This document shows positions 1 through 64,000 of a stretch of DNA of 64,000 bases, piece after piece. The position numbers and the translations under genes are program-made. The stretch covers positions 160,001 to 224,000 of the forward strand of contig CAWJJC010000027.1 in assembly GCA_963843145.1 (NCBI GenBank). The letters are read 5' to 3'. The stretch is from an uncultured delta proteobacterium. Lineage in GTDB: Bacteria; Desulfobacterota; RBG-13-43-22. The notes below the pieces were generated by a model. That model had not been told where the DNA came from. It searched no databases and worked only from the letters and a program-made list of their open reading frames with translations. The first letter of the stretch is position 1, and every line of letters starts with the position of its first letter.

Positions 1-521
1 TCTTCCGACGGAACGACTTCTTCGATCTGGGGAATATGACGGGCGATTTGCTCTTCCAGTTCGCCGATTCCCACTCCGTGAAGCGCGGAGACCGGCAGCA
101 GGCTTTCGATGCCCAAGCGGTAAAAGTCACCCAGAATGTCCTCCCGCCCGGTATGGTCGATTTTGTTGACAGTATAAATGATCGGTTTGGTCGTCCGGCG
201 CAACCGCTCCATGACCATTTCGTCGGTGGGGGTTAGACCGACCTTTCCGTCTCCCACGAAAACAATCAGGTCGGCCTCTTCGAGGGCCACCTCGATCTGT
301 TCCTGCATCCCTTCCCCCAGCGGGGAAGAATGATCCCATTCAAACCCGCCGGTATCGACCAGGGTCAGGGACTTTCCCTCCCAGGACAACTCCTGGTAGT
401 TGCGGTCACGGGTGACCCCCGGCTGATCGTCCACTACGGCTTTCTTCCTCCGGCTCAAGCGATTGAAAAGGGTCGATTTGCCTACGTTCGGGGCCCCTAC
501 CAGGGCAACGATGAATCCCAT
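1..521 (-). CDS. der: Ribosome biogenesis GTPase Der/EngA, N-terminal part (runs off window start)
   Basis: Manual translation from ATG at 521: MGFIVALVGAPNVGKSTLFNRLSRRKKAVVDDQPGVTRDR...LVDTGG...VNKID, the GD1 motifs of Der; absent from the ORF track because it is truncated. Confidence 0.92.
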   Translation of the reverse strand, partial: MGFIVALVGAPNVGKSTLFNRLSRRKKAVVDDQPGVTRDRNYQELSWEGKSLTLVDTGGFEWDHSSPLGEGMQEQIEVALEEADLIVFVGDGKVGLTPTDEMVMERLRRTTKPIIYTVNKIDHTGREDILGDFYRLGIESLLPVSALHGVGIGELEEQIARHIPQIEEVVPSE

Positions 522-668
522 ATCCTTGGCCTCATATTAACAGTCTCATAATAGTATTTGCACGGGCTGTTCTTTTCATCTCTCGCCCGCTTCGCTCGAG
601 GACGCAGAGCAAGACGAATTATTTTTTTGAAAAATCGCTGAGAGGCCGATTTTTCAAAAGAACTCACA

Positions 669-1667
669 CTAAAGATCCGCCACAAATTTACGCAGCCGTC
701 GATAGGGTTTAAACTCTGGAAAGCCGACCCAGCGTTTCAAATTTCGAACGGCCGGGGGAAGGGATCGGGCGAAATGAAGCTTCCCCTTGACCTGGCTCAG
801 GAAACTGAAGGCCCCCAGGATCTGTAAATTACGCTGAAAACCGATGATCCGATAATGGGTCATGAAATCTGAAGCCTGGATCCCGGTTCTTTTTGAAAGT
901 TTCTGTAAATAAAAAATAATCAATTTCTCCTGAACGGAACGGGAAAGCCGCACATAGGGGTCGATCAAGAGGGAGGCCAAGTCGTACTGGGGCGGACCCA
1001 GCCGGCCTCCCTGAAAATCGATAAATCCAAACCCTTTCGGCAAAACCATAATATTACGCGATTGGAAGTCCCGGTAAAGGAAAAAACGCAATTTTTCCTG
1101 ATCCACCCGCAGGGCGACCTCCTTGAATTCGGCCAGGGTCGCCGAATCGATTTTCTCCCGGCCCAGGTATCGCCGGACAAAGAAGCGGAGAAAATATTCG
1201 GTTTCCCGTTCCCAGGAAAAACGACCATCGTAAACCGGGGTATCGTAACACTGCCTGGGATCAAAGCCCCGGGAACCATCCACCTGGATCCTCACCAGAT
1301 GCGTTAGTATTCTCTTGTAAATCTCCATTAAATCAGTTTTATTCGAATTTATCCAATCTTCCAGGGTGACATCCCCGAAATCCTCCAGCAAGAAAATTCC
1401 CAAGCGGCGATTGAAGTCTTTGAGGGCCGGAGTATGGATTCCCCGGGAAGCTAAATGGTGACCGATATAATCAAAGGAATCGTTTTCCGAGGGGATCCCT
1501 CTTCTTCCACCGGGATTGTCCACCAGGACGGCGGTTTTTGAACCCATCTTTACTCGGTACACCTTGCGGTCCGACCCGTCTCCTTTCAGGCAGTGAATGG
1601 GTATTCGGCCGGTATAGCCAAAAGCGGCCGGAAGTGTGGACTTCAAGTAATGGGTTAGCTTTCTCAT
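669..1667 (-). CDS. amgK: Phosphotransferase (APH/choline-kinase fold), likely anomeric MurNAc/GlcNAc kinase AmgK
   Basis: GDGSDRKVYR, EDFGD, YRDFQSRN, IDFQGGRLGPPQYDLASLL, QRNLQILGAF; next to a sugar-phosphate nucleotidyltransferase as in amgK-murU pairs. Confidence 0.75.
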   Translation of the reverse strand: MRKLTHYLKSTLPAAFGYTGRIPIHCLKGDGSDRKVYRVKMGSKTAVLVDNPGGRRGIPSENDSFDYIGHHLASRGIHTPALKDFNRRLGIFLLEDFGDVTLEDWINSNKTDLMEIYKRILTHLVRIQVDGSRGFDPRQCYDTPVYDGRFSWERETEYFLRFFVRRYLGREKIDSATLAEFKEVALRVDQEKLRFFLYRDFQSRNIMVLPKGFGFIDFQGGRLGPPQYDLASLLIDPYVRLSRSVQEKLIIFYLQKLSKRTGIQASDFMTHYRIIGFQRNLQILGAFSFLSQVKGKLHFARSLPPAVRNLKRWVGFPEFKPYRRLRKFVADL

Positions 1668-1744
1668 TTCGGCTTTTCAACAGATTTTGTGGGCGCCGAA
1701 TCGGGGCAACTCAGACTCCCATGCCAATCCAGGAAAAGAGATCT

Positions 1745-1896
1745 GCGTGTACGAGTAGGTGTACGAGTACGACGCTAACATTTCTGCTCCGCTATTCTCC
1801 AGTCAGGCTTCGCTGCCAGGCATCCAAAACCACTACTCCCGATTAGACCGTTTGCCCCCTGCGAGTTTCCGCACTCGTACACGTACTCGTACACGC
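1745..1896. repeat. Inverted-repeat element with 27-bp arms built from GTAC-containing hexamer units
   Basis: Left arm gcgtgtacgagtaggtgtacgagtacg (1745-1771); right arm 1870-1896 is its reverse complement at 25/27 positions; a related half arm lies near 54867-54896. Confidence 0.85.
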
Positions 1897-1935
1897 AAAT
1901 TCCGATTTTTCTTGATACCATCAAATAAGACCACC

Positions 1936-2078
1936 TCGCAAAAAGTCCAAAAACCTGTCATTGCTTCCCCCGGACTTGATCCGGGGGAAGCTAATCCCTA
2001 CCATGGTAACTAGCTGATTCTTGGGGATTGCTTCGTCGCTTCACTCCTCGCAATGACAGCGCTGGGGACTTTTTGCGA
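1936..2078. repeat. MITE-like palindromic element with tcgcaaaaagtcc/ggactttttgcga ends and internal REP-like hairpins
   Basis: Perfect 13-bp terminal inverted repeat; internal hairpin gcttcccccgga..tccgggggaagc and gtcattgc...gcaatgac; same termini recur at 19064-19118. Confidence 0.8.
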
Positions 2079-2083
2079 AACCA

Positions 2084-3037
2084 TCAAATAATATCTCCCA
2101 CCAAATCACTAGTAATCACTTGCCCTTCCGAGACGATGGCCCCGTCGATTCGAACCTCTTCCCGCACGGTGACCTGGTCCCAGAGGATGGTATTTCGCAG
2201 TCGACAGCCCTGACCCAGTCGGCAGTTTTCTCCCACGGCGCCCCACCCTTCCAAGCGCACCCCTTTTTCGATTCGAGCCCGCGGATGAAGGCACCAGCCC
2301 GGAGGACTCAATCCGACCTTCCGGCCGGGGTCGAAAAGCGCCAGGGTTTTACCGGTCAGGAAGTCCTGGTGCAAAGCCCGGTAAGATTCGAGGGTCCCCA
2401 TATCGCGCCAGTACGGCCCCTTGGTCCGGTAAGCCCAGACCGGTATTCCCTGGCGAATCAGGGCCTGATAAACCGGGATGATATCATAATAAGCCGGCGG
2501 CGGAAGATATTTAAAGATTTCGCGATTTAAAATATGAATACCGGTAAAAGTCCAGCGGCCCCCGGAAGGGGTACGCAACTCCCGGATCCGTCCCTGCTCA
2601 TCCACTACGATGTTATTGAAGGAGGGGTAATCGTGGACCACCAGCGTAACCGGTCCCTGATTTTTCCGGTGGAATTCGATGGCCGGAGACCAATCGATAT
2701 CCGTGAGGATATCGCCGTTCAACACCAAAAAGGGATCGGAGCGCCAGAACCCTTCGGTATTCTTAATCCCTCCCCCGGTCCCCAGGAGCGCCGGCTCCCG
2801 GAGGAGTTGGAGATCGACGAATCGGTCCCGATGCGCGGGTGGGGCCAGAAAGGATTCCATCTCTCCGAAAAGGTGATGGGAATTCAGTATGAGCCGCTGA
2901 ACCTCAAAACGAGCCAGGGTGTCAAAAATCCAGGCCAGCAAGGGGCGGTTGAGCAGCGGGAAGAGCGGCTTGGGTTTGTGAAGCGTTAACGGAAGTAGGC
3001 GGGTTCCTTTCCCCGCCGCCAAAACCATAGCCTCCAC
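2084..3037 (-). CDS. Sugar-1-phosphate nucleotidyltransferase (MurU/mannose-1-P guanylyltransferase family) with C-terminal left-handed beta-helix
   Basis: AMVLAAGKGTRLLPLT..KPKPL, LGTGGGIKN, NGDI, WRDMGT. Confidence 0.85.
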   Translation of the reverse strand: MEAMVLAAGKGTRLLPLTLHKPKPLFPLLNRPLLAWIFDTLARFEVQRLILNSHHLFGEMESFLAPPAHRDRFVDLQLLREPALLGTGGGIKNTEGFWRSDPFLVLNGDILTDIDWSPAIEFHRKNQGPVTLVVHDYPSFNNIVVDEQGRIRELRTPSGGRWTFTGIHILNREIFKYLPPPAYYDIIPVYQALIRQGIPVWAYRTKGPYWRDMGTLESYRALHQDFLTGKTLALFDPGRKVGLSPPGWCLHPRARIEKGVRLEGWGAVGENCRLGQGCRLRNTILWDQVTVREEVRIDGAIVSEGQVITSDLVGDII

Positions 3038-3072
3038 TGGGCGCCCTTTCCTTGATTCGGTCTGGGACCGGG

Positions 3073-3777
3073 TTAGATGCCCAGATAGGCTTCCTTGACA
3101 TGGGGATTGTTGAGGAGGTCCCGGCCGGTACCCTCCAGCACGATGCGGCCGTTTTCCAACACGTAGGCCCGGTCGCAGAAGGCCAGAGTGTTCTTGACAT
3201 TCTGTTCCACCAGGAGGATGGTCACACCTTCCTCATTGATTCGTTGGGCAATGCGGAAGATTTCCTGGACCAGGATGGGGGCCAGACCCAGGGAGGGCTC
3301 ATCCAGGAGCAGAATCTCCGGAAGGGACATCAAGCCCCGGCCGATGGCGCACATCTGTTGTTCTCCGCCGCTCATGGTCCGGGACTGCTGTTTACGGCGC
3401 TCCTCCAGGCGGGGGAAAAGCCGGTAGACCTCCTTGAGGGACTCCTGGCGTTTGGCCTTGGCCTTGGAACTCAGGGAGCCCATAATCAAGTTTTCCTCCA
3501 CGGTCATCTCCGGGAAAAGCCGGCGTCCTTCGGGCACATGGGCCAATCCCAGATCGATCATCTTGTAGGCCGGGACCTTATTCAAGGATTGCCCTTTAAA
3601 TTCGATGGACCCCTTAGAAGGCCGCAGGAGTCCCGAGATGGTCCGCAGGGTGGTGGACTTCCCGGACCCGTTGGCCCCGATCAGGACCAGGATTTCCTTG
3701 TCCTGGACCTCAAAGGAAACATCCCAGAGGACCTGGACGTCCCCGTAGGAAACATCGATATGGTTGACTTTAAGCAT
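3073..3777 (-). CDS. livF: Branched-chain amino acid-type ABC transporter ATPase (LivF)
   Basis: GANGSGKST, VPEGRRLF, MSGGEQQM, LLLDEPSLGLAP. Confidence 0.93.
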   Translation of the reverse strand: MLKVNHIDVSYGDVQVLWDVSFEVQDKEILVLIGANGSGKSTTLRTISGLLRPSKGSIEFKGQSLNKVPAYKMIDLGLAHVPEGRRLFPEMTVEENLIMGSLSSKAKAKRQESLKEVYRLFPRLEERRKQQSRTMSGGEQQMCAIGRGLMSLPEILLLDEPSLGLAPILVQEIFRIAQRINEEGVTILLVEQNVKNTLAFCDRAYVLENGRIVLEGTGRDLLNNPHVKEAYLGI

Positions 3778-4492
3778 GGTCTTCCTCCCCCAGGTAGGCC
3801 TCGATCACCTGCGGGTCCCGGGCGATCTCTTCCGGGGTCCCGGCGGCAATAGGCTGGCCGTAATTGATGGCCAGGATGCGCTGGGAGATGGTCATCATCA
3901 CCTTCATGATATGCTCGATAATGAGGATCGTTACACCCCGGCGGTTGATCTCCTTGATCAATTCAATGGCCAGATCCACTTCCTTGGGCGTCAGGCCGGC
4001 ACAGGTCTCATCCAGCAGCAGGATTTTCGGCTGAGTGGCCATGGCCCGGGTGATCTCCAGCCGTTTGCGCAGCCCGATGGGCAAGCCCTTGGCCTGCTGG
4101 TCTTTGTAGGCCATGAGCCCGCAAAAATCGATCATCTCCAGGGCCAGCTTTTGGGCCGCCTTGATCGAGTTCACCCGGCAGAAGGCCGAGGCGGTCACAT
4201 TCTCCAGCACGGTCAGGCGGGCCAGGGGTTTGACCACCTGAAAAGTCCGGGCGATGCCGAGATGGCATATTTTATGGGTCTTCAGGTTTTTGATGGACCG
4301 ATCGCCGAAGAGGACGTCGCCGGAGGTCAGGGGAAAATAGTTGTTGATTAAATTGAAGATGGTGGTCTTTCCTGAGCCGTTCGGCCCGATCAAGCCGAAG
4401 ATTTCCCCCTGCTCGATCCGGAAGCTGACCCCGTTCACGGCCGCCAGTCCTCCAAAGTACTTAACCAGATTCTTCGCTTCGAAAATGATCAT
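3770..4492 (-). CDS. livG: Branched-chain amino acid-type ABC transporter ATPase (LivG)
   Basis: GPNGSGKTT, IARTFQ, LLDE, IEH, VIEAYLG; start moved to ATG 4492 (ATGA overlap with livM stop). Confidence 0.92.
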   Translation of the reverse strand: MIIFEAKNLVKYFGGLAAVNGVSFRIEQGEIFGLIGPNGSGKTTIFNLINNYFPLTSGDVLFGDRSIKNLKTHKICHLGIARTFQVVKPLARLTVLENVTASAFCRVNSIKAAQKLALEMIDFCGLMAYKDQQAKGLPIGLRKRLEITRAMATQPKILLLDETCAGLTPKEVDLAIELIKEINRRGVTILIIEHIMKVMMTISQRILAINYGQPIAAGTPEEIARDPQVIEAYLGEEDHA

Positions 4493-5463
4493 GAAGCCGC
4501 CTCCGGAGATTTCCTGATGAAAAGCCGTTTGATCTTGGACCAGTCCCCCACCACCCCGTTGGACATGAACAGGATAGTCAGAACCACCAGGATGCCGAAG
4601 GCCATGGCATGACCCTGGCCGACCCATTTGGGCGCCAGACCGAAAATAGCGGTCCGAAAAAGTTCCTGAATCCCGACCATGATCAAGGCGCCGATAGCCG
4701 GCCCCCAGATGGTGGCCACCCCGCCGATAATGCCCACCAGGATAGCCTGGATCGAAATGTCATGGAGCGAAAAGACCACCGAGGGATCGATGAAGCCCAT
4801 GTAATTCAGATAAAAGGCCCCCACCGTCCCGGTGAAGAAGGAACTGATCAAAAAGGAGATATTTTTATACAGGGTGGTATTGATTCCCAGGGACTCGGCC
4901 GCATCCTGATCCTCCCGGATGGCGACGAAATAATAGCCCCATTTGGAATTCATGACCAGGGAAATGACCCCCAAACAGCAGGCCGCCAATCCCAGCACCA
5001 TATAGTAGTAGGGAAGTTTACTGGAAAAGGTCTGCATGATCAGGATCCCGACCATGCCTTCGGTAAAATTCACCCAATTGTTGGCGATGAGACGCAGGAT
5101 CTCCCCGGTGGCCAGAGTGGCCAGGGCGAAATAGGGCCCTCGCAGGCGGAAGCAGAGATAGCCGATAACCAGGGCCAGGACCATGGCCGTCCAACCGCCC
5201 AAGAGCAGGCCCCACCAGGGTGAAAGCTCCAGTTTGGTAAACAGGATCCCGGCCGTATAGGCCCCGATCCCGAAAAAAGCCGCCTGACCAAAGGAGACTT
5301 GCCCGGTATACCCGGCGATCAAATTCCAGCAGGAACCGATGATCACCCACATCAACACCAGGATCAGGAGGTGAATGTAATAGTCCTGCTTGATAAACAG
5401 GGGCAGGATCCCGGCGATCACCAGAACCACCAGCGCCTTGAGGAGACCCAACGACGATTTCAT
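4489..5463 (-). CDS. livM: ABC transporter permease (LivM)
   Basis: GYTGQVSFGQAAFFGIGAY, LRGPYFALATLA, AIREDQDAAESLGIN. Confidence 0.92.
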   Translation of the reverse strand: MKSSLGLLKALVVLVIAGILPLFIKQDYYIHLLILVLMWVIIGSCWNLIAGYTGQVSFGQAAFFGIGAYTAGILFTKLELSPWWGLLLGGWTAMVLALVIGYLCFRLRGPYFALATLATGEILRLIANNWVNFTEGMVGILIMQTFSSKLPYYYMVLGLAACCLGVISLVMNSKWGYYFVAIREDQDAAESLGINTTLYKNISFLISSFFTGTVGAFYLNYMGFIDPSVVFSLHDISIQAILVGIIGGVATIWGPAIGALIMVGIQELFRTAIFGLAPKWVGQGHAMAFGILVVLTILFMSNGVVGDWSKIKRLFIRKSPEAAS

Positions 5464-5475
5464 CTCTTTCTCCCC

Positions 5476-6351
5476 CTAAATCTTGGTGAAGCGTTTTAAT
5501 CCTCCGGGTATAAAAATCAGCACCAGGAGGAAAATGACCATGCCGACCGCGTCCTTGTAACCCATGGAAATATAGGTAGCCCCCAGAGACTCGGCGATTC
5601 CCAGGGTCAGCCCCCCCAGGATGGCCCCTACCGTACTCCCCATCCCTCCCAGGATTGTGATGACGAAGGCCTTCAAGGTGAAGGGCCCGCCCAGGTCCGG
5701 AAAAAGATAATAGATCGGCAGGAGAAGGGTCCCGGCGGCGGCCGTCAAGGCGGCCCCCAGACCGTAGGTGGCGTAGGTTATCTTTTGCTGATTGATGCCC
5801 ATCAGGACCGCGGCATCTTTATCCTGCGCCGTGGCCCGGATGGCCCGGCCGGTATCCGTTTTCATCAAAAAGAAAAAGAGGCCGATGGTGATGCCGATGG
5901 CAATCAGAAAGGCTATGGCCAGGGGGAAATTAAAGGAGAGCTGCCCCAGGTGAAAGGCCTTATTGGAATACCCGGTGCGGACCGACTGATAATTGGAGGA
6001 AAAAATAAAGCGCATCGCTTCAGTCAAACAGATACCGATTCCCACGGTCATCAGCACCTGGTTTTCGGGAAGGATGGAATCCCGCCCCATTAAGGGGACC
6101 AATAGATATTTGCCGATGTAAAAGGAGATAAAAAAAAGGACCGGCATGCTGACCACCAGGGACAGGTAAGGATCCATGCCAAAGTATTTGAAACAGACGA
6201 AGGTAACATACATGGCGACCATCATGATCTGTCCGTGAGCCAGGTTGATGATTCCCATGACCCCCATGATCAGGGTCATGCCGATCCCGATCAAGGCATA
6301 GAGGCCTCCGATCAAGATTCCCGCGACGATGGTTTGGGTGAAGACTAACAT
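5476..6351 (-). CDS. livH: ABC transporter permease (LivH)
   Basis: GGLYALIGIGMTLIMGVMGIINLAHG, GRAIRATAQD, ILGGMGS. Confidence 0.92.
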   Translation of the reverse strand: MLVFTQTIVAGILIGGLYALIGIGMTLIMGVMGIINLAHGQIMMVAMYVTFVCFKYFGMDPYLSLVVSMPVLFFISFYIGKYLLVPLMGRDSILPENQVLMTVGIGICLTEAMRFIFSSNYQSVRTGYSNKAFHLGQLSFNFPLAIAFLIAIGITIGLFFFLMKTDTGRAIRATAQDKDAAVLMGINQQKITYATYGLGAALTAAAGTLLLPIYYLFPDLGGPFTLKAFVITILGGMGSTVGAILGGLTLGIAESLGATYISMGYKDAVGMVIFLLVLIFIPGGLKRFTKI

Positions 6352-6426
6352 GGCCGCTTCCTTATGCCAGGAAAGGATTCGGAACGGGGCCGGCTGCCCA
6401 GCCGGCCCCGCGTTGAAAAGGAGAGA

Positions 6427-7632
6427 TTAACGATTTTTCCAGGGTTTGTGGGGGAAAATATAGGGAGTCTTGGCGACATTTTTCGGCCAAACACATTCCA
6501 GTTTTCCCTTAATCCATTGCACCAGGTAGGTAGGAACTTCGTTTTGATTGGTCATCTTGCCGTAGTTGGCGAATTTCACCTTGCCGAATACGGTCATCAG
6601 GTCGGTGGCGGACAGGGCCTGGCGGATATCTTCCGAGGAAAACGTCTTGGCCCTTTTCAGCACGTCGGCGATGACTTGCATGGCCGCATAGGCTTCGGCC
6701 CCGTGATATTCCGTGGTTTTCCCATAGGTTTTTTTGTAGTTATTGTAATAATCCATGGCTCCGGGGTAAGGGAGCGAAGGCACCCAGAGGTCGGCCGAAA
6801 AGACCCCTTCCGCGGCCTTACCGGCATTCTGATAAAATTCGGGCAGCGTGAATCCGGCCCCGCCGCCGACGAACAATTTTGGGTTAATATCCAGCTCCAT
6901 GGATTGGCGCATGATCAAAGAAGCGTCCATGACGTAGGAGATCATGTAGACCAAATCGGGGTTGCCGTTCTTGACTTTGATCAGCAGCGGCTTGAAATCG
7001 ACTGCTCCGTGCTCGTACCCTTCTTTCAGGAGCACCTGGATCCCTAAATTTTTCAGGGTTTTTTCGACTTCTTTGGAGCCGCTGGTTCCAAAAAGAGTAT
7101 TTTCAAATAAGATCACCGCGGTTTTGGGCTTGGCCACATCCTTAAAAAAGCTCTCGGCCGCCGAGGCATATTCACTGACCGGCGGATTGAGGCGGTAGAC
7201 GTAATTCCATCCCTGCTCGGTAATTTTATCCGCCGACCCGGTGTTAATTAAAAAGGGAACTTTCTTCTGTTGGGCTACCCCGGAAATGGCAAAGGTCTCC
7301 GAACTGCCGTAGCCTCCCCCCAACATGACCACGTTATCCTTGGACAGCAATTTCTCGGCCGCCGATCGGGCGATGTCCGGCTTACCGGTATCGTCTTCAA
7401 AGAGGAGTTCAATCTTCTTGCCCTTCACGCCACCCGCCTTGTTGATTTCATTCAGGGACATGACAAAAGAATTTTTTTCAATTTCTCCGAACTTGGCCTT
7501 TTCACCGGTCATGGGCAGGATGATGCCCACTTTGATGACGTTTTGGGCAGCCACCGGCCCTGCCCCAGCGATCAAAGTGATAGAGAACGTCACCACTAAC
7601 GACACCGCCAACCATAGCTTCCATTTGCTCAT
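6427..7632 (-). CDS. LivK/LivJ-family periplasmic substrate-binding protein
   Basis: Signal peptide, IKVGIILPMTG, INKAGGVKGKKIELLFEDD; first gene of the liv operon. Confidence 0.9.
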   Translation of the reverse strand: MSKWKLWLAVSLVVTFSITLIAGAGPVAAQNVIKVGIILPMTGEKAKFGEIEKNSFVMSLNEINKAGGVKGKKIELLFEDDTGKPDIARSAAEKLLSKDNVVMLGGGYGSSETFAISGVAQQKKVPFLINTGSADKITEQGWNYVYRLNPPVSEYASAAESFFKDVAKPKTAVILFENTLFGTSGSKEVEKTLKNLGIQVLLKEGYEHGAVDFKPLLIKVKNGNPDLVYMISYVMDASLIMRQSMELDINPKLFVGGGAGFTLPEFYQNAGKAAEGVFSADLWVPSLPYPGAMDYYNNYKKTYGKTTEYHGAEAYAAMQVIADVLKRAKTFSSEDIRQALSATDLMTVFGKVKFANYGKMTNQNEVPTYLVQWIKGKLECVWPKNVAKTPYIFPHKPWKNR

Positions 7633-8158
7633 GATTTCTCTTCCTCCTTCTATTTGGAATTTTTATTCTTCTGCGGGTTTTCTGCCGGGAATCAACGGGA
7701 GTAATTTCAGGAACGACTTCACCCGAGAGCCGGACCCCTTCGGGTTTTTCGCTTTCCAACTTTCAAACAGGGGCGCGTGTTCTTCCGCCTTGTCTAGCCC
7801 TGCGTGACACCCCATCGGTTTTTATTTTATCAGAGCCCGTAATAAATGGCAAAAATTTTTTCGAGGATTATCCCGGATCGCTGGGCCTGACCAGAGGAAT
7901 CCCCTGGAACTGGAATATCCACCGAACCTTCTATTTGCATACTAACCCCTCGGATGACCGCCGGCCGAAAAAGTCGAACGACCCCCGGCTATTATGGTAC
8001 GCACAGGGATGAAAATTCGTCAAGAACTATGTTTTTCAAAAGGGGGGGCCGACCTGGCCCCCCTTGGCAAAACACTTGACGAAACGGCGGCCGGGCGTTT
8101 ACACTTAGCCGTTGTCTTGAAAGATCAAATCGAAAGGATTACGGCTTTTACCCGGACT

Positions 8159-10582
8159 ATGGCCACTCAGGATCTGGACTTTGAATTGGAAAAGACCATC
8201 GGGGAAAACCTGCAGGAGTTGACCATTCCCGAAATTCTTCCGCTGCTCCCGGTGCGGGATGTGGTGATTTTTTCCAATATGATCTTGCCGTTGATTGTTT
8301 CCCGGGAAGGGTCCATCCAGGCCGTGGAAAAGGCCCTGGTCCAGGACCGCCTGGTATTCCTGGTGGCCCAGAAAACCCAAACCCAGGAAGATCCGGAACC
8401 GGAAGACCTTTATGCCGTCGGCAGCGTAGCCTTGATCTTACGGATGATGAAACTCAACGATGGGCGGTTAAAGATTCTGGTTCAAGGTATTTCCCGGGCC
8501 GAGACCCTGGAGTTTATCGAGCAGCGCCCCTCCTTCCGGGTTCAGATCAAAGCCCTTCCCGACCTGGAAGTGACCCGGGAGCCGGTGGAAACCGAAGCCC
8601 TGATGCGCAATGTGCGGGAGCAAAGTGAAAAAATCCTCTCTCTCAAGGGTTTGCTCTCCCAGGATGTTATTGCCATATTGAACAGCGTGGAGGAGCCCGG
8701 CCTGCTGGCCGACCTGGTGGCCTCCAACCTGCGTCTAAAAATCGATGAATTCCAGCGGCTTCTGGAGTTGGTCGACCCTCTGGAGCGGCTGGAAAAGGTC
8801 TACGAGCACTTAGGCAAGGAATTGGAAGTTTCCACGGTCCAGGCCCGCATTCAATCCGAGGCCAAGGATGAAATGTCCAAAAGCCAGCGGGAATATTTTC
8901 TACGAGAACAAATGCAGGCCATTCGCCGGGAACTGGGGGAGTATGACGAACGCCAGCAGGAAGTAACCGAGTACCGGGCCAAGATCAAGAAACTGCACCT
9001 GTCTAAAGAAACCGAGGCCGAGGCCCTGAAACAATTGGCTCGGCTGGAGCAGATGCATTCCGAATCGGCCGAAATTTCCATCGTCCGCACCTACCTGGAC
9101 TGGATCGTCAGTCTGCCCTGGGATAAAAAGACTCGGGACAAAATCGATGTCCGTTCCGCCCAAAAAATATTGGATGAAGACCACTATGATCTGGAAAAGG
9201 TTAAAGACCGGATTCTGGAATATTTAAGCGTCCGGAAACTAAACCCCAAAATGAAGGGGCCCATCCTCTGCTTCGTGGGTCCGCCCGGGGTTGGGAAGAC
9301 GTCTCTGGGACGTTCCATCGCCCGAGCCCTGGGTCGAAAATTCATCCGTATTTCCCTGGGCGGAGTCCGGGACGAAGCCGAAATTCGAGGGCACCGCCGG
9401 ACGTATATCGGGGCCATGCCGGGACGCATTTTATACGGGTTGAAACAGGTAGGGGTGAACAACCCGGTTTTTATGATGGATGAAATTGATAAACTCGGGG
9501 CCGATTACCGGGGCAACCCGGCCGCCGCCCTGCTGGAAGTCCTGGATCCCGAACAAAACTTCGCCTTCAGCGATCATTACCTCAGCCTCCCTTTTGACTT
9601 GTCCTCGGTCATGTTCATTACCACGGCCAACATAACCGATCCGATCCCCTCGGCTTTGCGGGACCGGATGGAGATCATCGAGATTCCCGGCTATTCCGAT
9701 GACGAAAAACTTCATATCGCCCTTTCGTATCTCTGGCCGCGCCAGGTCCGGGAGCACGGTTTGAACCCGACACAGCCGACGATCCATAGCCAGTCCCTGC
9801 TGAAGATCATTAACGAGTACACGGAAGAAGCCGGACTTCGCAATCTGGAGAAAGAGCTGGGGGCCATTTGCCGGAAAATCGCCCGGAAGGTGGCCGAAGG
9901 GGAAACGAGTGCTTTCAAGGTCACTCCCAAGACGTTGCACCGCTATTTAGGCCCTCCCGTGTTTTTACCCGACGAGATCCGTAAGAATCATGAAGTGGGG
10001 GTAGCCACCGGCTTGGCTTGGACGCCCAGCGGGGGTGAAGTATTATACGTGGAAACGACGATCATGAAAGGCAAAGGCAATTTCCAGCTTACCGGACAAT
10101 TGGGAGAAGTGATGAAGGAATCGGCCCAGGCCGCCCTCAGTTATGCCCGCTCCCGCAGTCGTCAACTCCACTTGAACGAATCCGATTTCGACCTGCTGGA
10201 TATCCATATCCACGTTCCGGCCGGGGCCATTCCCAAGGACGGCCCGTCAGCCGGCATCACCCTGGCCGTCTCCCTGGTTTCCGCTTTGACCAAAATTCCG
10301 GTCAACAAAGATATCGCCATGACCGGTGAAATCACCTTGCGGGGAAAAGTGCTGCCGATCGGGGGTTTAAAGGAAAAAACCTTGGCCGCGATTCGGAACA
10401 AAATCAAAATCCTGATTATTCCCGAACAGAACCAGAAGGATTTGGCCGAGATTCCCCGGCCCATTCGACGCCGCCTGCAATTTGTTTTGGTCCGGAATAT
10501 GGACCAGGTCATCGAACAAGCCCTGATCAAAAAACCCGGCCCAAAAAAGAAAGCCGCGATTCGAAAGGGACCCCGGGCATGA
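8159..10582 (+). CDS. lon: ATP-dependent Lon protease (LonA)
   Basis: [15 protein letters not shown] domain, [28 protein letters not shown] catalytic Ser, GGLKEK; start likely ATG 8159 (ORF track 7994). Confidence 0.97.
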
Positions 10583-11779
10583 AAATCGCCTACCTGGATT
10601 GCTTCTCCGGCATCAGCGGCGACATGGTCCTGGGGGCCTGGCTGGACCTGGGATTGCCGGCCCCCCTGTTGCGTCGGACGCTTAAAAAGCCTGGCCCTGC
10701 CCCCCTTCCGGCTCCTGATTCGTCGTGAGGAACGGGGCGGGATTTCCGGCTTCCGGGTCCTGATCCAGGAAGGGAAAAAGTCTCCCCCTCACCGTTCCTA
10801 TCGAGACCTGCGAAAACTGATTGACCAGAGTCCCCTGCCCCCGGAAATCAAACTGCCGGCCCTAAAGGTCCTGCGCCATCTGGCCCTGGTGGAGGGTCGA
10901 ATCCATGGGCGGGAAGTGGAGGACGTTCATTTTCATGAAATTGGGGCCTTGGACACGATCATCGACGCCATCGGGGCGGCCCTGGGGTTCCATCATTTTC
11001 AAGTGAATTCAGTCTGGGCCTCGCCGCTGCCCGCAGGACGGGGATGGGTCCAAAGTCAGCATGGTCCCCTGCCTCTTCCGGCTCCGGCCACCTTGGCCCT
11101 CCTGGAAGGGGCGGCCTTGGTCCCCTCCGGCCTGGAAAAAGAGCTGGTCACCCCTACCGGTGCGGCCATCGTCAAAACCTGGGTCCGGCACTTCGGTCCC
11201 CCGCCCGCCTGCACATTAACGAAAGCGGGCTACGGCTTGGGCCGGGAGGAACTTTCGGACCGTCCTAATGCCTTGCGGATCTGGTTGGGCGAGGGAAACC
11301 GCCCCGGGGATCAGGAAAAGGTAACGGTTCTCGAAACCAACATCGACGACATGAACCCTCAGTGGTATGACTATTTGTTCGACCGTCTCTTCCAAGCCGG
11401 AGCCCTGGATTGCCTGTTGCTCCCCTGCCAAATGAAAAAAAACCGTCCCGGGGCACTGGTCCAGGTCCTCTGCCGACCGGCCGACCGGGAGTTGCTCACG
11501 GGAATACTGCTGGCTGAAACCACCACGCTGGGCGTCCGCTATCATGAGGCGGAACGAGAAATCCTCTCCAGGAAAACAGAACGATTGCCTACACCTTGGG
11601 GAACCATCGGACTGAAATGGGTCAAGCGGCCCGGCCTCGCCAGTCGCCCGGCCGCGGATTTTACCATCGAGTACGATGACCTGAAAAGCCTGGCGGCCCG
11701 GGAACATAAATCTTTGAAAGAAATGGAAACCCTTTTGCGCTCCTTCTGTGCCCGCCACAAATCCGCTTGCACCCCGTAG
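10579..11779 (+). CDS. larC: Nickel pincer cofactor nickel-insertion protein LarC, one frameshift near 10685
   Basis: [20 protein letters not shown] from 10579 (overlaps lon stop); after a +1 shift at cttaaaaagc it continues to [39 protein letters not shown]. Confidence 0.88.
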
Positions 11780-11854
11780 CCGCTTTTGTTAGAATAATGA
11801 TTCCCCCCGAAGCGCCGGTCTCCGGGGGAACTTATTTTGAAAGGGAGTTTTTTT

Positions 11855-12325
11855 ATGGACCGTACGCCTATTACCAAGGAGGGATTGGAACGTTTGCGGG
11901 AGGAATTGCGCCGATTGGAAACCGAAGGACGTCCCTCCGTGATCAAAGCCATTGCCGAAGCCCGAGCCCACGGGGACCTCTCGGAGAATGCCGAATACCA
12001 TGCCGCCAAAGAGCGGCAGGGCTTTATCGAAGGACGAATCGCCGAACTGCACTCAAAAATTGCCACTTCCGAAGTGATCGATTGTTCCAACCTGCCGAGC
12101 GACCGGGTGATCTTCGGCTGTACCGTTCATATCAACGACCTGGATACCGGGGAAGAGCTGAAATTGCGCTTAGTCGGTCCGGATGAATCCAACGCCGACC
12201 AGGGCGAAATTTCGGTTATCTCCCCTATGGGCCGGGCCTTGATCGGCAAGGAACCCGGGGACGAAATCCAGGTCAAGACCCCGGGGGGGGTGCGACAAAT
12301 GGAAATTTTAGATATCCTCGGCTGA
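11855..12325 (+). CDS. greA: Transcription elongation factor GreA
   Basis: AEARAHGDLSENAEYHAAKE, ISVISPMGRALIGK. Confidence 0.97.
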   Translation: MDRTPITKEGLERLREELRRLETEGRPSVIKAIAEARAHGDLSENAEYHAAKERQGFIEGRIAELHSKIATSEVIDCSNLPSDRVIFGCTVHINDLDTGEELKLRLVGPDESNADQGEISVISPMGRALIGKEPGDEIQVKTPGGVRQMEILDILG

Positions 12326-12426
12326 TCGGCGGCCCCCCTGCTCGAATTTTTCCAGATTCCCCCTTGGACTCCCATAAACGCTAAATTATTTTTGCGCTGT
12401 ATGGACTTTGAAAGGCGTAAAAAAAA

Positions 12427-12637
12427 ATGAACATCGAACATCGAACGTCCAACATCGAATGTTCAATGGAAAAAGATGAAGAAACAGGCCTATGCTCTGG
12501 AAGAAAGGTTGCTCGAATATTCGGTCAGAATCATAAAATTCGTTGGGCGGCTCCCCAATACCTGGACAATCAGCCATGTTGGATGCTTGTTTTTCATTCG
12601 ATGTTGAACGTTCGATGTTCGATGTTCGGCGTTCATT
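12427..12637 (+). mobile_element. Heptamer-unit inverted-repeat element enclosing a truncated four-helix-bundle (23S rRNA IVP-like) gene remnant
   Basis: Arms atgaacatcgaacatcgaacgtccaacatcgaatg / cattcgatgttgaacgttcgatgttcgatgttcggcgttcat; interior reads MKKQAYALEERLLEYSVRIIKFVGRLPNT.. Confidence 0.7.
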
Positions 12638-12667
12638 CTTTACAACACCCTGGTCGGTAATCCCCGC

Positions 12668-13267
12668 GTGATGTCTTCATTGCTGAATTGGGACATTATC
12701 TTCTTTACCCGGATCAACCAGGGGCAGCAAAATGCCTTTTTTGACCGGGTGATGCCCTATATCACCGAATTTGATCACTGGAAATTCTGGTTTTTAGGCG
12801 CCTGGCTGATCTGGTTCGTCTGGGGAAGCAAGAAGACCCGGATCACCCTGGTCCTGCTGGTCCTGCTGGTGGGCCTCCTGGATTACAGCAACAGCTTTTT
12901 TTTCAAACCCCTCTTTGCCCGGTTGCGCCCCTGCAATGCCCTGTCGGAGGTCCGTATTTTTTGGCCCTGTCCGCGATCCTTTTCTTTCCCTTCCAATCAT
13001 GCCGCTAATGTCTTCGGGGGGGTTTTCTTCTTATCCTATATTTACCGCCGCTGGGCACCCGGATTAATTTTCATCGCCCTGCTGGTAGGGTACTCTCGCA
13101 TCTATGTGGGGGAACATTTTCCGTTGGATGTGGTCGGCGGGGCGGTTCTGGGCGCCGTCGGGGCCGGGGGGATGCTCTTCTTCCGTTTTCAGGTCTTGCG
13201 CTGGTGGAAAACCGAAGCGCTTTCAGCGGGAAAAACCGACCGGCCTATTGATCCCCGAAAGGGTTAG
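12668..13267 (+). CDS. PAP2-family membrane phosphatase (undecaprenyl-diphosphatase-like)
   Basis: KPLFARLRP, SFPSNHA, SRIYVGEHFPLDV motifs. Confidence 0.92.
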   Translation: MMSSLLNWDIIFFTRINQGQQNAFFDRVMPYITEFDHWKFWFLGAWLIWFVWGSKKTRITLVLLVLLVGLLDYSNSFFFKPLFARLRPCNALSEVRIFWPCPRSFSFPSNHAANVFGGVFFLSYIYRRWAPGLIFIALLVGYSRIYVGEHFPLDVVGGAVLGAVGAGGMLFFRFQVLRWWKTEALSAGKTDRPIDPRKG

Positions 13268-13703
13268 GTTCTCGCGGGATCGGACTTTTCCCGACGGTGG
13301 TATCTTTCGCCAGGTCTTTCTTCGCCTCGCTGGTTTTGGCTTTTCCCGGCAGGTTATGGATTTGGCGCAGCAGACCGTCCAGATCCTCCTTCTGCCGGGC
13401 ATAAAGATCCTTGACCGTATATTCCAGGTAGGCAATCCGGTTTTCGAAAGTCTTCATTTTGGTCGCGAAAAGCTGATTCAGAATCCGGGCGGCCACCAAA
13501 ACCCCCAGCAACAAAAAGATCAAGAGGATGGCATTCAAGAGGGGATAATTAATCACCAGCCTCCCCCGGTAAGGAGGAGGCGACCCGGAAAGCCCCTGTC
13601 CCCAAACGCAACCCACATCCAGCGTCGAAGCCGCAAGAACCAGACAGCCGGCGGCGCCTCCCAGCAACCCCAGGGTCAGACCACTTTTTATGAAGGGTCC
13701 CAT
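13245..13703 (-). CDS. Hypothetical membrane protein with C-terminal coiled coil
   Basis: Hydrophobic segments then a charged helical tail; start set at ATG 13703 because the longer ORF-track start lies in a repeat. Confidence 0.5.
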   Translation of the reverse strand: MGPFIKSGLTLGLLGGAAGCLVLAASTLDVGCVWGQGLSGSPPPYRGRLVINYPLLNAILLIFLLLGVLVAARILNQLFATKMKTFENRIAYLEYTVKDLYARQKEDLDGLLRQIHNLPGKAKTSEAKKDLAKDTTVGKSPIPREPNPFGDQ

Positions 13704-13739
13704 GGTTTTTCCCTCCGATCTATTTTGGTCACCTACTCC

Positions 13740-13869
13740 ATCGACAGTTGAACGTCCAACATCGAATGAAATACAAACCGCCATGGCCGAACAGGAAATA
13801 CCTAATTTCTGTTTCTTCATCTTTTCCCATTGAACATTCGATGTTGGAGGTTCGATGTTCAATGTTCAT
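13740..13869 (-). repeat. Second, more deleted copy of the 12427-12637 element, opposite orientation
   Basis: Reverse complement reads atgaacattgaacatcgaacctccaacatcgaatgttcaatgggaaaagatgaagaaacag...cattcgatgttggacgttcaa, nearly identical to 12427-12488. Confidence 0.8.
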
Positions 13870-13881
13870 CTTTGAGATTGG

Positions 13882-15546
13882 TTAAGTTTTGGTCTTCCCC
13901 TTTTCCAGTCGGCGTTTCTCCTCGTCTCGAATTTCGCGGCGCAGGAGTTTGCCCACCTTGGATTTGGGCAGCATATCCCGAAACTCGATGTACTGGGGTA
14001 TCTTGTAGGCGGCCAGTCGTTCCCGGCACCATTTGATCAATTCGGCACCGCCCACGCCTTTGGCGTCGCTTTTCAGGACCACGATGGCCTTAATACGTTC
14101 GCCGACCTTAGGGTCGGGGATCCCGACGGCGCAGGCACCGATGACCGTGGGGTGATCCTGCAAAACGGCCTCGATTTCCGAGGCGGAAACCCGATAGCCT
14201 TTAAATTTGATGATATCCGCCAATCGTTCCACATAGACCAGATCGCCCTGTTCAGTCCTTCGGACAAAATCACCCATCCGGTAATACTGCTTCCCGTTCA
14301 GGGGAATATAAGCCTTGGCCGTTTCCTCCGGCTTGTTCCAGTACTGCTTGAGGGTGAAATCGGAGGTCACCAGCAATTCCCCCACCTCCCCGGTCGGGAC
14401 CGGCGCCAGGGTTTCCGGGTCCACCACCAAACATTGCCGGGACTGGAGGGGGGTCCCGATCGACTGGGGATCCGGTTCGTGGTCCAGTCGGCTGTAGGTG
14501 ATATGGCCGACCTCGGTGGAACCATACACCTGGTAAATGGGTTGCCCGACGGTCTCTTTCCAGCGATGAGAGACTTCCAGGGGCAACATATCGCCGCCGC
14601 AATAGCAGTATTTTAAACTCCGCAGATCGTAACGCCCCAGGCGGTCGTTTTCCAGGATCATTCGGTAAAGCGTAGGCACTCCCAAAAACCAGCGAACTTG
14701 GAACCGCCGGATATCTTCCAGAATGGCGTCCACTTGGGGTACGGGCATCAGGATGGTGGTATTGCCCTGATTCAACCCCACGGCCATAAAGAACCCCAGG
14801 GCCATAATATGGAAAAGAGGGTTGACGGCAATATAAGTATCCCCGCCTTCCCGAACGTGGCCCTGAACCACGTCCTCCATGATATCCTGAATGTAGGAGG
14901 TCATGCCCTGGTGGTTTCCCGGCACTCCTTTGGGAAAGCCGGTCGTTCCGCCGGTATATAAAATATACGACAAATCGTGACGGGGATCAATTTTTACGGA
15001 GAGGGGAGCGGTGGAAATCTTCAGCAAATCCTTAAACGAATGGATCAGGCCGCCCCGTTCGACCTTGCCTCCGGGAATCTTATCGAAGAGGGTGCCGATG
15101 ACCCGCTTCCAGACCGGCAGGAGGTCCGCCAGGTTGGTGACGATCACCCGTTTCAGGGGCGACTTCGGCAGAATTTCCTTCACATAGCCAAAATTGGTAT
15201 CATGGCAGATGATGGTTTCGGCCCCGGCGTCCCGGATCATATATTCGATCTCATGAGAGGTATAAATGGGGGAAACCGGCATGACCACCGCCCCGATCTT
15301 TTGGATCCCCAAGAAGGCCACCACCCACTGGATGCAATTGGAAATATAAATAACCACTCGATCCCCCTGTTTCACACCCAGGTGGGATAATCCGGCGGCA
15401 AAACGGTTCGCCAGTTCATTCAGTTTCAGGTAGGAGAATTTTTCCCCTAAAAAAACCACGGCCGTGTTCCGGGGGTATTTTTCGGCCATGCGTTCAAATT
15501 GGGCAATAACGGGTTCTTCCAAATAAGGTCGGGAGGCCATGGTCAA
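13882..15546 (-). CDS. AMP-forming acyl-CoA synthetase/ligase
   Basis: YTGGTTGFPKG, YGSTE, YYRMGD, GYRVSASEIE, LPKSKVGKLLRR. Confidence 0.93.
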   Translation of the reverse strand: MTMASRPYLEEPVIAQFERMAEKYPRNTAVVFLGEKFSYLKLNELANRFAAGLSHLGVKQGDRVVIYISNCIQWVVAFLGIQKIGAVVMPVSPIYTSHEIEYMIRDAGAETIICHDTNFGYVKEILPKSPLKRVIVTNLADLLPVWKRVIGTLFDKIPGGKVERGGLIHSFKDLLKISTAPLSVKIDPRHDLSYILYTGGTTGFPKGVPGNHQGMTSYIQDIMEDVVQGHVREGGDTYIAVNPLFHIMALGFFMAVGLNQGNTTILMPVPQVDAILEDIRRFQVRWFLGVPTLYRMILENDRLGRYDLRSLKYCYCGGDMLPLEVSHRWKETVGQPIYQVYGSTEVGHITYSRLDHEPDPQSIGTPLQSRQCLVVDPETLAPVPTGEVGELLVTSDFTLKQYWNKPEETAKAYIPLNGKQYYRMGDFVRRTEQGDLVYVERLADIIKFKGYRVSASEIEAVLQDHPTVIGACAVGIPDPKVGERIKAIVVLKSDAKGVGGAELIKWCRERLAAYKIPQYIEFRDMLPKSKVGKLLRREIRDEEKRRLEKGKTKT

Positions 15547-16289
15547 ACTCCGAAATAGGCCGAGCGCACATCGGGGTTGTCCATAAGTTCCTGACGACTG
15601 CCTTCCATTACGGCCGCTCCGTTTTCCAAAATATAGGCGTGGTCGATGATCGGCAAAAGCGGTCGGGCATACTGTTCAGCCACGATAATGGCGATCCCCC
15701 TTTCCTTTCGGATCTCCCGGATCGATCGGACCAGCATGGCTTGAACCAGCGGACTCAGTCCCATAAGCGGCTCATCGAGCAAGAGGATTTTGGGTTGGGC
15801 CATGAGCGCCCGGCCGATAGCCAGCATCTGCTGCTCACCGCCGCTCAGGAAGCCGCCTTCCCGATTCTTCAAAGGAATCAGGGCCGGGAAAATCTTAAAA
15901 ACGTAGTCCAGGGTTTCCTTTTTTTGTCGGCGGGAGGCCAGGTAGCCGCCTATGGCTAAATTTTCCAAGACGGTGCTTTCCGGGAAGATTCGGCGCCGTT
16001 CAGGGCAGAGGATGATCCCCAAACGGGCCCGGCTGCTGGGTTTGAGGCCCATCAGGTCCTGCCCCTCAAGGGACACCTGTCCCAATACGGTGATCCGCTC
16101 GCCGCCGGCCATCTCCTCTTTTCGCTTGATGTCCAGAATGATCCCGGAAATCACGTACATCAAAGTGGATTTTCCGGCGCTGTTGGCCCCGAAAATACCG
16201 ACGATCTGGTCACGACCGCAACGCAAACCCACGTTGTTCAGGGCCAGCATGTTTTCATAAAAAACCATTAACTCCCGGGCTTCAAACAT
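15543..16289 (-). CDS. LivF-type ABC ATPase
   Basis: GANSAGKST, LSGGEQQM, LLLDEP. Confidence 0.9.
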   Translation of the reverse strand: MFEARELMVFYENMLALNNVGLRCGRDQIVGIFGANSAGKSTLMYVISGIILDIKRKEEMAGGERITVLGQVSLEGQDLMGLKPSSRARLGIILCPERRRIFPESTVLENLAIGGYLASRRQKKETLDYVFKIFPALIPLKNREGGFLSGGEQQMLAIGRALMAQPKILLLDEPLMGLSPLVQAMLVRSIREIRKERGIAIIVAEQYARPLLPIIDHAYILENGAAVMEGSRQELMDNPDVRSAYFGV

Positions 16290-17061
16290 AATCGGACAGG
16301 TCCTCCGAACCGAGATAGGCCTCCTTCACTTTTTCATCGGCCATCACGACCTCCGGCAGGCCTTCACACAATTTCTGGCCGAAATTCAAGACCATGACCC
16401 GGTTGGCCACCCGAAAAAGCTCCTTTAAGCGGTGTTCGATCATGATCAGGGTGATTCCCTCCATCTGCAGGCGTTCCAGCAAAGGGATCATACTGGCGAT
16501 CTCGCTCATGCTTAGACCGGAAAAGACTTCATCGCAGAGGATCAATTCCGGCCGCAGGGCCAGGCAGCGGGCCAGTTCCATCCGTTTTAAATACCCGGTC
16601 GGCAGAGTCGAAGCCATTTTATAGGGAACTTGGGAGTCGCGTTCGAAACCGATCTCCTCCAGAATATCAATCGCCACCGTGTCGCGGTCCCCCAGTTTCC
16701 CTCCACCCCGCCAGCCGCCGGTGCGCCGGGCCCGGGGTGAGAACAGGGGAATGATCAAATTTTTATAGGCCGGCAGGCTGTAATAGGGCCGCATGATCTG
16801 AAAGGTCCGGGTAACTCCCAGGTCGGCGATTTTATGGGGTGGGCGGTTGGTAATGTCCTGTCCTTTGAACAGGACGTGGCCGGAGTTGACCCGAACAAAG
16901 CCGGTGATGCTGTTGACCAGGGTGGTTTTACCCGAGCCGTTCGGTCCGATGATGCCGAAGATGTCCCCGGGAAAAATCTCGAAGCTGACACCGGCCAGGG
17001 CCTGAATACCCCCGAAGGATTTGCTGATATCCCTGACGGCCAACAAGGGTTCAGAATTCAT
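16282..17061 (-). CDS. LivG-type ABC ATPase
   Basis: GPNGSGKTT, TRTFQ, IEHRL; start at ATG 17061 (ATGA overlap). Confidence 0.9.
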   Translation of the reverse strand: MNSEPLLAVRDISKSFGGIQALAGVSFEIFPGDIFGIIGPNGSGKTTLVNSITGFVRVNSGHVLFKGQDITNRPPHKIADLGVTRTFQIMRPYYSLPAYKNLIIPLFSPRARRTGGWRGGGKLGDRDTVAIDILEEIGFERDSQVPYKMASTLPTGYLKRMELARCLALRPELILCDEVFSGLSMSEIASMIPLLERLQMEGITLIMIEHRLKELFRVANRVMVLNFGQKLCEGLPEVVMADEKVKEAYLGSEDLSDYV

Positions 17062-18071
17062 ACTTTGATCCATTTTTCAAACTGGTGGTATTTCCGCTGG
17101 CCGTAGACCATGAGCCCCTCGCTGCGAAAGACGATAAAGGCCATCAGGATCAGGGAATAGAAGACGATGCGTAAGGTACCGAAGGCCCGCAGCAGTTCAG
17201 AGACGGGGACCAAAATTAAACTCCCCAGCACGGGGCCGACCAGGGTGCCGCCCCCCCCGATGACGGTGGCGGCGATGGGGATGATGGAGAAATCCAAAGC
17301 CAGGGTGGAGATGCCGGCCCACATGTAGATATGGACCAGATAGGCCCCGGCCAGGCAGGCCAATCCGGAGGAGATGAAGACGGCCAGGGTCTTATAAAAA
17401 GTGATGCTTATCCCGGAGGCCTTGACGGCCTGATCGTTGTCCTTGACGGCCCGGAAGACCAGGCCGATATCCATGTTGACGAAGCGGCGCAGCCCGAACA
17501 AGGCCAGCAGGATAATCACGATCAGGGAATATTGTTCCACCCAGCGGTTGGGAAAACTGGCGACGCCCAGGATCCCCTCCGTGCCTCCGAAGATATTCAG
17601 GGCCTCGATGATGCGGGCCGCCAACAAAGGATACATCAGGGTCACGATGGAGAAGTAAACCCCCCGGAGCGGCAGGCAGGGCATAATCGCCAGGGTGCAG
17701 AACACGGCCCCGCCGATGGTGGCCAGAGGGATGGAAAAGATCGGGGAAAGCCCGAAGTGGGTGTTCAACAGGGCCGCCAGATAGCCCCCGACCCCCACGA
17801 AAAAAGCCCCGCCCAAAGAAACCAGGCCGACAAAATGGGTCAGGAAATCAAAGCTCAGGGCCAGCAGGGCATAAATGGCGACAATGGAGATCACTCGCTG
17901 CCAGTAGAGGTTGGTAATGACCAGGGGCAGAAGCAGGAGCCCGACAATCAATACGAATCGGGGGATGACCAGGTAAGTGATCTCCTTCCAACCGGTAATG
18001 GCATAGATGCCGCTGGTGCGGACCTTGATTCCCCGATCCAGACGTTCCCGGCGGACAGAGGCGGAAGCCAC
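17058..18071 (-). CDS. LivM-type ABC permease
   Basis: GLVSLGGAFFVGVGGY, LRGVYFSIVTL, AVKDNDQAVKASGI. Confidence 0.9.
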   Translation of the reverse strand: MASASVRRERLDRGIKVRTSGIYAITGWKEITYLVIPRFVLIVGLLLLPLVITNLYWQRVISIVAIYALLALSFDFLTHFVGLVSLGGAFFVGVGGYLAALLNTHFGLSPIFSIPLATIGGAVFCTLAIMPCLPLRGVYFSIVTLMYPLLAARIIEALNIFGGTEGILGVASFPNRWVEQYSLIVIILLALFGLRRFVNMDIGLVFRAVKDNDQAVKASGISITFYKTLAVFISSGLACLAGAYLVHIYMWAGISTLALDFSIIPIAATVIGGGGTLVGPVLGSLILVPVSELLRAFGTLRIVFYSLILMAFIVFRSEGLMVYGQRKYHQFEKWIKV

Positions 18072-18073
18072 GC

Positions 18074-18940
18074 TTAGACCCTCTCTTCCAATTCTTTTTG
18101 GCGGCCGAAAAGACCGGAAGGTTTAAGGATCAAGGTGACGATGATGGCCAGCAGGGCTACCACAATCCGAAAATGAGGCTCCAGATAAACCACGGTTAAC
18201 GTTTGGGCAAAACCGATGACAAAAGACGCCAGCACGGCCCCCACCCAACTACCCAGTCCGCCGACGATGCAAACGGCGATAGCCATAATCAGCACATTGT
18301 AGCCGGCTTCCACCACAATGTTCCCCAAGGGCAATAGGGCGATGGCCGCCAGACCGGCCAACATGGAACCTAAACTCATGGCCACCACCGCCATGCGGTC
18401 CGAGTCGATGCCCAGCATCATGGCCGCCCGTTCATCCTGGGCCATCCCCCGCAGGGCCAGGCCGATGCGGTTGAAATGGGTAAAGAGCCAAAGCAGGATC
18501 ATGACCAAGACCCCGATTACGACCACCAGGATCCGCTGATAATCGACCAGCACCCCGCCCACCTCCCAGCTTCCCTCGATAAAGACCGGCAACGTATAGG
18601 TCAGGCCCTTGAAGCCCCCCCAGCGCAGGCCCTCCAAAATCGCCAACCCGATGGCGTAGGAGGCGATAATCTCCGAAGTGGCCATGCCCCGGATGCGGAT
18701 CAGGATAAAATAATAGATGGCCGCCCCGATCAGTCCGATGGCCAGTAAGGCCAGGGGAATGGCCCAGAGGTAGGGCAGACCCAGGGTGCGCATCAGGCTC
18801 CAGACAATGAACCCGGTGACCACATAGAGGGCCCCATGGGCAAAATTGGGGAGACCGCTGATCCCATAGACCAAAGTAAACCCCAGGGCCATCAAGGCCA
18901 GGGAAACGCTGTTGACTGTGCCGTAGATGAGGATTTCCAT
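18074..18940 (-). CDS. LivH-type ABC permease
   Basis: LGFTLVYGISGLPNFAHG, GMAQDERAA, IVGGLGS. Confidence 0.9.
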   Translation of the reverse strand: MEILIYGTVNSVSLALMALGFTLVYGISGLPNFAHGALYVVTGFIVWSLMRTLGLPYLWAIPLALLAIGLIGAAIYYFILIRIRGMATSEIIASYAIGLAILEGLRWGGFKGLTYTLPVFIEGSWEVGGVLVDYQRILVVVIGVLVMILLWLFTHFNRIGLALRGMAQDERAAMMLGIDSDRMAVVAMSLGSMLAGLAAIALLPLGNIVVEAGYNVLIMAIAVCIVGGLGSWVGAVLASFVIGFAQTLTVVYLEPHFRIVVALLAIIVTLILKPSGLFGRQKELEERV

Positions 18941-18974
18941 AATTTCAATTACCGCTATACGCCCGGGGAATGTT

Positions 18975-19193
18975 AAATTCGAATTCCAAATTTCGAAATC
19001 CGAAACAAATTCTAATTTTCAAAACTCAAATGTTCAAAACGTGGGGAATCATGTTTGCTGGTTTCGCAAAAAGTCACCGAAAGACCGCGGTTTTCACCGG
19101 GGTGACGACTTTTTGCGAGTTTATCATGTTTTGAATTTTGAAATTTTGGTCATTTGAGTTTGTTTCGGATTTCGTGTTTCGGATTTCGAATTT
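18975..19193. repeat. Heptamer-unit inverted-repeat element with a nested tcgcaaaaagtc/gactttttgcga mini-element (19064-19118)
   Basis: Left arm aaattcgaattccaaatttcgaaatccgaaacaaat..., right arm ...tttgtttcggatttcgtgtttcggatttcgaattt; related right arms near 43210-43270 and 59256-59321. Confidence 0.8.
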
Positions 19194-19201
19194 GCCTTTT
19201 T

Positions 19202-20482
19202 TTATTTCTTCATCCAGGGCGGCAGTAGAATCTGACCGACGGCGATGGAGTCCGGAAAAACCACTACCCGCTTCCCCTTCTGCCATTGAAAGATGGTGCC
19301 TACCGCGCCCTCCTTGGGGTCCAGGCTGGGGATGACCTGGTGGGACTTGGGGTCAAAGCGGATCCGGCCGTAGACGCCCATCAAGTCGGTCTTTTCCAGG
19401 GCGGCGATCACCGCGTCGGTGTCCAGGGACCCGGCCCGTTCGATGGCGTCTTTCAGGGTATAGACGGCCATGTAGCTGCTGGAGGTCCCGTAGCCCTCCG
19501 GTTCGATCTTCCAACGTTTGGTGTAGGCATCATAAAATTTCATGGTCCAAGGCGTGGCCTTGGAGGGGGCGTTCCCGGCGTTGACCACATTGGCCAGGGT
19601 GTATTCCCCTTTTCCTTCGGTGGCCTTCCAGAATCCAGGCTGCTCCGCGGCGGCGATGATGGAGCCGAAGGGCAAGGCCGGAACCTTCAAGTCATACCAT
19701 TGTTTCAACAGGATGGCGCTTTCGGGCATGTCCATCCAGATCAGCAGGACTTGGGCCCCTTCCTTCTTGGCTTTGAGCAGACCCATGGAAAAATCCGTGG
19801 TCCCGGTCGGATAGATTTCCGGTTTGCCCAGCACCGTCCAGCCTTTTCCGGCCATGATCTTGGCAATCAGATCCCCGCCGGCCCGGCCGTGGGCCACATC
19901 CTGGACCATAATGAATAATTTATTGAGATTGTGTTTTTTGCCGATGTCCAGCAGGCAGGGGATGATCTCCCCGCCCACCATCCATTTGGCATCCCCGCTG
20001 ATCCGGAAGCAGTACTTGAACTTGTCATAATTTTCAGCCACCCGGGCACTATAGGCCGGGGTCAAGGCCCCGGTGGTCAGGATGGAGATTTTTTTGTATT
20101 TGGAGAGCAGGTCCATGGCGGCCAGGGCGGCTTCCGAGCGGACCGGACCCCCGATCAGGAAATCGGCTTTTTTCTCCAGAATAAGTTTTTCCACGGTCAG
20201 GAGGGCGTCGCTGACCGGCACCCCGGGTTCCAGATCACGGGTATCCATGACCGACACCTCAAAAGGCCGTTTGACCCCCCCGACCTTCACCCCGCCCTTG
20301 GCGTTGATTTCCTCCACGGCCAGGCGAATCCCCCGCTCCGCGTCCCAGCCATAGAGAAAGCCCGTGGCCAACGGGGCGCCGATAACGATAGGCTTTTCAG
20401 CGGCCGGGGCCGAAGCGCCGGCGAATAAAATTAAGCTAACAAAACAGACCAGGACCCAGGGAACCAATGATCTTGCCTTCAT
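19202..20482 (-). CDS. LivK-family periplasmic substrate-binding protein
   Basis: Signal peptide, PIVIGAPL, EEINAKGGVKVGG; paralog of 55020-56294. Confidence 0.9.
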   Translation of the reverse strand: MKARSLVPWVLVCFVSLILFAGASAPAAEKPIVIGAPLATGFLYGWDAERGIRLAVEEINAKGGVKVGGVKRPFEVSVMDTRDLEPGVPVSDALLTVEKLILEKKADFLIGGPVRSEAALAAMDLLSKYKKISILTTGALTPAYSARVAENYDKFKYCFRISGDAKWMVGGEIIPCLLDIGKKHNLNKLFIMVQDVAHGRAGGDLIAKIMAGKGWTVLGKPEIYPTGTTDFSMGLLKAKKEGAQVLLIWMDMPESAILLKQWYDLKVPALPFGSIIAAAEQPGFWKATEGKGEYTLANVVNAGNAPSKATPWTMKFYDAYTKRWKIEPEGYGTSSSYMAVYTLKDAIERAGSLDTDAVIAALEKTDLMGVYGRIRFDPKSHQVIPSLDPKEGAVGTIFQWQKGKRVVVFPDSIAVGQILLPPWMKK

Positions 20483-20566
20483 CTTGCTCCTCCTTCTTTT
20501 TGGATATTGGATATTGATTGTTATCCTTCAACTTAAGAGGGAATCACTCGGTATCCCCTCAACGCC

Positions 20567-20582
20567 TGCAAGAGATTTGCCA
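20567..20582 (-). promoter_or_regulatory. Sigma-54 (-24/-12) promoter of the transporter/ligase operon
   Basis: Minus strand TGGCAAATCTCTTGCA has consensus GG/GC spacing, about 85 nt upstream of the binding-protein start and adjacent to an NtrC-type activator gene. Confidence 0.75.
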
Positions 20583-20745
20583 GCGGCCTTAAAAAAAATT
20601 ATCGATGCGATTGCAGGGAGTTGGGGAAAATGCCGGGCGTCTCGATCCTCTGTCTATTTGAACTGATCTTACAATTTGTGAAAGATTTTTTCAATGGCTT
20701 TGTTGACGCTTCCCCCTCTTGAAAGGGTGAACTACCAAAAAAAAT

Positions 20746-22119
20746 TCAGGCGGCCTTGAATGCACTGGTCAGTCCATAGGTTTTAAGCTTCTGACGAAGT
20801 GTCGGACGGGAGATACCCAGTAGCTCACAGGTCTTCCCCAGGTGCCAGTGGGTACGCTGCAAGGTTCCGATAATATATTCTTTCTCCATATCTTTGAGGC
20901 TTTGTTCCTTGGGGACGGTCTCTTTCGGATGGGGATAGACCGGCACGATCCGGCCCAGTAACGGTTCGATATGTTCTTCGAGGATTACTTCCCCTTGGCT
21001 GTTGATCGCCACGTGAGTAAGGACGTTCGTCAGTTCCCGGACATTTCCCCGCCAATCGTATTCCATCATCTTCCTCAGGGCGCCTTCCTCAACTTTCCTC
21101 AATCGTTTTTCGAGCTCGTGGTTGATTTTTCCCAGGATATATCCCACCAAGAGCGGGATATCCGCCTTACGTTCCCGGAGGGGGGGGACTTGAATGCTCG
21201 CCACATTGAGCCGGTAGTAAAGATCTTCCCTGAAAGTTCCCTGGGAGACCATCTCCCGGAGGTCTCTGTTGGTAGCGGCGATTACTCGGGCATCCGATTT
21301 GATCTTCCTTTCACCACCGAGACGCTCGAATTCCTTTTCCTGCAAAAAACGCAAGAGCTTCGACTGCAGTTCAACCGGAATTTCCCCGATCTCATCTAAA
21401 AAAATGGTCCCCTGACCGGCCAGTTCGAACTTTCCCCTCTTCGAACCGGAGGCTCCGGTAAAGGCGCCCTTCTCATGGCCGAAAAGTTCGCTTTCCAACA
21501 GGGTCCCCACCAGCGTGGAACAATCGATCGCCCGGAAGGGATGCTCCCGGAAAGGACTGTTATAATGAATAGCCCGGGCGATCAGCTCCTTTCCCGTGCC
21601 GGTCTCCCCTTCTATCAGCACCGTGACCCTGTTTTCGGAAAGCACGCCAATGGTTTTAAAAATCTCTTTCATTCCCCGGCATCGGCCGATCACTTTACCG
21701 GGCACGTAGACTGATGAGGGATCGATCAAGAGCGACTTACCGGTTGGGGTGGCGTTTAGGGACTTAATGGCCTTATCGATAGCCCTCTCCAGATCTTCCA
21801 CATCGATGGGTTTAGGAATATACTCGAAGGCTCCGTATTTCACCGCCTTAATGGTGATTTCCATATCATGAAAGGCCGTGATAATGATGATATGCTTTCG
21901 GCCGTCGCGAATCAGTTGTTGAAGCACCTCCAGACCATCCCGGTCCGGGAGGCGAATATCCAGGATGATCACCTGAGGATCAAAGGTCCGACAGAGCTTC
22001 AACCCTTCCAGCGCCGACTGAGCACAGGCCACCGTGTAACCCTTCTCGGTGAGGAACATCTCCAGAGACTCCAGGAGCGACCGTTCGTCATCAATGATCA
22101 ATATCTTTTTATTTTTCAA
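20746..22119 (-). CDS. Sigma-54-dependent response regulator (REC-AAA+-Fis HTH)
   Basis: [51 protein letters not shown]. Confidence 0.96.
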
Positions 22120-23633
22120 GCCTTTTCCCTTAAGGGCAGCCTAAGACTGACCCTTGTCCCCTGGGGTTTGCGCAGCGCCAATTCCCCGGTCCCGCCATGG
22201 GCCTCGACAATCTTCTTCACATTGGACAGACCGAGGCCGGTGCCCTTCTTCTTGTTGCTGAAAAATGGATCAAAGACATAAGGAAGGTCCTCGGGATTAA
22301 TTCCCGGACCATCATCAATAATCTCGACCTGCCAGTCCCGACCGCCCTTCCTCAACACTCGGGTGACGATCTCGATAGACCCGCCTTGGGGCAACGCTTC
22401 CAGGGCGTTCAAAAGCACATTGATCAGGGCCTGTTCGATTTTTTCATGATCCACCGGGATGGGAGGCAGTCGGCGAGCGTATCGTTTTCTAACGGCAACC
22501 CCCTTCTCCTTGATCCGGGCCTCCAGGATCTCCAGACAGGAATCCAGGATGCCATTGATCGAGGCCGGCTGCAGATTCAGCCTGACCGGGCGGGCGAAAT
22601 CCAACATCTCTTCCAGGATCCGCTCCAGACGGGATATTTCCTGAATAATGATTTCCATACGCCGCCGATCATTGCCCCTGAATCCCGCATTTTTCAAGAT
22701 AATCTGGCTGTTCATCTTAACGGAGGAGAGGGGATTTCGAATCTCATGGGCCAGGGAGGTGGTGAGCTTGCCGATATGGGCCAAACGCTCGGATTCCCGG
22801 ATCCGTCGCTCTGTTTCGGTCCGCTCCGTAATGTCCCGGCAAATGCCGGCCACCGCATATTCCCCCTGGTAGAGGATACGTTTCACCTTGTTTTCCGTTG
22901 GCAGGGTCAAGCCATTTTTGTGACGGCGGAGGAAGACATAGAGGTCCTCCGTATCTTCACCGGACATTCGTTTTTCATAGAGTCTTTGCACCGCAGAGAG
23001 TGATCTAGGCGCAATAAAATCCATGTAGGATTTACCGAACATCTCCGCGGGGGAATAGCCATGGAGGTCGCAAAAGGCTTGATTGGCAAAGACGATCAAG
23101 CCTCGCTGGTTAACGAAGTAGCCGTCATTGATCTCCTCGACCAGGACTCGATATTTTCCTTCGGATTCGGAAAGCTCACGGGTCCGCTTTTCCACCTCCC
23201 GTTCCAGATTCCCGGCGTGTTTCCGGATTTCCTTTTCATGAAGGGACTGAAAATATTGGCTGAACCGCTTGATCGTATACAAAAGACAGGTATCCATCCG
23301 TTGCAGGGCCGGAAGAAGCCCCCGGGAGTTAAGTTCCTTCACCAGAATAGGGACGAGCACCTTCCGGTAAAGATCATAGGCATGTTGGACGTCCGAGAGG
23401 GAAAACCCGCCTTCGAGCCGGAGTCGGGTGATCCACTTAATATGGGCGTCAATCAGGGAATAATCGTCGTGGAGAATTACGGCGAAGTTGGCGTCATACA
23501 CCCGGGAAACGGTTACCAACAGCTCCTTCAGCGGCCTTTCACTGTACCGCGGGCTGACCTCCGTTTGCAGCCGGCGAACCCACTCGTCGATGAGCGGTTC
23601 CCGGTGTACCTTCAGGATAGTTGCCAGATCCAT
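22116..23633 (-). CDS. Cytoplasmic sensor histidine kinase (RsbRD_N-like helical domain, PAS, HisKA, HATPase)
   Basis: No TM segments; PAS (VFANQAFCDLHGYS), LAHEIRNPL, NALEA, DDGPGI, GTGLGL. Confidence 0.9.
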   Translation of the reverse strand: MDLATILKVHREPLIDEWVRRLQTEVSPRYSERPLKELLVTVSRVYDANFAVILHDDYSLIDAHIKWITRLRLEGGFSLSDVQHAYDLYRKVLVPILVKELNSRGLLPALQRMDTCLLYTIKRFSQYFQSLHEKEIRKHAGNLEREVEKRTRELSESEGKYRVLVEEINDGYFVNQRGLIVFANQAFCDLHGYSPAEMFGKSYMDFIAPRSLSAVQRLYEKRMSGEDTEDLYVFLRRHKNGLTLPTENKVKRILYQGEYAVAGICRDITERTETERRIRESERLAHIGKLTTSLAHEIRNPLSSVKMNSQIILKNAGFRGNDRRRMEIIIQEISRLERILEEMLDFARPVRLNLQPASINGILDSCLEILEARIKEKGVAVRKRYARRLPPIPVDHEKIEQALINVLLNALEALPQGGSIEIVTRVLRKGGRDWQVEIIDDGPGINPEDLPYVFDPFFSNKKKGTGLGLSNVKKIVEAHGGTGELALRKPQGTRVSLRLPLREKA

Positions 23634-23647
23634 GCGAAACGCCTTCG

Positions 23648-24718
23648 TTATAACACGGCCCAAGGTTTGGGAAGAAAGACCTTCTCATAAAGGTTCAAGG
23701 CATAACGGTCGGTCATCCCGGCGATGAAATCCGAGGCTCGTTGGGGGTCGAAAGGCAAGGGGCCCAGTTCCAACCCGGTCTCGCTGGCTATCATTTCCGG
23801 AGATTCCATCAGGACACCATACAATTCCTGGATCACCTTCCGGGCCTTGATGAAGTCATAATGCACGCGACCGATTTCGTAGACCCGCTCGTAGAGAAAG
23901 TCCCGCAAGGCCGTCATGGCCTGCTGGACCGATGACCCCAGGGACAACTCCCGGGGCAGGGTTTCCCGGCTGTGTTCGACCAGGTCCGTCACCATGGTGT
24001 TGATTCGCTGGGAACTGCGGTCGCCCAACACGCGACGGCAATAGGAGGGAATCTCCTGATCGGTGATCAAGCCACCCCGCAGGGCGTCGTCCAGGTCGTG
24101 GCTGATATAGGCGATGATATCGGCAATGCGCACCACCTGCCCCTCCAGGGTCGCCGACCTTTCCCCCGATTCCTGGGGCAATATTTCCCCTTTGCCCTTG
24201 GAATGCTTGAGGATGCCGTCCCGTACTTCCCAGGAAAGGTTGAGGCCCAGCCCTCCCTTTTCCAGTTCATCCACCACCCGCAGACTTTGCTGATTGTGAT
24301 AAAAACCACCGGGAACGATATCATTCAACACCTCCTCCCCGGCATGCCCGAAAGGGGTGTGTCCCAGATCGTGTCCCAGCGCGCTGGCTTCCGTGAGATC
24401 TTCGTTTAATCCCAGGCAGCGGGCCACGGTGCGGGCGATCTGGGAGACTTCCAGGGTATGGGTCAGACGAGTCCGGTAGTGGTCACCGGTAGGAGAAAGG
24501 AAAACCTGGGTTTTATGTTTCAGGCGGCGAAAGGCCTTGCAGTGGATAATCCGATCCCGATCCCGCTGAAAAGCCGTCCGCAGGGCGCATTCGGCTTCCG
24601 GGCGCATTCGCCCCCGGCTCTCAGCACTTCGGGCAGCCCAAGGGGATAGAGACAGCCTTTCCCGTTCTTCACTGGCCTCGCGGATAGTCATAGCCTGTCG
24701 ATTAGTTAAGTCGGACAA
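23648..24718 (-). CDS. dgt: Deoxyguanosinetriphosphate triphosphohydrolase (HD family)
   Basis: FQRDRDRIIHCKAFRRLKHKTQVF, RTRLTHTLEV, HDLGHTPFGHAGE, DFIAGMTD. Confidence 0.95.
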   Translation of the reverse strand: MSDLTNRQAMTIREASEERERLSLSPWAARSAESRGRMRPEAECALRTAFQRDRDRIIHCKAFRRLKHKTQVFLSPTGDHYRTRLTHTLEVSQIARTVARCLGLNEDLTEASALGHDLGHTPFGHAGEEVLNDIVPGGFYHNQQSLRVVDELEKGGLGLNLSWEVRDGILKHSKGKGEILPQESGERSATLEGQVVRIADIIAYISHDLDDALRGGLITDQEIPSYCRRVLGDRSSQRINTMVTDLVEHSRETLPRELSLGSSVQQAMTALRDFLYERVYEIGRVHYDFIKARKVIQELYGVLMESPEMIASETGLELGPLPFDPQRASDFIAGMTDRYALNLYEKVFLPKPWAVL

Positions 24719-24904
24719 TGGGGCCTCCGATTGGAAACAATACTAATTTTTCACAAAAAAACAAGGGGCTATTTTTTTTGCTTCTTCGGCGGTTTTGGTT
24801 GAGTTTTGCTAGAACAGGCGCTCCCTATAGGTCTAGCATCCTAAAATACCGGAAGGGCCTTATTTTTATTTACAAAAAGTACTCCCTTGGTTAGTATTTC
24901 GTCC

Positions 24905-25978
24905 ATGCGGATCATTTCCCACTACATCGCCAAAGAATTTCTGAAGATGACCCTGTTCTGTCTGGGCACCTTTGTGATGATTTATTTACTGGTGGAAGTG
25001 ATGGAAAAATTGGACGATTTCAACACGGCCGGGGTACCGCCTCGTCAGATAATGAATTATTTTATTTATATTATTCCGGCCATCGTCAAACAAATGATCC
25101 CGGTAGCCATTCTGATGGGCACGCAATTGACTTTCGGCTCTTTTTCCAAGAACAACCAGCTCATCGCTTTCAAGTCCAGCGGGATCAGCATGATCCGACT
25201 CTCTTCACCCATCATCCTGCTCGCTATCGTGACCAGTCTGCTGATCTTTGTCTTGGGGGAAAGTTTAATTCCGGCCGCCAATGCCCGGGCCCTGGAAATC
25301 TGGAATGTCCAGGTAAAAAAAATGGAAGCGCGGGCTGTTCTGATCAACGAGCGGATCTGGTATAAAGGGGATCGCTCGATTTATACCTTTGATCGCTTCA
25401 ACTTTAAAGAACAATCGGCCCAAAAGGTCACCCTCTATTTTCTTGATCCCCAATTTCAGTTGCAATCGCGTCTGGATGCCGAACGGGGATTTTGGGCCGA
25501 CGACGTGTGGACTTTCGAAGACGGCCTCTACCAAATCTATCAACCCACGAGTTCCGTCCAAATCTTTAAAACCCTTAAGCTGCCCTTGACGGAAACCCCG
25601 GAAGATTTTCGCTACCGGGAAAAAAGCAGCGAGGAAATGACCTATTCCGAGTTAAGAAGGTTTATCGGGAAAATCGAGCAGGAGGGCTATGAGGCCCAAG
25701 CCTACCGGGTGGAACAGCAAATGCGCCTATCCTTCCCCGGGGTTTCAATCATTATGGCCCTGATCGGGATTTCCATGGCCCTGCGCCGAGAAAAAGGAAT
25801 CGGCATCGCTCAGGGCATCGTGGGCAGCCTGGCGGTGACCTTTGTCTACTGGATCTTTTTCGGCTTTTCACGGTCATTAGGTCTTTCCGGTGTCTTTCCG
25901 GCTTTTTGGGCCGCCTGGGCGTCCAATATCCTCTTTCTGTTAATCGGGGGCTACCTGCTCCTCCATATCCGGCAATGA
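24905..25978 (+). CDS. lptG: LPS export ABC transporter permease LptG
   Basis: MRIISHYIAKEF, three TM helices, IAFKSSGIS, periplasmic beta-rich domain, WAAWASNILF. Confidence 0.85.
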   Translation: MRIISHYIAKEFLKMTLFCLGTFVMIYLLVEVMEKLDDFNTAGVPPRQIMNYFIYIIPAIVKQMIPVAILMGTQLTFGSFSKNNQLIAFKSSGISMIRLSSPIILLAIVTSLLIFVLGESLIPAANARALEIWNVQVKKMEARAVLINERIWYKGDRSIYTFDRFNFKEQSAQKVTLYFLDPQFQLQSRLDAERGFWADDVWTFEDGLYQIYQPTSSVQIFKTLKLPLTETPEDFRYREKSSEEMTYSELRRFIGKIEQEGYEAQAYRVEQQMRLSFPGVSIIMALIGISMALRREKGIGIAQGIVGSLAVTFVYWIFFGFSRSLGLSGVFPAFWAAWASNILFLLIGGYLLLHIRQ

Positions 25979-27777
25979 AGCCCGCCACCTTTGCCGCGCT
26001 TTTAAAAAAATCGCTGCCTTTTCTATATATTCTGGCAGTGGCTATGACCGTCCTGATCGCCTGGGTCGGCTATTCCACTTCCAGACAAATTCAAGAGACT
26101 ATTACCGAGCAATTCAACCAGCAGCAGCTCACGCTGGCCCGGCAAATATCGAACCATATTCAAAATCAAATCGCCTATCTTCAGCGTACGCTGTTGGGGC
26201 TTCGGGAAATCCGGGAGTTGATCGACCCGGCCGTGGTCGGGGAACGGAAAATTTTCTGGAATTATCAACAAATTCTGGCCGGAGACGTCTTGTCCCTCAT
26301 GGTCCTCGACCCGCAGGGGCGACCCATCCTGAAAGCGCAAGACCCGTCCTGGAAACCCGGAGAGATCCCGCTCCCTTCGCCCGACTCGCTGAGCGCCTAC
26401 CTGCCGTCGGCGCTGACTCCTGACCGGGTCTGGGTCGGACGAACGTTTTCACTGGCCGGGAAGTGGGTGTTGCCGATGATGGCCCCCTTCGGGCCGAAAG
26501 GGCCCTCTGCTCCGGAGGTCCGGGGGGCGGTCGTCCTGATTTTGGATGCCATTCACATTGCCAAGAAAGCGACTGCCGGCGTGGTCAGCGGCGCCACCGG
26601 CTACGCCTGGGTGATCAACCCCCAGGGGATCCTGCTGGATCACTACGAAAGCTCTTTTGTGGGCCGAAGTATTTTCGATGTCCGCAAGGCCCGGAACCCC
26701 ACTATCTCCTACCGGGACATCGATGATTTGACTCGCCGGGAACTACTGAAGCGAAAGGAAGGAACTTCCAAATACGTCAGCGGTTGGCATCGCCAAAAAT
26801 TAGCCCGGACCGAAAAGCTGATTGCCTACACGGCCATTCCTTTTTACGAAACACCGGATCGGAACCTGAGGGCCCAACCGCTGCCGGCCGATGAATTCTG
26901 GTCCGTAGCACTGGTCGCCCCGATCGAAGAAGTATCCGGCCTGATCCGGAGCCTCAACTACCAGCAATTTCTGTTGATCGGAATTTTTCAACTGCTCATT
27001 ATCGTCGGAACCGGGATGTTTGTGTTCATTTCCAGCCGCTGGTCCAGGTATTTGACCATCGAGGTGGACCGGAAAACCGAGGAACTGAAAAAATCCCAGG
27101 AAAAGCTGGTCCACTCCGAACGGTTGGCGGCGGTGGGTTCCATGGCCAGCCACGTGTCCCACGAAATCAAAAATCCTTTGATCGCCATCGGCGGGATGGC
27201 CCACCAGTTGAAGCGTTCCCCCAACCTGTCGGACAAGGAAAAAGAGAAGCTGGACCTGGTCATTAACGAGATCGGCCGCCTGGAAAACATGTTGATTGAA
27301 GTGCGCGATTTCACCCGGCCGACCACACCTCGAAAAATCAAGGGGTCCCTCCACCGGCTGATCGAAGAAATCACCGCCCTGCTGGCCGACCTGATCAAGG
27401 AACAACAGATCGAGGTCCTGACCGACCTGGATCCCCGGGTACCGGAGTTTTCCTTCGACCCGGACCAGATGAAACAGGTGCTGCTGAACTTGATCAAGAA
27501 TGCGGTGGAGGCCATGCCGGAAGGAGGCCGGCTGTCCGTGAAGACCCGTCGGGAAGGCGACCAGGCGGTCGTGGAAATTACCGATAACGGCAAGGGCTTT
27601 GAGAAAGACCACCAGGCCAACCTCTTCCGCCCCTTTTACACTACGAAAAAAAAGGGGACCGGTCTGGGACTGGCCGTTTCCTATAAAATCGTCCAGGACC
27701 ACAATGGCGATATCCGGGTGGATTCCCAGACCGGACGGGGAACCCGGGTGGTGGTCCTATTACCGATAACTGATTGA
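25975..27777 (+). CDS. Membrane sensor histidine kinase with Cache-like periplasmic domain
   Basis: Two TM segments, GYAWVINPQG, VSHEIKNPL, NAVEA, DNGKG, GTGLGL. Confidence 0.92.
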   Translation: MKPATFAALLKKSLPFLYILAVAMTVLIAWVGYSTSRQIQETITEQFNQQQLTLARQISNHIQNQIAYLQRTLLGLREIRELIDPAVVGERKIFWNYQQILAGDVLSLMVLDPQGRPILKAQDPSWKPGEIPLPSPDSLSAYLPSALTPDRVWVGRTFSLAGKWVLPMMAPFGPKGPSAPEVRGAVVLILDAIHIAKKATAGVVSGATGYAWVINPQGILLDHYESSFVGRSIFDVRKARNPTISYRDIDDLTRRELLKRKEGTSKYVSGWHRQKLARTEKLIAYTAIPFYETPDRNLRAQPLPADEFWSVALVAPIEEVSGLIRSLNYQQFLLIGIFQLLIIVGTGMFVFISSRWSRYLTIEVDRKTEELKKSQEKLVHSERLAAVGSMASHVSHEIKNPLIAIGGMAHQLKRSPNLSDKEKEKLDLVINEIGRLENMLIEVRDFTRPTTPRKIKGSLHRLIEEITALLADLIKEQQIEVLTDLDPRVPEFSFDPDQMKQVLLNLIKNAVEAMPEGGRLSVKTRREGDQAVVEITDNGKGFEKDHQANLFRPFYTTKKKGTGLGLAVSYKIVQDHNGDIRVDSQTGRGTRVVVLLPITD

Positions 27778-27837
27778 CGAATAACAATTGACCATTGATT
27801 ATTGATTATTGGGATATTGACGAAAGGAAAAGTCACC

Positions 27838-29776
27838 ATGGGTTTGAATGTCTTTCAGAAAATAATTTCCCGTCACCGAGTTTCCTCCACCCAGGCGGTG
27901 GACGGTGTTGTTCCCTTAAAGGTGGATCAGGTGTTGACCCAGGACGCTACGGGGACCATGGTGTATCTGCAGTTCGAAGCTATTGGACTTTCCCGGATCC
28001 GGGTCCCCCTGGCCGTATCTTATGTGGATCACAACACCTTGCAGGTGGATTCCCGAAACCCTGACGATCACCGCTACCTGCAAACCGCAGCGGCCCGCTT
28101 CGGCGCCTATTTTTCACCTCCGGGCAACGGCATCTGCCATCAGCTTCATTTGGAGAACTTCGCGCGACCCGGCCAGGTGCTGCTGGGTTCGGACAGCCAT
28201 ACCCCGACCTGCGGCGGACTGGGAATGCTGGCCATCGGTTGCGGCGGGCTGGACATTGCGGCCGCCATGGCCGGGTTTCCCTATGAACTGCCGCTCCCCA
28301 AAATCCGAAAGGTCCGGCTCAAGGGCAAACTTCGCCGGCCCTGGGTAACGGCCATGGACCTCAGCCTGGAACTGCTGCGGCGTCTGACCGTTCGGGGCGG
28401 TGTGGGCTGGGTCCTGGAGTACGGCGGCTCGGCCCTGGCGCACCTCTCCCTGACCGAACGAGCCACCATCTGCAACCTGGGGGCCGAACTGGGGGCCACA
28501 GCCTCCGTGTTCCCCAGTGATCAAATTACCCGGGACTTTCTTCGGGCCCGAGGTCGCGAAAAGGACTGGCAGGAACTGCTGCCTGACCGGGATGCCTCCT
28601 ATGATGAAACGATCGAAGTGGATCTCGGCCGGTTGGAGCCGCTGACCGCCCAGCCCTTCAGTCCGGACAACGTGGTCCCCTTAAAGGACCTGGCCGGTCT
28701 GCGGGTGGACCAGGTGTGCATCGGCAGTTGCTCCAATTCCTCTTACGAGGTCCTACGCGCCGTGGCCTGCATCGTGAAAGGAAAAACCATCGCCCCCCAC
28801 CTGAATCTGCTGGTCAATCCCGGGTCGCGGCAGGTGGTCGGGAACCTGGCCGCCGACGGGTCTTTGGGCGCTTTGATCGCCGCCGGCGCCCGGATCCTGG
28901 AAGCGGCCTGCGGGCCCTGCATCGGCATGGGCGGGGCCCCGCCGGATCAGGGGATTTCTTTCCGTTCCTATAACCGGAACTTCAAGGGTCGCAGCGGAAC
29001 GGCCAATGCCCGGGTCTTCCTGGTCAATCCCTTGGCCGCGGCGCTCCTGGCCCTCCAGGGAGAAGTGGTCGATCCCCTGCGCTTCCCTTTGCGCCTCCCC
29101 ACCTCGGCCCCGGTTCCTGCTTTCCAGGGTTCGGAGAGGACGATTCAACCTCCGCCCCGAAAAACGGCCGCCTTGGAAATCACCCGCGGCCCTAACATCC
29201 GGCCGATTCCCCGAAAAAAACCACTCCCGGATACCTTCTCGGCCGCGGTCCTGATTAAACTGGGGGATCACGTCACTACCGATGACATTCTGCCCGGCGG
29301 GTCCGAGGTCCTCCCCTTCCGGTCGAACATCCCGGCGATTTCCCGCTACACCTTTTCCCGGGTGGACCCCGGTTTTGCCGAGCGGGCGCTGAAAAATCCA
29401 GGTGGGATCATCATCGGCGGTGAAAACTATGGCCAGGGTTCCTCCCGGGAGCACGCCGCCCTGGCTCCCATGTTTCTCGGCATCCAGGCCGTGCTGGCCA
29501 AATCCTTTGCCCGGATTCATCTGAACAACCTGATCAACTACGGGATCCTGCCGCTGGTATTTGAAAACCCGGAGGACTACTTGGCGATGGAACAGGGAGA
29601 CCGTTGACCTTTCAAGGGGTGAGAACATCGGTCAGGGAACTCGCCAGCCATGGAAGTCCGGTGCGGAGCGAACAGAAAACATGTCCGCCTGCTGCCACAG
29701 ATAACCGCCAACAAAGTTGGTGGTGCTTTTATCCGGCGGTCTCCTGCCATACCTTAGAAAGAAGTTTAAAAAATAA
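27838..29776 (+). CDS. Aconitate hydratase (fused large and swivel domains); C-terminus broken by several indels after ~29600
   Basis: LTQDATG, GICHQ, DSHT, CIGSCSN, CGPCIG, NRNFKGR, YGQGSSREHAA; shifted frames give LTFQGVR..., MEVRC.., VLLSGGLLPYLRKKFKK-stop at 29776. Confidence 0.88.
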
Positions 29777-29802
29777 TGCAGGATCCAAAATCAGGATGCA
29801 GG

Positions 29803-30787
29803 ATGGATAAAAAGTCATACGAGGATTTAGAAATATTCACCATTCAATTTCCTAACGTTCTGATCGGCCACGCTTCCTATCCGGACGGACCTACCGGTTG
29901 CACCGTGATCCTATGCCCGGAGGGGGCGGTGGCCGGGATGGATGTTCGGGGTTCGGCCTCCGGAACCCGGCAGACTGACTCCCTCGCCGCCCTCCACCGG
30001 GTACCCCACATTCATGGGATCTTATTGGCCGGGGGAAGTTCCTTCGGTCTGGATGCCAGCGGCGGGGTGCTGCAATATCTGGAAGAGACGGCGCATCGGG
30101 TTTGACGTAACGGTAACCCGGGTGCCCATCGTGCCTTCCGCGATTCTTTTCGACCTGGCCTTCGGCAATCCGGCCGTTCGGCCGGACAAGGCCCTGGGGT
30201 ATCAGGCTTGCCTGAACGCCTCGGCCGGTACAGTAGAGGAAGGGAGTGTCGGGGCTGGGACCGGGGCTACCATCGGGAAGCTGTTCAGCGTCCTCCAGGC
30301 CACCAAAGGCGGCCTGGGCTATGCCTCCACCACCCTGGAAAACGGGCTGACGATCGCCGCCCTGGTGGTGGTCAACGCCTTCGGCGATGTGCGGGATCTC
30401 GAGGGAAACATCCTGGCTGGGGCTCGCACCGGCCCCCAGGACACCACCTTTGCCGACACCTGGGCCTGCATGAAACAGGGAATCCAGCCCAAACAATTCG
30501 TGGTTCAGAACACCACCCTGGGCGTGATCCTGACCAACGCCCGCCTGGATAAGGCCGATGCCCGCAAACTGGCCCAGTTGGGCCAGAACGCCCTGGCCCG
30601 GGTGATCGCCCCCGTACATACCCTCTACGACGGGGACATCGTCTTCGCCCTATCCGTGGGGCCGGTCGAAGCCGGTCTGATGCAGGTGGCCATCGTGGCC
30701 CAGGAGATGCTCCAGGAAGCGATCATCCGGGCGGTTAAAGCCGCCGACGGCCTGGGTCGCCTCCCGGCCTGGCGGGATTTGCAGTAA
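29803..30787 (+). CDS. P1/S58 family peptidase (DmpA-like aminopeptidase), frameshift near 30088
   Basis: TGCTVIL, DVRGSASGTR, LAGGSSFGL, then VPIVPSAILFDL, GSVGAGTGAT, VVNAFGD, NTTLGVI, HTLYDGD. Confidence 0.88.
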
Positions 30788-30906
30788 TCCACCCTTTTGT
30801 GCTCCTCAGGGCTTTGACAATACCTCCTGCACCTTAACCAGCCAATAATCCATCTCCGCCTCTCGGAGAGGGAGTCAGAGGCGTGATCACCCATTCCGTT
30901 GCAGAA

Positions 30907-32109
30907 TCACTGAAGGTCTGTAAACGATTGGGGATGGAGTTCCAGGTACCGGGATAACAATTCACGCATCATAGCCGAAGAATCAGGTTCGGGAGCAAAT
31001 ACCTCCCGTGCCCCATCCAAAGGATTCATCTTGCCACCATACATTGCTCGGGCTAATCGGGTACATTTGGATATATGCCGACCCACTTGATGGGACTGTA
31101 TCCTTTGGGTGTAATCACGAAAAGAAAAATCACTGGTTTGAAATGAATCGATAATCGCTTGGGCGGCCACCTCCCCATAAGATAGCGATAGATGGATTCC
31201 TCCTCCAAAGGCAGGCTCAATTCCTGCAGCGTCTCCCACCAGGATCACATTGGGCTTTGACAGGATGTCATCTTCCGAATGCCAGGGAATGGGGTGACTG
31301 GACCAGGTTTCGGGACCCCGATGAATATTCAGTCTTTCTAATTCACGGCCGAATATCTTCTTCATGTCTGCCCTAGGTCTATGGGGCCATACCCGGAAAT
31401 CAACAATGCCATGGGCGATGGAAGGGGCCTTACCCTTTAAGCAAGGCACGTGCCAAACATAGCCTTGCAGGCCCTCATCTATAGGCGAGAGATCAACAAC
31501 CGCCTTCTTTCCATTGAATTCGTCATCATAACGGGAATCGACCGCAGCGAATATCTGAAGTGTAGGCGCAAGATGGTGTTTCCGAGATGAGATCATCTTC
31601 TTGCGAACTGCGCTGAAAGCTCCATCCGCACCAACGAGGGCTTGGACGGCATATTTCCCCTTATTGGTTGTTACAATCAGCTTTTTCCGGGTCCGAAGAA
31701 TATCGATAAGCATTTCGTCTTCATGTAACTCAAGACCTCGATTCACCGCTGCTCTTGCCAGGGCATGATCAAAGTCCACACGCTGCACGATTCGAAAATA
31801 ATTGTTGTGGTGAAGACGATCAATCTCTTGCCCAAATCTGAACTCGAGACCAGAAACATACAGGGATGGAACATTGAGGTCCACCCTCAGGTTAGCCAGC
31901 ACATCTGCAGCCCAAATACACACGCCTCCCCCACACAACTTGTCGCGTGGGAAAACGGCTTTTTCTAAAACAATTGAACGGCGAGCCAATTGCGGGACCA
32001 CTTTTTGAAGATGCAACCAGGTGGAAATCCCTGCCGGCCCCGCCCCAACAATCATAATCGGGCAATTCAATAAACCGATTGTCGCTTTTGATCCTCGCGA
32101 AGGCATCAC
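30907..32109 (-). CDS. FAD-dependent oxidoreductase, geranylgeranyl reductase family
   Basis: IVGAGPAG, EKAVFPRDKLCGGG, VGADG, LVGDAAGIEPAFGGGI. Confidence 0.85.
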   Translation of the reverse strand: MMPSRGSKATIGLLNCPIMIVGAGPAGISTWLHLQKVVPQLARRSIVLEKAVFPRDKLCGGGVCIWAADVLANLRVDLNVPSLYVSGLEFRFGQEIDRLHHNNYFRIVQRVDFDHALARAAVNRGLELHEDEMLIDILRTRKKLIVTTNKGKYAVQALVGADGAFSAVRKKMISSRKHHLAPTLQIFAAVDSRYDDEFNGKKAVVDLSPIDEGLQGYVWHVPCLKGKAPSIAHGIVDFRVWPHRPRADMKKIFGRELERLNIHRGPETWSSHPIPWHSEDDILSKPNVILVGDAAGIEPAFGGGIHLSLSYGEVAAQAIIDSFQTSDFSFRDYTQRIQSHQVGRHISKCTRLARAMYGGKMNPLDGAREVFAPEPDSSAMMRELLSRYLELHPQSFTDLQ

Positions 32110-32116
32110 AAATCCT

Positions 32117-33808
32117 TTATAAAAGTTCTTTCAAACACCTGAGAAGTTCCTGGCCATGCGGGACCCCCCAACCTGTCACGGCATCAAAACCCCAGCAGGC
32201 TTTATAGGGTTCACAGTAATATTTTCCAGGGCCTGAAACTGCGTTATTCCCTTTTTTAATATCAACGAAGGCGGCGTTGCCGACTTGCTTACCGTTTTTC
32301 ATTTTTTTGTAGAGCATGGGAGTCAAGAATGGCAGCTTCTTGTCCGGGGGCAGCTTGGCTTTGATTCGAGCGATGAGCGCGGCCCAGACCGGTGCCGAAG
32401 CGCTCGTTTTGCCTTGCGGCCACGACTGCTGGAGAAAAACCAATTGATAATACGGCCAGCCAGCCAGGGCTGACACATCGGGCACCACGCGTTTCTTCCC
32501 TCTTGAGTAGTGGTTCGGATCAATATGACCAGTCTCCTGCCAAACCGGGCGATTGAATTTCCTGCAAACGCCGCCTCCGCTTGCGCTTCCCGGAAGCCTT
32601 TGTCCGTGCGGATCATCAGGGTCTTTTTTCGAATCTTCCCTCCAGGCGACCTCCTCTAAGGTGGATTTTTCCAACATGGTTCCGCCAACGGCCAACACGT
32701 ATGGGCTAGAGCTCGGAAAGTCGACGTGGTAACGGCCATCAGTAATTTGATTCCTCCAACCATCGTCCCCCGAGGCGACGCAGGTGGTGATGCCCTTCCT
32801 GCTTACCTGATTCAATAGGGCATCGATTTTAAAGATTTCGCCCTTTGACCATCGACGGTCATCCTCGGCATAACCCCAACTGATAGATAATACGACCGGG
32901 GTCGGCCTTGTATGGATCACCTTGGTGAGGAGATCGCACCAGCCCTTCTGTGTGTTTTTGGCAAAGAAGACCAAGATATTCGCCTTGGGACATAAGCCTG
33001 CGATGAGCTCCACATCCATCATCACCTCGAAAGTCATTAGCATTTTTTTTAATCGCAGCTCTGGATCTGGAATGCCGAGGATGTCCTTAAGCGTAAGGAC
33101 CTTGGCACCGGCCTTGGAACCGACCCGGATCAGCTTAATATTGGGAGCACGGGGAGGACGTTTATGTACGACATCCTTGAAATATTTAGTCAAGTCCTCT
33201 CTGAAATATCCCCCGCCAAATTGGGCGATCGCGATGGTCTGGCCCGCACCTTCCCCGAGGGGAAAATTATAATGGTTCGCGATCACCTTCGGTGTCCACG
33301 GTTCTGAAAGCACTTTTTTGCCAGTAGTTAAAGCGACACCTGACTTGGGAAATGCCATTTGTCGTTCGTCAAGCCCAAAGACCCCGGTCACGATTCCCTC
33401 GAGTTCCTTAGGGATTTTGAGCTTTCCCGCCCGGCCGCGATACAGGCCCTGAGTAGGCGATCGCTTCATCTCCCATTGAGGGTCAAAAGCTTTTTTCAAA
33501 TTCTCGGCAGTTCCGTTGACCTGCATGGTGCGCGTTAAGAGGGAGACCTTTTTTACTTTAAGTTTATACTTCTTCTCGAGCACTTCCTTTACCTTGTCGG
33601 CATCTGCCTCTTTGGCGCCAAATTTCTCCTTTAATTCCTTTGGGCTCATGATTCGGCCAGCAAATTCGTCCGGACCAGGAAGTTTCGGCCCCGATAATCC
33701 TATGGTTACGCTAATCTTCTCCCTGGGGTCGATATCGCCGACTTTTTTAGCGGTTGTATCCTTCCCGCGTTCGCTATCTTTTAGGTCCACAAGCGTATTC
33801 TTGGCCAT
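32117..33808 (-). CDS. S53 (sedolisin/kumamolisin-like) serine protease with pro-domain, no signal peptide
   Basis: EVMMD (catalytic E-x3-D), SISWG, ASGDDG, PSSSPYVLAVGGT, VPDVSALA, GKTSASAP (catalytic Ser), FDAVTGWGVP. Confidence 0.92.
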   Translation of the reverse strand: MAKNTLVDLKDSERGKDTTAKKVGDIDPREKISVTIGLSGPKLPGPDEFAGRIMSPKELKEKFGAKEADADKVKEVLEKKYKLKVKKVSLLTRTMQVNGTAENLKKAFDPQWEMKRSPTQGLYRGRAGKLKIPKELEGIVTGVFGLDERQMAFPKSGVALTTGKKVLSEPWTPKVIANHYNFPLGEGAGQTIAIAQFGGGYFREDLTKYFKDVVHKRPPRAPNIKLIRVGSKAGAKVLTLKDILGIPDPELRLKKMLMTFEVMMDVELIAGLCPKANILVFFAKNTQKGWCDLLTKVIHTRPTPVVLSISWGYAEDDRRWSKGEIFKIDALLNQVSRKGITTCVASGDDGWRNQITDGRYHVDFPSSSPYVLAVGGTMLEKSTLEEVAWREDSKKDPDDPHGQRLPGSASGGGVCRKFNRPVWQETGHIDPNHYSRGKKRVVPDVSALAGWPYYQLVFLQQSWPQGKTSASAPVWAALIARIKAKLPPDKKLPFLTPMLYKKMKNGKQVGNAAFVDIKKGNNAVSGPGKYYCEPYKACWGFDAVTGWGVPHGQELLRCLKELL

Positions 33809-33846
33809 GACAGATCTCCTCCTGTAACGGTCTTCCGTAGAAGCGT

Positions 33847-35184
33847 TTATTTTATGTATTTCGTATCGAAGCCCTCAGGTGACCGATTAACTTTCTCAAT
33901 AAATCTATTCCATTTTTCTTCATTAGTCATAAATTCTGCCACCTTGAGCAGGGTCGCTTTCGTAACGGCGCGAATTATGGTGCAAATACTTTCTCGTGGC
34001 GCGTTTAAAGATCCGCAGGCGGCAAAGGTATCTCCATAGCATGGGGAGCACAATTTCTTGGCCCAGCATTGGACACACTTGGGAAAGCTGTCCTTGGAAG
34101 TCTGACTCATCAGCGCTGTCACCCTCCTAAAGTACTCACCTGGAAAATCTCTGTCATAGACGCTTCCCATGTATAGACTTTTGCTCATGACCGTATGGCA
34201 AGGGAATACCTTCCCTGTGCAGTCTACCGTAATCCCCTGGCAACCGGCGTCACAGAAACGGGCTTTCCCCTTCCGGGATGTGAGGGTATTCAAAATATCA
34301 AGCCAATAAGGAATTCTTATCGGGGAATCGGTCAACCAACTATCCATAATCCTCTCGGTCGAAGAAATGTAGCTTTGTTCCAAATCGGATAATAAAGCCT
34401 GATCAAAATATTCATCCGGTGATCCCCCGATGGCAGGGGTTAAGGATATTTCCCGGGCTCCCAAATTAAGTAAAAATTCGTAGATCGATTCGACGGGCTC
34501 CTTACATTCCCTGTGATAGTCAGTGAATACGGCTTGTATCCCGAATGCAACACCCGCATTTCGAAGCAGGTCGATTTTCTTCTTGACTAAGTAATAGGTA
34601 CCTTTCCCTGACGACAATTTGCGCTGCCTGTCATTAATGTGCGGGGGGCCATCCAGACTGATACTCACCGAGAAATGATATTTTTTAAAAAATTCAATCA
34701 TTTTTTGATCGATTAAGGTTCCATTGGTGCTGATCGAGAAATCCGGCATCAGCCTTTGATGGGCCATACAGTATTTTTCACTGGCTCGTACAGCCTCCCT
34801 GATGGCAGCAAAACCGATTAAGGGCTCACCTCCAAAAAACACAAGGCTCTGGACTTCCGGTGCGGTTTTGAATACTTTCTCGATGGCAGCACGGGCAGTA
34901 GCCGGGCTCATGACTCTGCTCTCAGGATGCAAGTCCATGTAGGCCTCGGCAAAACAATAAGAGCATTTGATATTACACGTTTGCGCTACCAATAAAACGA
35001 GGCGAGTGATTTTCGCCGGATCGGCTTTGATTGGATCATCCCTAATTGACTCCTTTAATTGCTCTGAAATGGATACCTCATCAATCGATAGAGAATCGGC
35101 AACCCGAGCCGGCAACGGATACAGGGTGAATGATTCCGTACTGAAGGCGGCGGCATTGAGATTTGACTTGAGGATTTTAATCAC
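33847..35184 (-). CDS. Radical SAM/SPASM peptide maturase-like protein
   Basis: CNIKCSYC, FFGGEPL, TNGTL, ISLDG, SPASM C..G..FPC..CVQCWAKKLCSPC..C; likely start GTG 35184 after AAAGGAAG (ORF-track start 35250 lies in a hairpin). Confidence 0.9.
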   Translation of the reverse strand: MIKILKSNLNAAAFSTESFTLYPLPARVADSLSIDEVSISEQLKESIRDDPIKADPAKITRLVLLVAQTCNIKCSYCFAEAYMDLHPESRVMSPATARAAIEKVFKTAPEVQSLVFFGGEPLIGFAAIREAVRASEKYCMAHQRLMPDFSISTNGTLIDQKMIEFFKKYHFSVSISLDGPPHINDRQRKLSSGKGTYYLVKKKIDLLRNAGVAFGIQAVFTDYHRECKEPVESIYEFLLNLGAREISLTPAIGGSPDEYFDQALLSDLEQSYISSTERIMDSWLTDSPIRIPYWLDILNTLTSRKGKARFCDAGCQGITVDCTGKVFPCHTVMSKSLYMGSVYDRDFPGEYFRRVTALMSQTSKDSFPKCVQCWAKKLCSPCYGDTFAACGSLNAPRESICTIIRAVTKATLLKVAEFMTNEEKWNRFIEKVNRSPEGFDTKYIK

Positions 35185-35226
35185 AACAAGCTTCCTTTTT
35201 TCGGTCCCATCGAGCTTCAAAGGAAA

Positions 35227-35253
35227 TCGGTGGGGTTTAAGGAACCCCACCGA
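35227..35253 (-). terminator. Intrinsic terminator/stabilising hairpin between precursor and radical SAM genes
   Basis: Perfect 11-bp stem tcggtggggtt/aaccccaccga, 5-nt loop, followed on the minus strand by tttccttt. Confidence 0.6.
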
Positions 35254-35435
35254 CAGACTGCACTGCTGTGTGACCGGTAAAGACGCCGGTACATGGACAA
35301 GTGGCCTTCATTTTGCGCCCCCCCGCCGTTGAGTCGACACAGACAAATCCAGACTAATGATCGAAAGGGTCAAAGCAGTAAGGGTAACCGTTCTAATTTC
35401 CTTACCCAGAGTCTTGAATACTCCTTGTTGCCTTA

Positions 35436-35696
35436 TCAATAAACTTTTTGCCCTGAGGGGCAGGGTGGAGGAATTGGGCTCGGATTAGGATCAGGAACCT
35501 TCCAATTTTTCTTGGCGGTCAGTATATCCTTGCAATCGTTGTAAGGTATGTCCTTGTAGCCTTTTGCCTGGAAGAAATTGTAAAGTGTTGTTTGGCTCTT
35601 TTTTGACAAGAAATCTCTTACAAGTTTTGGTTTCTTTTCTGTATCAATAATGAAGTTTATAAAATCGCTTCTGTTTCTTTGGGTTATAGACGCCAT
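35436..35696 (-). CDS. Putative RiPP precursor peptide (Nif11-like helical leader, Pro-rich C-terminal core)
   Basis: 86 aa, AAAGGA RBS, lies between two radical SAM genes; DFINFIIDTEKKPKLVRDFL...FFQAKGY resembles a Nif11-type leader; tail WKVPDPNPSPIPPPCPSGQKVY. Confidence 0.6.
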   Translation of the reverse strand: MASITQRNRSDFINFIIDTEKKPKLVRDFLSKKSQTTLYNFFQAKGYKDIPYNDCKDILTAKKNWKVPDPNPSPIPPPCPSGQKVY

Positions 35697-35741
35697 TTTT
35701 CATCCTTTTCTTTTGGTTGAAGTTTTAAAGTTAAAAGTCGG

Positions 35742-35810
35742 TTAACTCAGGAAGATACCCATTTTTTGCCAACACCGTCGATACTTTTGTTTTTTTTCGT
35801 AACTCGTCAT
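35742..35810 (-). CDS. Possible 22-aa small ORF (MTSYEKKQKYRRCWQKMGIFLS)
   Basis: AAGGAGG Shine-Dalgarno directly upstream of ATG 35810; below the ORF-track cutoff. Confidence 0.3.
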   Translation of the reverse strand: MTSYEKKQKYRRCWQKMGIFLS

Positions 35811-35907
35811 ATCCCTCCTTTCTTTTCCGTAGTTTTTATCAGTGGCTGCTTACGGGCTATTCATAAAGTACGCCTAATAGGCAAGTCCAGGCCTCTAGTT
35901 CGTCCGG

Positions 35908-36973
35908 CTAGGTTCCCAAAATCGGTTGTCCCATGGCCAGACTATCCAGAACCCGACGGCAATAGGGTTTATCCGGGTAAAAGTCTCCATACCCTTGCGG
36001 GGGCCGAATCATTCCATTCTTCTTACAAAGTCGGACATATGGGCACGATGGACAGGTCGTATCATCCGGCGCAACGGTCATTCGATATCCCTCGGAAGCC
36101 AGTACTTTTTGAATCATACCGAACTTGTATCTGCCCAGGCTATTTCTGTTGGAGTGCACCACACTAATATGTCGGTTGGCCATGACAATCAGGCATCCCT
36201 CGCGGTAGAGGGGAGGGACCCGAGGGATCCAGGGCATCTTGAGCATCTGAGAAACGACATTGGCCAGAGGGTTCTTCTTCACAATGGCACGGAAACCGCC
36301 CACGTCCAGAAGCGCAACCATTCGCACCAGTCTCACGAAGTCTTCCGGTTCAAGAAGCTCTTCCGATAGGGCAAAGGCGCCATTCTCTGTCCTGATAAGC
36401 TGTATGAGAATTAGATAGTCAATACTTGGAAATCTCCTAAACAGATCATCAACGAAAAGAGGCAGCTCCAACAGCAGGCTTTTTGTAACTGTTGTGAAAA
36501 TGGTAAGATCAATTCCCCTATTGACCGCCTCCTCAATGCCCCGCATCGTCCTTCGATGGGATCCCTTTCCCCGTATGCGGTCATGCAAGGCTTCGGGGCC
36601 ATCTAGGCTGATGGACATCGAAAAAAAGCTGCCGTAGTCGGCGAATCTTTTGCTGATCTCTTCCGTAATGAGTGTTCCATTGGTATTCAGGAAGATTGTT
36701 TCGTCATCCGACTTTAAAGCCATGGTCCAGGGTCTCGAACAAGCCTTCCCAGAGCAGGGGCTCACCCCCTGTAATATGCAGGTGACGGTATCCGGCATCA
36801 TCTCCTTCGACTATTATCTCTTTGACCAAATTGACGGGGAGAGTAGAGCTTCTGGAGATACTAGAGCGGGCAAAACAGTGCACACAGGAGCCGTTGCATC
36901 GAGTGGTCACTTCTATAGAGAGTTTTTCTTGCCCCACTCCTCGACAGATTTCATCTGAAGTGGTCCCCTTCAT
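35908..36973 (-). CDS. Radical SAM protein (PqqE/NirJ/MftC-like) with reduced SPASM, split by a 1-nt insertion near 36705
   Basis: First part SIEVTTRCNGSCVHCFA, TGGEPLL; second part NTNGTLIT, SISLDGPEALHDRIRGKG, CPSCPYVRLC..PYC; TGATG overlap with the upstream gene. Confidence 0.82.
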
Positions 36974-37968
36974 CAGCGATTCTCCCCATTCCTCAACGGT
37001 TTCAAAAGGCAACGAAGCTCATCAGCGAAGCCTGCAAGACCGCAATAATCCGCCCTGGCTGCGGCTGATTCCAGCTCGCCGCATATCCTCTCCCTGATTT
37101 TATCGATCATCCCGTTGATCAGGATATAATTAAGAACCCTTCCGGCAGGGCCGCCCTTTCGGTTCACTTTTTCGTCCTTGACTCGGTCCCATTTTTTCCT
37201 GATGTCGTTGGGAAGACAGGTGTACAGGGAAGAATGGGTTCCCTTTATCAAATCCTTCTCGATGTCCTGCAGATCATCGAGCAGCCTCCAGGCAATGCCG
37301 AAGGAGGAATAGACCGTCTGAACAGATCGAGAAAATTCTTCATTACCGGCGATTCTTTTGGCCATCAGGACGGGGGCGATCAGCCAGGTGGCCATCTGTT
37401 TCTTAAAGAAATCGCAATAGCTATCCAGAGACTCCGTTTGATCAGATGTGTCAATGCTGGAATAATAATCTTCGATAAAATCATAAACAATTGCCGGCCC
37501 ATCTTCCACTCCCCTGGCCAGTCTCTCGAAGCCATGGTTCATGATCATCCAGGATTGGCTTCTTAAAAGGAGGGCCAGGTGTGAAACAGGCAATTGTCCA
37601 TCGGTAAGATGGTCGTCAAAAGCATGAAGGAACATGGCCATGGTATGACCGGTCTTTGCATCTTTAATAAATTTTGTGCCCAGTTTTTTGTTTCCCGGAC
37701 AGGACCGATGGAGCCAAAAAAGGATCGACCAGGCTGGCGCGTAGAAGTAGTTGACAAAACTAAGGCCGTCACTAAGGGAAGCATGCAGGTATTTCATCAA
37801 GAACAGGGTTGCCTTGGTCCGCATGGATTGAGGCAAGTATTCACAGAATGACAGGATTTCCCGATTCAGCTCTCCACGGAAGGTTTCTTCTTCTCGGGAG
37901 AGGCCCACAGCGCCAAAATCGATCCGGGAGCAGAATGACAACATATCGGCGATCCTGCCTCTCATCAA
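36973..37968 (-). CDS. Class I isoprenoid-synthase-fold protein (polyprenyl synthase/terpene synthase/ComQ-like)
   Basis: Two Asp-rich motifs, HAFDDHLTD and RLLDDLQDIEKDLIKG, in a predominantly helical-looking protein. Confidence 0.7.
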   Translation of the reverse strand: MMRGRIADMLSFCSRIDFGAVGLSREEETFRGELNREILSFCEYLPQSMRTKATLFLMKYLHASLSDGLSFVNYFYAPAWSILFWLHRSCPGNKKLGTKFIKDAKTGHTMAMFLHAFDDHLTDGQLPVSHLALLLRSQSWMIMNHGFERLARGVEDGPAIVYDFIEDYYSSIDTSDQTESLDSYCDFFKKQMATWLIAPVLMAKRIAGNEEFSRSVQTVYSSFGIAWRLLDDLQDIEKDLIKGTHSSLYTCLPNDIRKKWDRVKDEKVNRKGGPAGRVLNYILINGMIDKIRERICGELESAAARADYCGLAGFADELRCLLKPLRNGENR

Positions 37969-40900
37969 AAACCCCTCATCTCGACCAGTCGATCTATTTC
38001 TTCCAGATATGTTTCCATTTTCATTTCTTCATACCAGGCCCGTGCCTTCCCCAGATACGCCTCTCCCTTGATATTATCGAGCTTCTTATACTGGGCCTTT
38101 TCTTCGAGCAGGCATCTGCCAACCTCGAAGTAAAGCCTGGCCAGTTGAGGACGCGCCCCCAGGCGCTCCCCTTCCTGAACCGCTCTATGCCACCATCCGA
38201 GAGCTTTTTTGTGGTCATTGATCGTCCAGTAATAGGCTCCAGTAAGCCTGTACGAATCGGTCCGATGATAGGCCACTTTACGAGCAACCCTTCCCAGTGA
38301 TCTGATGGATTTGATGGCTTCCCTCTGGAATTTATCCATTTCCTCTCGATTTCCGCTTTTGGTTGATTCCCTCAAACAGTAGAGGTTATATTCCAGGTGA
38401 GTCTTAAAACAGTACGATATTTGAAAAGGGGCCGTTTCGGTTTGAACCCTAATTCTGTCGGCCTGTTCAAGGCACTCCTCCGCCTTATCGATTGCATTCA
38501 TCATGATGTGTATCCATGCCTGGAATGTATGGAACCCCCACCAAAAATTTGAATGTGCTTTTTGCCCAAAAGCAATTCCCTTTTCGCTCTCTATCAAAGC
38601 ATCATTGAGCTTCCCGGACTCGATCAGCAGCATCGTGCTAATCTCATATTTAAATACCTCGGAAAGACTATTCCCATAGACTTCGTAGAGATTTTGCAAT
38701 CTGTCCATGATCGCCCTGGCCTTGTCGAAGGAACCCTGGCAGATAGTGCCAAGGCCATGCCAGAACAAATATTGTGAGGCATTATAGATTTCTCCAATCC
38801 TGCAGTTCTTGTCTACGAGATCATCGTCATAATCCTTTAAGGCTTTCCAATTCCCCCCAAGGAAATGGTGTACCGTCTCGCAGACCTCATACATGGTGTA
38901 ATTCGTGACATCGCTTCGGCTGACGGTGTCGCTCAAAGCATTCAATGCCTTTTTGCTCAAGGCAAATGAAATTCCAGAATATGCAAACAAAGCGCTTGCC
39001 ATTACGAAGATCCCATAACCCTCTCGGAATTTTCGAAGATCGAAGGAACTGATGAACCTAAACAAATAGAAATATTCAATGAAAAATCTCTTGGCGTTGG
39101 TTAGGGATATGGAATTGATCTTTTTGGAGAACAGATCGACGATTTCGACATCTCGCTCCGTCGGCGTTTTCTTGAACTTCAGGAAGGGAAGGTGCAGGGA
39201 AACAAGAAAATGGGAAAAAGCCCACGAGAGCTTAATTAATTCAAAAACCGTGGCTTTAGGTAATTTCCCCCAGTAATAATCCAAGGTTTTGTCAAAATGC
39301 CTGATAGCCTCCTGGTGTTGCCCCCGGTTATATAAGGCCAGAGCAATGTTCTTTTCCAACATGGCCACCTTTTCGGGGTCAGCATTTTTGCCGGACTTTT
39401 TCAAATAGAGTTGGAGAGCTTCCTCATAATAATGCAGGGCCTCATCCGAGGCGGCTGATCGCAGGGCCTCCTCACCGGCCTTGATCAAGTATTCCTCGGC
39501 TTTCTCCAGACTCTCGGCCCGACAGTAATGATAGGCGAGCATGCCGTAGAACTCGTGAATTCGCTCGCTAAAGATTTTTTCTATGGACTGGGCCACTTTT
39601 TGGTGGATCTCTTTTCTCCTCTGGATCAGGATGGACTCATAGACCGCCTCTTGAGTTAAGGCGTGCGCAAAGAGATACTCTACCTCCTCCATTCGCTTCC
39701 TTTCCCTTATGAGCTGAATCTCCTTGAGGGCCTCGAGCCTGCTGTCGACCTTCTCGATGTGCCCGGCCACCGCGGTAAGGATCCGGTAGAAGAAGTTCCT
39801 GCCGATGACGGAGGCGATCCGGACCAGATTCTTTGTTCCTTCATCCAGCCGGTCGATACGGGCCATAATGAGGGCATGGATGCTCTGAGGAATGACGATA
39901 TCCTCGATCTTTTCCGTGACCCGGTATTCTCCCTTTTCCTGAACCACGGCCCTTTCAATGATCAAGGATCGCACTACTTCTTCAATAAAGAAGGGATTCC
40001 CTCCTGCTCTTTGGAGAATCTGCTCTCTCAGTAGATGGGGAAAACTTTTAATCTCGAGAAGATTATTGAGCAGTTGCCCACTCTCCGATTCTTTCAAGGG
40101 TTCCAGTTCGATCTTGGTCCAGTTGGTTGCATAGTTCTCCTGGATGAAGGCGATGATCCGCTCTCCGGTGTCGGTATAGCCGGGACGGAAGACTATAATA
40201 AAAAGAATCCGGCATTCTTCCACCAGGCGGAAGAGGGCCTTGAGAAGTTCTAGGGAACTCGTATCCACCCAGTGGAAGTCTTCCATATAGATCATCATTG
40301 GTCTGACTTCAGAGCCCCTAATGAGCAGCTCCCGCATGCTCCTAAAGATAAGCTTTTCTAAGGCCTCCCCTTCGATGCCCAGAACCCGCTGGGCGGATTT
40401 TTCGTTAAGCTTCATCCCCATGAGGGTAGCAATGAAGGGAAAGATCTCCCCGGCTTCCTCGGGATGAATGTCCCGAATGGCCCGCTCAAGTTTCCACTGG
40501 GCCTCTGCATCGGTGTCCTTGCCCCTGATCTGGGACCAATACTTCAAGGCGTCGACGATGGGATAAAAGCTTAGGCTTCTCCCCATGGAAATGGCACGAC
40601 CTTCGAGGAAGACGGTCTTTTTGACGGCTGCTGTTTGGCGCAGTTCGGCCAGAAGGCGGGACTTCCCGATCCCCGGCTCGCCGATGACGGTGATAATCCC
40701 TCCCTGACCATTGATGAGGCGAACGACCTGAAGCGATAGGAGATCCATTTCCTTCTCTCTTCCTACTAGAGGGGAATCAAAACCCACCGATCGCCTTGTT
40801 TTTTCCTTTTTCCCCACTACCCGATAAATCTTTACTGGTTCGGTCTTGCCTTTGACCCGAGCGGGGACGAGCGGTTCAAAATCAAAAAGCCAATCAGCCC

Positions 40901-41549
40901 GACGAAAGGTGTTGTGACCCACTAAAATCTCACCGGGCCGCGCCAGCGTAGACAACCGGGATGCCAGATTAACCGTATCTCCGGTAATTCCAAGGATTCC
41001 CTTTCCCAATGTTACTTCACCGGTAACGACCAGTCCTGTATTGATCCCTGAATGCATGGCCAAACGCTTTCCGACCGTGTACTCAAATTGAGGACTAATG
41101 TCCTCGATCCGTTCATGTATTTCTCTCGCCGCTCGGATCGCTCTAACCGGATCATCCTCATGAACCTTGGGCACCCCAAAGAACGCTACCACCGCATCAC
41201 CGATAAATTTCTGAATAGTCCCCTCATATTTACTCACTGTATCGCTCATCTCACCGAAGATCCGGTTCATGATCTTTTTAACCTCTTCAGGATCCAACCG
41301 CTCAGACATGGCCGTATATCCGGAGAGATCAGAGAAAAGAACCGTCACCTGCTTTCGTTCCTCTTCGATGGCTGATTCTATCTGTCTGGCAGCTAATACA
41401 TCTAATTGCCGCCCGCACCTGCCGCAGAACTGAAATCCCTCGGGATTTACGAAATGGCAGGCAGGGCAAATCCCCTCCAATTTGGTACCACATTTTCCAC
41501 AAAAATCCAGGCCATCGGGGTTATGATATTGGCATTGGGGGCATTTCAT
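37965..41549 (-). CDS. Double zinc ribbon + class III nucleotide cyclase + STAND-type ATPase + TPR protein
   Basis: CPQC..CGKC..CPAC..CGRC; VLFSDLSGYT, KFIGDA, GDTVNLASRL; GEPGIGKSR, MEDFHW, GGNPFFIEE; helical repeats in the C-terminal half. Confidence 0.93.
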   Translation of the reverse strand: MKCPQCQYHNPDGLDFCGKCGTKLEGICPACHFVNPEGFQFCGRCGRQLDVLAARQIESAIEEERKQVTVLFSDLSGYTAMSERLDPEEVKKIMNRIFGEMSDTVSKYEGTIQKFIGDAVVAFFGVPKVHEDDPVRAIRAAREIHERIEDISPQFEYTVGKRLAMHSGINTGLVVTGEVTLGKGILGITGDTVNLASRLSTLARPGEILVGHNTFRRADWLFDFEPLVPARVKGKTEPVKIYRVVGKKEKTRRSVGFDSPLVGREKEMDLLSLQVVRLINGQGGIITVIGEPGIGKSRLLAELRQTAAVKKTVFLEGRAISMGRSLSFYPIVDALKYWSQIRGKDTDAEAQWKLERAIRDIHPEEAGEIFPFIATLMGMKLNEKSAQRVLGIEGEALEKLIFRSMRELLIRGSEVRPMMIYMEDFHWVDTSSLELLKALFRLVEECRILFIIVFRPGYTDTGERIIAFIQENYATNWTKIELEPLKESESGQLLNNLLEIKSFPHLLREQILQRAGGNPFFIEEVVRSLIIERAVVQEKGEYRVTEKIEDIVIPQSIHALIMARIDRLDEGTKNLVRIASVIGRNFFYRILTAVAGHIEKVDSRLEALKEIQLIRERKRMEEVEYLFAHALTQEAVYESILIQRRKEIHQKVAQSIEKIFSERIHEFYGMLAYHYCRAESLEKAEEYLIKAGEEALRSAASDEALHYYEEALQLYLKKSGKNADPEKVAMLEKNIALALYNRGQHQEAIRHFDKTLDYYWGKLPKATVFELIKLSWAFSHFLVSLHLPFLKFKKTPTERDVEIVDLFSKKINSISLTNAKRFFIEYFYLFRFISSFDLRKFREGYGIFVMASALFAYSGISFALSKKALNALSDTVSRSDVTNYTMYEVCETVHHFLGGNWKALKDYDDDLVDKNCRIGEIYNASQYLFWHGLGTICQGSFDKARAIMDRLQNLYEVYGNSLSEVFKYEISTMLLIESGKLNDALIESEKGIAFGQKAHSNFWWGFHTFQAWIHIMMNAIDKAEECLEQADRIRVQTETAPFQISYCFKTHLEYNLYCLRESTKSGNREEMDKFQREAIKSIRSLGRVARKVAYHRTDSYRLTGAYYWTINDHKKALGWWHRAVQEGERLGARPQLARLYFEVGRCLLEEKAQYKKLDNIKGEAYLGKARAWYEEMKMETYLEEIDRLVEMRGF

Positions 41550-41871
41550 TCTCGGGCTCTCCTTCGATAGAGACCCCTTAATAAAATTTCGGAAGGTGGC
41601 GGTGGAAATACAAAAGCCTCCATCAGGGCCTTACCCCATTGGAGGCTTCGTCTCGGAATTTTTTGAAACTCCCACTTCATATCCCAATCCAAAAGTTCTT
41701 TAGAGTTAGGTTAGGAAGTACACGAATATATTCAACTGTAGGATAAAACCTTAATCATACTTTAGACAAAATGTCAATGGCATTCTAGGTAAGCGAAGGG
41801 AAGGTCCTAAGGCCGGATGACTGGATGCGGGCCGGATAAGCGGTCGGCGGCTCCCTTCTCGGACTCCGCAA

Positions 41872-43234
41872 TCAGAATCCAATTTTGCTGCTGATCGTTA
41901 CCACCCGTTCCCGAATTTCTTCCCAATCCAGCGTCAACAGCTTTCGCTGCCGCATCACCATTTGCCCGGCAATAAAAACCGTGTCTACATCCGCCCCGGA
42001 GGCCGCATAGACTAAGTGGGAAAAGGGATGGTAGAGGGGGGTCAAATGGGGTTGGTTTAGATTGATCAAAATCAAATCCGCCTGTTTGCCCACTTCCAAA
42101 GAACCGATTTCTTTTTCCAGCCCCAGGACCTTGGCCGCCTCGAGGGTGGCCATTTCCAGGACGGAATGGGCCTCCAACACGGTAGGGTCGAGGCGATGGA
42201 CCTTGTGCAGGCGAGCGGCGGTGCCCATTTCCCGGAAGAGATCCAGGTCATTATTGCCGGCACAGCCGTCCGTGCCCAACCCCACGACTATCCCTCGGGC
42301 CAGCAGTTCCACAACCGGGGTGACCCCCGCCCCCAGCTTCATATTGCTTTCCGGGCAATGGCTAACACGTGTCCCCGCTTCGGCCAGGAGTGCCATTTCC
42401 TCCAGATCCGGATAATTCACATGGACCCCGATAGTGGAATCATCCAGACAACCCAACCTATGCAAATAACGAACCGGGGTCAGACCGGTTTGACCCTGGA
42501 CCAGGGCCACCTCCTCCCGGGTTTCCGCCAGGTGAATAAATAAAGGAATCGCCTTTTCCAGGGCCAGGGCCTTGGCCTTTTCCAGGGTCTTCGCGGAGCA
42601 GGTGTAAGGAGAATGGGGGAACAACCCCAGTCGGATCCCGAGGAGATTGTCCGGACCATTTTTCGATGAAATCCCGGGCCGAACGGATATTGTCGGCCGG
42701 GTCCGGGACACCCGGGGCCGGAAAATCAATCACCCCCGGGGCCAGGACAGCCCGCATGCCGGACTGATAAATCGCTCGGGCGGCGCCATCCAGGCAAAAA
42801 TAGCCGTCGGCCAGGGTGGTGGTCCCGGAGCGGATCATTTCAGCGCAGGCCAGGAGGCTTCCCCAGTAAACCGTCTCCGGGTTGATAAACCGGGCCTCCG
42901 CGGGGAAGATGTGCTTTTCCAGCCAGTCCTTCAGGGGCAGGTCGTCGGCCAGACCCCGGAAAAGGGTCATGGCCGAATGGGTGTGGGTATTGATCAGCCC
43001 CGGCAGGACCAGGAACCCCCGGCCGTCAATCACTTCCCGGGCCGTCCAGAGCTCCGGACAACGGGCGCCGAGATACGTAATCCGGCTGTCTTTGATGCCT
43101 ATGGAGCCGGTCGGAATCGGGTCGGGATGAGCCGGGGACAGGGTTAGGATCAGTCCGTCCTTGATCAAAAAATCAAAATCCTCCTCGACAGGCCCTTGTT
43201 GCGAGGGTAGTTTCGAATTTTGATATTTGGTCAT
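41872..43234 (-). CDS. mtaD: MtaD-like 5'-methylthioadenosine/SAH deaminase (amidohydrolase), copy 2, frameshift near 42638
   Basis: PGLINTHTH, LFRGLADDLPL, then PHSPYTC, HLAET, HCPESNMKL, GTDG; one extra G joins the two ORFs. Confidence 0.8.
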
Positions 43235-43292
43235 TTGAATTTGTTTCGGATTTCGAGTTTCGGATTTGAAACTGCCCGGTCGTCCCGGCTTA

Positions 43293-44636
43293 CTAATTTA
43301 GCCGGGCCAGCCGCAAAGACTCGGCGAAACGATTCGCCCGGGATAAAATTTCTTTAAGATCCAGGGTCAACAGCTCCCGGTTCTTCATCACCGTTCGGCC
43401 ATTGATGATCACCCGGGTGACATCGGCGCCCCGAGCCGCGTAGACTAGATGGGAATAGATGTTATAAAGTGGTGTCAGGTGCGGTTGATCCAGGTCCAAG
43501 AGTATAATATCGGCCTTTTTTTCGGCCTCCAGGGACCCCACCCGGGATTCCAGCCCCAGCACCCGGGCACCGCCGCGGGTAGCCATCCGGAACACGGTGC
43601 GGGCATCCATGACAGTGGGATCCAGACGATGGACCTTATGCAGTTTGGCCGCCGAATCCATTTCCTGAAACAAGTCCAAATTGTTGTTGCTGGCGCAGCC
43701 GTCGGTCCCCAGGCCGACGCAAACCCCCCGGCGTAACAGCTCTACCACCGGGGCCACCCCGGAGGCCAGTTTCATATTACTTTCCGGGCAATGGACCACC
43801 TTGACCCCCGCGGCCGCCAGGGTTTTCTGGTCGGCTTCCGGGAGCACCACGCAGTGAACGGCGATTAGATGCGCGTCGAGCAACCCCAATCGGGCCAGGT
43901 GCTGGGTCGGCGAGACCCCGTATTGTTTCAAAATCTGATCTGCTTCGGTTTGGGTTTCCGCCAGGTGGATGATCAGGGGAACCCCGGTTTCAGCCGACAA
44001 CCTTTTGGCCTGGAGGAGCAACTCCGGGCCGCAGGTGAACGGGGTGTGGGGTTCAACGGCCACAGAAATCAGGGGGTCATCCCGGTATTTCCGGATCAAC
44101 TCACGAGTATATTCAAACCCCTTTTCCAGGGGCCCGTAATTGGGGGAGGGAAAATCGTAAAGCACTTCTCCCACCAAAGCCCGCAGGCCGGCCTCCTGGG
44201 CGGCCCGAGCCACCTGGCCCTCGAAAAGGTACATGTCGCAGAAGGTGGTGGTACCGGACAAGATCATCTCCGCGCAAGCCAGCAAGGTCCCCCAATAGAC
44301 CCATTCCCCGGTCAGGCGGCGTTCCGCCGGAAAGATATGGTTTTCCAGCCAATCCATCAGCGGCAGGTCGTCGGCCAAGCCGCGCAGCAAGGTCATGGCC
44401 GCATGGGTATGGCTATTGATCAAACCGGGCAAAACGGCCCCTCCGCGGGCATCAACGACTTCCTTGGCCTTTAAGGCCAACGGCGCCAGCTCTTGTTCCG
44501 GTCCTACGGCCAAGATAGAATCTCCGCTAATCGCCAGGGCCCCGGGATGAAAAATATTCAGCCGGTCATCCATGGTGACTACCAGGCCGTTTTTTATGAA
44601 TAGATCAATGGGTTTTTCTGATATCCGAACGCTCAT
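43293..44636 (-). CDS. mtaD: MtaD-like 5'-methylthioadenosine/SAH deaminase (amidohydrolase), copy 1
   Basis: PGLINSHTHAAMTLLRGLADDLPLMDWL, HLAET, HCPESNMKLASG, GTDGCASNNNLD. Confidence 0.87.
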   Translation of the reverse strand: MSVRISEKPIDLFIKNGLVVTMDDRLNIFHPGALAISGDSILAVGPEQELAPLALKAKEVVDARGGAVLPGLINSHTHAAMTLLRGLADDLPLMDWLENHIFPAERRLTGEWVYWGTLLACAEMILSGTTTFCDMYLFEGQVARAAQEAGLRALVGEVLYDFPSPNYGPLEKGFEYTRELIRKYRDDPLISVAVEPHTPFTCGPELLLQAKRLSAETGVPLIIHLAETQTEADQILKQYGVSPTQHLARLGLLDAHLIAVHCVVLPEADQKTLAAAGVKVVHCPESNMKLASGVAPVVELLRRGVCVGLGTDGCASNNNLDLFQEMDSAAKLHKVHRLDPTVMDARTVFRMATRGGARVLGLESRVGSLEAEKKADIILLDLDQPHLTPLYNIYSHLVYAARGADVTRVIINGRTVMKNRELLTLDLKEILSRANRFAESLRLARLN

Positions 44637-44721
44637 CCTCCCCTATTCCTCTAAAAATTGAAATCTCAAAATGAAATTGAGGCACGCGGGTCTCTGGCAA
44701 AATAATTTAAATATTCTTTGG

Positions 44722-45576
44722 TTAGCTTTTAATTTTCCTCCCGCCCTTCAGCTCCTGCGGGGTCAATTTGGAAACCACCCCTTCGACCAGGGCCATCAAT
44801 CGGGGTTCGGCTTTTCGCGCCGTGGCAATAATGGCCTTCAGCGAAGCGGGCTCCTGGCAGTCCGGTCGGTTGACGTTGGAAATGACCGATATTCCCAGAA
44901 TTCGCAGACGGCACTGCACCGCGGTAATAACTTCCAGGACGGTGGACATGCCCACGGCTTGGGCCCCCATCTGTCTGAGCATTCGCGTTTCCGCCGGCGT
45001 CTCCAGGCTGGGTCCCTTGACCGCTACGTAGACCCCCCGGCGAAGCGGGATTTGTTTCTGCAGAGCCACTTTTTCGGCCAGGTCCGTCAAGCGGCGGTCA
45101 TAAACGGCGGAGAGGTCGGGAAAACGGTCTCCCCAATACTCCTGGTGGGAACCTACCAGAGGATTCTCTCCGGTAAGATTGATGTGATCCATGATCAGCA
45201 TCAGATCCCCGGACTCGAACCCGGGGTCCAGACCCCCGGCGGCATTGGAAACGATCAGGACCTTCACGCCTAATCCGGCCAGTACCCGAATAGGGAAACC
45301 GATCTCCTGGGGCGCATAGCCTTCATAGAGATGGAACCGGCCCTGAAGGGCGACTACCGGTTTACCGGCCAGGGTCCCCCAAACCAACTGGCCCTGATGG
45401 GACTCCACGGTGGAATGGGGGAAATAGGGTATTTGCTCATAGGGGATGGACCGGGCCTTTTTGATCCCGCCAGCCGACTCACCCAGACCGGTGCCCAGGA
45501 TAAGTCCGATGGGGGCCACGCCACCCATTTTCTTCTTCAAGTAGGAGACTGTTTTTAGAAATCGTTCTTTGTTCAT
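44722..45576 (-). CDS. Purine-nucleoside phosphorylase (trimeric PNP/MTAP family)
   Basis: GLILGTGLG, STVESHQG, QGRFHLYEGY, SNAAGG, GPSLETPAE, VGMSTV. Confidence 0.93.
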   Translation of the reverse strand: MNKERFLKTVSYLKKKMGGVAPIGLILGTGLGESAGGIKKARSIPYEQIPYFPHSTVESHQGQLVWGTLAGKPVVALQGRFHLYEGYAPQEIGFPIRVLAGLGVKVLIVSNAAGGLDPGFESGDLMLIMDHINLTGENPLVGSHQEYWGDRFPDLSAVYDRRLTDLAEKVALQKQIPLRRGVYVAVKGPSLETPAETRMLRQMGAQAVGMSTVLEVITAVQCRLRILGISVISNVNRPDCQEPASLKAIIATARKAEPRLMALVEGVVSKLTPQELKGGRKIKS

Positions 45577-45862
45577 AGTTTCCTTTCCTTTGAGGCTTAG
45601 CTGAGGCCTGGATTCTGGATCGCGCTTCGCTTGTCCGGAATAACGAGCTGACGCGACTCGTTTAAAGCCTATTTTCATGCTTAGCGGGTGCTCTCTGGAG
45701 CCGGTGGGTTTAATACGAAAATCCTCCCTCTTGACGGCACCAGTTGCAGAATAATGATTTATGCTTTAATATACTAAAAAAAATTGTTGAACAAGAAATT
45801 TTATCCCAACGAACCTCCCTTTCCCCTGGCAAGGGAGGGTTGAATTTTAGGGGGATTTTTCC

Positions 45863-46774
45863 ATGGATCGAAGAGCTTTTTTGAAAGAGGTCGCCCTGTG
45901 GTCGGCCGGGTTGACCCTCGTTCCGCCTCTGGTGACGATGAAACCGGAAGCCCGAGCCGAAGGGAACAAATCTTTGGTGATAGTCGGAGAAGGTTCGGAT
46001 TATCCCGCCCTGGTATCTAAGGTGCTAGCCCCGCTGGGGGGGATGACCGCCCTGGTCAAGAAAGGGGACCGAGTGGTGGTCAAGCCCAATATCGGTTGGG
46101 ATCGCACCCCGGAACAGGCCGCCAATACCCACCCGGAGGTGGTCAAGGCCCTGGTCAAACAGGCCCTGGAGGCGGGGGCCGGCCAAGTGCTGGTCTTTGA
46201 CCGGACCTGCAACGAGGAGCGACGCTGTTACGTCAACAGCGGGATCAAAAAAGCCGTGGAGTCCCTCGGGGACCGTCGGGTGTCCTGTCCTTTTATCGAT
46301 CAGCGGAAATTTGTTCCGGTCCGTTTGGCTAAAGGTAAATCCCTCCAGGAATGGGAATTTTACAAAGACGCCCTCGAGGCCGACTGCTATATCAACGTAC
46401 CGGTGGCCAAACATCACTCCTCGGCCGGTCTCAGCCTGGGTCTGAAGAACATCATGGGGGTCCTCGGCGGTTCTCGCGGCAAAATCCACTTTTCTTTGGG
46501 ACAGCGGATCGCCGATCTGAATCTGGTGATCAAACCTCGGGTTACAGTCATCGACGCTACCCGGATCCTGCTGCGCAACGGTCCGCAGGGAGGGGATCTG
46601 CGGGATGTCAAAGTGCTTAATACCCTGCTGGCCTCCACCGACATCGTGGCTGTTGACGCCTATGCCGCCACTTTTTTTCAATTAAAACCCGAAGAGGTGG
46701 AATCGACCCGGGCGGCCTTTCAATTGGGTCTGGGAGAAATTGACCTGAAGAAGATAAAGATCCTTAAAGTCTGA
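45863..46774 (+). CDS. DUF362 domain protein with Tat signal
   Basis: MDRRAFLK twin-arginine; VVVKPNIGW, NTHPEVV, INVPVAKHH, LGLKNIMG, D.VAVD. Confidence 0.87.
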   Translation: MDRRAFLKEVALWSAGLTLVPPLVTMKPEARAEGNKSLVIVGEGSDYPALVSKVLAPLGGMTALVKKGDRVVVKPNIGWDRTPEQAANTHPEVVKALVKQALEAGAGQVLVFDRTCNEERRCYVNSGIKKAVESLGDRRVSCPFIDQRKFVPVRLAKGKSLQEWEFYKDALEADCYINVPVAKHHSSAGLSLGLKNIMGVLGGSRGKIHFSLGQRIADLNLVIKPRVTVIDATRILLRNGPQGGDLRDVKVLNTLLASTDIVAVDAYAATFFQLKPEEVESTRAAFQLGLGEIDLKKIKILKV

Positions 46775-46810
46775 ACGAGTCGATTTCGTGCTTTGATTTT
46801 ATAGGTGCTC

Positions 46811-48352
46811 ATGGCTTCCAATAAAGTTTCCGCTTGGCGTTGGGGAAGGAGGCTTTCCCAGGGTTTTTTTCTGGTCCTCTTCCTGCTGCTCTTTCGCCTG
46901 ACCGATTACGGCGGCCGGGATGAAATTCCTTACGCCGTAAATATTTTTTTCCGTCTGGATCCTCTGGTGGCCGCCAGCGCTATATTGGCCTCCCGAGTGG
47001 TCATCACCCTGGTCTGGTATTCCCTGATCGTGGTAGTCCTGACCCTGATTCTGGGTCGGGTTTTCTGCGGCTGGTTCTGTCCCTTGGGCACCCTGCTCGA
47101 TCTGTCCCATCAGCTCATCCCTCCCCGGAAGGATGTCCGGCCAAACCGCTACCGCACCTGGAAATATCTTCTCCTGGGTATCATTCTGCTGACCGCCCTG
47201 CTGGGCTTACCGTTGGTGGGTTACTTTGACCCCTTTTCCATCCTGGTGCGGAGTTTGACGGTCTCGGTGGATCCCTTTTTTAATCGGTTCATCACCGCCC
47301 CGTTCGACTTCTTGTACCGTTACGGCCCTTCCTGGGTTTCGGCCATCAGCGAACCGATTTACGGTGTGGTCAAAAAAACCCTTCTGCCCTATCAGCAGAA
47401 AGTGTTTACCCTCAGCCTGGTGTCCCTCCTCATTCTCCTGACGGTCTTTGGCCTGGAGCGTCTGGGGCGCCGTTTCTGGTGCCGCAATCTCTGCCCGCTG
47501 GGGGGGCTGCTGGCGTTGCTTTCTCGGTTCTCCTGGCTGCGGGGACGCCACGATGAAACCGCCTGCACCCAGTGCGGTCTGTGCGCCAAAGTCTGCCGCC
47601 TCGGGGCCGTCGATGCGGACCGCCGTATCTCCCCCGCGGACTGCAACCTCTGCCTGGATTGCCAGGATCTTTGCCCGGAGCAGATCATCGGCTTTACTTT
47701 TAAAAAACCGGACACCCCGCAGCCGGCGCTCGGAATTTCCCGCCGGGCCTTCGCCGGGATGCTGGCTTCGGGTCTGGTGCTCCCGGCTTATTCCCAAATC
47801 GGGGCACAAACCCGGGTGGTCAACCCGGAATTAATCAGACCGCCGGGTTCCCTGGAGGAGAAACGATTCCTGGAGCGCTGTGTGCGCTGCGGGGAGTGTC
47901 TAAAGGTCTGCCCTTTGAACGCCTTGCACCCCATCGGTCTGGAATCCGGCTGGGGCGGTATCTTCACCCCCCGACTGATCCCCCGGATCGGCTATTGCGA
48001 GTTCAATTGCACCCTCTGCGGCCAGGTCTGCCCCACCGGGGCGATCGAGCATTTGGATCTCCCCCGAAAACAGAAAACCGTCATCGGTCTGGCCCATTTT
48101 GACAAAAACCGTTGTCTGCCTTATGCCCGCGGCGTCGCTTGTATCGTTTGCGAGGAGCATTGCCCCACACCGGACAAGGCCATCAAATTTAGGGAAGCTG
48201 AGGTACTCGATCAAAACGGCCGTCTGGTCCGGATGAAACAGCCTTACGTCATCGATCGCCTTTGTATCGGGTGCGGGATCTGCGAAAACAAATGCCCTCT
48301 GGAGGGAAAGGCGGCTGTGTTGGTAAACCGAGGTTCAATGACCGGAGCGTAA
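46811..48352 (+). CDS. Membrane polyferredoxin (NapH/MauN-like plus NapG/MauM-like 4Fe-4S domains)
   Basis: GRVFCGWFCPLG, RFWCRNLCPLG, several CxxCxxCxxxCP motifs, RPPG. Confidence 0.9.
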   Translation: MASNKVSAWRWGRRLSQGFFLVLFLLLFRLTDYGGRDEIPYAVNIFFRLDPLVAASAILASRVVITLVWYSLIVVVLTLILGRVFCGWFCPLGTLLDLSHQLIPPRKDVRPNRYRTWKYLLLGIILLTALLGLPLVGYFDPFSILVRSLTVSVDPFFNRFITAPFDFLYRYGPSWVSAISEPIYGVVKKTLLPYQQKVFTLSLVSLLILLTVFGLERLGRRFWCRNLCPLGGLLALLSRFSWLRGRHDETACTQCGLCAKVCRLGAVDADRRISPADCNLCLDCQDLCPEQIIGFTFKKPDTPQPALGISRRAFAGMLASGLVLPAYSQIGAQTRVVNPELIRPPGSLEEKRFLERCVRCGECLKVCPLNALHPIGLESGWGGIFTPRLIPRIGYCEFNCTLCGQVCPTGAIEHLDLPRKQKTVIGLAHFDKNRCLPYARGVACIVCEEHCPTPDKAIKFREAEVLDQNGRLVRMKQPYVIDRLCIGCGICENKCPLEGKAAVLVNRGSMTGA

Positions 48353-48390
48353 ACGGTCTAAGAATTTAGCTCCAATTCAAGGCAGAGGAC

Positions 48391-49498
48391 CTATGAATTC
48401 GGATTTTTCTTTTTCTTGGTCCGGAGCCACAAAAAAGCTTCAATAAAGGGATCAATATTTCCGTTTAAGACACTGTCCACATTTCCTATTTCCAATTGAG
48501 TTCGGTGATCTTTCACCAGTCGGTAAGGAGCTAAGGTGTATGAACGGATTTGGCTCCCCCAAGAAATCTCCGATTGCCCTTCGTGGAGTTCTCGCTTTTT
48601 TTCTTCTTTTTTCTGCAACTCCAATTCGTAGAGGCGTGATTTCAACACCTTAAAGGCCATATCCTTGTTCCGGTGCTGAGACTTTTCGTTCTGGCATTGG
48701 ACGACGATCCCGGTGGGAAAATGGGTCAGCCGAATTGCCGAACTGGTTTTATTGACGTGCTGACCGCCGGCGCCGCTGGCTCGAAAAGTATCCACCCGCA
48801 CATCCGCCTCATTGACTTCAATATCGAGGTCCTCTTCCACTTCGGGATAAACAAAAACGGAGGCAAAGGAGGTGTGCCGCCGTCCTCCGGCATCGAAGGG
48901 AGAGATTCGGACCAGTCGGTGAATCCCGGTTTCAGAGTGAAGATACCCGTAGGCGTATTTCCCTTCCACGGTAAAGGTCACGCTTTTGGTGCCGGCCTCA
49001 TCCCCGGGAAGCATATCGATCACTTCGGTCTTGTAGTTCCGCGTTTCCGCCCAGCGCAGATACATGCGTAAAAGCATTTCGGCCCAATCCTGGGCCTCGG
49101 TACCGCCGGCCCCGGCATGAATGGCCACAATGGCATTGTTGATGTCGGTTTCCCCGGAAAGTAGCTTAGTAAACTCCATCTGCGAAAGCTTTTTTTCGAG
49201 GGCCCCCAGCTTCTCCCGGACCTCGGCGAGCGTCTCGCTATCCGCCTCTTCCTGGGCCAGATCAAGGAGGATATCCGTTTCCTCCAATTGGTCCCGAGTC
49301 TCCTCCCATTCGCCGAGGGCGTTGAGGATTTTTCCCCGCTCCTTCAATAAAACCCGGGCTTGCTCGGGCTGGTTCCAGAATTGGTCTTGGGCGATCGCCT
49401 TTTCTAAGACTTGTAAACGGGCCTGTTTCCCTTCCAGGTCAAAGATATTCTCCCAATTTAAATAATCGGTCTTTGGCCTGATCTATTTCTTCGCGCAT
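48391..49498 (-). CDS. prfB: Peptide chain release factor 2 with programmed +1 frameshift
   Basis: ATG 49498 MREEIDQAKDRLFKLGEYL, then CTT TGA C; SPF and GGQ motifs downstream. Confidence 0.97.
49438..49452 (-). promoter_or_regulatory. prfB autoregulatory frameshift site (internal SD-like GGAG + CTTTGAC)
   Basis: Minus strand GGAGAATATCTTTGAC; +1 frame continues DLEGKQARL..FWNQPEQA. Confidence 0.92.
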
Positions 49499-49503
49499 AC
49501 TCT

Positions 49504-51117
49504 TTATCTCCTTTTCTTTATTCTACTTTTACGAATGATCCACCCTTTGCCGAGCAATCCGCTGATGACCACCAAAAAACAAATACCCACCAGCCAATCT
49601 CCATAGCGGCTGTAAAATGTGCTTCCTTCCCGCAAAGGGATTATAGCCTGAATGGTGGCTTTTTCAAAGAGGGAACTTTTCCGAACAATCCGGCCGGAGG
49701 AATCGATCAGGGCGCTGAAACCGGTATTGGCCGCTCGGGCGATCCAGACCCTGTTTTCCACCGCCCGTAGAGTTAACATGGAAAGGTGCTGGTAGGGGGC
49801 CGAAGTCGGCCCGAACCAGGCGTCATTGGTGATATTTACTAAAAGACGGCAACCGTCCTGTCTTAAGGCCCGACTGATTTCGGGAAAGATGCTTTCGAAG
49901 CAAACCAAGACCCCGATTTTCCCCTGGGGAAGGTTGAGGCCATAAGGCCGGGGACCGGCACTGAAGTCACCGATCGATTCCACCATCCGGCTGACAAAAG
50001 GCAGGAACCGTTTCAGGGGAACGTATTCGCCGAAGGGCACTAAATGAACCTTATCATAATAGGCCACTTGACCGGACGGAGAGAGGAGGTAAGCCCGATT
50101 ATAATATTGAAGACGATTATTTTGCTGGCCCACGGCCGGGCTTCCAAAAAGTAAATAGGCATTTCTTTCACGACTCAACTCAAAAAGTCTGCCGGTAAGC
50201 CGTTGCTCATTGAGAAAGTAAAACGGGACAGCGGTTTCCGGCCAGATCAACAAAGGGCTGGTTTTACTCAAGAAGGGTTTTGTTTCTATCTTGGAGAGCG
50301 CCGTGAGCGATTCATTAGATAAATCGGTATAAATATTAATCGTTTTTTCCTGATAAGCAGGATTCCACTTTAATGATTGGTCTATATTCCCCTGAATAAT
50401 AGAGACCTCTAACTTATCGGTGTGGTCGTCAGCCTTCCGCTCTGCGGGCAAAGCAGCGTAACCATGGGCAATAACGAGGAGCATCAGACCTCCGGCCAGC
50501 ACCGCTTCGCCCCATTTAGCGGACCACGGACGATAGTCGCCGGACTTTAGAAAAATCTGGTAAAGCGCTTGATTTATCATGATAATTAAAAACGAAAGTC
50601 CATAAACTCCGGTGAATTCAACGATCTGAATCAGGGGAAGCACGTTATACTGACTGTAACCGATCAAAGCCCAGGGAAACCCGGAGAGCAGGACAGCCCG
50701 CAGATACTCTAATCCGACCCAAAGGGCCGGGGCCCAGATCAGGGAGAAGAGTCCGCCAGCCGGGAATAAACCCCAAAGGAACCCGAAGACTGCTGGAAAC
50801 AGGGCCAGATACAGGGCCAAAAGGACCAGCATGGAGATACTGATCGGGGTACTGAGGTGGCCGTAATAGCGCATGGAGTAGGTGACCCAGTAAAAAACAC
50901 CCAGGGAATAAATAAACCCCATGGTGTAGCCAAAGGCCAGGCGCTTCCGGGCGGGTTGACCTTCAAGGGACTTGAATAAGGGAATAAAAGCGATCCAGGC
51001 CAGGAACGACCAAGACGTTTTGGGAAAAGAAAGGGTGAGTAAGGCGGCGCTTAAAAGAAGATAGCCAAGCTGTTGTCCTCTTTTATTGGAGAAAAGCGAC
51101 TCCACCGTCGGCGACAT
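49504..51117 (-). CDS. lnt: Apolipoprotein N-acyltransferase
   Basis: GFPWALIGYSQ, QGNIDQ, WPET, YDKVHLVPFGEYVP, VCFE, TNDAWF, RAANTG. Confidence 0.96.
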   Translation of the reverse strand: MSPTVESLFSNKRGQQLGYLLLSAALLTLSFPKTSWSFLAWIAFIPLFKSLEGQPARKRLAFGYTMGFIYSLGVFYWVTYSMRYYGHLSTPISISMLVLLALYLALFPAVFGFLWGLFPAGGLFSLIWAPALWVGLEYLRAVLLSGFPWALIGYSQYNVLPLIQIVEFTGVYGLSFLIIMINQALYQIFLKSGDYRPWSAKWGEAVLAGGLMLLVIAHGYAALPAERKADDHTDKLEVSIIQGNIDQSLKWNPAYQEKTINIYTDLSNESLTALSKIETKPFLSKTSPLLIWPETAVPFYFLNEQRLTGRLFELSRERNAYLLFGSPAVGQQNNRLQYYNRAYLLSPSGQVAYYDKVHLVPFGEYVPLKRFLPFVSRMVESIGDFSAGPRPYGLNLPQGKIGVLVCFESIFPEISRALRQDGCRLLVNITNDAWFGPTSAPYQHLSMLTLRAVENRVWIARAANTGFSALIDSSGRIVRKSSLFEKATIQAIIPLREGSTFYSRYGDWLVGICFLVVISGLLGKGWIIRKSRIKKRR

Positions 51118-51144
51118 GGGTTGGTTGGGAGGATAGAAAAGGGC

Positions 51145-51744
51145 TTAACTGAAATGGTTTAATTTATAATAAGTCTGGTAGCGCAGCACTTTGAAAAGAT
51201 ATTTTTTCGTGTCCTTGAAGGGCGGGACACCGTTGTGGCGTAGGACCTGATTGGGGCCCGCATTATAGGCCGCTATAGCCAGATGTTTATCTCCTTTAAA
51301 GGCATCCAACATTTCCCGTAGGTAGCGAACCCCCCCATAGATATTGTACTTGGGATTGAATGGGTCAGTGATTCCCATTTCTTCTGCCGTGACGGGGTCA
51401 ATCTGCATCAATCCCTTAGCACCTTTCGGAGAAACGGCCAAAGGGTCAAACCGGGATTCGGCATGAATTACTGCTTTTACCAGGGCCGGATCCAGGGCAT
51501 ACTTTTTGGATGCGCTCCGAATCCAATGATCGTAGGTGTTAACCGAGGCTGATCGCTCTTCGAGGGTGAGGTGAAATAAACGAGCGTCCGGAATTGGGGT
51601 CGGTTCCGAGAGGGCGATCTTTTCGCTGAAAAATTCCTGGGATACCCCCTCTTTCTCGGAAAAAAGGAAAAAGAATCCATTCAATCCCAGAATCAACCCT
51701 GCCACCCCAATATGAGCCATTTTTTGAATAATTTGTTTGGTCAT
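51145..51744 (-). CDS. Lytic transglycosylase, SLT domain
   Basis: AVIHAESRF, AVSPKGAKGLMQ, AAYNAG. Confidence 0.92.
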   Translation of the reverse strand: MTKQIIQKMAHIGVAGLILGLNGFFFLFSEKEGVSQEFFSEKIALSEPTPIPDARLFHLTLEERSASVNTYDHWIRSASKKYALDPALVKAVIHAESRFDPLAVSPKGAKGLMQIDPVTAEEMGITDPFNPKYNIYGGVRYLREMLDAFKGDKHLAIAAYNAGPNQVLRHNGVPPFKDTKKYLFKVLRYQTYYKLNHFS

Positions 51745-52279
51745 AATCACAACCCGCCTTATTGCCGAAAACCCATTGCTTAAGTTTTCCCCGGTCGAAT
51801 CGGTTGAGCGTTCGTACGATAGCTATCTTGATCCAAATTACCAAGATGAGTAAGCAATAAAAAATAGAGCTCAACCTGTTCGGCATTTTTTACCCGGATG
51901 TTATTTTTTGGGAATAGGATTGATAGTAAGGAATTCTAGGATGAATGTCAATGACTATGTTCGGAGTTAGTCAGCCTCAACCGCTGGACTGGCCTGATTA
52001 ACACTCAGAACCACCAATCGTTTAGAACAAAAATATGTATTAGTTTACGTATTAATACAAATTGTTATTATACAATTTATAATAATTTACTTTATATGAA
52101 ATTTGAAATTAGAATTCCAACCTTGTTATTCAAAGTGTTGCGATTTCCTTACTATTTGGGTAGACTAAAAATCACTTCTCGGGTTAAATTTATTTTCGGA
52201 TTATTCATTAAAGAATTATTGAATGGATCATTTAACCATTTATTTTCAGGCGAGTCTAATTAGTTGAAAAATTTGATTT

Positions 52280-52825
52280 ATGACGGATGACCAATTAATC
52301 CACCGGATTCGGGACGGGGATATCGGGGCCTTTGAGCAACTGGTCATCCGTTATCAGAAACCGATATATGCCTTTGTTTTGCGGATGCTGAAAAATCCCA
52401 TGGACGCGGAGGATACCGTTCAGAAAGTATTTCTCCTGGCCTATCAAAACTTGAAAGGATTTCGTTTTGAATCCAGCTTTAAAACCTGGCTTTTTCGCAT
52501 TAGCATCAACCAATGCCATAATCATTTCCGGCAGCAGAAAAAGAGAGAATTCACTCCGTTGGAGGAAATACCCATAGCCGACCCTAAAAATAACCAGGAG
52601 GATGAATTTTCACGAAAGGAATTAAGGGGACAGGCCCAGAAGGCCATTGAAAGGCTTCCCCCCAAACAAAAAATGGTACTACTATTACGGGTAGACCAGG
52701 ACCTTTCCTTTGAAGAAATCGGAAAGGCCCTTAATATGAGAGCCAATTCGGCCAAGGTTAATTTTCACTATGCCCTGGAAAAAGTGAAGGACTGGATCAA
52801 GACCCACCATGAAAACCAAAAGTAG
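52280..52825 (+). CDS. ECF RNA polymerase sigma factor
   Basis: AFEQLVIRYQ, DAEDTVQ, FKTWLFRI, region 4 LSFEEIG. Confidence 0.93.
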   Translation: MTDDQLIHRIRDGDIGAFEQLVIRYQKPIYAFVLRMLKNPMDAEDTVQKVFLLAYQNLKGFRFESSFKTWLFRISINQCHNHFRQQKKREFTPLEEIPIADPKNNQEDEFSRKELRGQAQKAIERLPPKQKMVLLLRVDQDLSFEEIGKALNMRANSAKVNFHYALEKVKDWIKTHHENQK

Positions 52826-53489
52826 CTGCGCGAAAATTAGGAAACGGCTGGGGGATTATACCGGTCAACCGCTGACCGGCACCGGAGCCGAACAACTCCG
52901 GGATCATCTTTCCCGCTGTCCGGATTGTCAAAGATTTCACGAAGAAAACACCAAGATCGTAGACGTCCTCCGACTGGATTCCCCGCCCGACCCCGGATCG
53001 GAGTTCTGGAGCCGGATGACCTCCGGGATCATGGCCGAGGTACGTCATCTGGAAAGCCGGCCTCAACTCTGGTACAGGAGAGCCTGGTCCAACCCTTGGG
53101 CCTGGCCGGTGTACGCCTGGTCTCCGGCCCTGATTCTCCTGATCTTCATCGCCGGCTTCTATTATTATGCTTCTTTTTCTAAACCCATTTTATTAGTTAA
53201 AAACGGGTTACCCGCGGCAGAATCGCGACTTGAGGATATCGGGGATTCCTTGGCGGACCCGCTCCTGACCCTAACCCCTCAGGAATCAGCCCGCCTGGGA
53301 AAAAAGATGGAGCACCGATTGGCCCTCGAACTGTATGCCAAAAATGTTGAAGCGGAGGAAGCCGTGTTAGACTGGGATTTGTCTAACCGCCTGGAAACGT
53401 TATCCATCAAAGACCTAAATGAAGTAGCGGATAAATTGCAGACCGGCACCCCTGCCGGGGCCAAGGAGGTCACGGAAAATGTGTCGTAA
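52809..53489 (+). CDS. Zinc-finger (HxxxCxxC) membrane anti-sigma factor
   Basis: HLSRCPDC, one TM segment, overlaps the ECF gene. Confidence 0.85.
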   Translation: MKTKSSCAKIRKRLGDYTGQPLTGTGAEQLRDHLSRCPDCQRFHEENTKIVDVLRLDSPPDPGSEFWSRMTSGIMAEVRHLESRPQLWYRRAWSNPWAWPVYAWSPALILLIFIAGFYYYASFSKPILLVKNGLPAAESRLEDIGDSLADPLLTLTPQESARLGKKMEHRLALELYAKNVEAEEAVLDWDLSNRLETLSIKDLNEVADKLQTGTPAGAKEVTENVS

Positions 53490-54027
53490 GTTAATATTAG
53501 GGACTTTGATCGGGTGTCTGGCTTTCGGGACGAGCTCCCTCATGGCCCAAACCTACCGAGAACCCCTGGATCAACGGGAAAAATCCCGGGAGCGGATTCA
53601 GATGGTCCGCATGTTGAAATTGACCCAGGCCTTAAAGTTGGACCGGGAGGCGGCCGGCCGCTTTTTCGCTGTGGGCGCCCAATACGAGCAGACCAAACGG
53701 CATATCAGGCGTGATCTTCAGGAGGATATTCAGCGCCTGCGGAACCTCACCCGAGATCTTAACGCTCCGGAAAAAGAACTGCGGGAGACGGTCCTGCGGA
53801 TCAAGAACCAAAAAAAGGATTTGAACGACCTGAATAATAAACAGATCGAAGAAGAATTGAGCCTCCTCCGGCCGGATCAACAGGCCCGCTATATCCTCTT
53901 TACGATTGACTTTCATAGGGAAATGGAAGGCATTCTACGAGAAATCCGGGAAGAACGGCCGATGGAAAAGGGTCCTGAGCATGGACCCCGGCCTCCGCTG
54001 GAAGGTTATAAGGAAAGAAGCCGCTAA
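53479..54027 (+). CDS. Periplasmic Spy/CpxP-like helical protein
   Basis: Signal peptide, charged helices, LRPDQQAR (LTxxQ-like); third gene of the ECF operon. Confidence 0.65.
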   Translation: MCRKLILGTLIGCLAFGTSSLMAQTYREPLDQREKSRERIQMVRMLKLTQALKLDREAAGRFFAVGAQYEQTKRHIRRDLQEDIQRLRNLTRDLNAPEKELRETVLRIKNQKKDLNDLNNKQIEEELSLLRPDQQARYILFTIDFHREMEGILREIREERPMEKGPEHGPRPPLEGYKERSR

Positions 54028-54037
54028 TTTATTCCTG

Positions 54038-54781
54038 ATGAAACTGAAAGACAGAGTAATCCTGGTTACCGGCGCCGGCCAGGGGATCGGCCGGGCCATC
54101 GCGGTGTTGTCCGCCCGGGAAGGTGCCCGAGTCGCCCTGGTCGATCGTAATGAAACCACTGCCCGGGAAACCCTTGATCAAATAAATTCACTCGGGAGCG
54201 AGGGGCTTTTAATCCTCAGGGATATAACTTTGGATCAGGCCGTTCCGGAAATCATCGAACGGGTCCGGGCCCGTTGGACTCGTCTCGATATTTTAGTCAA
54301 CAACGCTGGGTTTGACCGGCCCGCAGGCATCTTTAAGATCAAAGATCCGGAATGGGACGCCGTCCTGGGGGTCCACCTCAAAGCGGCCATGGCCTTTATG
54401 CGGGCCGCCATGCCGGTTATGAGAGACCAGGGCTACGGTCGAATCGTCAACCTCTCCTCCATCTACGGCAAAACCGGGGGTCAGGGAGAGATCGCCTACG
54501 CCACCGCCAAGGCCGGGATCATCGGCCTGACCAAGAGCGTGGCCAAAGAAGTGGGCAAGTTCGGGGTCTGCGTCAATGCCGTCCTCCCCGGCCTGACCGC
54601 CACCCCCGCCATCCAGACCATGATGGCTGAAAGATTCAAAGAAAAAATCCTCTCTCAAACCCCTTTGGGTCGCATGGCCCAACCCGAAGAAATCGCCCAA
54701 GCGGTGATCTTTCTGGCCTCCGACGAAGCCAGCTATATTACCGGCGCCTGTCTGGAGGTCTCCGGCGGCTGGGAGATGTAG
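54038..54781 (+). CDS. Short-chain dehydrogenase (FabG-like 3-oxoacyl reductase)
   Basis: TGAGQGIG, NNAG, YATAK, NAVLPG. Confidence 0.92.
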   Translation: MKLKDRVILVTGAGQGIGRAIAVLSAREGARVALVDRNETTARETLDQINSLGSEGLLILRDITLDQAVPEIIERVRARWTRLDILVNNAGFDRPAGIFKIKDPEWDAVLGVHLKAAMAFMRAAMPVMRDQGYGRIVNLSSIYGKTGGQGEIAYATAKAGIIGLTKSVAKEVGKFGVCVNAVLPGLTATPAIQTMMAERFKEKILSQTPLGRMAQPEEIAQAVIFLASDEASYITGACLEVSGGWEM

Positions 54782-55019
54782 CCTCCCTTGTCAATCCCCC
54801 TGTTCCACTTTTCATCTGTCCGGCTTCGCTGCCAAGCAACAGGCATCTATATTTAAAGCTCCCTTACTCCTACACGTACTCGTACACGGAAATCTCCCCG
54901 CCGCTGACTTGAACCATGGGACCAAAACAATCCTCCAATCTCCATAAGCATTAAGCATTGACATTTTTTCTTTTCCCTTTTAGTCTACCAATCAGCGCTA
55001 AAGAAAAGGAGGAAGGTTG

Positions 55020-56294
55020 ATGAAAGGTATTTCAAAACTTTTGGGATCGTTCGGGTTGTTTTTGGTTCTCTTAACCTTTTCTGCATTTACAGTACAGGCC
55101 GCGGATCCGATCATTATCGGGGTACCCACCTCCCTTGGTTTTCTGGAGGGGGCGGAGGGGCTCAACAGCGTTCAAATGGCGGTGGAGGAAATCAATGCCA
55201 AGGGCGGGGTATCGATAAAAGGCGAAAAGCACCTGCTGAAGGTCGAGGCCATCGATATCCGTGATGCGGCGCCCGGGGTGCCGGTTCCGGAAGCCCTCCT
55301 GGGAATCGAGAAACTCATTCTGGAGAAGAAAATCAAGGCCATCGTTTTGGCTCCCTTTCGCTCGGAGGCCTTATTAGCCAGTATGGATTTAATCTCCAAA
55401 TACAAGATACCCATGCTGGCGACTACCGCTATGTCTCCGGCCTACACCAAGAAGGTTTTGGAAGATTATAATAAATACAAATATTGTTTTCGGGTTTGTC
55501 TGGATGCCGGGTACCTGGTCGGCTATTTAAAAGGGTCCATGGAATCCATCCACAAGGAGTATGGTTTCAAGAAAGTGTATCTGATGCACCAGGATGTGGC
55601 CTGGGCGCGGGGAACGGCCAACGCCATGGCCGGCATATTAAAAGGGGCCGGCTGGGAAGTGCTGGGGGTGGAATCCTATCCCACCGGAGCCGGCGATTTT
55701 TCCGCCGGTTTGATGAAAGCCCGACAGGCCGGTGCCCAAGTCATCCTGCCGATCTTCGATATGCCCCAAAGCGGCATCCTGGTTAAGCAGTGGAACAGCA
55801 TGAAGGTTCCGGCCCTGATGCTCGGTTTTATTTCGCCTTTGGCCGGCCCGGCCGCCTGGAAAAGTTTTGACGGTAAAATCGACGGGGCCATGAACCTGAT
55901 TTTTGAAATTGGCAATATTCCGGTTAAAAAAGTACCCAAATCGGTTGTCTTCTATGATGCCTACAAAAAGAAATACAACAAGGAGATCGAAGCCGGACAC
56001 TGCCCGGCGCCGGCCTACGAATCCGTCTATATCCTGGCCGAAGCCCTGGAACGGGCCGGCACGATGGATCCGGATGCCGTAGTCAGCGCCCTGGAGAAGA
56101 CCGATCGTCAGGGGGCTATCGGCCGGATCCGGTTCGCCAAGAACCACCAGGTCGTCTATGGAAACGACCCCAAGGAGACGGCCATGGCGGCCATGATCCA
56201 GTGGTCCAAAACCGGGACCCGGGAAATCGTCTTTCCTGAAACTATAGCCGACACCAAGATTCACTTGCCGGAAGGGCTGAAAGCGACCAAGTAA
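55020..56294 (+). CDS. LivK-family periplasmic substrate-binding protein (paralog of 19202-20482)
   Basis: Signal peptide; shares PGVPV, RSEA, QDVA, YPTG, DMP segments with 19202-20482. Confidence 0.9.
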   Translation: MKGISKLLGSFGLFLVLLTFSAFTVQAADPIIIGVPTSLGFLEGAEGLNSVQMAVEEINAKGGVSIKGEKHLLKVEAIDIRDAAPGVPVPEALLGIEKLILEKKIKAIVLAPFRSEALLASMDLISKYKIPMLATTAMSPAYTKKVLEDYNKYKYCFRVCLDAGYLVGYLKGSMESIHKEYGFKKVYLMHQDVAWARGTANAMAGILKGAGWEVLGVESYPTGAGDFSAGLMKARQAGAQVILPIFDMPQSGILVKQWNSMKVPALMLGFISPLAGPAAWKSFDGKIDGAMNLIFEIGNIPVKKVPKSVVFYDAYKKKYNKEIEAGHCPAPAYESVYILAEALERAGTMDPDAVVSALEKTDRQGAIGRIRFAKNHQVVYGNDPKETAMAAMIQWSKTGTREIVFPETIADTKIHLPEGLKATK

Positions 56295-56422
56295 ATTCCA
56301 TAAAGCGCAAGGCGTGAGGGGTAAGGGGTTAATCCCCTAGCCTCCGCCTTGAGCCGTTTTGCTTATTTATGTTTTCTTTTTTTTCGCCTAACGACTGACT
56401 CCTTACCCCTAACGGTTTTGAA

Positions 56423-57295
56423 ATGCTTCTCGGCACCCTGATCTACGGCTTCATCAACAGCGTCATCCTGGCCCTGGTGGCCCTGGGTTTCAATTTGACC
56501 TTCGGCATCAGCGGAGTGGCCAATTTCGCTTACGGGGCCTTTTACATTTTTGCCGGGTACGGGGCCTGGATACTTATGAACACCCTGAAATTTCCTTATG
56601 CCCTGGCGATCCTCGGGGCGCTGATTCTGACCATGGTCCTCGGGGCGCTCATGTATCGGCTGGTCCTGCTTCGAATCCGGGGCCTGGTCATTTCCGAAGT
56701 CATCGCCACCTTCGGAATCGGGTTGGCCATCCTGGAGATCTTCCGCTACCTTGGGTTTATCGGTTTTGAATACAACCTCCCGGTCTTCATCGATGGCAGC
56801 CTGGAAATCCGCGGTGTTTTTGTGGATTATCAACGGCTCTTCATCGTCGGACTGGGTTGCGCTATCGCCTTGTTCCTCTGGCTGTTTACCCACTACACCA
56901 AAATCGGTCTGGCCTTCCGAGGCATCGCCCAGGAAGAGCGGACGGCCCTGTCTCTGGGCATCAACTCCGATTGGGTGGCCACCTTGAGCGTAGCCTTCGG
57001 GGCCGGATTGGCCGCCCTGGCGGCGATTCTGATCCTGCCCCTGGGGACCATTTCCGTGGAGGGGGGCTATGATATCCTGATCAATGCCCTGGCGGTGTGC
57101 ATTGTGGGCGGACTGGGCAGCACCCTGGGAGTGGTCGTGGCCAGTTTTCTGATCGGCTACGCGCAGATGATCACCGCCACCTACCTGGAACCCCACTGGA
57201 CCATGATCGTCAGCCTGGTGGCCATCCTGGCTATTCTGGCCCTTAAGCCTTCGGGCCTTTTCGGCAGCCAGAAGGAACTGGAAGAAAGGATCTAG
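56423..57295 (+). CDS. LivH-type ABC permease
   Basis: LGFNLTFGISGVANFAYG, IVGGLGS, KPSGLFG. Confidence 0.9.
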   Translation: MLLGTLIYGFINSVILALVALGFNLTFGISGVANFAYGAFYIFAGYGAWILMNTLKFPYALAILGALILTMVLGALMYRLVLLRIRGLVISEVIATFGIGLAILEIFRYLGFIGFEYNLPVFIDGSLEIRGVFVDYQRLFIVGLGCAIALFLWLFTHYTKIGLAFRGIAQEERTALSLGINSDWVATLSVAFGAGLAALAAILILPLGTISVEGGYDILINALAVCIVGGLGSTLGVVVASFLIGYAQMITATYLEPHWTMIVSLVAILAILALKPSGLFGSQKELEERI

Positions 57296-57301
57296 AACCT
57301 T

Positions 57302-57377
57302 TCACCGCCAAGACGCCAAGGACGCAAAGTAACCAAGAATAAATTTTTTCTTTGCGCTCTTTGCGCCTTTGCGGTGA
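57302..57377. repeat. Empty inverted-repeat element of the GxxExxY-associated family
   Basis: tcaccgccaagacgccaaggacgcaaag ... ctttgcgctctttgcgcctttgcggtga; same arms as 60099-60668. Confidence 0.8.
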
Positions 57378-57390
57378 TATCAAAAGCCCT

Positions 57391-58399
57391 ATGTATATCC
57401 GCAAAGAACGCATCGATCGGGGTATCAAAGTCAGGACAGGGGATATTTTTGCCCTGTCCTCGGGCTGGGATCTGCTCTACCTGCTGGTCCCCCGGGTGTT
57501 GCCGCTCCTGATCGTCATCATCCTGAGCTTCACGCTCAGTCTATACTGGCAGAAGGTCCTCATTTCCACGGCCGTTTTTGCCCTGCTGGCCATGAGTTGG
57601 GACTTCCTGGCTTCAGCCGGCATGGTCTCCCTGGGCCAGGCCTATTTTTTCGGCCTGGGGGCCTACCTGACCGGCATTCTGTCGCATTATTTTCATTGGC
57701 CCATTTGGCTGACCATTCCGCTCGGCGCGGTTTTGGGAGGCCTGGTGGCGACCATCACCCTGCTCCCGGTATTGAGGCTGCGGGGGATTTATTTTTCCAT
57801 GATCACCCTGGTCCTGCCTTTGATGCTGGTCCGGGTCATCGAGGCCACCAAGATCTTCGGCGGCACGGAAGGAATCAGTGGATTGGCCCCCTACCCCAAC
57901 CGCTGGGTGGAGCTCTATCTCAGCTTGACCGCCGTCTGGGTCTGTCTCTTCGCCCTCCGGCGGCTCCTGAATTCCGATTACGGCCTGACCCTGAAGGCCA
58001 TCTGCGACAACGATCGCTCGGTGATGAGTTCCGGGATCAATATTTACTGGTACAAGGCCCAGGCCCTCTTCGTCGCCGGAGCGGTGGGCGCTTTCGCCGG
58101 GGCCTTCATGACCCACTCCTACATGTTCGTGGGCATGCCGGTCTTCGCCCTGGACTATTCGATCCTGCCCATCGCCGCGGCCGTGGTGGGGGGCACGGGC
58201 ACCATGGCCGGACCGCTGCTGGGGGCCTTTATCCTGGTCCCGCTCTCCGAAGCCCTGCGCGGCCTGGGCGGGTCTGCGCATCGTCATTTATGCCCTCTCC
58301 TTGACCGTGTTTACCGTAGCCCTGCCGGAGGGGATCTTCCATTACATTCAGCGCAAGTATCAACAGTTCGAACGCCAGGTAAAAGTGGAATCCGAATGA
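57391..58399 (+). CDS. LivM-type ABC permease, frameshift near 58270
   Basis: RKERIDRGIKVR as in the paralog; removing one G restores LRIVIY..RKYQQFERQVKVESE-stop, matching the paralog C-terminus. Confidence 0.85.
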
Positions 58400-59151
58400 G
58401 CGCCCCGATCCTGAACGTTTCCAACCTTTCCAAACGCTTCGGCGGAGTCCAGGCCGTGGAGTCCATCTCCTTTAAAGTGCAGCCCGGTGAATTGATGGGC
58501 ATCATCGGACCTAACGGATCAGGGAAGACCACCTTGGTCAACCTGATCACCGGCTTTATCCGTCCGGACAGCGGCTCGATCTATTATCGGGATCGGGAAA
58601 TTACCGGCTGGATGCCTTATCGGATCAGCCGGCAGGGATTGGCCCGAACCTTTCAGATGGTCCGCCCTTTTTACCACCTGCCGGCCTTCAAGAATATGGT
58701 CATTCCCCTTTCCTCGCCCAGGGTAAAAAAGTTGTCCGGAGGGCGCTACGGCGACCGGGACGCCGTGGCCAAGGACCTGCTGGAAGAAGTGGGTTTTGAA
58801 CGGGATTCCTCGGTGATCAACAAGGTGGCCGGCGCCCTGCCCCACGGCTATCTCAAGCGTCTGGAACTGGCCAAATGTCTGGCCCTGCGGCCCGAACTGA
58901 TCATCCTGGATGAGCTCTTTTCCGGTCTGAGTCTGGCCGAGGTGGCCGGGATCCTGCCGATCATCGAAAAAATGAAATCCGAGGGCAAGACCATCCTGAT
59001 GATCGAACACCGCTTGCGGGAACTCTTCCGTATCGCCGATCGGGTGATCGTCCTCAATTTCGGGCAAAAAATCGCCGACGGCCGGCCGGACCAGGTCATG
59101 CAGGGCGAGGAAGTTAAAAAGGCCTACCTGGGGACTGAAGGAGAAGGATAA
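58396..59151 (+). CDS. LivG-type ABC ATPase
   Basis: MSAPILNV, GPNGSGKTT, ARTFQ, IEHRL. Confidence 0.9.
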   Translation: MSAPILNVSNLSKRFGGVQAVESISFKVQPGELMGIIGPNGSGKTTLVNLITGFIRPDSGSIYYRDREITGWMPYRISRQGLARTFQMVRPFYHLPAFKNMVIPLSSPRVKKLSGGRYGDRDAVAKDLLEEVGFERDSSVINKVAGALPHGYLKRLELAKCLALRPELIILDELFSGLSLAEVAGILPIIEKMKSEGKTILMIEHRLRELFRIADRVIVLNFGQKIADGRPDQVMQGEEVKKAYLGTEGEG

Positions 59152-59154
59152 ATA

Positions 59155-59321
59155 AAATCAAATTCGAAATTTAAAACCGGTGGCCTTTGAACTCCAGCGG
59201 TCCATCAAGTGGGGGAATCCCCTTCCCAACTCCTCCCGATCCGGAGGGGGGAGAAGTTTCGGTTATTTGAATTTTGAACATTGCTGTTTGTTTCGGATTT
59301 CGTGCTTCGGATTTCGAATTT
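59155..59321. repeat. Heptamer-unit repeat element (family of 18975-19193) between livG and livF
   Basis: Right arm tttgtttcggatttcgtgcttcggatttcgaattt; short left arm aaattcgaaat. Confidence 0.7.
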
Positions 59322-59345
59322 AAGAATTTAAAGGATAAGAAGAAG

Positions 59346-60095
59346 GTGTTGCTGGACGTCAAACATTTGATGATTTTTTATGAGAACGCTCTGGCCCTGA
59401 ACGACTTCAGCCTCCAGGTGGATGCCGGGGAGATTGTGGCCGTCATCGGCTCCAACAGCGCCGGGAAAACCACCCTGATGAATGCCATCTCCGGCTTGAT
59501 CCTGGACATTCAGGTCAAGGAAAAGCGTAAGGGCGGAGAACGCATTACCCTACTGGGGGAAGTCTGGTTCAATCGGGAGGACCTCAGCCGGGTGAGCCCG
59601 GACAACCGGGTTAAAAAGGGGATCGTCCTCTGCCGGGAACGGCATCCCATTTTCCCTGAAAGCGATGTGCTGGAAAACCTCCACATCGCGGGTTATCTGC
59701 GCAGCCGGAAAGAAATCAAGGAAACGGTGGACCTGGTTTTCACCCTTTTTTCCAATCTGGCCGGTCACAAAAACCAGAAGGCCGGTTTTTTGAGCGGCGG
59801 GGAACAGCAGATGCTGACCATCGGCATGGCCCTGGTGGTCCGTCCCAGCCTGCTCCTCCTGGACGAGCCCCTGCTGGGTCTGAGTCCGGCCATGCAAACC
59901 AAATTGCTCTCGGCCATCAAAACCATCCGGCAGGAGACCCGGGTGACGATTCTGATCAGCGAACAGTTCGCCCGGCCGATCCTGCCCATGATCGACCGGG
60001 GCTACGTGATCGAAAACGGCATGCTGACCCTATCCGGCACCAGCCGGGAACTCATGGAGAACCCGGAGGTGGTCTCGGCCTATTTCGGGGTATAA
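59346..60095 (+). CDS. LivF-type ABC ATPase
   Basis: GSNSAGKTT, LSGGEQQM, LLLDEP; start GTG 59346 aligns with the paralog. Confidence 0.9.
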   Translation: MLLDVKHLMIFYENALALNDFSLQVDAGEIVAVIGSNSAGKTTLMNAISGLILDIQVKEKRKGGERITLLGEVWFNREDLSRVSPDNRVKKGIVLCRERHPIFPESDVLENLHIAGYLRSRKEIKETVDLVFTLFSNLAGHKNQKAGFLSGGEQQMLTIGMALVVRPSLLLLDEPLLGLSPAMQTKLLSAIKTIRQETRVTILISEQFARPILPMIDRGYVIENGMLTLSGTSRELMENPEVVSAYFGV

Positions 60096-60098
60096 GAT

Positions 60099-60668
60099 TT
60101 ACCGCAAAGACGCAAAGGACGCGAAGAGGCATTTTCTCCGTCCGGAAAAGACCCGGACGGAGAAAATGCCTGGTCAAGAGAACAGTTCTAAAGCAACTAT
60201 GGATATCAATCCATTAAGCAATGTAATTATCGGGGCGGCCATTGAGGTCCATAAAAACCTGGGTCCCGGTTTACTGGAATCCGCTTATGAGGAGAGTATG
60301 TGTTGGGAATTGGCTCACCAAAAGGTGCCCTTTGAAAGGCAAAAACTCTTGCCCTTAAGTTATAAGGGGCACGCCTTAGACTGCGGATACCGTTTGGATA
60401 TTTTGGTCGACAACCAAATCGTACTGGAACTAAAATCGGTGGAACGGCTTGAACCCATTCACAAAGCCCAATTGTTGACCTACCTGAAGCTCTCGGGTTT
60501 TCCGATGGGGTTACTCATGAATTTCAATACTCCTTTAATGCGCCAAGGCATCGTGCGACTCGTAAACAATTTCAAGGAATAGCCCCGCCGGTGGGGTGAA
60601 GTTGTTTTATTGGCGGCGAGGGCCGCCAATAAAAAGAATTTTTTGCGCCCTTCGCGTCTTTGCGGTGA
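60099..60668 (+). mobile_element. Inverted-repeat-bounded cassette carrying a GxxExxY gene
   Basis: Arms accgcaaagacgcaaaggacgcgaa / tttgcgcccttcgcgtctttgcggt; inner hairpins at ~60129-60169 and ~60605-60634. Confidence 0.72.
60199..60582 (+). CDS. GxxExxY protein (PD-(D/E)XK nuclease superfamily)
   Basis: VHKNLGPGLLESAYE, YRLDILVD, VLELKSVE, HKAQLLTYLK, GLLMNF. Confidence 0.93.
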   Translation: MDINPLSNVIIGAAIEVHKNLGPGLLESAYEESMCWELAHQKVPFERQKLLPLSYKGHALDCGYRLDILVDNQIVLELKSVERLEPIHKAQLLTYLKLSGFPMGLLMNFNTPLMRQGIVRLVNNFKE

Positions 60669-60678
60669 GTACGCTTTT

Positions 60679-62352
60679 ATGCATTCAAACAAAATCCATA
60701 TCTGCAAGGCCTTCCAGGAACAGGCGGAGAAGACCCCCCGGAAAGCGGCCCTCGTCTACCTCGGCACTTCCTATTCCTACGCCGGACTTTTGAAGTCCGT
60801 GCGGGCTTTGGCCGCCAGCCTCCAGGCCTTGGGCCTGAAAGAAGGGGACAAGGTCGTTCTCTACCTGCCCAATTCCGTCCAGTGGGTCCTGGCCTGGCTG
60901 GCCGTTCAATGGATCGGCGGGGTGGCCGTGCCCATTACCCCTATCTACACGGCCCGCGACTTGAACTACATCGCCGGCGACACCGGCGCCGTGGCCGTAT
61001 TCTGCTCCGATCGAAATTTCGGCTATGTGCAGCAGGTCCTGGACTCCACTCCGCTCAAAACCATCGTCGTCACTAACCTGGCCGACTTACTCCCCTGGTG
61101 GAAGCGGTTTCTGGGTTGGGCCTTCGACATTATCCCCAGAGGAAGCGTGGCCAAAAGACCAGAGGTGCATCCCTTTCGTAGTCTCCTTTCCGGTCCGGCC
61201 GCATCGATCCCGGAGATCCGGGGAGGCGGTGAGGGGATAGCCGAAATCCTGTACACCGGCGGCACCACCAAACACCCCAAGGGAGTGCCCATCAGCCACC
61301 GGCTCTACCTGGGCTGCGCCCAAGAGCAGATCGGCGTCAGCGAACCCCTCTTTCCTTTGACCGAAAACGTGATCGCCGGTGGGGCCCCGCTGTTTCACGT
61401 CCTCGGCCAGACCTGCAGTCTGGGAACGATTTTCTTCGGGGGCACCCTGCTGGTCTTTCCCAAGGTGCAGTTGGACGCCCTGATGCACGCCATCCAGCGT
61501 TTCCGGGCCAAGACGCTGATCGGCGTGCCGGCCCTTTACCGGATGATCCTGGAACACGATCGACTGGATCTCTATGACCTCGGTTCCCTTCAATATTGCT
61601 TCAACGGCGGGGATGTACTTCCTCTGGAAATCGAAAAAAGGTGGCGGGATAAGTTCCAAAAGCCTATCTTCCAAGGGTATGGCGCTACCGAAACCTGCGG
61701 CGGAGTGACCATGGTGCCGACCGATCGTCCCACTCCGCCCCGGAGCATGGGCCGGGTCCTGGCCAGTAAATCCGTTCGGATTATCGACGCCACCACCCGG
61801 GAAATCGTACCCCGGGGAGAACCCGGGGAGTTAATCGTCTCCTCCCAACCCATGGTCGAAGCCTATTGGAATAAGCCGGAAGAGACGGCCGAAGCCTTTC
61901 TCACCCTAGAAGGGAAAAGGTGGTACCGGACCAGCGATATTGTCTCCGAGGACGAACAGGGGTACTTCTACTTTGTCGATCGAACCGTGGATACCATCAA
62001 ACACAAAGGCTATCGGGTTTCGGCTTCCGAGATCGAGGCCGTGCTTCAGGAACATCCGGCGGTCATCGAATCCTGCGTGGTGGGCATCCCCGACGAGAAA
62101 GTGGGCCAGCGGATCAAGGCCTTTGTGGTCTTAAAGAAAGATATCAAGGGTGTCACCGGCTACGACCTGATCAAGTGGGCCCGGGAACGACTGGTCTCCT
62201 ACAAGCTTCCCCAGTACATCGAGTTCCGCGATATGCTGCCCAAGTCCAAGGTGGGCAAGCTCCTGCGCCGGGAAATCCGCGGGGAGGAAGGCCGACGACA
62301 GGAAAAGGACGAAAAGAGCGACGCCGTGATGAAGGACAGCGGGATGGGATAG
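60679..62352 (+). CDS. AMP-forming acyl-CoA synthetase/ligase (paralog of 13882-15546)
   Basis: YTGGTTKHPKG, YGATE, GYRVSASEIEAVL, EFRDMLPKSKVGKLLRRE. Confidence 0.93.
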   Translation: MHSNKIHICKAFQEQAEKTPRKAALVYLGTSYSYAGLLKSVRALAASLQALGLKEGDKVVLYLPNSVQWVLAWLAVQWIGGVAVPITPIYTARDLNYIAGDTGAVAVFCSDRNFGYVQQVLDSTPLKTIVVTNLADLLPWWKRFLGWAFDIIPRGSVAKRPEVHPFRSLLSGPAASIPEIRGGGEGIAEILYTGGTTKHPKGVPISHRLYLGCAQEQIGVSEPLFPLTENVIAGGAPLFHVLGQTCSLGTIFFGGTLLVFPKVQLDALMHAIQRFRAKTLIGVPALYRMILEHDRLDLYDLGSLQYCFNGGDVLPLEIEKRWRDKFQKPIFQGYGATETCGGVTMVPTDRPTPPRSMGRVLASKSVRIIDATTREIVPRGEPGELIVSSQPMVEAYWNKPEETAEAFLTLEGKRWYRTSDIVSEDEQGYFYFVDRTVDTIKHKGYRVSASEIEAVLQEHPAVIESCVVGIPDEKVGQRIKAFVVLKKDIKGVTGYDLIKWARERLVSYKLPQYIEFRDMLPKSKVGKLLRREIRGEEGRRQEKDEKSDAVMKDSGMG

Positions 62353-62444
62353 GATGGGAATAAAGGGCGTTACTGGTTAAGAAGAGCGATGCCGGATACT
62401 GAATAGAAAAACAATAATTCCCGCTGAGTGCCAATTCCCGCCCT

Positions 62445-62903
62445 TTACAATTTTCGGTCGATCTTCTCGGGGTGATCGTTGACCCATTTCAGGAGGGCAT
62501 TAACTAGGCTTTCCACATCCTCGAGTTGCTGGCTGCAGATTTCGTAGAGTTCCTGATTCGAGATTTCCTGATAGAAATGGACCATTCGGTTTCTGTATCC
62601 CGCCATTTTTTCCAGCGCCCGCCCATCCTCTGCGCTTAGTATTCCCTGCTCGGCGAGTCGTTGGGCGATTTCCTTGTACTCCGTAACCGCCAGGCCGAAT
62701 CCCTTCGCCAGCATATGCCGCCCCAGATCCAGCAAGGCCTCCAAGGCTCGACGCAAATAAGATTCAGCCGAGGCCGAATTCCGGCGGTCAGAGATAAAAG
62801 ATTCGAACGACTCCAGCGGCAGGGATTTCAGCCTTTCCAGCATATCCCGGATCCAGGCGCTGCGTTCGGCAATCACTTGAGCCCTTAACAAATTTGGGGT
62901 CAC
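62445..62903 (-). CDS. hepT: HEPN RNase toxin (DUF86/HepT-like)
   Basis: RNRMVHFY (R-x4-H-x-Y); GTG 62903 overlaps the MNT stop. Confidence 0.85.
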   Translation of the reverse strand: MTPNLLRAQVIAERSAWIRDMLERLKSLPLESFESFISDRRNSASAESYLRRALEALLDLGRHMLAKGFGLAVTEYKEIAQRLAEQGILSAEDGRALEKMAGYRNRMVHFYQEISNQELYEICSQQLEDVESLVNALLKWVNDHPEKIDRKL

Positions 62904-63325
62904 CGCCCGCCTTCTTTCAGGATCGCCCGGATTCGCTCCCGCTGGAAATAACTCAGATCCCCTGCTCTTCTTAAAAAATAAAGTTCGTCTTCGGCTTGTT
63001 GATCGAAATCCCGGCAATAAAGGATTTCGCCGCGAATGATATCGAGGGCCAGGAAAGCATCCGCCTCCGGCAAGACCACCAGGTCAATTCTCCCGGCCCC
63101 GAACAACGCTTCCAGGGCCAGGGTCAATTCTACCCGGTCCTCCGCAGAGAGTCTCGTACCTTTTTCGGGTTGGATTCCCATATCCACATCCGAAGGGAGA
63201 GCGGAAACCGGTGCCGCCCTTCCTTCGAGCCGGCCGAAAATCTCCCCCGCTCGACTGCCAAAAACATAAATAGACGCCAGTCGGTATTGGTCAGCCAGAT
63301 GATGAAGTCGTTGTGTTGCCGTCAT
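62900..63325 (-). CDS. mntA: Minimal nucleotidyltransferase antitoxin (MntA-like)
   Basis: YVFGSRAG, SDVDMG, RIDLVVL; directly upstream of the HEPN gene. Confidence 0.85.
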   Translation of the reverse strand: MTATQRLHHLADQYRLASIYVFGSRAGEIFGRLEGRAAPVSALPSDVDMGIQPEKGTRLSAEDRVELTLALEALFGAGRIDLVVLPEADAFLALDIIRGEILYCRDFDQQAEDELYFLRRAGDLSYFQRERIRAILKEGGR

Positions 63326-63552
63326 GCCCGTCGCCCTCACAAGGAGGTAAATTCATTCTAATCCAATTTTCGGTTAGTATTTCAAATCTGTTAAATTTGT
63401 CAAGAAGTTATAGCCGAGTTCCGGTTTTGAGATTTCCGATTCGCAAAAATTAATCTGGTCAAATCTTCGAAAAGGCAGGGCCAGCCTGATAGGCATCAAA
63501 GGCCACTGAGTTTGGGCCTGCTTTAAATAAAATTAGTCGCTAGATAGAATTC

Positions 63553-63580
63553 TTGACTTTAGACGGAAATTATCTATAAT
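63553..63580 (+). promoter_or_regulatory. Sigma-70-type promoter of the AbrB-PIN operon
   Basis: TTGACT-16 nt-TATAAT about 30 nt before the ATG. Confidence 0.7.
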
Positions 63581-63609
63581 GAAAGAAAATCGTTCAATTG
63601 GAGGAAAAT

Positions 63610-63864
63610 ATGCCGATTATCGCTATCTCCGCCAAAGGTCAGGTGACGATTCCCAAAGAGGTAAGGAAGGCCATGAATCTTAAATCGGCCGACCGGGTGA
63701 TTATCGTCATGGAAGGAGACCAGGCGGTCATAAAACCGATCCGAGGTACCCTGATGGATATTGGAGGGTCCATCGCCATTCCTGAAGCGGAAAGGCCCAT
63801 TAATTTTAAGCAGGTCAGGGAATCCGTACGAAAAAAAATGGGCCAACGGGTGGCGAAGAAATGA
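63610..63864 (+). CDS. AbrB/MazE/SpoVT-family antitoxin
   Basis: ISAKGQVTIPKEVRKAMNLKSADRV. Confidence 0.9.
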   Translation: MPIIAISAKGQVTIPKEVRKAMNLKSADRVIIVMEGDQAVIKPIRGTLMDIGGSIAIPEAERPINFKQVRESVRKKMGQRVAKK

Positions 63865-64000
63865 CCGCTCCCATCAAGAAGTTTTTCATCGACACCAACA
63901 TCATTCTTCGTTACTTGACCAAGGATGACCCGGTCCAATTTCCGCGTTGTCGTCAACTCTTTAAAAAGGCCCAGGACGGTGAGGTACTTCTAATAACCTC
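63861..64000 (+). CDS. vapC: PIN-domain (VapC-like) toxin, N-terminal part (runs off window end)
   Basis: Manual translation MTAPIKKFFIDTNIILRYLTKDD; ATGA overlap with the antitoxin. Confidence 0.85.
   Translation, partial: MTAPIKKFFIDTNIILRYLTKDDPVQFPRCRQLFKKAQDGEVLLIT

Follow-up and report, generated by a model that had tools for sequence, protein, structure and literature searches.

The window analysed here holds a block of genes that appears to belong to a conserved, undescribed RiPP-like system modifying the C-terminal Tyr of a small peptide, probably by prenylation. We put the chances of this reading, whose chemistry we infer, at about even. The conserved core consists of genes for a STAND cyclase, a 'DDxxD' enzyme, a radical SAM enzyme (rSAM1) and the peptide, often with a gene for a GGR-like flavoprotein. 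As these genes co-occur across genomes and the peptide is conserved, we regard the system as a conserved cluster for biosynthesis, with a small peptide at its centre. No comparable published cluster was found in the literature, in keeping with an earlier reading of the same DNA from its sequence alone (hereafter the sequence-only reading), which knew of no characterised cluster with this enzyme set.

The gene block and its peptide

The window is a stretch of 64,000 nt from an uncultured delta proteobacterium (Desulfobacterota; RBG-13-43-22), positions 160,001-224,000 of contig CAWJJC010000027.1 in assembly GCA_963843145.1. Our reading of its ORFs places seven co-oriented minus-strand genes between positions 30907 and 41549. 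They follow one another, 5' to 3', in the order STAND cyclase, DDxxD enzyme, rSAM1, peptide, a second radical SAM enzyme (rSAM2), S53 protease and GGR-like flavoprotein, with these features:

37965-41549, minus strand: signalling protein of the STAND type, 1194 aa, encoded by the gene that opens the block (Pfam, NCBIfam)
36973-37968, minus strand: DDxxD enzyme, 331 aa, predicted trans-isoprenyl-diphosphate-synthase (trans-IDS) fold, start at TTG 37968 or ATG 37965
35908-36973, minus strand: rSAM1, radical SAM enzyme of the core, C-terminal domain rich in Cys, split between two frames
35436-35696, minus strand: putative precursor or scaffold peptide, 86 aa, composed of leader, linker and core
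35226-35254, minus strand: 12-bp GC-rich stem-loop between the peptide gene and rSAM2, a terminator-like match
33847-35250, minus strand: rSAM2, putative accessory peptide maturase of the radical SAM/SPASM type, 467 aa (Pfam, NCBIfam)
32117-33808, minus strand: S53 (sedolisin-type) serine protease, accessory, with prodomain, 563 aa (Pfam)
30907-32109, minus strand: GGR-like FAD flavoprotein, 400 aa (NCBIfam)

The GC content is 0.45-0.52 over approximately positions 31000-42000, compared with 0.58-0.64 in the flanks, which carry aconitase and S58 peptidase genes on the plus strand and amidohydrolase genes on the minus strand. Only 7 nt (32110-32116) separate the flavoprotein and protease genes, and 38 nt (33809-33846) lie between those of the protease and rSAM2. 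The sequence-only reading had described these seven co-oriented genes with their order and ends, the AT-richer block, both gaps, the housekeeping flanks and the lack of an exporter gene within the block, and all of this was borne out. Its domain calls also agree with Pfam and NCBIfam, namely double zinc ribbon (DZR), cyclase, ATPase and TPR in the first protein, two radical SAM enzymes (the SPASM match of rSAM2 being weak), pro-kumamolisin plus subtilase domains, and a GGR-like protein. Of the two coupled junctions that it reported, TGATG is present at 36975-36971 of the minus strand, where the stop codon of the DDxxD gene overlaps the ATG of rSAM1 (36973-36971), but positions 37968-37965 of that strand read TTGA, within TTGATG, and not ATGA. 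Coupling of the STAND and DDxxD genes holds all the same, since the TGA stop overlaps the TTG or ATG start. Taken as a whole, the observations of the sequence-only reading are partly confirmed and its interpretation is partly supported.

Our metagenome census comprised the best 80 of 231 relatives found (47-85% identity to the query); as these are the loci closest to the query, it describes that portion of the family and not the whole. Among these best 80 of 231, the gene immediately upstream of the DDxxD gene encodes a STAND homologue in all 57 loci with more than 400 nt on that side, and an rSAM1 homologue lies downstream in all 67 loci with enough flank. The core gene order is also found in nine genome loci of relatives, and it recurs in dozens of independent contigs, which places the arrangement beyond chance. 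The carriers are sulfate-reducer-type bacteria, including a gutless-worm symbiont. Those that are named are Desulfobacterales-type bacteria, and related protein clusters are listed for Myxococcota and Actinomycetota. The co-occurrence in other genomes that the sequence-only reading had proposed to look for is thus found, as is conservation of the peptide, with seven homologues and a terminal Tyr in all loci examined for it.

The peptide comprises a conserved helical leader of approximately 60 aa, a variable linker and a core, ...PPPCPSGQKVY, ending in Tyr. A small ORF with this ending is present in 10/10 genome loci and, among the best 80 of 231 relatives, in 42/42 metagenome loci (40 by an automated pass, the remaining two settled by eye); in the metagenome loci of that same set, 43 of the 58 candidate ORFs in the peptide zone end in Tyr. 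In an alignment of 17 peptides only I16 and the final Tyr are invariant, which leaves the latter as the sole invariant residue of the core. The residue preceding it can be V, I, G, S, K, C, D, N, F, A, E, L, R or Y, and the alignment contains no conserved Trp, Tyr being conserved instead. The gene is present as a single copy in this genome, and dN/dS is below 1 in 21/21 pairs. The peptide had been called Nif11-like, a label that we do not retain: neither it nor its relatives match the Nif11 or NHLP leader models of Pfam (8 peptides, E up to 10) or NCBIfam (17 peptides, E up to 1). The target of the enzymes is presumably the invariant C-terminal Tyr, which had previously been missed.

A synthase-fold enzyme and its radical SAM partner

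The DDxxD protein belongs to no family in Pfam or NCBIfam, and its relatives number 252 representatives at E<=1e-3. Ten residues are invariant (H115, H120, D123, W140, Y168, R228, D231, D232, D235 and D239) and two more nearly so (D118 and D119). Two Asp-rich motifs are thereby kept, D118, D119 and D123 on the one hand and D231, D232, D235 and D239 on the other. An AF2 model (pLDDT 95) has GGPP and FPP synthases as its best Foldseek matches (probability 1.0, TM 0.55-0.66). When it was compared with 48,161 chains using VIA-align, the best match had a Z of 22.2 with an rmsd of 3.0 over 286 residues. Ranks 1-41 are all of the trans-IDS type, MoeN5 and Ord1 among them (Z 22.2 to 12.7), with class I terpene cyclases lower (Z 11-12.4). 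Of the weak PDB profile matches, 19/21 are trans-prenyl synthases. The modelled protein is of the isoprenoid synthase fold, trans-IDS type, as the sequence-only reading had proposed. By its sequence, the protein is not a recognised prenyl synthase, and a shared fold is no proof of prenyl transfer. The window protein has no match to PF00348 (polyprenyl_synt, 27-bit criterion) at E<=0.01, a criterion that only P0102 reached (28.6 bits) among eight long relatives scanned, and hhalign against the genome's own polyprenyl synthase gives a probability of 8.9%.

PalQ/PalX and ComQ/ComX provide points of comparison, as their descriptions share with our system the all-helical trans-IDS fold, two Asp-rich motifs and an adjoining ribosomal peptide. 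PalQ is described as a trans-IDS-like enzyme that prenylates the C-terminal Trp of a leader-bearing peptide (PMC10853753), and the aromatic residue at the C-terminus of its substrate and the long leader of that peptide are points of resemblance to our system. According to section 2.4 of a 2026 review, all characterised trans-IDS-like peptide prenyltransferases target Trp (PMC13290415). On these descriptions, the target sets the present system apart, as the conserved residue here is Tyr, unlike the Trp of PalQ and ComQ. Furthermore, the DDxxD protein matches no Pfam or NCBIfam family, PF00348 included, and every locus scored among the best 80 of 231 relatives pairs it with both a radical SAM enzyme and a STAND cyclase, neither of which is part of the PalQ and ComQ systems.

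Partnership with rSAM1 also takes the form of fusions. Five of the eight long relatives scanned combine DDxxD and radical SAM domains, the radical SAM part of P0013 being 50% identical to rSAM1, and in P0052 a GGR-like flavoprotein domain is fused to the DDxxD domain. As for the peptide, prediction of its complex with the DDxxD enzyme gave an ipSAE of 0.44, compared with 0.01 for the best control, with partner pLDDT of at least 70 and runs agreeing in at least 47% of contacts. The mark used was passed by 58/80 solved complexes and 2/110 mismatched pairs; passes with ipSAE <=0.60 include just seven of those 80 solved complexes but both of the passing mismatches. The prediction lends weak support to an association, and its score would be equally compatible with simple leader binding.

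In the window, rSAM1 is split between two frames, an N-terminal part (36973-36704) containing the cluster motif CNGSCVHC, of the CxxxCxxC type, and a C-terminal part (36810-35908). The split is due to one extra base at 36705, seen relative to four orthologues (L005, L006, L009 and L007), so that what the sequence-only reading had listed as one gene is frame-broken here. If the frameshift is real, the pathway is dead in this organism. We consider this improbable, although the window does carry the base and no homopolymer run surrounds it. A contig of 231 nt from a public run, which spans 36519-36750, omits exactly this base and is otherwise identical; it is a single contig of depth 2.4 that may share its sample with the assembly. 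The flanking S58 peptidase and amidohydrolase genes are likewise each in two frames compared with congener orthologues 91-95% identical to them. Three frame breaks in 13 kb point to assembly indels, and the remaining genes of the cluster are all intact. On the strength of the independent contig and the two broken flanking genes, the extra base is probably an assembly error.

Intact orthologues of rSAM1 are 344-400 aa long. The two window pieces match PF04055 with 40.1 and 45.5 bits and the intact L005 orthologue with 84.5 bits; together with the CxxxCxxC motif, these sequence matches assign rSAM1 to the radical SAM superfamily. Its best family match reaches 94 bits with a cut-off of 500, AhbD (94 bits) and MftC (77.5 bits) being among the matches, and SkfB is its best solved relative (46 bits). 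The motif begins near residue 25, leaving no N-terminal peptide-recognition extension. We considered and rejected an MftC-type maturase for rSAM1, given that the intact L009 orthologue scores 77.5 bits with TIGR03962 (cut-off 265) and that there is no conserved Val-Tyr. As rSAM1 is remote from every characterised radical SAM enzyme, its reaction is a guess.

The mycofactocin system has a peptidase, a flavoenzyme and no exporter, as is the case here, and an intracellular product, as is probable here. The two systems also share, as far as MftA and MftC are described, a small peptide with a C-terminal Tyr and a radical SAM enzyme with auxiliary clusters, MftC acting on that Tyr (PMC10288494). It is conceivable, if unlikely, that our cluster follows a mycofactocin- or PQQ-like route to a cofactor or small molecule, with no prenyl transfer to the peptide. 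In that scenario rSAM1 would oxidatively decarboxylate or rearrange the Tyr, the flavoprotein would oxidise or reduce the resulting product and the protease would free a redox-active molecule. The DDxxD protein would be a leader-binding partner, as MftB and PqqD are, or would make or bind a diphosphate co-substrate. The invariant Tyr with a free penultimate residue, the absence of an exporter alongside a protease and a flavoprotein, the lack of a recognition extension in rSAM1 and its matches to AhbD and MftC, both oxidative decarboxylases, are all in line with such a route. The DDxxD-rSAM1 fusions suit a partner role, and the complex score fits plain leader binding just as well. Nevertheless, two invariant Asp-rich motifs favour diphosphate catalysis over mere binding, and GGR-like and CrtI-like flavoproteins, classic isoprenoid-chain families, recur in the cluster. 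The MftC cut-off is far off, and the peptides do not conserve the Val-Tyr pair required by MftC, the residue before Tyr being variable. A prenyl-synthase-fold enzyme is found instead, and Pfam and NCBIfam name no MftB-, MftD-, MftE- or MftF-type protein in the block.

Flavoprotein, signalling protein and proposed pathway

Of 25 families, TIGR02032 (GGR) gives the flavoprotein its best match, over model positions 3-297 of 297, with 119.1 bits for a cut-off of 158.8. Other NCBIfam matches are BchP/ChlP (66 bits), MenJ (52) and QhpG (27), with weak ones to LodB and GoxB. K57, C59, G61 and the segment Q215-G-Y-x-W-x-x-P222 are invariant in 16 orthologues; we take the K-x-C-x-G and G-Y-x-W-x-x-P segments to be GGR signatures. 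The protein thus has in common with the GGR family (archaeal GGR, ChlP/BchP, MenJ) a best match over the whole model and these invariant segments, and it differs in its score below the cut-off and in that, among solved proteins, flavin halogenases (25 and 24 bits) are its closest relatives by sequence, slightly ahead of an archaeal GGR (22 bits). The GGR assignment of the sequence-only reading stands as the best family match, though under the cut-off. Among the best 80 of 231 relatives, the gene occurs in 10/18 metagenome loci that extend at least 5 kb downstream. Its place in L007 is taken by a flavoprotein of the CrtI family, which also works on isoprenoid chains.

The first protein of the block combines a double zinc ribbon (DZR, 42.3 bits), a class III nucleotide cyclase (Guanylate_cyc, 80.2), an AAA_16 ATPase (76.5) and TPR (TPR_12, 37). 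Its match to TIGR03903, the TOMM kinase/cyclase fusion named by NCBIfam for its association with a RiPP system, reaches 305 bits for a cut-off of 705.75. Both are large cyclase, ATPase and TPR proteins, matching over 677 model positions (271-947 only). Model positions 1-270, which make up the kinase part, are unmatched, and the window protein has the N-terminal double zinc ribbon instead. Being translationally coupled to the enzymes, the STAND cyclase probably ties the system to cyclic-nucleotide signalling.

Such a protein might also be the centre of a module for defence or signalling, with a small ORF whose product none of the enzymes acts on. Every cluster scored among the best 80 of 231 relatives has the STAND NTPase and cyclase, and PADLOC-DB 2.0 returns Pycsar cyclase models for the cyclase domain (67.7 bits) and pVip models for the radical SAM cores (57 bits). 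The higher AT content of the block and the different cassette that a congener carries at this site would also suit a module of this kind. These PADLOC matches are, however, generic and domain-level, and the DDxxD enzyme, peptide, protease and flavoprotein have none. The invariant Tyr, the fusions and the covariation of Cys with rSAM2 described below are hallmarks of peptide modification, and we hold the defence or signalling explanation to be highly improbable. As for known anti-phage systems, the block contains only the PycC-type and pVip-type matches in that database, the other four proteins giving none, and an identification with such a system was rejected.

Prenylation of the peptide, the reading that we prefer, suggests the following pathway. 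The four core genes would provide the STAND cyclase, the trans-IDS-fold DDxxD enzyme, rSAM1 and a peptide of 70-100 aa, with the GGR-like flavoprotein as a usual addition. The leader of approximately 60 aa would be recognised by the enzymes and the C-terminal Tyr would be the site of chemistry. By analogy with ComQ and PalQ, which prenylate Trp, the DDxxD enzyme would use its two Asp-rich motifs and Mg2+ to bind a prenyl diphosphate and would pass the prenyl group on to the terminal Tyr. Then rSAM1, in some organisms fused to the DDxxD enzyme, would perform a radical step on the prenylated Tyr, either an oxidative decarboxylation as MftC does or a C-C or C-O ring closure, and the GGR-like flavoprotein would saturate the prenyl double bonds. 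As no exporter is present, the product probably stays in the cell or the membrane.

If this is correct, the products form a new class derived from ribosomal peptides and marked by a simple, testable rule, the invariant C-terminal Tyr, and a function could be given to an unnamed protein family of 252 representative clusters. It would extend peptide prenylation by the synthase fold from Trp to Tyr and combine prenyl and radical SAM reactions, which some organisms would unite in a single fused protein. A RiPP-like pathway would also be tied to a STAND cyclase, a hint that second-messenger signalling may be connected with a modified peptide or lipid. It is tempting to speculate, as a long shot, that the prenylated Tyr undergoes remodelling by the radical SAM enzyme and saturation by the GGR-like flavoprotein before it is cut off, yielding a tocopherol- or prenylquinol-like lipid without oxygen. 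The peptide would then be a scaffold only, and the STAND cyclase would sense or control the lipid through cyclic nucleotides. Anaerobes would then have a way of building a prenylated aromatic lipid, serving as cofactor or signal, on a ribosomal peptide template, and the DDxxD enzyme would be the first of the trans-IDS fold to act on Tyr.

Accessory enzymes and the stem-loop

The sequence-only reading had placed all of these enzymes in one set. The STAND cyclase, DDxxD enzyme, rSAM1 and peptide stand as its core, and rSAM2 and the S53 protease prove accessory, being present in 8/18 and 4/18, respectively, of the metagenome loci with at least 5 kb downstream among the best 80 of 231 relatives. 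In other loci, B12-type radical SAM enzymes replace the SPASM enzyme and S8 or C11 proteases replace the S53 enzyme, three protease families (S53, S8 and C11) having been recruited.

In Pfam, rSAM2 matches Radical_SAM (68.4 bits) and, at residues 333-395, SPASM PF13186 (18.3 bits, cut-off 21.5), with full-length alignments to several SPASM families. It aligns end to end with the models of ranthipeptide PapB (NF047865, positions 2-328 of 330; 186.8 bits, cut-off 340), Nif11-peptide (180.7 bits, cut-off 518.7) and QhpD (170.6 bits, cut-off 453) maturases. A Cys is found in the last 14 residues of 16/17 peptides with rSAM2 and 7/28 without, as expected of a thioether-forming enzyme. Differences from those maturases are that all scores fall below the curated cut-offs, that the peptide is not of the Nif11 or NHLP type and that rSAM2 is accessory. 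In the sub-type of the window, rSAM2 would cross-link the conserved Cys of a CPxGxxxY core.

The protease contains a pro-kumamolisin domain (PF09286 Pro-kuma_activ, 43.4 bits, cut-off 23.5) and a subtilase-clan catalytic domain (PF00082 Peptidase_S8, 36.4 bits, cut-off 21.8), which by sequence makes it a sedolisin (S53). Its N-terminus has no hydrophobic stretch, and a cytoplasmic protease of this kind would cut the product from the leader.

The trio of rSAM2, protease and flavoprotein is of the same enzyme types as in quinone-cofactor maturation (QhpC/QhpD/QhpE/QhpG or LodB/GoxB type), where the peptidyl Tyr would be hydroxylated by the flavoprotein, thioethers formed by the SPASM enzyme and the leader removed by a serine protease. 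The match of rSAM2 to QhpD, the weak matches of the flavoprotein to QhpG, LodB and GoxB and that of the S8 protease of L006 to QhpE (24 bits) recall such a process, which we find very unlikely here. The scores are far under the cut-offs, the flavoprotein is much closer to GGR (119 bits) than to QhpG (27 bits), and rSAM2 and the protease lie outside the core. Desulfobacterales-type bacteria are anaerobes, and an O2-dependent flavin hydroxylation is unlikely in such carriers. No dehydrogenase subunit genes are found near the cluster.

Finally, the stem-loop downstream of the peptide gene overlaps the GTG start called for rSAM2, whose true start may lie further downstream. An equivalent stem-loop is predicted at the matching place in L005, L030 and L033, and it is possible that this element serves as an attenuator or processing site.

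Conservation of the gene cluster and its variable parts

The sequence-only reading had proposed a RiPP pathway in which a peptide is cross-linked, prenylated and reduced before its release by an S53 protease. The cluster and a prenyl-type fold stand, and we conclude that this is a real, conserved RiPP-like system, apparently undescribed, whose core and predicted target residue differ from those then assumed. Seven genes were found on the minus strand, from 41549 to 30907, in the order and orientation claimed:

41549-37965, minus strand: STAND-type cyclase protein, 1194 aa
37968-36973, minus strand: DDxxD protein, 331 aa
36973-35908, minus strand: rSAM1, radical SAM gene, read in two frames
35696-35436, minus strand: peptide ORF, 86 aa
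35226-35254, minus strand: 12-bp GC-rich stem-loop between the peptide gene and rSAM2
35250-33847, minus strand: rSAM2, radical SAM protein, 467 aa
33808-32117, minus strand: S53 protease, 563 aa
32109-30907, minus strand: flavoprotein, 400 aa

The GC content is 0.45-0.52 within this block versus 0.58-0.64 in the flanks, where the plus strand encodes aconitase and S58 peptidase and the minus strand amidohydrolases. The intergenic gaps of 7 nt and 38 nt are as described, and the TGATG overlap reads at 36975-36971. At the junction reported as ATGA, the stop and start codons do overlap, in the string TTGATG (37968-37963). rSAM1 sits where described, in two frames instead of one ORF. A promoter scan gave no signal (7 sites, 11.8 expected), and a scan for terminator-like sites returned 20, with 13.1 +/- 3.7 expected.

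The DDxxD protein is present in 4 of 41 related genomes, including that of the window, and its profile, applied at E<=1e-10 to a sample of 401 genomes of the phylum, detects it in 9, twice as a fragment. Named carriers are, among others, an uncultured Desulfobacterales MAG and the symbiont Olavius algarvensis Delta 4. In each of the nine genome loci other than the window, the genes follow the order STAND cyclase, DDxxD, rSAM1 as far as the contig shows them. For a metagenome census, the motif LHx[LWF]DDH[LI]xD retrieved 231 relatives, of which the best 80 (47-85% identity) were kept. Among these best 80 of 231, the STAND gene lies directly upstream of the DDxxD gene in 57/57 loci with >400 nt upstream, and rSAM1 directly downstream in 67/67 with >400 nt downstream. 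Beyond rSAM1 the content varies: in the 18 loci of this set with at least 5 kb past that gene, we found a GGR-like gene in 10, rSAM2 in 8, a second, B12-like type of radical SAM in 6, and an S53 or S8 protease in 4 and 3, respectively. These counts indicate a core of STAND cyclase, DDxxD protein, rSAM1 and peptide, usually joined by a GGR-like flavoprotein. The rSAM2 and S53 protease of the window are one of several accessory sets, and its complete seven-gene layout recurs in five homologous loci (L005, L030, L033, L047 and L050).

Among 10 unassigned neighbours in the long loci, Pfam identified S8 and C11 proteases, a CrtI/amine-oxidase-type flavoprotein, a B12 radical SAM, PEP carboxylase, a sigma-54 activator and DUF6765, with three left without a family and no transporter among the ten. 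A co-oriented protein of ~700 aa, a further accessory component, occurs inside clusters L028 (10571-12670), L057 (4069-6174) and L075 (11620-13830); the two copies scanned of these three match no Pfam family.

A same-genus genome has another cassette at the corresponding site (locus L007, G002:C24:36000-55999, 4159-14745), flanked like that of the window by the S58 peptidase and an amidohydrolase. It comprises STAND, DDxxD and rSAM1 genes, a peptide ending in ETGY, a B12-like radical SAM, an S8 protease and a CrtI-like flavoprotein. Its STAND gene (three tblastn pieces) and its flavoprotein gene (114 + 413 aa) look frame-broken.

The stem-loop that follows the peptide gene is an extra trait of the sub-type found in the window. 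Near-identical copies occupy the equivalent place in L005 (~13296-13324), L030 (~9723-9751) and L033 (~9738-9760), making four loci with the window. Because the stem-loop and the called GTG start of rSAM2 overlap, the true start of that gene may lie further downstream.

A peptide with a fixed C-terminal tyrosine

A search of the protein collection gave 7 homologues of the peptide, whose gene is present in a single copy in the genome of the window. The peptide had been called Nif11-like, a label that no Pfam or NCBIfam model bears out, scans of both giving matches at chance level only (e.g. MazE, 17.7 bits). A small ORF ending in Tyr directly follows rSAM1 in 10/10 genome loci, and an automated pass over the best 80 of 231 metagenome relatives found one in 40 of the 42 loci with enough sequence. 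Both misses were resolved by eye: the L046 peptide, ending in CPDLGY, sits between the STAND and DDxxD genes, and L104 has two ORFs with TTG starts, ending in KPKY and GPKY. In the same best 80, 43 of 58 candidate ORFs of 50-130 aa in the zone after rSAM1 end in Tyr. Tandem precursor genes, two per cluster, are present in L083 (9067-9754, both ending in PDSY) and L104 (9185-10086, both ending in PKY).

Across an alignment of 17 peptides, no positions other than Ile16 and the terminal Tyr are invariant. A conserved domain spans the N-terminal ~60 residues (DFIxFI...FL...L..FF..KGY.DI...DC..IL) and is followed by a variable middle part; the penultimate position varies freely. All 21 pairs compared have a dN/dS ratio of 0.21-0.82, at dS values close to saturation. 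Leader conservation, a freely varying linker and a single fixed end residue together mark the terminal Tyr as the predicted site of chemistry.

A second residue goes with rSAM2. A Cys is present in the last 14 residues of 16/17 peptides with rSAM2 versus 7/28 without it (Fisher p = 7e-6, a value that overstates the case because the loci are related). This comparison counts identical tails once and excludes L024, two spurious Tyr-ended ORFs and three rows whose downstream DNA was too short.

The DDxxD enzyme, its partners and the proposed chemistry

The DDxxD protein matched no Pfam or NCBIfam family and belongs to a family of 252 representatives at E<=1e-3, or 122 at E<=1e-30. The Atlas lists its nearest clusters for Myxococcota, Actinomycetota and Thermodesulfobacteriota, either with the automatic name 'terpene synthase' or as hypothetical; in one of them 47% of the members carry PF00348. 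[quoted passage not shown] The AF2 model (pLDDT 95) retrieved GGPP and FPP synthases with Foldseek (probability 1.0, TM 0.55-0.66). With VIA-align 2, independent of Foldseek, ranks 1-41 are all trans-IDS-type proteins (Z 22.2 to 12.7), including the non-elongating prenyltransferases MoeN5 and Ord1, and class I terpene cyclases rank next (Z 11-12.4). Two Asp-rich motifs, HxxDDHxxD and RxxDDxxDxxxD, stand out in an alignment of 47 sequences, in which H115, H120, D123, W140, Y168, R228, D231, D232, D235 and D239 are invariant and D118, D119 and R136 nearly so.

Eight long relatives were scanned: in five, DDxxD is fused to a radical SAM domain, in one a flavoprotein is fused to DDxxD, and in two FAD_binding_4 is present. 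rSAM1 and the radical SAM half of P0013 align over 335 ungapped residues at 50% identity; the flavoprotein of the window shares 25% identity, as well as the K-x-C-G-G and G-Y-x-W segments, with the flavoprotein half of P0052. The FAD_binding_4 fusions, of the vanillyl-alcohol-oxidase type, are the distant family members P0120 and P0157. Complex prediction weakly supports binding of the peptide by the DDxxD protein (ipSAE 0.44 against 0.01 for the best control, partner pLDDT >=70, at least 47% of contacts shared between runs). The threshold applied is reached by 58/80 solved complexes and 2/110 mismatches, and the part of its range at ipSAE <=0.60 contains only 7 of the 80 solved complexes and both passing mismatches.

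Searched with the intact L009 copy, rSAM1 scores far under the cut-offs of its best NCBIfam matches (AhbD 93.8, AhbC 91.9, NirJ1 80.5, MftC 77.5 and MoaA ~65 bits). Its best solved relatives are SkfB (46 bits) and BlsE (38 bits). It has no N-terminal extension, and its C-terminus carries CxxCx5C and further Cys residues. rSAM2 is likewise under the cut-offs for PapB (186.8 bits), nif11 radical SAM (180.7) and QhpD (170.6). Quinone maturation of the QhpG/LodB-like kind, which the QhpD score might bring to mind, is very unlikely, rSAM2 being an accessory gene.

The flavoprotein scores 119.1 bits against the GGR family (cut-off 158.8), and its solved relatives by sequence are two halogenases and one archaeal GGR, at just 22-25 bits. 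K57, C59, G61 and QGYxWxxP, which we take to be GGR signatures, are invariant among 16 orthologues, from which AF2 gave a low-confidence model (pLDDT 43). In L007 the CrtI-family flavoprotein occupies its place. On a contig of the Olavius Delta 4 symbiont (L010, 13130-14371) the GGR-like gene is interrupted, giving two ORFs (193 and 191 aa); L053 and L054 also show the split.

In the STAND protein, a double zinc ribbon is followed by cyclase, AAA_16 and TPR domains. The sequences FSDLSGYT, IGDA and GDTVNLASR are present, presumably the class III metal- and transition-state motifs, and on this basis the cyclase looks active. STAND architecture might also suit a defence or signalling module; PADLOC found no known defence system, with generic domain-level matches only, and we regard that explanation as highly improbable.

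Among working systems, the nearest analogues are PalQ and ComQ, combining a trans-IDS fold with a ribosomal peptide substrate. PalQ is described as acting on a C-terminal aromatic residue (PMC10853753). According to a 2026 review, every characterised enzyme of this kind targets Trp (PMC13290415), whereas the cluster described here has a conserved terminal Tyr. The nearest analogue for radical SAM chemistry on a C-terminal Tyr is mycofactocin (PMC10288494). A mycofactocin-like cofactor route would account for Tyr and rSAM1 without peptide prenylation; we consider it rather unlikely. At their curated thresholds, MftC, PF00348, PapB, the GGR family and the TOMM kinase/cyclase fusion family (TIGR03903) all fail as assignments. 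A search of full-text literature, chiefly papers outside subscription journals, found no published description of the gene set.

We favour, as a proposal, prenylation of the terminal Tyr. The leader domain would dock the peptide on the enzymes, and the DDxxD protein, with Mg2+ and a prenyl diphosphate, would alkylate the Tyr; two ordinary polyprenyl synthases in the genome could supply donors. rSAM1 might then perform a radical step on the same residue, decarboxylation or ring closure, and the GGR-like (or CrtI-like) flavoprotein might reduce the prenyl chain. In the sub-type of the window, rSAM2 would cross-link Cys79 and the S53 protease would release the product. As no exporter is present, the product would stay in the cell or membrane, and the STAND cyclase, whose translation is coupled to that of the enzymes, would probably connect it with cyclic-nucleotide signalling.

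The split reading frame of rSAM1

The N-terminal part of rSAM1 stops at a TGA (36706-36704), and the C-terminal part resumes one base out of register. Alignment with four orthologues shows a single additional base in the window, which reads GGATGAC against GGAT-AC/TC in the others. Four public sequencing runs share words with this stretch, and one contig spans the break: 231 nt long at depth 2.4, it covers 36519-36750 and omits exactly base 36705, being otherwise identical. This contig is single and of low depth, and it may derive from the assembly's own sample. A programmed frameshift was rejected, because the orthologues are in one frame and the independent contig lacks the extra base.

Two flanking genes are split in the same manner, the S58 peptidase (29842-30784, plus strand, break near 30065-30087) and an amidohydrolase (41875-43234, minus strand, break near 42617-42636). 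Their orthologues in a same-genus genome are intact and 91-95% identical, which suggests assembly indel errors in both. With three single-frame breaks inside 13 kb, assembly indels are the probable cause, and in the organism itself rSAM1 is very likely intact. That the gene is truly dead there, as its frame in the window would have it, is unlikely. Searches with rSAM1 were run with intact orthologues from other loci, and the window gene was left unmended.

Follow-up and report, generated by a model that had tools for sequence, protein, structure and literature searches.

A family of small putative precursor peptides with an invariant C-terminal tyrosine, encoded beside a radical SAM enzyme and a protein of predicted prenyl-diphosphate-synthase fold

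The discovery of RiPPs relies on the recognition of new pairings of precursors and enzymes. Among the described systems, Nif11 leaders have a cleavage site of the Gly-Gly type and go with a C39 peptidase transporter, and the maturase PapB has the target motif C-x3-D/E. We know of no RiPP for which a Tyr-directed, radical-assisted prenylation of the peptide has been described. According to the account in PMC5331326, ComQ is homologous to FPP/GGPP synthases, with the FARM kept and a pseudo-SARM in place of the second motif, and ComX carries its Trp at position -3 or -4 from the C-terminus. [quoted passage not shown]

We analysed a stretch of DNA of 64,000 nucleotides (hereafter the window), in which an 86-aa open reading frame lies within a cluster of seven genes (Table 1). 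We consider, with a probability of about 0.65, that this frame codes for the substrate peptide of a RiPP-like maturation system, so far undescribed, in which the Tyr at the C-terminus is modified, with accessory steps in the subtype found in the window. Translation of the frame gives MASITQRNRSDFINFIIDTEKKPKLVRDFLSKKSQTTLYNFFQAKGYKDIPYNDCKDILTAKKNWKVPDPNPSPIPPPCPSGQKVY, in agreement with the length and sequence reported in an earlier note on this DNA. Its last 22 residues, WKVPDPNPSPIPPPCPSGQKVY, close with Val-Tyr and include eight Pro along with a single Trp and a single Cys, and Gly-Gly is absent throughout the 86 residues; the earlier note had described the tail in the same way. A second Cys, C55, which that note did not mention, sits in the leader.

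Table 1. Positions in the window of the genes of the cluster and parts of the precursor peptide.
Feature	Position	Strand	Description
Flavoprotein, geranylgeranyl-reductase superfamily	30907..32109	minus	400 aa
S53 sedolisin protease with pro-kumamolisin activation domain	32117..33808	minus	probable leader peptidase
rSAM1, accessory radical SAM/SPASM maturase	33847..35250	minus	467 aa
Precursor peptide gene	35436..35696	minus	86 aa; leader, Pro-rich linker, tail and C-terminal Tyr
Precursor leader	about residues 8-60		conserved, helical; DFINFI...FF..KGYKDIPYNDC.DIL
Precursor end			CPSGQKVY tail after variable Pro-rich linker; C-terminal Tyr invariant
rSAM2, core radical SAM	35908..36973	minus	split: 36704..37012 and 35908..36801; about 367-400 aa in relatives
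p331	36973..37968	minus	predicted trans-prenyl diphosphate synthase fold
STAND/TPR cyclase regulator	37965..41549	minus	1194 aa; double zinc ribbon, adenylate/guanylate cyclase, AAA_16 STAND ATPase, MalT-like TPR

The precursor frame is a real gene and goes beyond a chance frame. An AAGGAtG-like ribosome-binding site is located 5-6 nt 5' of its ATG, and the gene is present as a single copy in the genome. RNA folding of the 190-nt spacer 3' of the gene was no better than that of shuffles (z +1.21), and a promoter and terminator scan gave values near the shuffle means. Neither the window peptide nor 19 members of its family had a meaningful match in NCBIfam or a match at the cut-off in Pfam. The NCBIfam model of the antitoxin MazE, with E 0.0034 and 17.7 bits against a cut-off of 65, was considered as an identity for the precursor and judged to be a chance match.

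We then collected homologues of the precursor by several searches. The word-indexed search of 5.8 billion proteins returned eight candidates, of which one was the query itself and seven were homologues with E values from 2.7e-28 to 1.3e-15. Pattern scanning of representative genomes gave one related locus, L003 (one confirmed among 494 pattern matches), and pattern scanning of metagenomes gave at least 11 loci, L004-L014, confirmed among the matches listed (at least 591 pattern matches). From the loci of the pattern scans 14 precursor frames were read, including a tandem pair in L005 whose two copies differ in their tails. Moreover, the upstream enzyme was searched in 401 genomes of the phylum and was present in nine; six of these nine regions were examined, and five have a much more divergent small open reading frame at the precursor position, while the contig of the sixth stops short of this position. 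A profile search with 24 members retained 19 of 795 candidates, and five of these proteins were new. All searches pooled, the family dataset comprises 29 distinct sequences.

All 29 distinct members end in Tyr; as a control, the same ending is found in 11 of the window's 460 open frames with 60 aa or more, or about 2.4%. Among 19 close members, D11, F12, F15, F29, F41, F42, C55, I58 and Y86 are invariant; when divergent members are included (24 aligned sequences), the terminal Tyr is the sole invariant column. The helical leader of ~60 aa is common to all members, and the linker that follows it varies in both length and sequence, with tails ranging from ..AGVKY to a Pro-rich stretch of 45 aa. 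The residue before the Tyr is Gly in 13 of the 29 members and Val in three. Trp occurs within the last 25 residues in five members, and at least five Pro occur in the same stretch in five. Cys stands exactly seven residues before the end (C-x6-Y) in 11 members and at -6 or -8 in a few further ones. Local features of the window peptide are its poly-Pro tract, its Trp and its Val-Tyr ending. The earlier note had counted the terminal Val-Tyr among its candidate sites, and its Tyr is the key residue of the family. The three other features that it had proposed, namely a polyproline core, the Trp as a prenylation site and a terminal Val-Tyr with MftC-like chemistry, are each confined to the minorities just given. 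When W, C and Y are followed through the alignment of homologues, as that note had suggested, Y is kept everywhere, C is kept in the loci with rSAM1 and W is not kept.

On the upstream side the arrangement of the genes is constant. In 15 of 15 loci rSAM2 comes right after p331, in 12 of the 12 loci that reach that far the cyclase regulator stands directly upstream of p331, and the precursor gene comes directly after rSAM2 across the loci. In the window, the regulator gene overlaps p331 by 4 nt, and the stop of p331 overlaps the start of rSAM2; the p331-rSAM2 pair is translationally coupled in the window, and some organisms encode it as a fusion. The closest NCBIfam model of the regulator is a TIGR03903-like TOMM kinase/cyclase fusion (E 1.2e-90, under the cut-off). 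The earlier note had expected a RiPP-type precursor with radical SAM neighbours, and the family behaves as such. The upstream partners p331 and rSAM2, which define the system, were absent from that note.

The downstream side can be divided into several types. First, rSAM1 lies 3' of the precursor in seven loci, and the S53 protease and the flavoprotein are also present in the four of them that reach far enough. Second, a B12-type radical SAM enzyme is found there in eight loci, one of which has a C11 clostripain-like protease next. In addition, the precursor is followed in L039 by an S8 subtilase together with a B12-type radical SAM enzyme and a flavoprotein, and in L038 by a flavoprotein alone. 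In total the flavoprotein accessory gene occurs in seven loci, and the type of protease (S53, S8 or C11) differs by subtype. The tail Cys is present in 7/7 of the rSAM1 loci and in 0/8 of the loci with the B12-type enzyme, counts that are not independent, as the loci are mutually related. On the rSAM2 tree (17 rows; L009 was dropped for its short match and L014 has no rSAM2) the two locus types interleave within one close clade, type A needing two changes (one possible) and type B at least four. Since they interleave, the accessory module has been swapped repeatedly, with the Cys following. Locus L012 keeps a remnant of the N-terminus of rSAM1 between its precursor and its B12-type radical SAM gene.

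The core enzyme rSAM2 contains CxxxCxxC and four invariant C-terminal Cys, which would suffice for one auxiliary cluster. The best curated models for the intact rSAM2 of L003 are AhbD (1.3e-26), AhbC, NirJ and the mycofactocin maturase (1.5e-19), and all of them are far under their cut-offs, with 70.4 bits against 265 for TIGR03962. Sequence matches in the PDB include SkfB (5e-13), the decarboxylase BlsE (2e-10), anSME and MoaA. Because the scores fall far under every curated cut-off, decarboxylation by rSAM2 is a guess. The system resembles MftA/MftC in that a small peptide with a C-terminal Tyr is encoded beside a radical SAM gene, with a Val-Tyr ending in the window, and in that the mycofactocin model is among the better matches of rSAM2. 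It differs from MftA/MftC in the scarcity of Val-Tyr among the members, in the four rather than seven C-terminal Cys of rSAM2, in the low bit score, and in the precursor leader of about 60 aa, which is Nif11-like, whereas MftA is short. No relatives of MftB, MftD, MftE or MftF were found with Pfam and NCBIfam among the seven cluster proteins.

Its partner p331 has, like the precursor, no curated family. For the window and L003 copies NCBIfam gave nothing with E up to 0.01, the Pfam matches were all sub-threshold (polyprenyl_synt at E 0.02 for the L003 homologue), and a p331 profile found no match among PDB sequences. The AlphaFold2 model built from an alignment of 81 sequences has a pLDDT of 95.4 and a pTM of 0.93, and supersedes an earlier model from six sequences (pLDDT 53). 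Its best Foldseek matches in the PDB are farnesyl and geranylgeranyl diphosphate synthases, with TM 0.51-0.66 at 9-15% identity. VIA-align against solanesyl diphosphate synthase gave Z 22.3 and an rmsd of 2.9 A over 286 residues, and many prenyl synthases reached Z 18-22. The cluster nearest to p331 in the Atlas is named 'Terpene synthase' (0.98). In profile comparison by hhalign with eight polyprenyl synthases of related genomes (76%, P 2.3e-5), DDLQD (231-235) falls on the second Asp-rich motif; in a looser, extended alignment DDHLTD (118-123) also falls on the first (FARM). By the predicted model, then, p331 adopts the fold of trans-prenyl diphosphate synthases.

In the 81-sequence alignment H115, H120, D123, Y168, R228, D231, D232 and D235 are invariant, and so is DDLQD at the SARM position. 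The first motif of p331 is DDxxxD and not DDxxD, and the looser hhalign alignment shows no counterpart of the basic motifs GGKRxR and RRG, which fall in its low-confidence part. Because of this first motif and because the basic motifs are not recognisable, p331 could bind a ligand other than an isoprenyl diphosphate, or serve for docking only. In a library clustered at 50% identity, the p331 family is represented by 263 sequences with E up to 1e-3. Seven of the best 150 of these exceed 600 aa and were scanned for domains: five consist of p331 followed by a Radical_SAM domain, one has FAD_binding_3 before p331 and one has FAD_binding_4 after it.

The placement of a prenyl-synthase-fold gene closely upstream of the gene for a small precursor, with a sensor or regulator encoded alongside, recalls ComQ/ComX, and the precursor resembles ComX in that its N-terminal part is conserved, its C-terminal part is hypervariable and one aromatic residue near the end is invariant. 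However, ComX is a Bacillus peptide with an isoprenylated Trp, whereas the invariant residue here is the last one and is Tyr, tail Trp being found in a minority of members. Where ComQ has its pseudo-SARM, p331 shows a complete DDxxD, and it has DDHLTD at the FARM position. The system further differs from ComQ/ComX in its obligatory radical SAM partner, and its sensor is a STAND/TPR cyclase, not a two-component pair such as ComP/ComA.

We predicted the complex of the window p331 and the L003 rSAM2 with the window precursor as partner. The median ipSAE was 0.43 (runs 0.43, 0.01 and 0.52), against 0.02 for the best of three controls, and replacing rSAM2 by an unrelated protein brought the score down to 0.02. 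In the calibration, 58 of 80 solved complexes and 2 of 110 mismatched pairs attained the mark, and scores of 0.60 or below include only 7 of the 80 solved complexes and both of these mismatches. Agreement of contacts between the runs is at least 0%, and the pLDDT of the partner is at least 61. The prediction thus gives weak support to a binding of the precursor to the p331-rSAM2 pair.

Of the accessory enzymes of the window, rSAM1 matches the NCBIfam models of PapB (6e-55; 186.8 bits against a cut-off of 340), the nif11-peptide maturase (4e-53; 180.7 against 518.7), QhpD (5e-50; 170.6 against 453) and the SCIFF maturase (2e-41; 142.2 against 425), and its best relative in the PDB is CteB (E 3e-21). 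By these scores it is classed as a relative and not an equivalog. It is confined to loci in which the precursor carries the tail Cys. The earlier proposal of this Cys as a thioether site is in line with the way in which the Cys tracks a SPASM maturase of the thioether type. As in the PapB, CteB and QhpD systems, a SPASM maturase co-occurs with a core Cys. Unlike in those systems, the core has one Cys only, set at a constant spacing from the terminal Tyr, and no Asp or Glu follows the Cys in CPSGQKVY. Moreover, rSAM1 is an accessory of a system whose peptides end in Tyr, and not the defining enzyme as in ranthipeptide, SCIFF or QhpC maturation.

The S53 protease matches PF09286 at E 5e-11 and pro-kumamolisin (1t1e) at E 2.7e-54, with EVMMD, SGDDG and GKTS on the motifs ExxxD, SGDxG and GTS; we take the residues in these motifs to be the catalytic Glu, Asp and Ser of sedolisins. 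It is probably the leader peptidase. The flavoprotein matches TIGR02032 with E 2.8e-34 and 119 bits against a cut-off of 158.8. In the PDB, halogenases match it about as well as geranylgeranyl reductases (GGR) do, CmlS and 5buk at E about 1e-4. A halogenase reading was set aside for a GGR-type one, as the NCBIfam GGR subfamily matches far better and the motifs CGG/CAGG and YVWH(V/F)P, which presumably favour a GGR-type flavoprotein, are kept in 6/6 homologues.

As for the leader, the earlier note had called it Nif11-like, and the results point to a distant likeness without a membership in the family. With PF07862 none of 19 members is over the cut-off, the best being one of the 19 at E 0.087, and with TIGR03798 again none of 19 passes, one reaching E 0.086. 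The precursor frame is also unmatched at E up to 1 in a genome-wide PF07862 scan. On the other side, hhalign of 24 members against nine Nif11 domains of the same phylum gave 64% (P 6.4e-5) with 50 columns in register, a value that falls to 23% with 19 members, and the Atlas cluster nearest to the precursor (score 0.77) has Nif11 on 40% of its members, which we treat as a lead only. We therefore read the leader as distantly Nif11-like rather than as a Nif11 family member. It shares with Nif11 leaders a three-helix pattern ending in K-G-Y/F, and rSAM1 shares with their radical SAM maturases the match to the nif11-peptide model. It departs from the Nif11 systems (PF07862, TIGR03798, TIGR04064) in that the precursor stays under the cut-offs, lacks Gly-Gly and has no C39 partner, and in that rSAM1 scores 181 bits where 519 are required. 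No C39 transporter, nor any transporter at all, was found with Pfam and NCBIfam among the seven genes of the cluster, and the S53 gene is intact, which agrees with the earlier suggestion that the lack of Gly-Gly fits cleavage by the S53 protease rather than by a C39 transporter.

Taken as a substrate, the precursor would be processed as follows. Its leader may dock the peptide on the p331-rSAM2 pair, with the free C-terminal Tyr as the modified site. rSAM2 would then carry out radical chemistry on the Tyr, for which the best guesses are an oxidative decarboxylation, with the initial MftC step as its nearest precedent, and the formation of a C-C or C-S link. The Tyr would have to be C-terminal because its free carboxylate or its position would matter to rSAM2. 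p331 would most likely bind an isoprenyl diphosphate by means of the two Asp-rich motifs and transfer or present the prenyl group, much as ComQ is described to act on ComX. In the subtype of the window, rSAM1 would most likely form a thioether from the tail Cys; to judge from the constant C-x6-Y spacing, the ring may extend toward the Tyr end. The S53 protease would remove the leader, and the GGR-type flavoprotein may saturate a prenyl chain; the presence of this flavoprotein and the FAD fusions of p331 fit the reading of a prenyl chain. What results is probably a small peptide from the C-terminus, lipidated or cross-linked, and its link to a cyclase suggests a role as a signal. A more specific form is possible, although we would not expect it to prove right: rSAM2 and p331 may together join an isoprenoid to the C-terminal Tyr, possibly after oxidative decarboxylation, which would amount to a novel class of lipo-tyrosine products derived from a peptide, and the product may be a diffusible signal read by the co-transcribed STAND/TPR cyclase or a prenylated quinone-like cofactor.

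The most serious rival to a modified peptide product is that the precursor is only a scaffold for a small molecule, such that the terminal Tyr alone, perhaps with its neighbour, enters the product, as in mycofactocin, PQQ or pearlin-type pathways, and a protease cuts off the rest. The product would then be, for example, a prenylated and decarboxylated cofactor or signal of tyramine- or quinone-like type. We regard this as rather unlikely. That the last residue alone is invariant, with a linker free in length and sequence, is what such a scaffold would show, and so is the recruitment of the unrelated proteases S53, S8 and C11 by different subtypes. rSAM2 is also near MftC and the decarboxylating radical SAM enzymes of AhbD type, and GGR-/UbiH-type flavoproteins together with a prenyl-synthase fold recall prenylquinone pathways. 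However, the fixed C-x6-Y spacing and a dedicated maturase of the thioether type speak for the retention of an octapeptide or more in the window subtype. Mycofactocin's Val-Tyr is rare in the family, and among the seven cluster proteins scanned there are no homologues of MftB, MftD, MftE or PqqB/C/D.

The model in the earlier note combined an MftC-like decarboxylation and cross-linking of Val-Tyr, a prenylation of the Trp and a functional poly-Pro core. We find it very improbable. The window peptide does have all three elements, and the mycofactocin model does match rSAM2, but the counts of Val-Tyr, of tail Trp and of Pro-rich tails among the 29 members are low. The bit score for TIGR03962 is about a quarter of its cut-off, and Val-Tyr is essential for MftC in the account of PMC10288494. 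Finally, a folded helical accessory or regulatory protein (chaperone, adaptor or antitoxin-like) with a structural Tyr and no role as substrate would suit the strongly conserved N-terminal 60 aa, helical by pattern, and the chance-level match to MazE, yet it is hardly credible given a variable, unstructured tail with one invariant end residue, which is typical of substrates and not of adaptors, a tail Cys that co-varies with a peptide maturase, the co-encoded proteases, the different tails of the L005 tandem copies, and a profile search of the PDB that gave nothing below E 0.05 and only chance-level matches (E at least 0.056).

A precursor that is modified at its terminal Tyr would follow a simple rule of pairing, in which the peptide must end in Tyr and the minimal set is three genes. 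This pairing points to a chemistry new to RiPPs, with a radical SAM enzyme and a prenyl-synthase-fold protein acting on a C-terminal residue. Given the 263 representatives of p331 at 50% identity, a whole class of products may be hidden. In view of its constant link with a STAND adenylate cyclase, the cassette may belong to a peptide-based signalling circuit of anaerobic bacteria from soil and sediment, in which such systems are, to our knowledge, barely known. A full-text literature search (listings and abstracts) gave no description of the cassette; the radical SAM compendium of PMC10288494 may list its enzymes.

The split of rSAM2 in the window can be traced to a single position. Compared with L003 and L007, one extra base at 36705 creates a TGA. 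Three soil-metagenome runs were compared, whose contigs do not extend over the precursor gene, and a short-read contig (231 nt, depth 2.4) that is otherwise identical to the window is without this base. In view of this near-identical contig, thin evidence as it is, the split is probably an assembly error or a minor variant.

The core radical SAM gene of the window is present as two ORFs, and this is owing to a single additional base revealed by comparison with two related loci, L003 from a representative genome and L007 from a metagenome. The same base is also absent from a near-identical short-read contig of a soil metagenome run. Moreover, an amidohydrolase-like gene is apparently broken into two overlapping ORFs and adjoins an intact paralogue of 447 aa. 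The split gene may represent a second frameshift in the window, which, if real, would be consistent with an error-prone assembly.

Positions of the features and domain composition of two p331-family proteins
Feature	Source	Position	Strand	Basis
Core radical SAM gene (two ORFs)	window	within 35908..37012	-	
Additional base	window	36705	-	sequence comparison
Amidohydrolase-like gene (ORFs 41872..42729 and 42458..43234)	window	41872..43234	-	
Intact paralogue	window	43293..44636		
Hairpin	window	35226..35254	-	
Maturase remnant	L012	1571-1777		
Tandem precursor genes	L005	1046-1342; 1378-1629		
p331-family domain with N-terminal FAD_binding_3	P0058			domain scan
p331-family domain with C-terminal FAD_binding_4	P0124			domain scan

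In the window p331, a protein with the trans-prenyl-diphosphate-synthase fold, is encoded directly upstream of the core radical SAM gene. In two representatives of its family the p331 domain is fused to an FAD-binding domain, which ties this fold not only to radical SAM proteins but also to flavoenzymes.

A GC-rich hairpin of 12 bp followed by TTCCTTT spans the GTG start codon of the gene for the SPASM maturase, and such a structure could attenuate read-through or translation downstream of the precursor. Among the related metagenomic loci, L012 has a B12-type radical SAM gene after the precursor, and the stretch separating the two retains a leftover of the N-terminal 70 residues of this maturase (55% identical), which looks like the trace of a module replacement. 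L005 carries two precursor genes in tandem, which have the leader in common and differ in their tails (..KPCGPRAGY vs ..KPVCAGGVMGY).

Of 151 genomes sampled from the phylum to which the window belongs, 8 encode true Nif11-domain peptides (loci L016-L028). Some of these peptides are arranged in tandem arrays with Gly-Gly sites, with three copies in genome G129, and a single ORF at L025 bears two Nif11 repeats.
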